Assembly: GCA_012295275.1 (NCBI GenBank)
Contig: CM022676.1
Location: 7,998,001-8,062,000, forward strand
Direction: 5' to 3'
Source: Chrysomallon squamiferum
Lineage: Eukaryota; Animalia; Mollusca
Length of the DNA: 64,000 nucleotides
Part shown: positions 1 to 64,000 of the stretch, piece after piece
How positions within the stretch are numbered: the first letter of the stretch is position 1
Layout of the letters: each line of letters starts with the position of its first letter
Notes under the pieces: generated by a model
What the model saw: the letters and a program-made list of their open reading frames with translations, nothing else
Told to the model about the DNA's origin: nothing
Databases searched by the model: none
Program-made: the position numbers and the translations under genes

Positions 1-914
1 TCGTTTTATGAGTACCTAAACAACTGCTATTCAATAAAATACCCTGATTAGAAATTCAGCTGTTCACCTGGTAGCCCAGTTTACACTGCTCTTAAAAAGT
101 TCAACACGCGTTTTACTCTTTGTAAAGTAAACTCTGGTTGGCTGTTGATGTTTTTAAATGTAGTCGATCCAGTCGACTGAATCCATTAACTTAAGAAAAT
201 ACGTACTATACAGCGTGCTATTTTGTTACGTGCATATTCGTATGTGTGTATGTGTGTATGTGTGTAAGTGTGTATGTATGCGTGTGTGTTTTATAAATGC
301 ATGTATGTGTATATGTGTGTGTGTATGTATGCCTTTGATATGTATATGAATGTTGGTGTGGGTGTATATGTGCATGTATGTGTGTGTAACTGCGAATGTG
401 TGTGTATGTCTAAGTACGTACAGACAGTCTCGTTCAGTTTAATTTTATGAACGTTATCCTCTGCCAGTAGACCGTGTATATAAAAAATGTTACTCCACGT
501 TCTGTTACCTTTTGCTGAAAGCCTCTTTAAACCTTGGCAATTAATTTCTTTACATCCTGTCGGCTGTAAATTTAGCCGAGAGGAAAAAAGGCATTCTAGT
601 GTTACTGGGGAGCTATTTCTCACACAATACAACCTACTCATTTCATAATGTTATGTGCTTACTTAGCCTACTATGAGAAAAACTGTAAACCAATTTTAAT
701 GTAAGTAGGGCATTTATAATTATAGGATCCCCATTATTATATGTACAGTACTGTATAAAGTAACACCATCTCAACCTTAAACCACACATATTTATATTCT
801 TTTTCAGTAAACACTTAGTCTACACCAAACTCACTTAAACTGTATTATATTTAGTACTTGCTGCAAAAAACAACAACAACAACAACAAATAATAATAACA
901 AACACAACTACAGC

Positions 915-971
<57 letters not shown>

Positions 972-1637
972 AATAAAATATTTAATGGTCACTGCTACTT
1001 GAAGTGGGCCAAAAATGTCGCTCCAGAATCTTGTCGACGACAAATTAAAATAATAAAAATAAATAAAAATCTGCGATTAAATTTGAGCACAAGATGCACG
1101 CAAAATGAGAGCAAAGCAAGTGAAATTGACAACTGCGCATGCTTGATCCGTGTCCAGTCCTCCCGAGATGAGTTTTATTTATTTTGTTACGTTTTATTTC
1201 TCAGCTTTGTTCACGTTAAATTAAAGATGGCTGGCGTGGAAAAAAATAACAATTCCATAATGCACTCTTCTGTTGAGCGGTGAGCTTGAGAAAATCGGAC
1301 CGAGTATGAACGCAATCAGGACGGAAGGTGCCGAGTATGTCCGAACAGTGTCGACAGAGAAATATGAGACTAGCTTTAGCCGCTGCTGTCAAAGGTAAAG
1401 TCGAACAGTCGTAACTGTACAGTTCGTAAGTCGACGACAGTCTGTATGTAGGTATGTGTGTTTTTGATTTGTTAAATCAAAACAAACAGTTATTTACAAT
1501 GATTAATATGCAATAAATAAAGTGCATCAAGGAAGAAAAAAATGAAAAGAAAAGAAGATTAACACAAATACAATTGTCCTATAACCGAACTTCAAAAATA
1601 TACTAAGTAATTTTCAAAAAAAAAAAAAAAATGATAA

Positions 1638-1688
<51 letters not shown>

Positions 1689-1718
1689 GTAAATAAATAA
1701 ACAAGAAAAGATGCTCAC

Positions 1719-1767
1719 CATGCACTGCACAAAATACCACAGTTAAGAGAAGGCAGACACGGCTCAT
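1719..1767 (-). CDS. orphan signal-peptide exon (MSRVCLLLTVVFCAVH-G), rest of gene unresolved
   Basis: ATG at 1767, hydrophobic 16 codons + 1 nt, then G|gtgagc donor; TATAAAA on minus at 1805-1811. No convincing in-frame next exon found (a candidate at 835-860 gives a stop after 8 codons). Confidence 0.45.
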
Positions 1768-2177
1768 GTTTGCTAGGTAACCAAGGTTCAAACTACTCAC
1801 AAAGTTTTATACCTGTAATCTTATAGCTTACCCGTTTGTGTTACGTAGACCGTAGCGCGCTCTAAAAAAAAATAATAATAATAATAAAAACAATTCTAAA
1901 AAAAAAAAAAAAGAAGGTCATTGCGACTTGTCTCCTGTTACTGGTGTTTGGTTCATTGTTGACGTAATACGAAGCGAACATGTAATATATAGATGTTGTG
2001 AGTGTGTTCATGATTGTATTGTGTGAGGGTTTTCTCGTACGTATTTACAGACAAAAAAGAGAAAGAAGTTGACATGCAGATACACGCCTTGTATAGGCAC
2101 ACTTATATTTATATCCGTTTTTATTATGATTATTATTGTTGTTTTTGTTGTTGTCGTCATTACCTTCAACATCAGGG

Positions 2178-2236
<59 letters not shown>

Positions 2237-2869
2237 GTTGTTGTTGTTTTTATTATTATTATTATGATTATTATTATGATTATTATTGTTATTAATATTA
2301 TTGTTATTGTTGTTGTTGTTGTTGTTGTTGATGTTGATGTCTCTCCTTCATGTTGTTTTACAGTTATTGTTGTTATTACTCTTGTATTTGCTGTTGTATT
2401 TGCTGTCTATTATTGTTATTATTGTTGCCTAATGTTGGAAACCAGTCTACTATCAAACTCACATTTGATTTCTTTACACATACTGTGCACTGAACCGAAA
2501 CAAAAAAAAAACATAGCTAAAATGATCTTATTGAAATCACAATCTATGCATTTCGTAAGGTTGTGTGTTTTCTTAGCCTGACACGACGAACTGGTGTATT
2601 TAAATGTGTTACTGTGACATTACGTGGTATATACGTAGTATGTAAGTTACAGAGAATTAATTTCCTTATTAACACATCACTGCACGTGTTTTAAATTACT
2701 TGCAGTTAACTGCTTTGAGTTTCGTTGTTATTGTTACCGGGTTGTTCTGTCATCATCATCATTATTTTTATTTATTGCTATTATTGCTATTATTATCCTC
2801 CGAGTTCTATTACAGCTAATACTGCAGCTACAAAAACAACAAGAACTACTACTACTACTACTTCTACTA

Positions 2870-3097
2870 CTATTACTACTACTACTCTGCTATATTACTA
2901 TACTACTAGTTCTTCTAATAGTATATTACTTACTAAACTCATGGCCGTCTTTAAAATATTACATACATATACAACTATTCACAGAAATAAACAGGTAAAT
3001 GATCGATACATTCAAACATATATTTATTGTATTGGTACTTCTTACAAAATCAAGCTCAAACATTAACAGATATTTACAGTTTAGTGTAGTAAAATAT

Positions 3098-3132
<35 letters not shown>

Positions 3133-3523
3133 TTGACAGCAAGTCATAATATACAGTGGCATCCCACAGTATAGTGTATACTACTGTTACAACAACTACT
3201 ATTACTACTACTACTCTGCTATATTACTATACTACTAGTTCTTCTAATAGTATATTACTTACTAAACTCATGGCCGTCTTTAAAATATTACATACATATA
3301 CAACTATTCACAGAAATAAACAGGTAAATGATCGATACATTCAAACATATATTTATTGTATTGGTACTTCTTACAAAATCAAGCTCAAACATTAACAGAT
3401 ATTTACAGTTTAGTGTAGTAAAATATTTATTTATTTATTTATTTATTTATTTATTGACAGCAAGTCATAATATACAGTGGCATCCCACAGTATAGTGTAT
3501 ACTACTGTTACAACAACTACTAT

Positions 3524-3530
<7 letters not shown>
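2870..3530. repeat. direct tandem duplication, period ~321 bp
   Basis: Near-identical text repeated (ORFs at 3156 and 3477 both start MASHSIVYTT); related non-coding sequence also at ~39150-39400 and ~53330-53660. Confidence 0.85.
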
Positions 3531-3557
<27 letters not shown>

Positions 3558-4053
3558 GCTGCTACTCTTCCAGCTACTATTACGACTACGATTAATACTA
3601 TAAATGTGTTTATTATTTTTGTTATTGATGTAGCTGAAGTTGATGTTATTATTGTTACTGTTGTCATTTTAGTTGTTGATGTTTTCTTGTTTGATGTAGT
3701 TATTGCTGTTTCTGTTAATATAGACGAACATTAAAAACATTAACAAATGATTGCAAAATAATAAAAAGGTTTGAAGGCTAATGTCACATAATAATCTTCA
3801 ATTCTTATTATTTGTATTTCTCTATTAATAGTATAAATAAATGAATAAATAAATAATAAATAATAAATAATGATAATAATAATAATGTTATTATTTTGTT
3901 CATAAATTTATATATATATTTGAAGATATTCTTGGTCAAATGATAATTGTTACATTATAAGAACACGTAAAACTCATTATAAAAAAATCCTGATTAAAGA
4001 ATCGAAATGTATTCTCTATACATATTTTAGATTTTTTTGTCACTCTTTTATCG

Positions 4054-4100
<47 letters not shown>

Positions 4101-4232
4101 ATTATTATTTATTTTATTATTTATATAGATAGATAGATAGATAGTTAGACAGATATACACTCTGTATTTGAATTCTCGGAGTCTATGAAATTTAGTTAGT
4201 TTCACTGTTATTCTCTGATTGGTTGTCAGAAT

Positions 4233-7200
4233 TTATGTTGACATAGGTCTCTTCATTTTTTGTTCCATAAGTGAGGAGTATGCATCGGTGTCGCCCTCTG
4301 GTGGCGCATCATTTCCTGTAATAGAAATAGAAGGATACCGTTAATTAGGAGAGAATGATAGTAAAAGCAGTGATGGTGATAATGTTTATAATAATAACAT
4401 AGTAATGACGGCAATGTCAGTGATGACGACGATGGTGATGATGAGGATGATGATGATGATGACAATGATATGACAATAACGAGAACAAAATATCCGGAGG
4501 AAACTCAAAAATAATAAAACTAATCTATCGATGGATGGATGAACATCTGTGTCTGTATAACTGCCTGTGCAGGACACTTTATCTATAATTATTAAAAACC
4601 TAAATAAATTTAATTTACCTTTGTCTGGGGCTGGATGGTAATAAATCTCATCTACTTTATGGTTGCTGAAATTATAAACATCGAAAATTAATTAATAACA
4701 GGAAAAGTAGAAATACAGATCTTATTAATTACTAACAGACAAATTATTAATTAATTCTAAATAAAGTTAATAAACCACAATTATATATAAAAAATAAATA
4801 ATGCTATTATTAGTGCTAAAATATAGGCAAACTTTAATCATAAAATAGGCTAAAATTATATAAATACAGACTAAAGGCGAAAAATGTCTCGCTTGCTGTT
4901 TACCATTAGTTTATCCAAAATCTAGCTCTTTCCTTCTGAGTAAAACAAAATCCACTGTAATTTTAATTTTTGTTCACCTTTTAACTTTTCTGAACCAGAT
5001 AACAACAAAAACAACAACAACAACAACAACAAGTACGGCGACAGGAATACCAATAGCCAACCCTTCTCTATTATGAGTGTTATTTTGATCTAAAAATAAA
5101 ACAAAAATGAATTAGGCAATTATTTATATATGTTTTAAGTCGTGACAATCTTTATGTTGCATGCGTGTGAATGCGTGCGTGCGTGTTTATATTTTCAGAG
5201 ATTATAATAACAAAAAATAAAATAAAAAACATTTTAAAAGAACAGTATCTCTACTAATACTACTATTACTACTGCTATTGCTGTTACGATACTACTATTA
5301 CTACTGCTATTAGTATAATGACTACAACTACCGCTGTTACTACAAACTACTACTACTTCTCTTACTAAAGCTACGGCTTAACTGCTGTTTCTTTCGTATC
5401 TGGGGGTTGTCGCTATACACGTGTAAAAGCCATTTTCTGATTTGCTATTAATATCAGCCAATGAGACAACACTGTTATTACTTATCACGTGACCTGTGAC
5501 CTGCCATTCATAGTCACATGTCAGGAAAAATATCGCAGAACATATCACAGTGACAGACAAAACGGATTTAGTGAGTGACGAGGAAAGGAAAATGTTCATC
5601 CCTTATATTGCTAAAATTGGCATGCACTCAATTACAAATGGTGCTCTTGGCCTCTCAGTGGATATACTGAGGCAGGTTGTCAGTTTAGTCTGACTGTTTT
5701 CGCTTCAAATCCAAGAAAAACAAAAGTTAATAAAATCTAACCGTATCTGGCCTACAAAACAAACATACTTCCAAAGAATGAGCGAAATATTCCTTTGATC
5801 CTTAATTTCTTTTCAGCAGTTTATTATTTATAGTTCTTCAGTAGGTAGGTAATGTGTATTTGCTATTATTAATATACCTTCAGAGAGTAGGTAATTATTT
5901 ATTTGCTATTGTTAAATTATCTTCTATTAAAACGGTAACTTTTACTGGTGTTGATTATTTCTTGCATATGTGCATACTAAATAAACACATACTATATAAG
6001 CGCACAGACACATACACACGTAGATGCACACATATGGGTATGCATATACAGACATACATCCATACAAATATGGATATAAATATGGATCATTGAAATAAAG
6101 TTACATACATACATACATACATACATAATTAAATACATACAATATACACGTACATAAATTACATTACATTATATTAAATCACACGCACAGACACATATGA
6201 ATTTACACCTTGATATACATACTGACAAACACACTTCAGACTTCGGATTACTGGCAATGTTACATATTAACGTAACATTTAGTTTATTCTTCCTTGCAAA
6301 TTTAGTTAAACCTTTAATTATCGCAGTCGACGTAATCTATCTATCAATGTATATTGGTATATCAGTCTATCTATATATATATATATCTATCTCTATCTAT
6401 CTATCTGTGCATCAGTTTATCTTCCTGTTTTGATATTTTTTAATAAACATTTTATGATCTGTATTCAATATTAAATACAAAATAAAATGAATTAAAACTT
6501 ACACTCAACATTAATAATGATTTGTTTATGTGCTGTTTCGTTCGTATCCGGATTAACAGCAGTGCACGTGTAGACGCCATCTTGATATCTCGTGATATTA
6601 ATAATAAATAAGTTATTTTTACCTCTCACTTCTAGTTTTACTTCATTGCTGTCTGGTATGTAAACTCCACATCTCAATACTGTTCCTTGTTGACTGAGGT
6701 TGACAGATGTTATTGTCAGTGTGTTTATATGAATTGAACAGTAAAACGTGTATTCTTTTGGATGTTCAGTAAGAACATGACATTGACCGAGTGTACGTCC
6801 TCTGTTCATGCTGTATTCTGCGTTATTCACAAACCAAGTTATTAGAGGAAAGGCATCTCCTCGACAGGTAAAAGTAAAACGTGATCCAACAACTGCATAT
6901 GTGTCTGACGTTGTTAAATTGTGACCTTCAATTTAAAATAATGATAAAAACAATAATAACAATAAAATAAAATAATAATAAAAATTAAATTAAAAATATA
7001 ATAAAAAATATTAAAATTAAAATTGAAATTAAATTATTATTATTATTGATTAGTATTATTATTATTATTTTATTTTATTTTATTTTTATTTTTATTTTTT
7101 GATAATTACATTATTTCTAGGTTATACGTTACCTTGTGTTCTTCTCGTTATTATTATTATTATTATTATTGTACTTTATTACAGAATTTTACTTTGTATT

Positions 7201-7482
7201 ACATTATGTTACGTTACGCTGTGTTATGGATTGTCATATTACATTATGTTATATAACGTTATACATGTTTTAATACAGATATACTTTTAAAGTTCAAATC
7301 GCACAATTACAGATTTCATTTGACATTAATCAGCAATAGATAATCTCGACTCCACCTAGATTTCACAATTACTAAATGACATTAACTGAAATAGAGATAA
7401 ATAATCTGAATATAAAATACTTACCTTGTACGTACAATATACATCCCAGTGAAAGGAAAATACAAAATAACTTACAACTCAT
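4233..7482 (-). CDS. IgSF receptor A2: signal peptide - V-like Ig - TM - Tyr-containing tail (~200 aa)
   Basis: Exons: SP 7425-7482 (MSCKLFCIFLSLGCILYVQG), V 6623-6925, TM 4978-5089 (GLAIGIPVAVLV7FVVIWFRKVK), 47-nt exon 4619-4665 (NHKVDEIYYHPAPDK), terminal 4233-4315 (..DAYSSLMEQKMKRPMST*). All GT-AG and phase compatible (603 nt). Confidence 0.65.
5390..5585 (-). pseudogene. degenerate C2/I-like Ig exon
   Basis: CDYEWQVTGHVISNNSVVSLADIN..GFYTC matches the 42920-43189 exon; 5' end replaced by a Tc1-like fragment, internal deletion and late frameshift. Confidence 0.75.
5590..5822 (-). mobile_element. Tc1/mariner terminal fragment
   Basis: Homologous to 14600-14826, which adjoins recognisable Tc1 transposase coding remnants. 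Confidence 0.55.
6623..6925 (-). CDS. V-like Ig domain exon of A2
   Basis: ag|GTCACAAT...GTGAGAG|gtaaaa, 303 nt, FTFTCRGDAFPLITWF...GQC...FYC...LTI...GTVLRCG. Confidence 0.85.
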
Positions 7483-7815
7483 ATCCAGTATATTTTAGTT
7501 TTCACTGCCGTTAATAAAAATATAGTTTTTACTTTAACTCTACCACTCTGTTCAAAACCAGCCATGAATGGAAGAAGACGCACAAACAAATCTAACCTAA
7601 ACTACCCAGACAGAAACAAGCACACGTATAAATACAAGCAGACCTACATATACACCACACAGACACACAAACACACACACACTCACACACAGACCTATAT
7701 ACATGTATGTTTAACAACACGTTCAAGAACGCCTACTTTTGCTTTTACAGTTATAATAACTAATATACCACAACCCCCTATAAATATCACTCTCTATCTC
7801 TCTGTCTACCTATCA

Positions 7816-7946
7816 TTATATTTTGATATAAAATTTGTATGGTGCGGATCCACGAACATTCCGTGGTCCTGAAAGAAAATTGTAAATAGTGAACATGCCT
7901 GCGCACGTCAACGTCCTGGCACCCACGCGCACACACACACACACAG

Positions 7947-7979
<33 letters not shown>

Positions 7980-8580
7980 TAGACACACACACACACACAC
8001 ACATACACACTATGTAATCTATAGCGTAGCAAAGTGAGCCAGACATTTACCTCTATACTATTAATAGTAAAAAAAGTTAATTTTACCTTTCACTTCCAGT
8101 TTTACTTCATTGCTGCGTTCTGCGTCATCACCACATCTCCACACTGTTCCTTGTTGACTGCGTTTGACAGATTTTATTGTGAGGAGATTTATATCATCTG
8201 AACAGTAAAACGTGTATTCTTTTGGATGTTCACCAAGAAAATGACATTCACCGTTCAATGCTCGTTCCATCTTATATTCTGTTTTATTCATAGACCAAAT
8301 TATATGAGGATAACCGCTTCCGTGGCATGTAAAAGTAAAAGGTGATCCAACAACTGCATATTTGTCCGATGTTGTTAAACTGTGATACTGACCTTTTTTA
8401 AAATAATAATAAAAAAATTATATAAAATTAAATAAAAACTAAAATTCAAGTTCAAAAATAATAATAATAATTAAATTAAAAAATAATAAAAACATTAAGG
8501 AATGCAGAATACATACCTTGTTCGATCAATACGAATCCCGGTAACATGAAAACACAGAATAACTTACAAATCATTTCCAT
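7816..8580 (-). CDS. IgSF gene A1: signal peptide + V-like Ig (+ truncated exon; predicted secreted, ~140 aa)
   Basis: SP 8517-8580 ([22 protein letters not shown]), V 8087-8392 (306 nt, open), then acceptor at 7868 giving [17 protein letters not shown] (truncated copy of the third-Ig exon of gene D). Confidence 0.6.
8087..8392 (-). CDS. V-like Ig domain exon of A1
   Basis: [34 protein letters not shown]...GEC...FYC...GTVWRCG...EVKLEVK, canonical splice sites. Confidence 0.85.
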
Positions 8581-9480
8581 TGCTTTAGTTTTCACTGCCG
8601 ATAACAAAAATATACTTTTGTTATTGTAATTTCTGTATATCTTTCCTTCACTACTTTTAATATAAACACAGTTTCTTCACTACCTTCTTCTTTTAAATTC
8701 TTCCTTGTTTTTTTGTTGTTTTTACTGCTCGTCTCGCAACACAAACAACCGTTTTATTCTTTGTAAAATAACATCTATATCCTGGAAATCCACTGAGCTG
8801 ACTTCAGCAGTTCGCTGCTACCACAACAATATCGTTTAGTTGTACATACACGTGCTGCAAGAAGAATACCATGACCTCTATCATAAAATCACCGACTGGG
8901 AAAACTTGGAAAATGTCTGACTTGATCTAAACACAGACATAACCGTTAGCTGACTAGCACGTGGCCGCTTTTCAGCACGACGAACACTTGTTTAAACGAA
9001 CGGTAGTCAACGCCTCCCACGCCATTCACATGCACTCCAAGGCGGACGACGTTTCTCAGTGGTGTCTATTATTACTTTTTAAAGTATATATCTCTGTATG
9101 TATGTATTTAAAATCCTGTACAAACCGAACACAATAGAATTAATATTCTACACTATAACTTGGCAGAAAGAGTATCATGTGCTTTGAATTAAATTTTTGT
9201 TTCCGTCTTCTCGCATGCGTGGCTGGTTTTGAATAGAGTGCAGAGTTACAACATAACAGAGTGAAACTGATCGTGTCATGTCATAACGTAAGAAACAAAC
9301 CTCAACAAACAGCCATGTTACCTAGGTTATGTCACCAGTGAACATGTACGCCCTTTATTTGTCACCAACTCCTAATTTATTGTGTAATTATCACCTGAAA
9401 ACATTTCTTATAATTAAAAATACACACGCGCACTTACTCACATACAAACATACATACACAGAGATATATATGTGTGTGTA

Positions 9481-9536
<56 letters not shown>

Positions 9537-12225
9537 TATACATACATACGTATTATACATGCAAATTGACTTAACCATGAATTCATTGTATTAATGGGTA
9601 CAATATCTGCCTGCTGTTTGACAGTCACACGGGTAATACATCAGTTAACGAAATTAGGACTATTTATCCAGGTTTTCTGCTTTACGGGTCAAAGGCGTAT
9701 CCATACATACACACATACACGGATATATCTACTCATACAGACACACACATACATATACAGGCACAAAGACATACACATAAATATACACACACACGCACAC
9801 ACACAAACATGCACCGAGACAGAAACAAACACACGCATAAATAGAAGAAGACATACATATACACACAAACAGACACAAACACCCAAACAAAGATGAAAAC
9901 ATATAATACACAGCCAAACACACATTCAGAGAAATATACACACAGACCTACATATATATATATATATGTGTTTAACAAGACACCCAAGAACGCCTACTTC
10001 TGTTTGTAGTTATAATAACTAGTACACGACCACCTCCTATAAATATCACTGGATCCGTCTCTCATACGACTTTTGCAAGTTTAATTCAGGACGTTATAAA
10101 GCAGCCGCATTTGAAAGATTATTTACACCAGTAAATCTGTTTGTCCTGCAATAGCAAATGTATCCGTGACATAACAAACTTAAAGAGTGTAGAAAGTGTA
10201 CTGTATTCTTCAGTGTTTGGACAAAGGAGACAAGTAAAAAAATAATAATAATAATAATTTACTTACTATGTAAAGAAAAAAATATATATATATAGTCGCG
10301 GACACAGAAACAAACTTGTTATATGATAAACTTCAGTAATATATTTAATAAAACATCGTACAGAGTAGTTTAGTAGTTACATCAGTTCCATGTATTACGT
10401 CGCCTATCTTATTTCCTGTTCTAACTCATCGCTCACAATTCGTTTAATCCATTGTCTATCACTGTAATCATTGTTACAAATGCAGCAGTATGCAATTTTT
10501 TTTCTTCAATACGTCCTCTTCCTGAGTAACTTTTAAGTCTGTGTAATATGTAAAATCAACTGTGTACATCTCCTGTACATTTCTAGAAGTATCAAAATCG
10601 GACAAAAAAAGAAAAGAAAAAGAAAAACATTTCAAGACAAAGGAGGTAAGTTTACTTATTTATTCAAAGCCATATTTTAGTAATGCATTTGTATTCAAAG
10701 TTATCAAAGTGTACAGATAATAGCAATTAGATTAGATAATTTATAATTTGCTCCCAGCCCTTCCGTTCTTTTCGTGTTTTGTCAATGTAATGTGCAAAAA
10801 CACTGAATGTATATAACAGTATCCGAATATCCCACACAAGTCGATTCATTATAACTTACAAACACACTTTAGAAGGGTGCAGATGAACACAATGAATGCA
10901 GAGCTGACGTTTTTGAGTTTTTTTTCGATTATTATTATTTATTTATTATTCTAGTCAACAACATAGCTGTGCAGTCCATCGCCTGCCCAAAATTCTTGAA
11001 GATGATGATTTTTTCGATGCGGATGTTTACATTAGTCTCCAGCTGACAGTTCAGAATCTGATGAAAATAGAGGTTTTGTTCATTACTTAAATCATCCAGA
11101 GATTTTTGTTGAAGCAGAAGTAAATTTGTTTCAAAGCGCTGGTTGCAGACAAATAATAGAAATGTCACTGAATCTGAGTATTAACACGTTTCTTCAGAAT
11201 CAACATATCGGGACACAGCTAAGAAAACAAGACCAAGCAGAACAGTCCTGACAAGAAAATTAAATCTATGCTGCATGACCATCAACAGAGTTTGTTTGGA
11301 GACGAAGAGATCACCAAACACATAAATACAACAACCTTGACCTGCAAAGAAGATCCAGCTTTTTCAAACACATCTCGTGTACTGTGGAACTGTTTCACCT
11401 ATTCTTGTTATGGACTCTACTGATCACCAGACAGAGATGTAAGCATTAAAGTGGTAATCATAGATTCGATACCAATAAACATGTCATCAGGATCTTCCTG
11501 GCAATTCTGGTTTGATCTGACTATAATACTTTGTTTTGTCATCCATTGTATTGGAAAAGAAGTATCAACAATCGATCTTCGCGGGTTAAACATTTCTTGC
11601 CTTAAAATCCCCAAAATATCAGACAGGACAAAGAAGGACATTTCACCAGTTAAAACATGCAGACGCATTAAATGCAATCCAAGCCGTTCATTTCAAAATG
11701 AAAAACCAGTTCGTACGCACTCCTCAAACTTTTATAAAATTATTATTTAATCATCATATAGAATTATGTTGAACTGAGTATAAAAATACGAAAAACTCAA
11801 AAGTATCACCAAAACATGATACGGGTTACCAGACACTGGAGCGTCATCTCTTGTTAGTACAGAAAACTGTAAATATAGTTTTATTCTGCCACTGATAACC
11901 AGGAATTTCATTTCTCGGGTCACTTTTATATGTGAAAACGGACACCTTCATGACGTCACGATCTTACGTCAGAGAAATAAAATGTGCGAATGTGAGCAAT
12001 GTTTCATTTTGTTTACATCAATGTCTGAGTGTGTAAATACCTTACTTTTACATGATAAATATCCCGAGATTATAACATAGTTACAGTCATAGTTCACACA
12101 AAGGTAATCAATTGTAGAATTTCGAGATTAGCAACTCATTAAAATGTTCAAAACTTTTCTCACAGGTTGGTATTTACACAGTTCAGTTCTGTATGATTAA
12201 CAAAAAGTGCTTCTTTTCTTCTTTA

Positions 12226-17472
<5,247 letters not shown>

Positions 17473-19599
17473 TTCCAGTATTTTTCTTTTCGCTACTTTT
17501 TTCTTTCAAATCTTCCTTGTTTTGTTTTTCTTTTGCTATGCTACCACTTTTACCTCCTGTTCGCTGGTATCACAAAAAGAATAATATTTAGTTCAAATAC
17601 ATACACGTACTACAAGAAGAACACCAAGACCTCTATCGTAAAATCACCGACTCGACCTAAATAGTGATGATGCACGATTAGCTGACTAACACGTGACCGT
17701 GTATCAGCATGAAAACACTAGTTTAAACCGAGGATGGTCATCGCCATTCACCGCATTCCAAAGGCGGATGACGTCTCCGAATACTGTCTACGTGCAGAGT
17801 CTAATCAGGCGTACACAAGAAAAAAGAACTTAGATAAATTACGTACAGATATAGAGATATATACTTTAAAAAAATACAAAAAAAAACAACAACAACAGTA
17901 ATATAATAATACTGCAATACGCTTCCCTGTCTTCTGAAATAAAAATAATAAATAATTAAATAAACGTTGGACGTATATTAAGAAATAAAAAAAAAAAAAA
18001 AAAAAGAACATAAGACAGTACAGATAAAGATAATAAAATTACCAAGAATAAACAGAACTGACTTGCCTACAGAGAATATTAAAAACAAGGTTTTTAACTC
18101 TTCGTTTTGTTGTTTTGTTTCAAATTTAAGGAGCAGAAATCTGTTTGATTGAATGTGTTATCTATGTTTATTGTTTGTTCTGAACTTCTGTATGACGGGT
18201 GATTTAAAAATATACATTACGATATTACTATGCATCATTTCCGTTTTAGGGAACAACTGCAGCAATTTCAAGGTACAAATTAAGGTGTTGTTTACACTAT
18301 TATATCTATAGGTCGAATTCCAGGAGGTTGAAAGTAGATTTCAGATAAGGTCTTGTTATAATTAACATCATAGTTGTTTTTAGGGGGAATACAAAATATA
18401 TATTTAAAGAAACGATCCCATCACCATGACCCAGTCGAATCAGCTTAAAACTACCATTCATCAGCTTACAAAAATGAAAAACAAACGTTATTTTAGTGAG
18501 GAATCAGTAATTAAGTAAGTAAGTAAATAAATAGAGTAAATATAACCAGCGCTCCACCCAGATCCGCCTCTGACCTGATAAGATTTTACTAACACAGAAA
18601 TGTTTATATAACCTAGATACCTGTTGACTTTATCACCATTCTTCTCTCACTGCGTTTATGTTATTACTACGAAGACTTCTCTAAATTTACTAAAAAAAAT
18701 AAACTTTAGGTGTTTATAGAAAAAAGTATAAAAACGAAGGACACCCTGTTGAAAGTGGATAAGAATACCAGAAGTGCATTTTACTTCAGTCATCTGTCAT
18801 TACAAAATCATAGTACAGATAATTTATACGAAAATATCTCACGAACTGTTGCAATGTAAACAAATCAGGTTTCTTCTCGTCTGATATATATATATATATA
18901 TACATCTATGGGTGTGACTGTGTGTGTGAGTTTATTAATATATTTTACTAAATACCAGGTAAACTGCTACAACAGATCAGAAACACGCTTTACAGTTCAG
19001 GACCTCATTCTGACGAGAATTAACAGTGGACGATTAAAATATTCTTCACAGACTGAATACTATGGCCACTAATAAACATACACGCACAGAAACACACACA
19101 CCACACCCACACAAACACGCTGAAACTAACAGAACCAAATATTCCATATTTCATTTCCAGTCAGAATCACTCACAACATTTGCTGGGCCTCTTTCAAACT
19201 GGTCATAATATGTGCAGTCGACACGTTGATCAGAGAATTGAATTATTCTGGTACAACTAATCCTAATGTCTAGACAAATAAAAACAATGGTGAGCTTAAT
19301 ATAAATGTTAGAAAAAGTGAACATACAAAACATAATAATATTATTAATTTTATTATCCGGAAAATGATGCGAACAAATGCTTTACTAAAATACTAATAAT
19401 ATTTAAGAAATAATAATTAAGAATAACTGTTTTGTTTTGTTGCGCAAACACTTGCAAAGCTTTCTCTTTTTCTAACACTGGACCGCTGTTACAATTCAAT
19501 AATTTGCATCTGCGTAAATAGAATATATGTCGTTGAGTTTCACACTGAAAAGTCACGATTATCAAAACATTTTTCTCTCTTCTTATTTGTCTTTTTCTC

Positions 19600-19800
19600 T
19601 GAGTGTGGAGTGTGTCCTGTACGAATAATCTTCATTCTCACTGTTTCTATTCCTGTGAATTTGAATTCTACTTTCAGGATGTGTTCATTCAAATCAGCGA
19701 GCAGGCAGCCGTCTACAGATTCTTTTTTAAACGCGTCAATATGTCTCTCCAACTTTAAAGCTTTCATTATTTCGCCAAGCTCGGCTATTGTTAAATCCAT
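19600..19800 (-). pseudogene. SAM (sterile alpha motif)-like domain coding segment
   Basis: MDLTIAELGEIMKALKLERHIDAFKKESVDGCLLADLNEHILKVEFKFTGIETVRM..IRTGHTP fits the SAM pattern L..L.L..Y/H...F....IDG..L..L.E..L. Confidence 0.75.
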
Positions 19801-20589
19801 CCGTTTTTTTCTTAAAAACAGCTTTTCCTCTGACATAATCATCAACACTGTTGCTTGTGACGTAATCTTCTTTGGTAGTGACTTTAACGTCAATCTGAGT
19901 GCTATTTTTATTGACGTCACGATTGTTCCTGTCTAGAGTGACGTCATAATTATTGCCTTCTGCTTCACTAGTACCTCTCGTGATGCAATCACGACTGTTT
20001 CCTGCGGTGACGTAATCATCTTTTCTTCCTGGAGTATAATCCTCGTTACCTTTTCTGACGTAACCACACTTCCAGAGACAATCATAGTCACTAGTACTAT
20101 TGTCGTAAACAGATGATATTGTTTCACTGAGTTATCTCTCTTGATTTGTTTTTTTCTCCGTGGAAATGCGAACAGTCGGACAGGGTCAAATACTCTTCTT
20201 GACCTTTCGCTAATCTGAAACAAATCTGTCAGGTTGTAGTGCTTTGTAAATATTGTCTGCTTGAGTCGTGTCCACAGCCACTTGTTTGCACAGAGCGATA
20301 TCTGAAGAAAAATAATTCACACACACACACACACACAGATAGACACGCAAACACACACAGATAGACACGCAAACACACACACACTCAGACACACACAGAT
20401 ACACACACACAAACATACTCAGACACACATTTTAAAACATAACTACAAACATAAATACATGCTGCTACTGCTGATGCTGCTACGGATATTAGTGTCACTA
20501 CTACAGTTACTACTAATACCGCTACTGCAACTACTACTGCTCGTGCTATTCCTACTAATACCCCAACTACTACTACTACTACCACTACC

Positions 20590-20622
<33 letters not shown>

Positions 20623-20645
20623 CCTACGACTACTCCTACTACTAC

Positions 20646-20682
<37 letters not shown>

Positions 20683-20694
20683 CATTAAAATTAC

Positions 20695-21003
20695 CTCTGA
20701 CTTCCAGAATAATTTCATTACTTTTTTCAGTTCCTGATTTTCCACCACAGCTCCAAATGGTTCCTTGATGAGTGATTTTAGCTCGCTTTATTGTGAGTTG
20801 GAAAACGGATTGTGAACAGTTGAATATGTAGGCAGGATTGGGCTGGGGTGGAGTACATCGCCCGTTTTTGTCTACACGCACGTTGTAGTGGATGTTGCTC
20901 TCAAACCACGTGACAGTGTTGTCGGCCACGTCTGTGGTACAGGTTAAGATAAAAGGAGAGTCAATGTTTCCATAGTAACGAGACGATTTCAAGTGATGTA
21001 GAC
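20695..21003 (-). CDS. V-like Ig domain exon of C
   Basis: 309 nt, PFILTCTTDVADNTVTWF...GRC...IFNC...FQLTI...GTIWSCG...SNEIILEVR|gtaatt. Confidence 0.85.
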
Positions 21004-22264
21004 CTAAATAAATAAAGAAATAAATTTAAAACAATATATTAGCACAAATATATAAATAAAGAAAGAAAGAAAGAAATATACAAATATATAAAATAAGGAA
21101 TCTACAAAGAAAGAAAGAGATAAACAAACAACATTATGTATATAAACAATTAAAAAATATTAAATGAAATAATTAAAGTTGTAAATATATACAAATAAAT
21201 AAATATTTAAAAACTGAAATGTATTAATCCTTCTTTTTCTCATTTTTTGTAGTTCTGTTTTTCTTACTGTTAACTTTTGTGCGTTTTGTTTTATTATTTG
21301 TTTTTGTGTTTTTGATTATTATTATTATTTCCTTCTTTCTTTCTTTCAATACTCCACCCAGATTTCACAGTTACTAAATGAGATTAACTCAGATAGAGAT
21401 AAATAATCTGAATATAAAATACATACCTTGTACGTACAATACATATCCCAGTAACACGAACACAAAGAAAAACTTATAACTCATTTCCACTATTTTAGTT
21501 TTCACTTGCGTTAACAAAAAGATAGTTTGTACTTTATTATCTTTTCTTCACTACTTTTTTGTTTAGACTGCCATTAATAAGAATATCGTTTTTACTTTTT
21601 TTTTTTCTTCCCTATCTCCTTGTTTGCTAAGTTATAAGGTGTACTGAATATCGATCTGTCGCTACCTCGTTTTATGAGTACCTATACAACTGCTATTCAA
21701 TAAAATACCCTGATTAGAAAGTCTGTTCACCTGGTAGCCCCGTTTACACTGCTGTTAAAAAGTGCATGTGCAAAGTTCAACACGCGTTTTATTCTGGTTG
21801 GCTGTTGATGTTTTTAAATGTACTGAATCCAGTCGACTGAATCTTTGATATGTGTATGAATGTCGGTGTGGATGGAGATGTGCATGTATGTGTGTGTAAC
21901 TGCGAATGTGTGTGTATGTCTAAGTATGTCAGACAGTCGTTCAGTTTCTACAACTAGTAGTAATAGTAGCAGTAGTTGTAATAATAATTATTAGATAAAA
22001 AAATATTTGAACAAATTCATAAACCAAATGATGGTCACTATTAGGTAGAAATATTTGATAAATTCATGAAGAAAATAATAATTATTATCAAATAAAAATG
22101 TTTAAAATATTCATGATCAGATGATAATTATTATACCATAACAAAAGGTCAAAACTAATTACCAAAAATCCTAACAGTGTATTTTCTATACAGATTTTAT
22201 ATTTGTTTATATTTATATATTCATTTATTTATTTATTAATCATTACTAATGGTGTGTATGCGGG

Positions 22265-22381
<117 letters not shown>

Positions 22382-22494
22382 TACATGTAGTAATAGTCAA
22401 CGAAATATAACTTCGACTAAATCTCGATTTCAGTTTGTAAATAAAATGAGATGGACTTAGATATACATAAATAATCTGAATATAAAATACATAA

Positions 22495-22554
22495 CTTGCA
22501 CGCACAATACACACATCCCAGTAAGACGAACACACATACTAACTTACAACTCAT
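22495..22554 (-). pseudogene. dead copy of the family signal-peptide exon
   Basis: ATGAGTTGTAAGTTAGTATGTGTG..., 2-nt TG insertion and donor changed to ttatgt. Confidence 0.75.
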
Positions 22555-22986
22555 TTCCAGTATTTTAGTTTTCACTGCCGTTAATAAAAATATAGTTTTT
22601 ACTTTATCTTTTCTTCTCTACTTTCTTGTTTTTACTACTGTTAATACAAAAATAGTTTTCAACGTCTCCTTTTTTACTTTATTTGGGTAACATATCGGTT
22701 TTACTTCCTGCTTCACAAGTAATATGAACACGCGTTTTATTGTTATCAAATAACCTCTCGTTGATAGTGCATCTTTATTAATAAACTAAATCCACGCGAC
22801 TGAAATCAGAAAAACTAAAACAGCGTTAAATAATTAATTCTGCCCAGTACGTTTTCTTCATCTTCTCCTTTTTTTCTTTTCTTTTTTTTTTTTTTCTTCT
22901 GATGCCTGTGTGTATTTATGTCTTTGCAAGTAAACACATAGGTATATAGATAGATAAGTAGTTAAGTATGCATGTATGTATGTATA

Positions 22987-23055
<69 letters not shown>

Positions 23056-23765
23056 ATATATAAATATACTCTGGTATGTTGTAACTCTACCACTCTAAAA
23101 TCAGCCATGCATGGGAGAAGACGCATACAAAATTGTAACTCAAAACACCTAATACTCTTTCTGTCAGGTTATTGTATTACTTCTGTTGTGTTCAGTTTAT
23201 ACAGAAATATATCTTTGTGTGTCTGTTTTTGTTTGTGCGTGCGTGTGTAGATGTGCGTGTGTATGTATATGTATCGTAATATCTGTATATTTGTACCTAA
23301 TACATCTAAGTTGGTGTGTATATACATCTATAACATACAATAAGTTTCCGGGTAATGTTTTGTTACTGACTTCTCATTTTTCTTCTTCTTGTTTTTCTTG
23401 ATTTTTGTTATTATTATCATGATCATTAACATCATGACTACCATCATCGTCATTTTCATTATTATTATTATTTTTATTAGTATCATTATTATTTTTTTTA
23501 TACGTGGAACAAACAACACTTTTTATAATAGTTTACAGTTAATTAGGGGAAAAAAATCATCTCTTAATTTTCTCTTTCACTCTCAGTTTTGTTTTATGCT
23601 AGAGTATTGTTATTCATTCATTCATTCATTCATCTTTCTTTTTCTCTGTATGTCTTTCTGTGAATTAACACATTCTTCCATCCGTCCGTCTATCCTCGAA
23701 ATGCATGAGCACGCACATACGCTTAATACTCAAGCACACGTGATACAAAAATAACTACCCCTGGC

Positions 23766-23975
23766 CAGTGACGTGCAGAGAAAAGAACTTAATAAATTTG
23801 GTTGATTTATTCTTAAATTGAATAAAGTGTTTATTATATGCTTCATCTGTGTTTACATATTCAAAATATCTTCCTTTCATGTACTATGTCTTAGTACTAG
23901 GTCTGTAATTTCAACCTTTGGGACACACAAGCAAGGAGTTGGCCCCTAGCATCACCAGACCTCTGCACGCCACTG
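23766..23975. mobile_element. MITE with hAT-like terminal inverted repeats
   Basis: CAGTGACGTGCAGAG ... CTCTGCACGCCACTG (15-bp TIR, 1 mismatch); a second partial copy starts at 49582; TSD not preserved. Confidence 0.7.
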
Positions 23976-24725
23976 CCTGCGACCCCATATTGTTTTCAGT
24001 AATTGCTAACATGTGTAGTACTCGAAGCAAATTTTCCTACTCTCAAACCTAGCGTGAAAACATTTCGCGAACATTCGAATACAAAACAACGAAGGAAAAC
24101 CCGGGTTCAAATGACGTAGTTGTACACGTTGACCTTTACTGCTGACGCAAGTTTCTATATTTAGATTCTTAGGCTTAAATAGGCCAGTCAAGTCGATCTT
24201 TCTTTCTTTTCTTTTTCATTTATTTATTTTTGTTTTTTTTTTTTTTTTTGTTTTATCATTATTATTATTATATATTTTTTTTTTTTTTTTTTGGTATAAA
24301 TACGGAAGTATTTCGCTACTAGTTTACTAAATAATTTTAAGATGTAAAACATACCTAACTAATTGACTAATTTCCTCCTGTCCCACTCTCTAACACACAG
24401 AAATACAAATAGTCTACATTTAGAAAGTTGAAAAAAAAAAAAAACCCAAAAATAATGAATTTTTTGTACTCTGTGTAATCTTATATTAATTTACAGTGAA
24501 ATAGATAATTTAACACTGAATTATCTTAAACTACATCATATCGTATCATATTGTACCATATTATATTGTTTAACATTACTCTAAATTATATTATCACTAA
24601 AACGGGTGTCGTACTTGTGAAACAGGAACATACCAAAATAAACCAAAACAAGGAAGAATTTAAAATAAGAAAGTAGCAAAGAAAGTTTCTTTTTATTAAC
24701 CCCAGTGAACTGTACAACAGTGGAA

Positions 24726-24783
24726 ATGAGTTGTACGTTATTCTATATGTTCGTGTTACTGGGACGTGTATTGTACGTAGAAG
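24726..24783 (+). CDS. signal-peptide exon of D
   Basis: [20 protein letters not shown]|gtatgt; paralog of the other 58-nt SP exons. Confidence 0.8.
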
Positions 24784-25123
24784 GTATGTATTTTATATTC
24801 AGATTATTTATCTGTTTCGCAGTTAATCTCGTTTCGTTTACAAACTGTGAAATGTGGGTGGAGTTTTTATGTTTGGATGACTAATGTAAAACGAAAGGTA
24901 TAACTGTGTCAGTGGAACTCTTGATTTATATCTATTAAAATATGAAACAACATAAAATAACATCAGACAACATAACGTAGCGTAAAATAACGTAACGTAA
25001 ATAAACATAATGTAATAGCACGTACAATTATGTAATAAAACATAATAATAATAATACAAACATAACCTAACCTATAACCTAGCACCAATAGTTATATAAA
25101 AAAAAAAAATGTAATTTAATTTA

Positions 25124-25184
<61 letters not shown>

Positions 25185-26368
25185 TCAAATTTAAGATTGG
25201 GATTACAACTTAACAACATCAGACAGATATGCAGGTCTTGGATCACCTTTTACTTTTATCTGTCGAGGAGATTTTCATGGAATAGTTAGCTGGTTTGTGA
25301 ATAACACAGAATCCTGGGTAGCTCTTCTAGGAAGACAAGGCCAGTGTGATTTTTTCCCTAAACATCCAAACAAATACAGTTATAGCTGTTCAGATGATGT
25401 GAACACTCTCACAATAAAATCTGTCAAACTCAGTCAGCATGGAACAGTGTGGAGATGTGGTGATGATGGAGGAAACAGCAATGAAATAAAACTGAAGTGA
25501 GAGGTAAAATTAACTTATTTATTATTAATATTATCGTTCGACCTGTTTGAGGTTAAAAAAAAAAAAAAAATGAAATAAAACCCGAAATGAGAGGTAAAAT
25601 CGATTTCATTACTATCATTCTATAAAATATGTACTGTTAATGACAATTAAACAATAAACACAAAAAAACTAGACAGTACCATAATTCAGAGGTATTATAT
25701 TTATAATTATCTTTCTAGGAAATGTGTTCTGTTAATGATAACTAAACAATGCATCTCAATGAAACAAAATAAAACTGGAAGTCAGATGTAGTATCAGTTT
25801 TGTGCTTATAATTGTCTTTATGGTGGACATGAAAGAAAGTCCACCGTAATCAGATGATTAAACAGATACGTACGTGTACACTAACATATGTACAATCACA
25901 GAATTGCTATTATCAGTAAGAATAAAACAAAAATATGACGACAATGATTAAAATGCTCGCGGTGATGATGATGACGTTGTTGATAACGTATTTTGGTTTT
26001 TGTTGTTTTCTTATTAGATGGTCCTGGAATGTCACTCAAGTTGAATACTTCGTCTGTTGTGACTGCTGTGGAAGGAAGTGACGTCACAGTGTCTTGTTCG
26101 GCGACGTGTTTCATCACGTGTAATTTTCTGTGGAAGGTCGCAGATGACATCATAAGTAACATGAGCGTTCTCTCATTGGCTAACGTTACTAGATCACAGT
26201 CAGGTCTCTATGTGTGTACGGCTGAAAATCCAGATACGAACCAAACTACCAATAAAATACTTCATTTGACTGTCCATCCACGTAAGTAAGAATAAAAATA
26301 TAATAAAACTAAAATGATAAATTAAACAGACAATTTAATACATATTTCTTAGAGTTGTTATGTGTGAA

Positions 26369-26410
<42 letters not shown>

Positions 26411-27637
26411 CTGTTTGCTTACGTGGGTGCGCATGTGTATGTGGACATGTGCGCGCATATTTTTTTTTTTTTTTTGGTTTACTCTTTGTAGTTTACTTTC
26501 AGGTCCGCCAAATCTTCGAGGGTCCGCGCCATACGCTATCAGCGGTCTTTTTTTTACGTTTACATGTCAGATTTTTCAGTATTCACATCGCGTCACGTGG
26601 TTTGAGAATGACGTCATCTATGACGGACACTCTGATGTTAGGTCACGTTTTAGTGGAAATTACACTTTCAAATGTTTACGTAACAAGTTTCTAGTTACTA
26701 TAACATCTGTCAACAGAAATCAACAAGGAGATATTTGGCGATGTGAAGACACGGATCATGGGTATTCGAGTAACAGAGTCGTCTTGAAAGTTAGAGGTAT
26801 CTTAATTTAATTTAGTTCAGTTTAATTTAGTAGTGGTAGAAGTTGTAGTACTAACACCATCATCATCAACATCATCTTCATAATAATAATAATAATAACG
26901 ACTACAACAACAAGTGTATCAACAGCTATAATAATAATGATGATGACGATGATGATGATGATTATGATGATGAGGATCATTTTGATAATAATAAAAACAA
27001 CCATATATCATTCCTGTATTTTTTTTAACTTTTTAGGTTTTATTTATCGTTTATTTTTTTATTTTTTTATTTTTATTTTTTTATTTTTTTTTTTTTGTAT
27101 TTACACAGACGGTCCCGAAACGTCACTTCGAGTCAATTCTTCATCTAACATCACAGTAGAGGAAGGAAGTGACGTCACAATATCGTGCAAAGCCGATTGC
27201 TTTATCAAATGCCTTTACAGATGGGAACTGACCAATCAGATTGTCAGTAACAACAGCCTACTGGCACTGAATAATATTACGAGATTTCAAGATGGCGTCT
27301 ATACATGTACTGCTGTTAATCCGGATACGAACCAAACAGCACATAAACAAATTATTATTAATGTTGAGTGTAGGTTTTACTTTATTTTATTTTGCATTTA
27401 ATTTTGTACAGAGATCATAAAAGGTTCATATAAAAATATCTGAATAGGACAGAAATAGACAGATATAGGCAACATATGTACAGATAGATCGATAGAAATA
27501 GATGGACAGATATACATATACATACATATATGTGTTTATATGTATGAATAGATGTATGTATGTGTACGTACTTGTTTAGGAATGTATGTTTTTTGTTTTC
27601 TTCTGACCCTCTTTCTGTGTGTGTGTGTATGTGTACG

Positions 27638-27684
<47 letters not shown>

Positions 27685-29163
27685 GTATTTATGTATGTAT
27701 GTATGTGTGTGTCTGCATGCATACTTGTACGTATATGTAACTAAGTTTGTGTATGGATACAGTGATGTAAAGAATGAAAGAAAAATCAGAGAGACCAACA
27801 GAAAGACAAAGCTAGAGTAACAGATAAATAATTATACAAAAGAAAAGAGTGATGTGTAAAATCCGAATGGCTTAACTACAAAAATCGATAGAGAAAGTGT
27901 GAAATAAATAAAAGACACAGAAACAATACCTTAAAAGAAATATACTTTAACTGTATCAAATAAATAATTGCTCACTCTCTGAAGATATACTAATAATACA
28001 AATTACCTGCCTACTGAAGACATGTAAATAATATATTAATTTAAATCTCACAATTTTAATTTCATTAAAGATTTTTCAGCAGCCGCAGAAGACAGCAGTC
28101 AATTTGGAAAAGAAATTAGCAGATATTTTGGATCATTTGTGGCTCTGCTTCTCGTCAGTATCACTGCCGTTGTTCTCTGCGTCCTATGTAAACGAAGTAT
28201 TTATTAATTTATTTATTTGTTTGTTTATTTATTCATACTATTGTTTTTGGTTGTTTGTTTTTTTAAATTATTATTTGTTTCGTTTGTTCGTTTATCCAGT
28301 TAATTATGTGTTTGAATTGAACGTACCTGTCCAGTCTAATTTACACGTTGACCTCAAACAGAGATATAAAACCTGTTTTCGCTGTTAATCAAATGGCTGA
28401 GGTAAAAAAATGATGTCTAAACAAAGGAAGGTCTGATGATCAATTTAATTTCAGACCGGCTTCATACTAAAAATGTTTCATGATCGGTACAACTCCCAAA
28501 TTAGATAGAATGATCTGAAGAGAGGGATGTAAAACTGAACATTATATCTTTTAGCACTGGTACAACCACTATTACCACCAACATCAATACTGCTACTGCC
28601 ATTACTATGTTCAAGATGATGATGATGATATTGTTATTATTATTGTTGTTGTTGTTGTTGTTGTTATTGCAGGAAAAAAGAAGCAAACTTCGAACCAACA
28701 AAGGTAAAAATCTATATATTTTATTAGTTTTCTTTCTATGTTTATAATACATTAATGTTTAAGAATATATGTGGGTCTGTCTGTCTACATGTGTCTATAT
28801 CTATCTAAATATATCTATCTATGTATATATATATATATATATATGTGTGAGTGTGTGAGTGTGTGTGTATATATATGTGTGTGTGTGAATGTGTATATAT
28901 ATATATACACATACATATATCTGTCTGTGTACGTGTGTGTAAATATCTATGCATGTTATGTGCATGTGTACATATGTAATATATGTATATATATTAGTTT
29001 ATGGTAAGTATCTACGAATGTGTGTCCTCGGATTATTACATCAGTGTATATGAAAGATATTTGATTAACTTTTGAAATTTCAGAATCAGCACAAATCAGC
29101 CTGTGTACTACACCGTTGCTCCGGTTTCTGGTAAGTTCACCAAACACACTTACTTACACCCCC

Positions 29164-29226
<63 letters not shown>

Positions 29227-29877
29227 CGATGATTACCCTCCGTTATTGAGCAATCTTTTTAACATCTTCCGCCAAGCGTTCTAGTCTCGTCAGCGGCATC
29301 TTACGGAGCTTGTGAGGTCGTGATTGGACTTTGTGATTCGAGAATGCGTTCCCGAATATTGTCGCTGTGCAGAATCTAACCAGACTTTCCATATGACGTC
29401 ATAATCTTTGATAGTAGTATTTGTTAATCATACACTTCATAAGGCAATTTTATGAACAGATAACAAAGTTAATAACATCTGAGTCTAAATTAAATAGCGA
29501 ACAATCCGACACTGAATACTAAATAAGAAGAAACCTGGACTGTGATTCTAAAATGTTGTGTATTTCATAACATGCAACTTAGTTAAAAGAAATAAATAAC
29601 TGTATTCCATGTTTCAGATACTGAGACAGTGCCAAAGACTGTACATCAAGACACGGGAAATCTGTATTCTTCTCCTCCAGAGGAAAGACGAAATGACGTA
29701 CCGCATGAAACCTTAATGCTTGATCGTAAGTGAACTGATATTAATTAGTGTTAGAGAAGAAAACCAGTTAGACACTTTCATGAAAAAAATTAAACACGTT
29801 ATGATATTCAAGAAATTAAAACTCGACATCCAAGATTTTCCATAGAGGAAGGTTCCCTATTATTATAATATATCCCA

Positions 29878-29967
<90 letters not shown>

Positions 29968-31672
29968 TTCTTTTTTCTCCGAGACGTTGGGTTGTGACGT
30001 AATGACTGTACAAAAATATACACTTACACATCTTGACTTTTGAAATCAAAGGTGTGTACATGTGTTTAGGTATGTATATTTGTATGTATCTATGTATATA
30101 CACACATACTCATAGAAACATACACAGACATACACACACACATATTAATACGATTATTGTAATCTCCACACATGACAAATTTGTTTGTGTATGTTTGGTT
30201 TCCATGTAAAACGGGTGATTTTAAACTTTGACTCCAAATAACATCAAAATTAAAAAGAGAAAGTCTGACATATGTACCATATGTAAAACTTCATGCATCA
30301 TTTCATGTTTCAGATGATCAGACTGCACCAAAGACTGTACATCAAAATGCAAGGAATCTGTATTCTCCTCTAGAGAAAAGACGAAATAACGTCCCGTGTG
30401 ACGTCATAATGCCTCATAGTAAGTGAACTGATACTGAATACCACAGAGAAGAAAGCGAGTATTGTTTGCTAATGATACACTTCGTAAGGCACTTTCACGA
30501 AAAATTAAACACGACTGATAAAATTTCAAGCTAAATTCAGCAGCGAACAAACCAAAACTAACCTAGACTGTGATTCCAAAAATGTTGTGTATTTCCTAAC
30601 ATGCAAGTAATCTAATTAAATAAATAAATGACACTGCTATCGCCAAACATTTTAAACTACCTGGCCATATATTCGACGATCATATTGAGCAAAAACTCGG
30701 TTCCAAATCTGAAACTGACCTTTAAAGTCTTGAATGAATGGCGTTTTGCATTCGCACATTACAAACACAAAACAGCATTTGGAGTTAATGGTGAATCGAG
30801 AAAATAATTTTCCCATTAATTTACGATGGCCGCAACGTCGATATCGGCAAAATTTTGAAGGAACAATTATTTAACTTACAAGATCACTATGAAAAATCCG
30901 GAAACAGCATTTCCTGTCATAGGTTACGGTAAAAACCCAGGTATAAAGGACATTTTCGTCTCCGCCCGATTTTCTGAATAATAAATCTGTACAAAGTGGT
31001 TTCGAAAGGATTTACGAATTAATTTTAAAAATAAAAAAAAGGTACGGAAATGTCTTTAAATGTTTTCAAGCGATCTTATTATTTCCGATTTTTCAAAAAA
31101 AAAAGATATATATATTTTGTTTATGTCTGTTTTGTTTTTATAGATAATGAGAAAGGATAATAGTAGGAAATGTAAGAATATTATCTGTTTAGAGATGTTT
31201 GAGAAAGGATAATAGTATGAAGTGTAAGAATGTTATCTGTTTAGAATGTTTGAGAAAGGATAACAGTATGAAGTGTAAAAATGTTATCTGTTTAGAGATG
31301 TTTGAGAAAGGATAATAGTATGAAGTGTAAGAATGTTATCTGTTTAGAGATGTTTGAGAAAGGATGCTTTCTAAATAGTTTTTCAAATAACTTCTTTATA
31401 ATTTTATAAATGTATACTTTTGTTCTAGTAATGTATTTTTATACATCTCTCAGCCCCTTTGTATATAGTTTTGAAAAGTTTTATGTATGTAAATAAATGT
31501 GTTTAAAATATTATAGCAAGATAATAAATATATAGCCAAAGGACCAAAGCACATTGTAATATACATTAAGTGGTCAACTTTAAGTCAACTCGAATACCTA
31601 GAGTGCTTAAGTGTATATTTTTACATATGTATTATCTCTTCATGTATAGCTACATATATATGTATCTATCTG

Positions 31673-31706
<34 letters not shown>

Positions 31707-32218
31707 CATCTACCTATCTATATATACATCTATCTATCTATCTATGTATCTATCTACCTATCGATCGATCCATCTATCTGTCTATATATATAAAAAATAG
31801 ATAGATAGATAAGATAGATAGATTAGATAGATAGATTAGATAGATCGATCGATCGACAGATAGATAGATATAAATATATACACACATTAATGCGATTATT
31901 GTTTTCTCCACACATCACAATTTTTGTATAAACGAAAACATAATTTCATTCCATGTTTCAGATAATCAGACTGCACCAGCGGCTGTACATCAAGATACAA
32001 GTAATTCATATTGTTCTATAGAAGATAGAGGATATGAAATCCCATATGACGTCCTATTGCCTGATAGTAAGTGAACTGAAATTAATTAGTGATAGAGAAG
32101 AAAACCAGTTAGACACTTTCATGAACAAAATTAAACACGTTATGATATTCAAGAAAGTAAAACTCGACATCCAAGATTTTCCAGAGAGGAAGGTTCCCTA
32201 TTATTATAATATATCCCA

Positions 32219-32281
<63 letters not shown>

Positions 32282-33970
32282 CACACACACACATATTATT
32301 TATCTTTTCTTCGAGACGTTGGGTCGTGACGTAATGACTGTGCCTAACTTCCCCCATAATAATTGCAATCTGTGTTTTTATATATATATACTTACACATC
32401 TTGACTTTTGAACTTAAAGGTATGTATATGTGTTTAGGTATGTATGTTTGTATTTATCTATGTGTATACCCACATACTCACAGAAACATACACACACAAA
32501 CACATATTAATGCGATTATTGTAATTTCCACACATGACAATTTTTATGTAAATGAAAACATAATTTCATTCCATCATTCCATGTTTCAGATGATCAGACT
32601 GAATCAAACACTGTACATCAAAATGCAGGGAATCTGTATTCTCCTCTAGACGAAAGACGAAATAACGTCCCGTATGACGTCTTAATGCCTCATAGTAAGT
32701 GAACTGATACTGAAAATCACAGATAAGAAAGCGAGTATTGTTTGCTAATGATACACTTCGTAAGGCACTTTCACGGAAAATTAAACACGACTGATAAAAT
32801 CTCAAGCTAAATTCAGCAGCGAACAAACCAAAACTAACATTGACTGTGATTCCAAAAATGTTGTGTATTTCCTAACATGCAAGTAATCTGAATAAATAAA
32901 TAAATAACTGTGTCGGCCAAACACAAAACATGTTACGAGTTAGAACTGTTTGTCACAAATGTGATATTAGGCATGAAGTTGACATTCCTATCGCCAAACA
33001 TTTTAAACTACCTTGCCATATATTGGAGGATCATTTCCGAATGTGAAACTTACGTTTAAAGACTTGAACGAATGGCGTTTTGCATTCGCACATTACAAAC
33101 ACAAAAAACACATGGTCCAAAGCACATTGTAATAAACATTACAGTGGTCAACTTTAAGTCAACTCGAATACGTAGAGTGTTTAAGTGTATATTTTTACAT
33201 GTGCATTATCTTTCTCTGTAAAGTGACATAACTATCTATCTATATATCTATCTGTCTGTATGTCTATCTATCTATCTATCTATCTATCTATATATATATA
33301 TTTATATATTTATACACACACACACACATTATAGGGAGTATCGTTTTCTCCGTATATCACAATTTCTATATAAACGAAAACATAGTTTAATTTCATGTTT
33401 CAGATAATCAGTCTGTTACATCCGCTGTACATCAAAATATAGAGAATCCATATTCTCCTCTAGATGAAAGACGAAATGACGTCCCATATGACGTCTTAAT
33501 GTTTAACAGTGAGTGAACTGATATTAATTAATGATACAGAAGTAAACGAGTATTGTTTGTTAAGCATACACTTATTTAGACACTTTCATGAAAAAATAAA
33601 CAAGGTTGTTTCACCGTTATGAATACAAGAAACTAAAACTGGACATCCACGATTTTCCAGACATATACACACATACACTCGCAACACACACACACACACA
33701 CACAGACACACACACACACAGACACACACATATATGCAGAGACACATGCACTTTCACACATTGATGTATCCTCATAGTAAGTGAACTGACATTGAAAATC
33801 ACGGAGAAGAAAGCGAGTATTGTTTGCTAATGATACACTTCGTAAGGCACTTTCACGAAAAATTAAACACCACTGATAAAATCTCAAGCTATATTCAGCA
33901 GCGAACAAACCAAAACTAACCTAGACTGTGATTCCAAAATTGTTGTGTATTTCCTAACATGCAAGTAAAA

Positions 33971-34009
<39 letters not shown>

Positions 34010-34283
34010 CTATGTCGGCCAAACACAAAACATGTTACGAGTTAGAACTGTTTGTCACAAATGCAATATTAGGCATGAAGTTGACATTCATATCACCAAA
34101 CATTTTAACCTACCTGGCCATATATTCGACGATCATTTTGAGCAAAAACTCGGTTCAAAAACTGAAACCGACCTTTAAAGACTTGAACGAATGGCGTTTT
34201 GCATTCGCACTTTACAAACACAAAAAAGCATTTGGAGTTAATAGTGAATCAAAAGAATAATTTTCCCATTAATTTACGATGGC

Positions 34284-34340
<57 letters not shown>

Positions 34341-34817
34341 AGACACACACACACACAGACACACATATTTATTACTTTTTCTCCGAGACGTTGCGTCGTG
34401 AGTAATGACTGTGCCTAACTTCCCTCATAATAATTGCACTCTGTATATATATATCCAAAAATATACACTTACACATCTTGACTTTTGAAATTAAAGGTGT
34501 GTATATGTGTTTAGGTATGTATGTTTGTATGTATCTATGTATATACCCACATACTCACAGAAACATACACACACAAACACATATTAATGCGATTATTGTA
34601 ATCTCCACACATGACAACTTTTATGTAAATGAAAACATAATTTCATTCCATCATTCCATGTTTCAGATTATCAGACTATCGTTGTAATAAACATTACAGT
34701 GGTCAACTTTAAGTCAACTCGAATACCTAGAGTGCTTAAGTGTATATTTTTACATGTGCATTATCTTTCTCTGTAAAGTGACATAACTATCTATCTATAT
34801 ATCTATCTGTCTGTATG

Positions 34818-34870
<53 letters not shown>

Positions 34871-35286
34871 ATATATATATTTATATATTTATACACAGAC
34901 ACACACACACACACACACACATTATAGGGAGTATCGTTTTCTCCGTATATCACAATTTCTATATAAACCAAAATATTATTTAATTTCATGTTTCAGATAA
35001 TCAGTCTGCTCCATCCGCTGTATATCAAAATATAGAGAATCCATATTCTCCTCTAGATGAAAGACGAAATAACGTCCCATATGACGTCTTAATGTTTAAC
35101 AGTGAGTGAACTGATATTAATTAATGATACAGAAGTAAACGAGTATTGTTTGTTAAGCATACACTTATTTAGACACTTTCATGAAAAAATAAACAAGGTT
35201 GTCTCACCGTTATGATGTACAACAAACTAAAACTGGACATCCACGATTTTCCAGAGAGGAAGGCTCCCTGTTATTATAATACATCG

Positions 35287-35317
<31 letters not shown>

Positions 35318-35611
35318 TCGCAACACACACACTCGCACACACAGACAAACACACACACACAGACACACACATATATGCAGAGACACATGCACTTTCACAC
35401 ATTGATGTATCCTCATAGTGAGTGAACTGACATTGAAAATCACGGAGAAGAAAGCGAGTATTGTTTGCTAATGATACACTTCGTAAGGGACTTTCACGAA
35501 AAATTAAACACGACTGATAAAATCTCAAGCTAAATTCAGCAGCGAACAAACCAAAACTAACCTAGACTGTGATTCCAAAATTGTTGTGTATTTCCTAACA
35601 TGCAAGTAATA

Positions 35612-35646
<35 letters not shown>

Positions 35647-36076
35647 CTATGTCGGCCAAACACAAAACATGTTACGAGTTAGAACTGTTTGTCACAAATG
35701 CAATATTAGGCATGAAGTTGACATTCATATCACCAAACATTTTAACCTACCTGGCCATATATTCGACGATCATTTTGAGCAAAAACTCGGTTCAAAAACT
35801 GAAACCGACCTTTAAAGACTTGAACGAATGGCGTTTTGCATTCGCACTTTACAAACACAAAAAAGCATTTGGAGTTAATAGTGAATCAAAAAAATAATTT
35901 TCCCATTAATTTACGATGGCCGCACACACACACAGACACACACACACACACACACACACAGACACACACACAGACACAGACACACACACACACAGACACA
36001 CATATTTATTACTTTTTCTCCGAGACGTTGGGTCGTGAGTAATGACTGTGCCTAACTTCCCTCATAATAATTGCAC

Positions 36077-36133
<57 letters not shown>

Positions 36134-36476
36134 AAAAATATACACTTACACATCTTGACTTTTGAAATTAAAGGTGTGTATATGTGTTTAGGTATGTATG
36201 TTTGTATGTATCTATGTATATACCCACATACTCACAGAAACATTAATGCGATTATTGTAATCTCCACACATGACAACTTTTATGTAAATGAAAACATAAT
36301 TTCATTCCATCATTCCATGTTTCAGATTATCAGACTATCGTTGTAATAAACATTACAGTGGTCAACTTTAAGTCAACTCGAATACCTAGAGTGCTTAAGT
36401 GTATATTTTTACATGTGCATTATCTTTCTCTGTAAAGTGACATAACTATCTATCTATATATCTATCTGTCTGTATG

Positions 36477-36552
<76 letters not shown>

Positions 36553-36580
36553 TATATTTATATATATATATTTATATATT

Positions 36581-36625
<45 letters not shown>

Positions 36626-36988
36626 TATAGGGAGTATCGTTTTCTCCGTATATCACAATTTCTATATAAACGAAAACATAATTTAATTTCATGTTTCAGA
36701 TAATCAGTCTGTTACATCCGCTGTACATCAAAATATAGAGAATCCATATTCTCCTCTAGATGAAAGACGAAATGACGTCCCATATGACGTCTTAATGTTT
36801 AACAGTGAGTGAACTGATATTAATTAATGATACAGAAGTAAACGAGTATTGTTTGTTAAGCATACACTTATTTAGACACTTTCATGAAAAAACAAACAAT
36901 GTTGTTTCACCGTTATGAATACAAGAAACTAAAACTGGACATCCACGATTTTCCAGAGAGGAAGGCTCCCTGTTATTATAATACATCG

Positions 36989-37023
<35 letters not shown>

Positions 37024-37204
37024 TCGCAACACACACACTCGCAACACACACACTCGCACACACAGTCACACACACACACAGACACACACATATATGCACA
37101 GACACATGCACTTTCACACATTGATGTATCCATGGACTTATTTTCTTACGTGTGTATACGTGTTTATATGTGTGTATATTTCATTGCATGTTTCAGATAC
37201 TTAG
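24726..37204 (+). CDS. IgSF receptor D: SP - V - C2 - V-like - C2 - TM - multi-ITAM/ITIM tail (708 aa if a 1-nt deletion at ~25494 is corrected)
   Basis: Exons 24726-24783, 25196-25503, 26018-26281, 26503-26796, 27109-27369, 28080-28196 (TM), 28673-28703, 29084-29130, 29618-29725, 30314-30418, 31962-32066, 32590-32694, 33404-33508, 34997-35101, 36700-36804, 37197-37204 (NT*). All GT-AG and in phase, except exon 2 is 308 nt with TGA at 25498-25500. Confidence 0.7.
25196..25503 (+). CDS. V-like Ig exon of D (1-nt deletion near 3' end)
   Basis: [16 protein letters not shown]...GQC...YSC...GTVWRCG; ends AAACTGAAGTGAGAG|gt versus AAACTGGAAGTGAGAG|gt in paralog E. Confidence 0.8.
26018..26281 (+). 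CDS. C2/I-like Ig exon (domain 2 of D)
   Basis: DGPGMSLK...[15 protein letters not shown]...[11 protein letters not shown]; 264 nt. Confidence 0.88.
26503..26796 (+). CDS. V-like Ig exon (domain 3 of D)
   Basis: [33 protein letters not shown]...TFKC...VTI...QGDIWRC...SNRVVLKVR; 294 nt. Confidence 0.85.
27109..27369 (+). CDS. C2/I-like Ig exon (domain 4 of D)
   Basis: DGPETSLR...[15 protein letters not shown]...[11 protein letters not shown]; 261 nt. Confidence 0.88.
28080..28196 (+). CDS. transmembrane exon of D
   Basis: [38 protein letters not shown], 117 nt, phase 1-1. Confidence 0.8.
29283..29386. mobile_element. short dispersed repeat / MITE-like insertion
   Basis: Reverse-complement copy at ~51850-51960 and a related one at ~47200-47300; imperfect terminal inverted repeat (agtctcgtcag / ctaaccagact); abuts a remnant (PYDVIIFD) of a tyrosine-motif exon. 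Confidence 0.55.
30630..30980 (+). mobile_element. possible Penelope-like retroelement relic
   Basis: [20 protein letters not shown] resembles the P..YRR..NL.D.LV.A linker preceding the GIY-YIG domain (family memory); partial copies at ~32950-33110, ~34040-34285 and ~35680-35920. Confidence 0.35.
31149..31365. repeat. 52-bp minisatellite, ~4 copies
   Basis: gagaaaggataatagtatgaagtgtaagaatgttatctgtttagagatgttt recurs at 31149, 31201, 31252, 31304 and partially at 31356. Confidence 0.9.
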
Positions 37205-39271
37205 ACTGCGCCAGAGTCTGTACATCAGGAGAGAAGGAATCCATATTCTTCTCTAGAAGTAAGAGGATACGAAGTGCCATATGACGTCATACAAAGATGA
37301 TAGTAAATGAAATGATATCCGTGAATGATAAAGAAGAGAACAAGTATTGTTTGTTAATCATACACTTCGTCAGGTACTTTCATGAAAAACTAAACAAGGT
37401 TAAAATCGTTAAATTAATTTTATTAAAATACGAAGATTACGTATATTCAGTTTCTAGAGTCTCACAGGAGTTGAACTCTGTAACTAGCTGTATGTGAGAA
37501 AAGTTATACACATTTGAATGAGTTGCTAAACGCGAATTCCTTCCATTCATTGCCGTTGTGTGAAGTCTGGCTCTAACTGTGTTGAAATTTGTCACGAAAA
37601 GTGGCACATTTGTCATGAAAGATTAACGCATTTACAGAAAAACACAAACATGGTTAATCTCAATAATACATATATAGATGTATACTTATATACATACGTA
37701 CATACATACATACATACATATATATATATAACTCTATTTACGTAAAGCATAATCCGCCCAGCAGTAATATGAGTATTACAAAGAGTAGCAGAAGAAGCAG
37801 TGTCTTAATAGCACAGTTAAGAGAAGGCAAACATGTGTGCTAGATAACCAAGGTTCAAACTGCTCATAAAATGTTATACCTGAATCTTACAGCTTACCCT
37901 TTTGTGTTACGTAGACCTAAAGAAAAATAAATAAATAAATAAATAAAGGTCTTTGCGATCTGTCTCCTGTTCTGGTATATATATATTTATGCTTCAGCTT
38001 TTGTAAAGATACGAAGTACAGGTTTTGATAACTGTCGACGTAATATGAGTGAGCATGTGATAGATAGATTGTGCGTGTCTGTTCATGATTATTTTGTGTA
38101 AGGGTTTTCTCGTACGTATTTACAGACGCAAAAGAGAGATTTGACATGCAAGTGCACAGTGTATACGCTTTCCTTTTTATAATTGTTGTTGTTGTTGTTG
38201 TTGTTCCTATTATTATTATTATTATTATTATTATGTTTTCGTTGTTGTTTTGTTATCATCATTATCATTGTTATCATTTTTATTACTGTTGTTTTTATTG
38301 TTGTTGTTGAGTTGTATTATGATTTTTTTATTGGTGTTGTTTTTATATTTTTAGTGTTGTCGTCGTTATCATCATTATTATTATCATCATAATTATTGTC
38401 GTTGTTGTTGTTGATGCCAGTCGTTTATGTTGTTTTATCATAACTGTTGTTTTTGTTTTTGTTTTTGTTTCTGTTGTTTTGCTATTGTCGTCATTATTAT
38501 TGTTGCTATTGTTGTTACTATTACTGCTATGTTTGCTGCTGCTGTTATTATTGTTGTTGTTGTAGCTGCTACTTCTGCTGCTTAGCTGCCTTAATAACCG
38601 TTGCCGTTGTTGTTGTAATAAGGGTTAATTTTGTGAACGTTATTCTCTGCCAGTAGACCGTGTATATAATAAATCCTACGCCTCTTCAGTTATCTTATGT
38701 CAGGAGCTTCGGTTTCACTTCATGTCTCGTTTTTGCAAGCTGCATTATATCAGTATCGCTGTTAAAAGAATAACCTTCAAAACCAGTCTACTGTGAAACT
38801 TACAACGGCAATTTGCTTAGGATTTCGTTACACACGCTGTGAACTGAACCGAAAAAAAAAATAATAATAATAATAATAAAAAGAGCTAAAATTTATCTGA
38901 TCGAAATCACAGTCTATGCATTTCGTAAGGTTGTGTGTTTTCTTTGCCCTATTGACGAGCTGGTGTATTTAAATGTGTTACTCTAAACCCAAACATTATG
39001 TTGTATACATCGTGTGTAAGTTACAGAAAATTAATTTCCTTATTAATTTATATTATTTTTATTACTGGCTTTTTTTATCATCATCATCATTATTTATTAC
39101 TAGTAAAACTCCTCTTACTACTATTACAGTTAATACTACAGCTACTACAACAGCAGTAACTAAAAGTATTATATGCATATATAACCTTTCAAAGAAATAC
39201 AAATGTAAATGTGGATGAAATTAAACATGTATTCATTGTATTAACAAATTTTGCAGTTTAGTGAATAAAAT

Positions 39272-39311
<40 letters not shown>

Positions 39312-40744
39312 TATTTACTGACAGCAAGTCACACCAAACACAGAATGGGATCTTATAGTATAGCCTATACTACTATTACCACAACAACAAAACAACTACT
39401 ACTACTACTACTACTACTACTATTACTACTACTGTTACTACTACTATTACTACTACTAGCACTGTTACAACTACTGCTGCTTTGACTACTACTACTACTA
39501 CTGCTTTCTCTACTATTAATACTACTACTGTTGTTATTATTTTTCTTACTGATGTTGTTGTAAAGTACAATCTATGCTACTATTACAAATACCACTTCTG
39601 CTACTACCACTACCATTGTTACAACTACTACTACTACTGTTATTATTTTTCTTATTAATCTTGTTGTATAGTATAATGTATTACCACTACTGCTACTACT
39701 ACTATTATTACTACTGCTCCTACTACTACTATTACTACTGCTACTGCTACTACTACGACGATGACTGTTATTATTTGTCCTGTTGATGCTGAGGTTATTA
39801 TTATTATTTTTGTCATTGTTGATGTTTTTTGTTTCATGTAGTTATTGCTGTTTCTGTTAAACTGACGAAGATTTAAAAATATTAACAAATGATCGCAGAA
39901 CATTAAAACAATTTGAAGGTTAATGCCACGTAATAATCTTGATTTGTATTAAGGCTATCTAGATTTGTATATATATTTCTATATATATAATAATATTGAT
40001 ACATAGTAAATTGTAGTCAGTTAGACAGCCCATGCGATCCAATATTTCTGACTTCATCAGTCGAGATTTCTGTTAGAGTTACCTCACCCTTAATCCATGA
40101 CTGTCTAGCATCTACCCACTGACCAGCGCAGAATCGATGTTCCTGACAGAAGCCAAAGCTCCTGTTTGCACAGCTCCTGTTTGCACAGCTCCTTGAATCA
40201 CTGATACAAGTTCATCAGCACGCCAAAGAATGGATTATTAAGGGGAGATAAACCAGTTACTTCCAGTTACTTCCAGTTAAAGCCTCAAGGCCTGAAGTAT
40301 ATAATTTCCCTATATATATATAGGTAGATAGATAATAAAGTATCTCTATTTTTCTATAATTGTGACGTCATGTAATACACGATGGACGAATTTCTTCTAA
40401 ACTTTCTTCCAGTATTGTCAGAAAAAAATACAGCTATCAGCCTTCGATGACGTCACAACTCCATTTGCGATAGTCTAAAAGTAATATGACGTCATTTAAC
40501 TGTTTTGTACACACAATCATTTCATACTAACACTTTGTTATGAGCGTTGCCAGGTGCCTCAACAGAATTAAATAATAAACACAGAATTATTAAGATTTTT
40601 ATTAAACTGTTTATTTATACTACCTGAGGGACACATTAATCGAAAGCGAATTACAAAAATGTCATAGAAAATCGCGATTTTCGTAAATATCCTATTGGTA
40701 AAGCCTAAACCTTCTGTATATGAACGTCTTCGAGACTATGAAAC

Positions 40745-43485
40745 CTAAACAGTTTCGCTGGCATTCTGTGATTGGTTGTCAAAATCTATGACCTCATAGA
40801 ATTCATTTTCTTGATCCCCATGTGAGGAGTTTGGACCGGTGTTGCCCTCTGTTTCTTTACCAGGTGGCGCTTCATTGGCTGTAATAGAAATAGGGGGATA
40901 CCGGTTAATTAGTAACCAGTAAAAATAATGAAAAAAAAAGGATACCTAAGATATTTGGAGATATACTTAAAGAGAAAATGATAGTAAAAGCAGTGATGAT
41001 GATGATGATGTTTTTAATAATAATAATAATGTAGTAATGATGATTATAATACTGATGGTGATGATGATGATAATAATAATGATAGCAATGACGTTGACAA
41101 CGGCAGCGATGATGATGACAATAACCATAAAGAAAAAGAACCCTGGATAAAATTCAAAAATATTAAAACGTATGGCTGGCTGGCTGGATGGATGGATGGA
41201 TGTATATATGTCTGTTTGTGTATACTTTGACTATAATTATTAAAAACCTAAATAAATGTAAATTACCGGTACTTTGGGCTGTATTGTAATACGCGTTTTC
41301 TTCAGTGTGTTTTCTGAAATTATAAATTAATAACATGAAAATTTTAAAATATAGATTTCATTAAGTGCTCACAACAAACTGTTAATTAAATATAGGTAAA
41401 AGTAACTGGAAATAAAGTTAATAAGCCACAATTGTATTTTATAAATTAAGTAATGATAATATTAATGCTAAAAATATAGGTAAAATTAATCTATAATAAT
41501 TGGCTAAAAGTATTTAAATACAGGCATCATTAATTAATTACTAAAGGCTAAACATGTCTGACTTGCTATATACCATTAATTTATCCAAAATCTAGCTCTG
41601 CCATATCTGTAACATATCCCTAAATTATATCTAAATTATCCCGATGATATCCCTAACCCATCGCCATTATACGGTCACTGTTATTCCATACGTTTATCTC
41701 TAACCTACGCGTGATATATTTGACCGTATACGTATACGTGGAATATATGTAGAATGTTATAACCAGTAGATACTATTGTGGTAGAGTAGTAGAAGTAATA
41801 GTAGTAGATGTAGTAGTAGTAGTAGAAGTAGTACTACTAGTAGTAGTAGACGTAGTAGTAGTAGTTCTTGTTGTTGTTGTCGTAGCTGTAGTAACAATAC
41901 GAGGGGTACTAGTAGTAATAAATAATGATGATGATGATGATGATATGTTTTACCATATATATAGAATATCATTAACTTTTCCTTATTAACCCTTTATCTT
42001 ATATCTAATGGATAGAATTAGATGAATAACATATCCCAGTATATACATATCGTATCCTTGTTATATCCATGACTAATCCCACTTATATCATTAGCTTATT
42101 TGTTACCAAAATAAATCGCAATTTTTTAATACGAATTTTTTTTTTTTTTTTTTTTTTTTGGTGGGGGTTGTTGTTGTTGCTGCTGTTGTTGTTTCAGCAG
42201 CTGTGATTTGTAATTCGCTATTTATAAATTAATCTTTCCTTCAAAATTGTGCTCACATCATTTATTACCTTGACGGAAATACAAATTAATTAACTTTTGT
42301 TTTCCCGCACAATGCATTTGCCCTTTGTTTACCAGTAACACAGAATTCACTACAATCTTAAATTTTGTCCACCTTTTGTGTTTTCTGAACCAGAAAACTA
42401 AAAATAACGCAGCGCCAACAATTAAGAATATGACGACAGCAAAACCAGTAGCAAATCCTTCTCCAAAATGATTGTTGTTTTTATCTGAAAATAAAATAAA
42501 ATAAAATAAACAAAATAATAAATAATAAAATAAGAATGAATTAGGCAATTATTTACAAATGTTTTAAGACGTAAACATTTTTATGTTGCACGCGGATGTA
42601 TCTATATATGTATGTATGTGGCTATGTGTGTATTTCGGAGATTATGACAATTATTGCTTAACTCCTGCTATTACTACTATCAAACAAACAATATACTGCT
42701 GCAAATTATTGCTACCACTACTACTTCTACTATCACTACTCAAAAGTATAAGTGCTACTATTGCTTGGATAAATAAACGAATCAAGAAAGAATGCAATTA
42801 CAGAACAAAAAAGAGAAATGAAAGAATAAGAAAAATAGAAGTATTTGTATTGTAATTTCGAGTTTTTCTACTTTATATAAAAAAAATATTCATAAAAGTT
42901 TTGTATGACCTCTCAAATCCCCTATAATAATTTTCACAGTCTGATTGGCCGTTTCTTTCGTATCTGGGTTTGTGGCTGTACACGTGTAGACGCCTATTTT
43001 GTGTTCTATTAATATCAGCCAATGAGAGAACACTGCTATTACTTATCACGTGCCCTGTGACCTGCCATTCATAGTCACATGTCAGGAAGCATTTCGCAGA
43101 ACATGTCACAGTGACGTCACTTCCTTCCGCGACAAACAAAACGGATTTAGTCGGAAGAGAAGTCAGCCGAAGCGATACAACGGGACCATCTAAAATAAAA
43201 AAACAATCACATTGCGTTTATCCACATTTGTTATTCATTTACTACTGCCACTACTGCTTTTACTGCTTCTACTACTACTACTACCATTACTACTAATAAT
43301 AATACTACTATCACTACCACTGCGACTACTACTACTACTACTATTACTACTACTACTACTACAATCTACTTGTACTATGTTCTTGAGGATGATTATTATT
43401 ATTCATTATTATTATTATTATTATCATTATTATTATTATTTTTATTTTTATTATCATCATCATCAATCAATCATTATTACTGTTG

Positions 43486-43541
<56 letters not shown>

Positions 43542-43705
43542 GCTACTACTATACTACTACTACAATTATTATCGTGGTGGTCATTATTACAATTGTTATT
43601 GTTGATATTTATATTCGTGTTATTATTTTGTTTTTGCGCTCGTCATTCACTTGTTATCCTTGATGTATGTATGCATGCATCGTATGGTCTATGTACTGTA
43701 TACTT

Positions 43706-43763
<58 letters not shown>

Positions 43764-44191
43764 GCCAGACAAAAAAAAAACACTGTTAAATATAAAACTG
43801 CAGCAGTATATAATTAAACTATTAACGACATGTAATACGTAAGGTAAAAATATTAATAATAAATAATTTTACCTCTCACTTCCAGTTTTATTTCATTGCT
43901 GCGACCTCCCTCATCACCACATCTCCAAACAGTTTCCATGTTGACTGAGGTTTGACAGATTTTATTGTGAGGGTGTATGCATCAGCTGAACAGTTAACAG
44001 TGTATTCCTTTGGATGTGCAGTTGAAAAATTACATTGGCCTTGTCCTAGATCATGCACCCTGTATTCTTTGTTATTCTCAAACCATACAATTGTAGAAGC
44101 AGGACCTCCTCGACAGGTAAAAGTAAAATGTGATCCAACAACTGCATATCTGTCTGATGTTGTTAAATTGTAATCCTGACCTTAAATTTAA

Positions 44192-44225
<34 letters not shown>

Positions 44226-45169
44226 GTAATAATAATATATTTAAGAGAGATCAAATCACATCATTTTGCATTTCATCCTACATTACTCATATAGGAGTCG
44301 GCTCGGGAAACGGAACATATTTTGTTTAGTGCCAGTACGTACAATTACAGAAGTACCAAATAAATACAAATGATCACTGTATGCACGTACGTATTTACCT
44401 ACCTACCTAGCTACCTAGTTACTTATAAATACATACAAATATACATACATACATATATGCATGCATACATACATACATACATACATACACACACACATGT
44501 ATATTATATTCACAAACATATATGCACACACATACACATATATACATACATATATGTGTGTATGTATGTGTGTGCATATATATTCACAAACACATACACG
44601 AGATTCGTGTGCATAGAAAATATGTAGAGAAAAACCTGATATATGTATAGGTAATAAAAAGATTCAGGAATGGACAGACTGCAATTTTTGTTTTAATCAG
44701 TAGAATTCATTTTATGGATAATTTTTTCAAAGCCTTAGTTGTTTTTTTTTTTCATCAACGTGACCATTAGCGTACATAACCATCTCCCCCAGAAATAATT
44801 AAAAAAATGAACAAACTCAGATAGAGATAAATAATTTGTTATAAAAAAGAGATTCCTTGCATAGAAAATATACAAAACCCAATAACTGAACGCACAGAAA
44901 AATACAAAAGATTTCCAGTAGGACAGACTGCAATTACTATAAAAGACAGTTTTCATTTTATTATTATTTATCAAAGCCTTCTATTTTCTTGTTTAACTGT
45001 CTGCCGTTAATAAGAATCCTTCCTTTTTTCAAAGTTTTGTTAAATGAATATCGAGATTAACTCAGATACAGTAAAATAATTTAAAATATAAATTACAAAC
45101 CTGTTCATAGGCCCAGTGACGAACATCCCTAAACATACACACATACACACAGAAAAACGTACAACTCAT
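40745..45169 (-). pseudogene. IgSF pseudogene E: SP - V - C2 - TM - tail
   Basis: Degenerate SP copies (45101-45169 out of phase; ~44857-44915 lacking ATG and donor); V 43873-44180 with two +1 insertions; C2 ~42920-43189 with +1 insertion and no donor; intact-looking TM 42373-42484, 47-nt exon 41267-41313 and terminal 40745-40878 (..ENEFYEVIDFDNQ..ETV*). Confidence 0.75.
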
Positions 45170-45906
45170 TTCCAGTATTTTAGTTTTCACTGCCGTTAAC
45201 AAAAAGACAGTTTTAATTTTATTATCTTTTCTTCACTACTTTCTTGTTTCGACTGCCGTTAATAAGAATACTTCCTTCTTTGCTAAGTTATAAGGTGTTC
45301 TGAATATCGATCTGTCGCTATATGAATACAGTAAAATATTATGATTAAAATGCACTGCATTTCAAATCTGTTCACCTGCATATGAAAGATTATTTACAGC
45401 AATAAAATGTTTTTGTCATACGATAGTAAATGCAGCCATGACATAACAAAATGAAAGAATATATCAACTGTTATGTTTTCGTCTGTGTTTGGACAAAGGA
45501 GAGAAGTTTAAAAAAAAAAAAAAAAACCGTTTGGTGAAATGTGCTCGATAAACCTATATAATACGTATTATGTCGAGTATGCTAATATTTCTTTTTCAAG
45601 TGTTTGTGTCTGTTAGCGAGAGCAGGGGTAAATGATGTGGGAGGAATAGAGGGTGAGGGGGATGGGGAGAGGGGGATGGGGAGAGGGGAGATGGAGAGAG
45701 AGAGAGGGGATAGAAACAGAATTACGTGCATGTATATGTGTGTCTATATGTGTTTAGGAACGAATGTTATTGGGGGTTTTTTGTTTGTATTTTTTTTTTT
45801 TTGTTTTTTTCGTTTGTAGGGAGGTGTGTGTGTGTGTGTGTGTGTGTGCGTGTGTGTGTACACGTATGTATATGTATCCATATATGTATACGTATGCAGC
45901 ATATAT

Positions 45907-45955
<49 letters not shown>

Positions 45956-46564
45956 CAGACGAAAAAAAATACACACACACATACACAAATGTTCTTACCT
46001 ACATAATTATGTATTTACAGATATCTAGACAGTGAGTTCTTGGATACATGGACGCATGTACGGATACAATGATGCAAGGAATGAAAGAAAAATCAGAGAG
46101 AGAGACAGATGGACAGAGTGACAGATAAATACAGAATTAAACAAAAAGAGAGGAGTGTAAAATCAGAATGGTTGAAGTACAAAAATATCACGAATGAGAA
46201 AGGTTGAAATAAATAAAGACACCCAAACAGACGAATAGTGTTGGAAGACAAAAATGAAAACTTTAAAATATAGAGAATTGCAAAATTTTATTTACTATTT
46301 AAACGAAAAATAATATATTTATTGACATTCCTCCAATGTTTAAAAAATCATTATAAAATCATCATATAGAAATATATCATATTCAAAGAAAATAGCTCAA
46401 AAGTATCGCAAAAAAATAAAACCTTAGTTTACCAAGCATTGGAGAGGAAACTTATTAGTATAGAAAACTGTAAATATAGTTTTATTCTGCAGGATTTCAT
46501 TTCTCATATTACCTTTATACAAGAAATCTGACTTTAAATTTAATAAATATTTTTAAAATTATAA

Positions 46565-46603
<39 letters not shown>

Positions 46604-47003
46604 ATACGTCATATAAAAATAAAAAAAAATAAAAATGTCCGAATGAGACGTGTAAGTGCGTAAATACGTTAAATATTACGAGAAAAATATCCCGAGATTT
46701 TAACATAGTTACAGTCACAATTCACACAATGGTAATGAATGATAAAAAATTCGCGATTCTCAACTGATTAAAATGTTTATAACTTTTCTCACAGGTGGAT
46801 ATTTACACAGATCAAACTGAATATATATAGTCTTTGAATTTAAATATAATTATTTAGTAATTTAACCTTGCTTAATTTGTTCATGAAAGTGCCTTAAGAA
46901 ACGTACGATTGACAACTAATACTTGTATTTTTCTCTATGATGCATCAATATGACTTGATATACTTTCAAACTTTATGACGTCATATGGGAAATCATTTCG
47001 TCC

Positions 47004-52655
<5,652 letters not shown>

Positions 52656-52680
52656 CTGAGATTGGCCAGCTCGTACTACA

Positions 52681-52689
52681 TTTTATATA
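52681..52689 (-). promoter_or_regulatory. TATA box candidate
   Basis: TATATAAAA ~26 nt upstream of the ATG at 52655. Confidence 0.4.
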
Positions 52690-53125
52690 GCTTGTGCCTA
52701 AAACAAGGAGGTTTTCTTCGTCCCGTTTGTGATGACGTAATTGAATCTAGAGGACGTCACTCCTAAAGGATCTATATTTAGCAACACGATACAGTAAGAT
52801 ATTATCATTGTTAAGTTCTTACTGTTTTGTTTTTCTTGTTATTGTTGTGTTTTTTATAATAATAATAATTATTGTTGTTGTTGTTGTTGCTGCTGTTGTA
52901 TTTTATTATCATTATTATTGTTGTTCTTGTTGATGTCTGTCCTTCGTGTTGTTTTACTGTTACTTTGTTCTTATTATTTTGCTAATGTCGTCATTATTGT
53001 TGTTGCTTCTGTTGTTATTATTATTGTTGTAATTGCTGCTGGTCTTGCTGCCTTTATTAACGTTGTTATTGTAACAAGTGTTAATTGTATGAACGTTATT
53101 CTTGTTGTTACTGGGTTTTATTATT

Positions 53126-53219
<94 letters not shown>

Positions 53220-53636
53220 GTTCATTTTTATCATCATTGTCCTCATCATTATTTATTACTAGGAATACTCCTCCTACCCTTTTACAGCTAATGCTACAAC
53301 AACAGAACAAGAAATACTACTACTACTACTACTATTATACCATATGACAATACTACTCGCTCTAATAATATATTACTATATTCATGGCCGTCCTAAAAGT
53401 ATTATATATATATATATACAACCATTCACAGAAATAAAAATGTAAATGGTCGAGACAATTAAATATATATTTATTGTACTGGTTTTGCTTCGACAAAATC
53501 AGTTTTAAATATCAACAAATATTTTCAGTTTAGTGTAGTAAATGTTTATTTATTTATTTATTTATTTACAGAAAGTCATAATACACATAGGTTAGAATAG
53601 GACGCCATAGTATAGTCTATACTACTATAACAACTG

Positions 53637-53669
<33 letters not shown>

Positions 53670-54180
53670 GTTTATACTAGTATCGCTCTGTTTATTTACA
53701 TATGTATGCATTACCACTGTTTTCATTCTACATCTATTTCTGGTTTGTATGAAAAATTTACAAAATATAACATTTTATTTTAATTAACAAAGTAATTTTA
53801 GTTTCAGGAATAGTTTGAGTAGTTGCTACTGTAAAAAATATAATGGTTTTATTTTTTATTTTTTTTAAACTGAAAGTTGACGAATTAAAATGGCGAATTA
53901 ATTCAGGAAACCTGTGATGATAGATGCGCGGGTGGGGGGCTGACATGTGACGTAATCAACAGGATGGCAGACGATAGAACATAGGTGATGATCAAAATAT
54001 CTTAATAATTAATTCTACTTAAAAAAAAAGAAAAGAAGAAGGAGAAAATAGTAAAGTATACAAAATGAAAAAAGAATAAAATAAATTTAGATAATCAGGG
54101 GGAAAAAGAAGAAGAAAACACTAAAAATTGCGTTTATATTTATTTAAATATCACAATATTGTTATTATCCTTCTGGATTC

Positions 54181-54186
54181 TTTATT
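54181..54186 (-). terminator. polyadenylation signal candidate of the knottin gene
   Basis: AATAAA 17 nt after the TAG of the 6-nt final coding exon. Confidence 0.5.
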
Positions 54187-54202
54187 CAGCTGTATTAGGC
54201 CG

Positions 54203-55067
54203 CTAGTTCTGTAAATAAATAAATAAATAACATGAAGACACATATAAATAACTGGAAATTAAAAATAAAATTAAAACAAATAAATAAGCAAATAAAACGA
54301 ATAAATTAAAATAAAATGAAATAAAGAAAAATAAAATCAAAATAAATGTCATTGCACACCACAGTTCAGTACAGTAAAATATAGTACTGTATTGCATAGT
54401 ATATAGTACAGTACAGTAAACTATAGTATATATATAAATATAGTATAGTATAGTATGTATAGTACAGTTCAGTCCAGTATAGAATAATAATATACAAAAA
54501 AATTTAATTTAATTTAATTTAATTTAATTTAATTAATTACTTTATTTATTAAATAGTTTAAGAAATAAACTTACGTGATGATGACAGTTTCCTAAGTGGT
54601 CAGCGGGATGACAGTGGTACCCATCACAACATGGCCTATCAACTGGACACGAGTCAGGGTCATCAAAACAAGTGGGTGTCTCTCTCTTCACTTTAACTGA
54701 GAAGAAAAAAAAATGATATTAATAAAATTTAAAAAATTGGTACCTGCAAAACCTACAAAATTGTAGTTCCCAGTCATAATAGGATCAAAGCACCAGCCTT
54801 TCTCCTCAAAGATTTTAATGCCCAACCCATTCCCCTGGATATATAACCCTACATTGTTCGCCATACCATGTGAAATCCTGCTGTAAACAGAAATGCTCAT
54901 GAAAACTAATAACGTACCATGATGACAGTTTCCTAAGTGGTCAGCATGATGACAATGGTACCCATCACAACATGGCCTATCAGCTGGACACGAGTTAGGA
55001 TCATCATAACAAGTGGGTGTCTCTTTCTTCGCGTGAACTGAGAAAAAAAAAAAATAACAACAACAAC

Positions 55068-55115
<48 letters not shown>

Positions 55116-57630
55116 TAATAATAAACGTCGACAATAAAGCAGTAGTTCCAAACCTCCTCTTCTCCTCAGATAATTTAATGACCCCCACACAGGACAATTA
55201 AAGTCAATTTCTGAAAACGTCGAGAAAAAAGCAGCAGTTCCCAATCTCCATACCCTATCTCATCTCCTCAAAGATTTCACTGCTTCCTTCTACTCCAATT
55301 ACTGAAGTCAAAAATATATTCTAGACCCATATGACCTTGTTCATTAACAAAATTATGCGATTAAATAATTAACTCATTTGATACCCCATGATCTTGTGGC
55401 CATGGTACTTGATGTAGGAAGATTTGTTATTACATAGCATTAAACATTCCCTTGATGTACTGTGTTCGCCATACATTGTGAAATAATGCTATAAACAGAA
55501 ACACTCATGAAATCTGAAGTACTTCATCGTTCAAATGGAGAATAATGTATCTCACGTTACATGTTTTTCTTGTGCATATAATGTAAACAGTTATTCTTTA
55601 ACTAATTACTTACCATGATGACAGTTTCCTAAGTGGTCAGCATGATGACAGTGGTACCCATCACAACATGGCCTATCAGCTGGACACGAGTCAGGGTCAT
55701 CAAAACAAGTGGGTGTCTCTCTCTTAACTTTAACTGAGAAGGGAAAAAAAATGATAGTAATAAAATTTAAGAAATGGCATCTGCAAATACTATAAAGTTG
55801 TAGTTCCCAGTCTTTATAAGGTCCATACTCCAGCCTTTCTCCTGTAAGATTTTAATGCCCACCCCTCCGCCGCAGGATATAAAAGCCAACCAATTTCTGA
55901 AAACGTCGAGAATAAAGCAGCAGTTCCCAGATCGTACAGTATAGAGATTAATGTATCTGAAGTACTCGATAGTTCACTTTACAGATTAATGTATGCGAAA
56001 TTAAGTGGTTTTCTTTTCCATATAATGCAAACAATTATTCCTTAGCGTAAGGAAAACTAATTACTTACCATGATGACAGTTTCCTAAGTGGTCAGCATGA
56101 TGACAGTGGTTCCCATCACAACATGGCCTATCAGCTGGACACGAGTCAGGGTCATCAAAACAAGTAGGTGTCTCTCTCTTCACTTTAACTGAGAAGAAAA
56201 GACAGTGATAGTAATAAAATGTTCAAAAGTGGTACCTGCAAAAACTACAAAATTATAGTTCCCAGTCATAATAGGATCAAAGCACCAGCCTTTCTCCTCA
56301 AAGATTTTAATGCCCCACCCATTCCCGTGGATAAATAACCCTACCAATTTCTGAAAACATCGAGATTAAAGCAGTAGTTGTAACCTCCATACACTATCTC
56401 ATCTCCTTAAAAATGTTATGTGTTGAGGACATGTTCTGGACCTATATGGCCGTGTTCATTAACACAATTGTGTGATAAAATAGGTCACGTTTAATTAAGT
56501 AATTAACTTATATGGTATGCCAGGATTTTTAAGCTATCTACAGTACTTGATGTAGAGAGATTTGTTCTTATTACATCACATTAAAAATTCAATTTATGTA
56601 TGGCGTCCGTCACAGATTTTCAAATCCTGCTATAATCAGAAATACTCATTAAATCTGAAGTACTCTATGGTTCAGTATGGACATTAATGTATCTGAAGTT
56701 ACGTGTGTTTATTTAACATACAATGTAAACAATTGTTCTTTAACTTAAGGAAAACTAACAACTTACCATGATGACAGTTTCCTAAGTGGTCAGCATGGTG
56801 ACAATGGTACCCATCACAACATGGCCTATCAGCTGGACACGAGTTAGGATCATCATAACAAGTGGGTGTCTCTTTCTTCGCGTGAACTGAGAAGAAAAAA
56901 TATAATAATAATAATAAACGTCGACAATAAAGCAGTAGTTCCAAACCTCCTCTTCTCCTCAGATAATTTAATGACCCCCCATACAGGACATTAAAGTCAA
57001 CCAATTTCTGAAAACGTCGAGAATAAAGCAGCAGTTCCCAAATCGTACAGTATAGAGATTAATGTATCTGAAGTACTCGATAGTTCACTTTACAGATTAA
57101 TGTATGCGAAATGTAAGGAAAACTAATTCCTTACCATGATGACAGTTTCCTAAGTGGTCAGCATGATGACAATGGTTCCCATCACAACATGGCCTATCAG
57201 CTGGACACGAGTCAGGGTCATCAAAACAAGTGGGTGTCTCTCTCTTCACTTTAACTGAGAAGAAAAGACAATGATAGTAATAAAATGTTAAAAAGTGGTA
57301 TCTGCAAAAACTACAAAATTATAGTTCCCAGTCATAATAGGATCAAAGCACCAGCCTTTCTCCTCAAAGATTTTAATGCCCAACCCATTCCCCTGGATAT
57401 ATAACCCTACATTGTTCGCCATACCATGTGAAATCCTGCTGTAAACAGAAATGCTCATGAAAACTAATAACGTACCATGATGACAGTTTCCTAAGTGGTC
57501 AGCATGATGACAATGGTACCCATCACAACATGGCCTATCAGCTGGACACGAGTTAGGATCATCATAACAAGTGGGTGTCTCTTTCTTGGCGTGAACTGAG
57601 AAGAAAAAATACAATAACAATAACAATAAC

Positions 57631-57681
<51 letters not shown>

Positions 57682-59253
57682 CGTCGAGAAAAAAGCAGCA
57701 GTTCCCAATCTCCATACCCTATCTCATCTCCTCAAAGATTTCACTGCTTCCTTCTACTCCAATTACTGAAGTCAAAAATATGTTCTAGACCCATATGACC
57801 TTGTTCATTAACAAAATTATGCGATTAAATAATTAACTCATTTGATACGCCATGATCTTGTGGCCATCTACGGTACTTGGTGTAGGAAGATTTATTACAT
57901 CGCATTAAACATTCCCTTGATGTACTGTGTTCGCCATACATTGTGAAATAATGCTGTAAACAGAAACATTCATGACATCTCAAGTACGCCATCGTTCAGT
58001 ATGGAAAATAATGTATCTGAAGTTACGTGTTTTTCTTGTGCGTATATTGTAAACAGTTATTCATTAACTAATTACTTACCATGATGACAGTTTCCTAAAT
58101 GGTCAGCATGATGACAGTGGTACCCATCACAACATGGCCTATCAGCTGGACACGAGTCAGGGTCATCAAAACAAGTGGGTGTCTCTCTCTTAACTTTAAC
58201 TGAGAAGGAAAAAAAATGATAGTAATAGAATTTAAGAAATGGCATCTGCAAATACTATAAAGTTGTAGTTCCCAGTCTTTATAAGGTCCATACTCCAGCC
58301 TTTCTCCTGTAAGATTTTAATGGCCCACCCCTCCCCAGCAGGACATAAAAGCCAACCAGTCTCTGAAAACGTCGAGAATAAAGCAGAAGTTCCCAGATCG
58401 TACAGTATTGAGATTAATGTATCTGAAGTACTCGATAGTTCACTTTACAGATTAATGTATGCGAAATGTAAGGAAAACTAATTCCTTACCATGATGACAG
58501 TTTCCTAAGTGGTCAGCATGATGACAATGGTTCCCATCACAACATGGCCTATCAGCTGGACACGAGTCAGGGTCATCAAAACAAGTGGGTGTCTCTCTCT
58601 TCACGGGAACTGAGAAGAAAAAAAAATGAAATAAAATAAAATTAAAAAATGGCATCTGCAAAAACTATAAAGTTGTAGTTCGCAGTCTTTATAATGTCCA
58701 TGCTCCAGCCTTTCTCTTGTAAGATTTTAATGCCCACCCCTCCCCCGCAGGATATAAAAGGCAACCAATTTCTGAAAACGTCGAGAATAAAGCAGCAGTT
58801 CCCAATCTCCATACCCTATCTCATCTCCTCGGTGATGCTACTGTCCCCTCCCCGAACCAATTTCTGAAATGTAGAGAACATGAACTAGACCCATATGACT
58901 AACTCAGTTAAATGTAGCTGAGCACTCGGTCGTTCAGTATGGAGATTAATGTACCTGAAGTTACGTGTTTTTCTTTTTCATATAATGTAATCAATTATTC
59001 CTTGACTAATTATTTACCATGATGACAGTTTCCTAAGTGGTCAGCATGATGACAGTGGTACCCGTCACAACATGGCCTATCAGGTGGACACGAGTCAGGG
59101 TCATCGAAGCAAGTTGCAGCAGCTATAAAAACAAAACTAAATATTATTAAAACAAAAGTAGTATTAATTTAGTTAATGTTCGTCAAATATCGTTAGTTTT
59201 CGTAAAATATCAAGAGGAAAAAACGCTAAATGAAATTAATGTAATAAACAAAT

Positions 59254-59295
<42 letters not shown>

Positions 59296-59438
59296 CTTAA
59301 TAACAGAAAAATATTAGAACTGAAAAAAAAAAAAAAAAAAAAATAAATAAAATGAAATGAAATGAAATGAAATAAAATAAAGTAAAATAAATAGGTACCA
59401 CAGCAAATTGTAGCGGCAAAAAGTAACAAAAATTTCAT
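54203..59438 (-). CDS. secreted polyprotein precursor of ten His/Asp-rich knottin-like (C-C-CC-C-C) peptides, 410 aa
   Basis: Exons 59399-59438 (MKFLLLFAATICC), 59018-59122, 58490-58609, 58080-58199, 57476-57595, 57135-57254, 56767-56886, 56069-56188, 55614-55733, 54918-55037, 54575-54696, 54203-54208 (N*). 1233 nt, all GT-AG, no internal stop; unit (VKVKR|VHAKK)ETPTC(F/Y)DDP(D/N)SCPADRPCCDG(Y/N)HCHHADHLGNCHH. Confidence 0.88.
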
Positions 59439-59495
59439 CGTGATCGTTTCAAGAGAACAACCAAATTATGGTGTTCGTACGGAAAGTAAACGTCC

Positions 59496-59502
59496 TTTTA
59501 TA
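59496..59502 (-). promoter_or_regulatory. TATA box candidate of the knottin gene
   Basis: TATAAAA ~58 nt upstream of the ATG at 59438. Confidence 0.55.
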
Positions 59503-60745
59503 CCAAATTTACGGTAGGAGTGACTGTATTAGGTGATAACGACATCTGCTTATCTCGTCTGTTGCGTTCATGATTACGTTTTTCAGGCCTTATCATTCCT
59601 CAAGTGACGTACATCACAAAATCAGCATTTTTTTTCTTTTTTTTTTTTTTCATTAGTCCGTATTTTGTTATTTGTTTTATTTTTTAACATTGAATTTTTT
59701 CTAAAACTGCAAAAAATACGTTTTTGGCTCTGAACTGTAATTTGATTTTTGATATTAATAATAATGATAAAAATAATAATAGTGGGGATAATGACAATGT
59801 TTAAGATGATAATAAATAAATAAATAAATAAATAAATAGCGAAACGATTCTTTTTGATTACCATTGCTTTGTGCGAATTAAATTAGGTGTTTTTTATTTT
59901 TTATTTTTTATTAATTTTTTTAATTATTTTTAACTACTCTGTATTATAAAGAGTTATTTAATAATATATAAACATTAAATAATAATAATAATAATAATAA
60001 TAATTTTGTCTGAAAGTAGGCTGTGGGAAATAAGTTATAAGGTGCCCTATGTTAAAGGAGGAGTAACAACTTACAGCGAATTATAAATGGAGGGTAAGTT
60101 ACTTTTTGTAGTTGATTATTCTACTTTATCTTAACTTATTGTTACAGATGCGATAATTCAAAGCAATTATTTCATAATATTTTATCTATAATCGTAGAAA
60201 AACTTGTCAAATTATTTAAGATTAGTTAATATTATTATTGGCCTTTTTTTAATTTAATGTTCCTGAACGCTGAAATGTTAATGACGTCATGCAAAGAGAA
60301 CCTGCCGATTTCGAAGTACAAATTTTCGGAATATATGACCTCGACAACATAAATTAACACCATGTTAGTATAATATAAACAACAACAACAACAAAAGTGA
60401 TAATACGCTATGGAATTTACCATTCTTTGGCGCATAATACCTACATTTATTAATTAATATGAATATGGATGAAAGTGGCTACAAATGGCGCCATGTTTTT
60501 TGTGGTTTTCTGAGGGGGGGGCGGAGGATTTGAACTTTTCAGTTGTTCTCTTTTTGTGGGCTTTTTTTCGACAATCGTAATAATCAGTATATAGCTATAT
60601 ATTTAAACAAAACTAGAGTAATACCGTAGACAATTATTTCAACTCTAAATAATGTATTTTAGTTGTTGTTGTTGTTGTTGTTTCGTTGTTATTATTATTA
60701 TTATTTAATTTTAATTTTAATTTTAATTTTAATTTTGCAGTAACC

Positions 60746-61114
60746 ATGCCTGGGATGCAGCTTACTAAATTGATACTTATTTTCTTACTGACTACTGTCA
60801 GTTTAATCCAAGGTATTTTAGTTTTATTTTAATATGGACTATATCTGCCAGAATAAAAACAAAATGAAAATTAATATCTCCAGCATGATCAGTAAAGAAC
60901 ATTATAAATGAAGTATGTTTTCTTCACAAATGTGTGTGTGTCGTGGATAATGTACATCTGTTCATGCATTTGTGACAAGATTGATAATATACAGTTTATG
61001 AATAAATATTCCTGATTTCTAATTCTTAGCCTATTTTTCTGATATAACTTGTTATTTTTGTTATTATTGTATCATTATTGTTTAGAATGTTTTTACTACT
61101 ACTACTACTACTAC

Positions 61115-61145
<31 letters not shown>

Positions 61146-61898
61146 TTGTTTTTATTGTTATTATAATTATGATTATAGTTGTTAATACGATTATTGCATT
61201 AATACAATTATAATTTCTTTTTGTATGCTGTTATTGTTATTATTGTAATTATTATTATTATAAAATTATAGTTTTTCGTATTTTTTTTATTGTTGTTGAT
61301 TCAAAATTATTAATGCCGCAGTTATTATAACAAAATATTTATTTGTATCGCTTTAAAAAAATGTTAATATTTCTGCACATAGAAAATTACACCAACATTT
61401 TATTTTATTTTTTTTCATGATTTTTTTTTTTTTATTATTATTATTACTTTTTAAAAATATATAATTATGGGCTTCAGATAAGCCTCTCCTGAGTAATAGA
61501 AAAGAAACACCTTATTCTTCTCAGGTCAAACTCTAGAGTTATCTGGGTCTTCAAACCTGGCTAAACTAAACCATTCATTCACTCTAACATGCACAGTGAA
61601 CGAGGCAGTCGAACTTGAAGACAAAATTGTTTTTCACCACAAAACAAATCTCAAATTTGCTGTCATTTATCAAGATCTGTTTCGATGCTTTCTCCTAAGT
61701 CCTCCTCCATTTGGCTACAAATTTTCATGTGGCCAGGACAATTTCTACAGGAGCACAAATACAAAGGTGTACAAGATGACAATTGAGAGAGTGCAGTTGA
61801 GAGATGCGACAAAATGGTGGTGTGTCCTGGACAAAGCACAGAGAGCCAGCAACAGTTTGAAACTCAATATAGAGTACTTTGGTAACTAATTTTATTTT

Positions 61899-61936
<38 letters not shown>

Positions 61937-62669
61937 CTGAGGTTATATGAAGTAGTAGGAAATGATTCTATTTAAAATCATGCAGTTCCCATAAAATTTG
62001 TTTTTCAAAAGATAAACAGTAAACAAAACAAATAACTAAAGAAATAACTAGGTAAATAAATAAGTAAATAAAGAAATAAATAAAACACAGATTAGAAATA
62101 TTTCAAATTATGTTATTTTTAGAGCATCTGTAGTTACTTCAATGTACATATTACAATTTGATAAAAATTCCTTACAAAAATTCATGTTAATAATCTTGTA
62201 ACTTTTCAAGCTGAATTATCCAACTCCTTATTTGTAGAACCAAGATGTTTAGAGAATGACATAGTGTGAGATCACAAACTTAAATTAATTAGTAAAAAGT
62301 CTCAGTTACGGAAGTAAGAGTGGTATGATATTCATAAAAGAGTGAATATGAGTATTATAGAAAATTATTACTGAGACTTAAAAAACAAAAACAAATTTAA
62401 TAAATAAGAAATCTCAGAAGTCAACATTAAAAAGATAATAATAATAATAATAATAATAAATTAAAAGATAAATAAATAAATGTGTGTGTCTGTCTGTCTG
62501 TCACTGTCAACTAAGATGGAAATGAATAAATTGTAGGTATTGGAAACCACGTTATTTGAGTTTATTCAGAAAGTACTTTAAACCTTCTTAATATTGAGCT
62601 GTTTGCAATAATAAATATTTTCTCTCAGATGATTACGAAATGAACAACGACTTGTTTGGCAGAGATTAA
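60746..62669 (+). CDS. secreted single Ig-domain protein G (~154 aa), divergent relative of the cluster
   Basis: Exons 60746-60812 (MPGMQLTKLILIFLLTTVSLIQG), 61525-61881 (SFTLTCTV...FRC...KFSC...KMTIERVQLRDATKWWC...SNSLKLNI), 62629-62669 (DDYEMNNDLFGRD*); GT-AG, 465 nt. Confidence 0.75.
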
Positions 62670-62858
62670 CATCATCAGAATTAACTTCATCAGAATTAAC
62701 ATCATTTGAATTAACATTATCGCTTTCAAATGTTACTGACCACTGGAACTGAGGATTAAAGATTATAAACCAGGAAATGAATGAGTTAATGGAACATTGT
62801 TATGGTATTGAATTGTTTTAGAATTTGATTCTTAACTGTTTCAAAATCAGTGTCCTGC

Positions 62859-62899
<41 letters not shown>

Positions 62900-63479
62900 G
62901 CAGCTAACAAGTACATATGCTCCTTGTTTGTCCTGGTTTTATAGTAGAGCTAAGACATATTTTTGCAGTGATATATAGGTGTGTGTGTGTGTATATATAT
63001 ATACACATATACATAAACATTGCATGTTCTGTGGGGGGTTTTAACAGCTAAGAAGTACATATGCTCCATGTTTTTATTATTATTATTATTATTATTTTCA
63101 TTTCTTTTCTCTTTTCGTTTTTTTTCATGTTTTTTACTTCTATCAGAATTCAGAAAAACTAACTATAAATAATTTTCAGATTAAAAGTAAGGACACAAAC
63201 AAAAAATATACATTTCTTAAAGGATATTTTTGATGATAAGAAATAAGTTAAAGACATTTTACATTCTTCCAAGTTATTTATTTTCATAAATTGTTAATTA
63301 TTTACTCAGGATTACTAATGTTTCTATGATTTTATTTACCCGCATGTGACAAATATTGTTATTTTGTTAATTTTTAGTTCACTTTTCTTTTCTTTTTATT
63401 TGAAGTCCAATAATTTGTATGTTGTATATATGTATTAGTGCTCCAATTCTGTTCTGTTATAACAAAACATTTTAGGTCA

Positions 63480-63890
63480 GAGTTGAGGTTGGACTATTCT
63501 TGGGGGTTTACTAAGATTAGTCTTAACTGATGGTCCAGTTCTGCTGTGTTGTAGCATTAGGTCAAATTCAGACAAATTTTACATGTGTACTGCAGTGTAA
63601 TTGACTGTAACTGATGGAGAATTTCAGGAGGGAGTCTAGATGATAACAGGCCAGTTTGAACACTAGAATCCAACAGTGCTACAAATGAGCATCGCTAAAT
63701 TCTACTTTAAACACTGGAGTTGTTCTGAGTCCAAAAGTCCATTCAGTTTTATTGTTATGTTCTAAACATCAGACAAGATGTCCTTAATGTTACAGTTTGC
63801 TCTTTCTACAGCCCCTTGTTTTGTGAATGCCTAGGTTTCCCATGGACCATCACTAATGCTGTCCACATTACCTTCATTTCAGTGATTATA
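63480..63890 (-). mobile_element. Ginger/KRBA2-like integrase core relic
   Basis: MKVMWTALVMVHGKPRHSQ..GAVERANCNIKDIL...WTFGL...GLLSSRLPPEIL matches the rve-type HGKPRHPQSQGSVERAN motif; frameshifted. Confidence 0.8.
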
Positions 63891-64000
63891 TATATTTTCT
63901 GAAAATATTCAGTAACCTATACACGTGTACATACATTTCATAGTCAGGTTAATAAAACCTAATAGGGCATAACAATTATACATTTTTAATACTAATATAA

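Follow-up and report, generated by a model that had tools for sequence, protein, structure and literature searches.

A ten-module gene predicted to encode a secreted precursor of acidic, His-rich six-cysteine peptides

The minus strand of the 64-kb window (the whole stretch of DNA analysed here) carries, from position 59438 to 54575, a predicted gene that consists of a 40-nt leader exon and ten module exons, the first of 105 nt, the next eight all exactly 120 nt long and the last of 122 nt. The coding part of exon 1 (59399..59438) begins with the ATG at 59438, the first ATG following an in-frame stop, continues with the hydrophobic leader MKFLLLFAATICC and one further base, and ends at the donor G/gtacct (the slash marks the exon border). 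An alternative donor, T/gtggta, lies 3 nt upstream and would also give phase 1. Exon 2 (59018..59122, 105 nt) completes the leader with AAA and encodes module 1, without a preceding KR linker. The eight 120-nt exons each encode a linker and a module: exon 3 (58490..58609) has VPVKR and module 2, exon 4 (58080..58199) VKVKR and module 3, exon 5 (57476..57595) VHAKK and module 4, with the variant CYDDPNSC, exon 6 (57135..57254) VKVKR and module 5, exon 7 (56767..56886) VHAKK and module 6, exon 8 (56069..56188) VKVKR and module 7, exon 9 (55614..55733) VKVKR and module 8, and exon 10 (54918..55037) VHAKK and module 9. Exon 11 (54575..54696, 122 nt to the donor CAC/gtaagt) encodes VKVKR and module 10, and ends in CHHH. 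The AG and GT borders are canonical for every exon. All nine repeat exons share an acceptor made up of a pyrimidine tract and ctcag/TT, and nine of the ten module exons share the donor CATCATG/gta, the last having CATCATCAC/gtaagt instead. All inter-module introns are in phase 1, splitting a Val codon (G/TT), and the spliced model runs in frame for 1227 nt, or 409 open codons, through the last module.

Each module exon encodes one copy of the array C-x6-C-x5-CC-x4-C-x8-C, with 60 module cysteines across the ten repeats and 85-97% identity from module to module. Elsewhere in the window, a relaxed six-frame scan for the six-Cys motif returned only microsatellite translations. The nine linkers (VKVKR in five cases, VHAKK in three and VPVKR in one) all contain a dibasic pair, KR in six and KK in three, with K at P2 and K or R at P1, and the sequence T-P-T adjoins the pair in every linker. 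Over the 393 residues past the leader, the composition is 16.0% His, 15.3% Cys, 14.5% Asp and 10.7% Pro, and the predicted peptides have a pI of 5.1-5.7 and 6-7 His each. The leader (Met-Lys, a run of 11 residues that are hydrophobic or small, and Ala-Ala-Ala) is judged by inspection only to be a signal peptide; module 1 starts 3-4 residues past its hydrophobic part, with no propeptide or dibasic site between. A preliminary description of this DNA had proposed a signal-peptide exon followed by ten module exons, of which eight measure 120 nt in phase 1-1, together with the same cysteine spacing, VKVKR, VPVKR or VHAKK linkers from the second repeat on, and an acidic, His-rich product. The splice borders and the frame confirm the first of these, and the others agree with the counts just given.

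The same description had placed a TATA box upstream and had ended the gene in a 6-nt exon with AATAAA. The candidate TATA box, TATAAAA (59496..59502, minus strand), does lie 64 nt upstream of the ATG, and offers modest support only, since TATAAAA turns up 53 times when both strands of the window are counted, or about once per 2.4 kb of strand. The spliced 6-nt end (54181..54208, minus strand) is also present in the sequence, with the acceptor ...tttacag/, AAC TAG at 54208-54203 and AATAAA at 54186-54181. However, an unspliced read-through (54542..54574, minus strand), which would add ten residues before the TAA at 54544-54542, with AATAAA at 54550-54545, is equally possible. The AATAAA word carries no weight, since there are 450 copies in the window, about one per 284 nt of strand.

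How did the array arise? Tandemly duplicated blocks of exon and intron, 80-97% identical, extend over 54578..58829 on the minus strand; 58472-57679 matches 56005-55215, and 57713-57136 matches 55157-54578, each at about 95%. The array grew through recent tandem duplication of blocks that hold one to three exons together with introns, and gene conversion may have homogenised the repeats. Since every internal exon is 120 nt long and in phase 1-1, skipping or duplicating any one of them would keep the frame, and thus module number could be tuned through splicing or copy-number change.

The locus might hold no working gene at all: it could be a very young tandem array that has yet to decay, a copy that is never expressed, or a product of the assembly with too many repeats. 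The units are 80-97% identical with their introns included, so that the frames owe part of their intactness to shared descent and not to each having been kept open by itself, and neither a protein word search nor an HMMER scan found an orthologue. Against this stands the pattern of divergence. Among the nine linker-bearing units, the exons differ at 252 of 4320 pair-sites (5.8%) and have no gapped sites, whereas in the 150-nt flanks of the same units mismatches reach 17.3% and 26.7%, and 28-31% of sites are gapped, so that divergence in the exons is 3-5 times lower. Within the youngest three-exon block, the exons have 7 mismatches in 359 and no gap openings, and the introns 41 in 971 and nine gap openings (Fisher p 0.048). 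The dN/dS ratio by NG86, averaged over 36 pairs that are not independent, is 0.36 for all codons together, 0.22 in the 35 core codons and 0.77 in the four linker codons. The linker is the most variable part of the exon, with six of the 18 variable columns falling within the first 15 nt, and none of the 18 creates a stop or removes a cysteine. The leader exon, with its ATG and upstream TATAAAA, is phase-matched to the modules. That there is no working gene is therefore very improbable. To judge from its sequence, the ten-module locus is a real coding gene, since its exons are far less diverged than its introns and core dN/dS is 0.22; the conservation is that of young paralogous repeats of shared ancestry only, since no orthologue was found.

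No homologue of the modules was found in Pfam, in the PDB, in a word search of 5.8 billion proteins or in an HMMER scan run exhaustively over 1.84 billion representatives. The last of these is the kind of novelty check that the preliminary description had suggested for a single repeat, and it gave no match to a characterised family. The proposal of an undescribed family thus stands as far as sequence relatives in these searches are concerned; the architecture, on the other hand, has precedents in Mytilus multi-CRP-I, in SCREPs with dibasic linkers and in X-tox. Pfam returned no family for two of the three modules scanned, and for module 1 gave Toxin_12 at 12.7 bits (cut-off 21) and Toxin_9 at 12.4 bits (cut-off 21.3), both with E 0.2 and below threshold. 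The best matches of the PDB profile search, Tsp1a (E 0.047/0.043) and asteropsin G (E 0.37), are not significant, and the nearest Atlas clusters of the module are spider ICK toxins at a similarity of 0.85-0.87, where 0.9 is the level counted as a lead only. (As a lead to the host, the two nearest Atlas clusters of a neighbouring Ig exon are molluscan, at 0.96 and 0.95, with the phylum known for 5 and 12 members.) Solved knottins have a small triple-stranded sheet or a hairpin around Cys V-VI. Two AlphaFold models, with a pLDDT of only 78.2 and 78.8, show no more secondary structure than a helix of one turn and a hairpin of two residues. Four structure searches yielded no usable match: Foldseek against the PDB gave none in two runs, and wide VIA-align one row (Z 2.1, half-SLPI) and then none, peptides this small being poorly served by such searches.

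The ICK consensus is C-x3-7-C-x3-6-C-x0-5-C-x1-4-C-x4-13-C, and the loop lengths of all ten modules fall inside it. This fit, together with the sub-threshold similarities to Toxin_12 and Toxin_9 (in one of three modules), Tsp1a, asteropsin G and the spider ICK clusters, is what might be expected if the processed peptides were defence or toxin-like knottins, comparable to conotoxins, spider toxins or mussel CRP-I and directed at ion channels, proteases or microbes, in which His and Asp only tune the activity, for example by pH. Anionic knottins do exist, as described for the asteropsins (PMC13418204). Such a role is nevertheless unlikely, because none of those matches is significant, and because the mussel CRP-I peptides, as described in PMC4558851, differ in the relevant respects: they are basic (pI 8-9.5), while those predicted here are acidic, and their mature regions are hypervariable, the opposite of ten near-identical modules. 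Even the CRP-I peptides themselves showed no toxic or antimicrobial activity in that report. Nor is the C-C-CC-C-C array alone proof of a cystine knot, in which the bonds run I-IV, II-V and III-VI and the third threads the ring, since synthetic CRP-I peptides with the same array were bonded 1-2, 3-4 and 5-6 (PMC4558851).

What, then, would the gene produce? The reading that we favour, tentatively and at a probability of about 0.45, is that the eleven-exon gene encodes a secreted precursor that is likely cut at its KR and KK sites into ten peptides of 35-38 residues, which we guess to be divalent-cation binders. Signal-peptide cleavage after AAA would remove the leader, and convertases of the furin/PC type would, to go by the motif, cleave past K-x-K-R or x-x-K-K, after which the basic pair would be trimmed. 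Release would give six distinct peptides of about 3.9-4.25 kDa and pI 5.1-5.7, beginning ETPTC, each presumably with three disulfides, perhaps arranged as a cystine knot. KK is cleaved less reliably than KR, and three of the nine putative sites are KK, which counts against processing. Cleavage of this kind has been proposed before: ScrepYard set aside 2153 tandem cysteine-rich proteins whose dibasic linkers were read as processing sites (PMC9885460), and the same has been suggested for mussel multi-CRP-I precursors (PMC4558851).

The T-P-T that follows each site could equally be the O-glycosylated hinge of an uncut multidomain protein. The secreted product would then stay whole, as a string of about 43 kDa in which ten disulfide-rich modules, forming a pure-repeat SCREP or "rosary", are joined by short, possibly O-glycosylated hinges and act multivalently, for example in a metal-cross-linked or mineral-associated matrix. 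One-domain exons in phase 1-1 are typical of uncut extracellular mosaic proteins, which classically devote a symmetric phase-1 exon to each module, as this gene does. The content of His (16%) and Asp (14.5%) would suit a multivalent cation-binding material. X-tox, whose defensin-like motifs have an exon each (according to PMC4558851), is described as escaping processing into single motifs (PMC2728511). By contrast with the X-tox spacers, however, which are reported to have no conserved cleavage sites (PMC2728511), all nine linkers here have kept the dibasic pair, although no part of the exon changes faster than the linker. An uncut protein is thus the less probable outcome, and on balance doubtful.

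If the precursor is cut, the peptides may bind divalent cations, either as transition metals or in calcium mineral, rather than act as cationic toxins or antimicrobials. Each module would then bind through its N-terminal half, which is rich in Asp, and its C-terminal half, which is rich in His. This is a committed guess from composition, by analogy with two groups of molluscan proteins: the His- and Asp-rich plasma proteins of bivalves, which bind calcium and metals (PMC6530089), and perlinhibins, Cys/His/Arg-rich mini-proteins of nacre that inhibit CaCO3 crystallisation (as cited in PMC6003135). A role in metal or mineral binding is not established for knottins. More speculatively, and with rather little likelihood, the gene would be the founding member of an undescribed, lineage-restricted group of anionic His-rich knottins, a one-exon-one-peptide polyprotein in which symmetric 120-nt exons, duplicated or skipped, set the dose of a metal- or mineral-binding peptide acting in metal homeostasis, in nutritional immunity or in forming the shell.

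Should the gene be expressed and its product processed, a single gene would yield ten stable disulfide-rich peptides of about 4 kDa, and the range of uses for the C-C-CC-C-C scaffold would be wider. Their acidic chemistry, with 16% His and 14.5% Asp, would differ from that of most toxins and antimicrobials with this framework, which are cationic, and would offer a compact His/Asp metal-binding mini-protein to study. The gene is also a clean, recent case of array growth by duplication of exon and intron blocks, unlike mussel mCRP-I. Screens that accept only small precursors low in cysteine, for instance <100 aa and no more than 7 Cys as in PMC4558851, would miss such genes, and ORF-based annotation would miss exon-per-module genes of this type.

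The closest described systems are the mussel multi-CRP-I precursors and the SCREPs with dibasic linkers. Like the gene described here, which is probably molluscan too, Mytilus multi-CRP-I encodes a precursor predicted to be secreted, in which several C-C-CC-C-C modules arose from a single one through duplication (PMC4558851, PMC10138031); the two also share a leader exon that ends in a phase-1 intron, dibasic sites and proposed products of about 2.5-4 kDa. The two are set apart here by published descriptions rather than by alignment. According to PMC4558851, CRP-I precursors have 2-5 modules that lie 2-4 residues apart, all in the last exon of a four-exon gene, whereas the present gene has eleven coding exons, one array per module exon and modules 11 residues apart. 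The CRP-I authors exclude exon duplication, while the ten-module gene clearly grew by duplication of exon and intron. The CRP-I pre-pro region is a signal peptide and a conserved propeptide of about 15 residues ending in KR or RR, whereas module 1 here directly follows the leader. In the CRP-I consensus, C(X3-6)C(X1-7)CC(X3-4)C(X3-5)C, the last loop has 3-5 residues, against 8 in all ten modules here, the other loops being compatible. Finally, the mature CRP-I peptides are hypervariable, with a pI mostly of 8-9.5, and the modules here near-identical and acidic.

In SCREPs, likewise, a signal peptide leads into nothing but tandem copies of a disulfide-rich domain (PMC6262176, PMC9885460). With ten six-cysteine repeats and 15.3% Cys, the predicted protein exceeds the >4 Cys and >10% Cys of this class, the latter being the default filter of ScrepYard. 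A dibasic linker site is read there as proprotein-convertase processing (PMC9885460). The SCREPs are described as an architectural class, not a homologous family (PMC6262176, PMC9885460); two-domain forms are the most abundant, and ICK lies outside the 20 commonest repeat folds. The ten-module protein would join their "unknown architecture" set, since its domain has no InterPro or Pfam match. The ICK toxins (Toxin_12/Toxin_9 of spiders, Tsp1a of a tarantula, framework VI/VII of cone snails) share six cysteines, the vicinal CC and loops within the ICK window, as well as a brief stretch of local similarity at C-x-x-x-R-P-C-C-[DE]-G-x-x-C. The asteropsins, for their part, are anionic, Pro-rich sponge knottins (PMC13418204). 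However, neither group gives a significant sequence or structure match to the modules, their known precursors have single or double domains, and we have not found 16% His or a ten-module, exon-per-module gene described for them. Perlinhibin and the His/Asp-rich plasma and extrapallial proteins of bivalves are secreted molluscan proteins that resemble the predicted product in their richness in Cys/His or His/Asp; they bind calcium or metals, or inhibit CaCO3 crystallisation (PMC6003135, PMC6530089). Perlinhibin, known here by its description in PMC6003135, is Arg-rich rather than Asp-rich, and the bivalve plasma proteins are described as large and not as repeats of cysteine modules (PMC6530089). 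The X-tox "defensin rosary" is also secreted, with many tandem cysteine-stabilised motifs (11 in Spod-11-tox; PMC2728511), each in its own exon (as stated in PMC4558851). Its motif is that of the CS-alpha-beta defensins rather than C-C-CC-C-C, its spacers are reported to be unconserved and without cleavage sites, and the protein is reported not to be cut into single motifs (PMC2728511), whereas every linker here keeps KR or KK.

The minus-strand gene laid out in the preliminary description, a leader exon followed by ten module exons (59438-54575), proves accurate in its motif copies, splice borders, phases and open frame. When the three minus-strand frames of 54100-59600 are translated, the module, C-x6-C-x5-CC-x4-C-x8-C, occurs exactly ten times, and scanning the whole 64 kb in six frames with a relaxed six-cysteine pattern gave no further copies other than microsatellite translations. 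(A plus-strand gene was ruled out, that strand having antisense fragments only.) Exon 1 (59438-59399, minus strand) holds the ATG, 13 codons of hydrophobic leader and one base; on the same strand follow exon 2 of 105 nt (59122-59018), eight module exons of exactly 120 nt each, and the last module exon (54696-54575). The inter-module introns are all in phase 1, splitting a G/TT valine codon. On the acceptor side, a pyrimidine tract and ctcag/TT are found in all nine units that bear a linker (the residues preceding modules 2-10), and on the donor side nine of the ten modules end in CATCATG/gta, the last having CATCATCAC/gtaagt. The spliced frame is open over 1227 nt (409 codons), and its ATG is the first in that frame after a stop, with A at -3. 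TATAAAA lies at 59502-59496, 64 nt upstream of the ATG, which is modest support only, since the AT-rich window offers this word roughly every 2.4 kb of strand. Exon 1 has two possible donors 3 nt apart at 59399-59402(-), T/gtggta and G/gtacct, both phase 1; use of the alternative donor, 3 nt upstream, would alter one leader residue (...IC-S-AA or ...ICC-A-AA). Donors of the form gtacgt are present in exons 5 and 10 as well.

How does the gene end? The sequence elements of the 6-nt last exon proposed earlier are present (donor CAC/gtaagt at 54575/54574, acceptor ...tttacag/, AAC TAG at 54208-54203 and AATAAA at 54186-54181, for a product of 410 residues), but this is not the sole ending available. 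In a read-through model, the last exon is left unspliced and continues for ten residues to TAA at 54544-54542, with AATAAA at 54550-54545 and a product of 419 residues. With 450 copies in the window, or roughly one per 284 nt of strand, AATAAA cannot separate the two models. The gtaagt downstream of the last module may be a carry-over from the duplicated unit.

Is the gene functional? The units are recent tandem duplicates, introns included: identity is 80-97% over blocks of 300-800 nt, and about 95% between a three-exon block at 58472-57136 and its counterpart at 56005-54578. (No sequence of the gene region recurs in the remainder of the window, and an origin of the introns from dispersed repeats was ruled out, since blastn gave them no match there.) Intactness of the frames is thus in part a matter of inheritance, and the ten copies do not count as ten separate observations. 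What is informative is to compare exons with introns of the same units. Across the nine linker-bearing units, the exons have 5.8% pairwise mismatches (252/4320 pair-sites) and no gapped site, whereas in the 150-nt flanks mismatches rise to 17.3% and 26.7%, with 28-31% of sites gapped, and the change in divergence is sharp, at the splice borders. Taken by itself, the youngest block gives a less marked contrast of the same sign, with 7/359 mismatches and 0 gap openings in exons versus 41/971 and 9 in introns (Fisher p 0.048). Only 18 of the 120 exon columns vary, and none gives a stop or loses a cysteine. Averaged over 36 pairs, which are not independent of one another, the overall NG86 dN/dS comes to 0.36; the 35 core codons have 0.22 and the four linker codons 0.77. 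A non-functional locus might owe its intact frames to inheritance through duplication, but the exon-intron contrast speaks against it and makes it very improbable. From the sequence, a functional coding gene appears much the likeliest reading, favored by the exon-versus-intron constraint together with the phase-matched leader exon.

What would such a gene make? Its leader, Met-Lys followed by eleven hydrophobic or small residues and then Ala-Ala-Ala, looks by inspection like a signal peptide. The nine linkers read V-K-V-K-R (five), V-H-A-K-K (three) or V-P-V-K-R (one). No other part of the exon varies as much, but K at P2 and K or R at P1 are always kept, and the KR or KK pair claimed for them is found in 9/9. 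Predicted cleavage with trimming of the basic residues would yield ten peptides of 35-38 residues, representing six different sequences, whose average masses in the reduced form are 3.9-4.25 kDa; acidic and His-rich, as previously described, they have pI values of 5.1-5.7 (cysteines taken as free thiols) and each contains 6-7 His and 6-7 Asp+Glu. Trimming would leave a hydrophobic C-terminal tail, perhaps open to a carboxypeptidase-inhibitor reading. Of the residues after the leader, 16.0% are His, 15.3% Cys, 14.5% Asp and 10.7% Pro, and the module is polarised, with aspartates in its first half (C-F-D-D-P-D-S-C-P-A-D-R-P-C-C-D-G) and histidines in its second (H-C-H-H-A-D-H-L-G-N-C-H-H).

We propose that the product would be secreted, that furin/PC-type convertases would cut the precursor at the nine linkers, that the basic pairs would then be trimmed off, and that the resulting set of three-disulfide peptides would bind divalent cations via their Asp and His clusters. 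This chain as a whole is tentative, with a probability of roughly 0.45. In the main rival reading the ten modules would stay together as one uncut protein, hinged by T-P-T; with a dibasic pair kept in every linker despite the linkers' variability, it is less likely. For the cleaved peptides, divalent-cation binding is proposed because of their composition and molluscan precedents only. Molluscan His/Asp-rich secreted proteins bind calcium or metals (PMC6530089), and perlinhibin is cited as a Cys/His-rich secreted molluscan protein that modulates CaCO3 growth (PMC6003135).

The modules are candidate knottins. Their loop lengths fit the window of the ICK consensus, but no significant family or structure match was obtained. 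Pfam gave no family for two of the three modules scanned, and for module 1 nothing but Toxin_12 and Toxin_9, both below threshold (E 0.2, with about 12.5 bits versus cut-offs of about 21). Sequence profile searches of the PDB returned Tsp1a (E 0.047/0.043) and asteropsin G (E 0.37), none significant. Two AlphaFold models (pLDDT 78.2 and 78.8) both have a one-turn helix and a two-residue hairpin; Foldseek found no match to either in the PDB, and VIA-align wide gave Z 2.1 for one and no match for the second. In a protein-language-model atlas, the clusters nearest to the module are spider ICKs (0.85-0.87, rated by the tool as a lead only). That the cleaved peptides serve in defence or act like toxins would sit well with those clusters and less well with the acidic composition, and is unlikely. 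The C-C-CC-C-C array alone is insufficient for a knot, because synthetic mussel CRP-I peptides with the same array had 1-2/3-4/5-6 bonds (PMC4558851). "Knottin-like" therefore denotes a resemblance, rather than demonstrated membership.

The module belongs to no recognisable family in the Pfam, word-index, HMMER and PDB searches, in agreement with the preliminary description. A word-index search with one module, over some 5.8 billion proteins, gave no candidate at 71-2000 aa or 22-70 aa, and an exhaustive HMMER profile search matched 0 of 1,835,955,588 representatives at E <= 0.001. That profile has 39 positions and low power for distant kin; a close multi-module orthologue, if in the library, would have been detected. 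In a metagenome scan 72 stretches fitted the pattern and two survived tblastn. One was rejected as an off-frame match within a high-GC bacterial ORF; the other (L001, 922-1440(+)), a bacterial-looking His-rich ORF of 172 aa from stop to stop, shares only DRPCCDGY and is a chance match. Six 7-8-residue words of the module were absent from the literature full text searched, and keyword searches turned up no His-rich tandem knottin polyprotein among the papers listed.

The surrounding window has a G+C content of about 31% and is rich in microsatellites. Clustered around the peptide gene, on both strands, are immunoglobulin-domain exons that are paralogous and fall into two or more types: 6603-6923, 8070-8396, 15745-15990, 16654-16992, 20693-20998, 43001-43126, 43868-44187 and 51262-51492 on the minus strand, and 25204-25497, 26069-26272, 26511-26798 and 61500-61889 on the plus strand. 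They are 37-79% identical within type and match Pfam Ig_3, Ig_2 and I-set; the exon at 61500-61889 has molluscan clusters as its two closest neighbours in the atlas (0.96 and 0.95), a lead towards a molluscan host rather than proof of one. From the sequence, the Ig exons resemble a family of Ig-superfamily genes that has expanded in tandem. An adjoining open frame, 19540-19932(-), has sub-threshold SAM-domain similarity (SAM_1 E 0.0048, SAM_2 E 0.0068) and may be the cytoplasmic tail exon of an Ig gene. A protein search with a gene neighbouring the peptide gene, aimed at placing the host, gave no match at E <= 0.001 among 191 candidates, and Rfam and tRNA scans of the window found nothing. Tracts of (CA)n, (GA)n and (AAT)n run across the window, with microsatellites at 2000-3000, 43200-43800 and 52000-53300; within the peptide gene and next to it are long repeats of (AAT)n and (AATTT)n (55040-55110, 57610-57680, 54500-54540 and 59250-59300). 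Those at 57610-57680 (intron 4) and 55040-55110 (intron 9) occupy equivalent positions in duplicated blocks and are of unequal length.

The nearest described system, compared by description, is the multi-module CRP-I (mCRP-I) of Mytilus. The mCRP-I precursors are secreted, carry 2-5 C-C-CC-C-C arrays as well as dibasic sites, have a leader exon followed by a phase-1 intron, and are proposed to be cleaved (PMC4558851; PMC10138031). However, the gene differs from CRP-I in all four defining features compared: the last loop is 3-5 residues in CRP-I and 8 in the modules; CRP-I has a propeptide and the gene has none; the CRP-I arrays are all in the last exon, whereas the gene has one array per exon; and CRP-I peptides are basic and hypervariable, whereas those predicted here are acidic and near-identical. 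Exon duplication, the evident mechanism in the gene, was explicitly excluded for mCRP-I by its authors (PMC4558851). Their 2015 survey of other bivalves kept only precursors of <100 aa with at most seven cysteines (PMC4558851), and would have dropped a protein like this one because of those filters. In architecture, the gene corresponds to a pure-repeat SCREP with dibasic linkers, a category that ScrepYard treats as processed (PMC6262176; PMC9885460). Its exon-per-motif layout resembles that of lepidopteran X-tox, but the X-tox proteins lack conserved cleavage sites and are not cut into units (PMC2728511), whereas the linkers of the gene keep KR or KK. Anionic knottins exist among the asteropsins of sponges (PMC13418204). 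Judged by its sequence, the gene is an orphan, exon-per-module, acidic and His-rich variant of the known tandem cysteine-rich secreted precursors.
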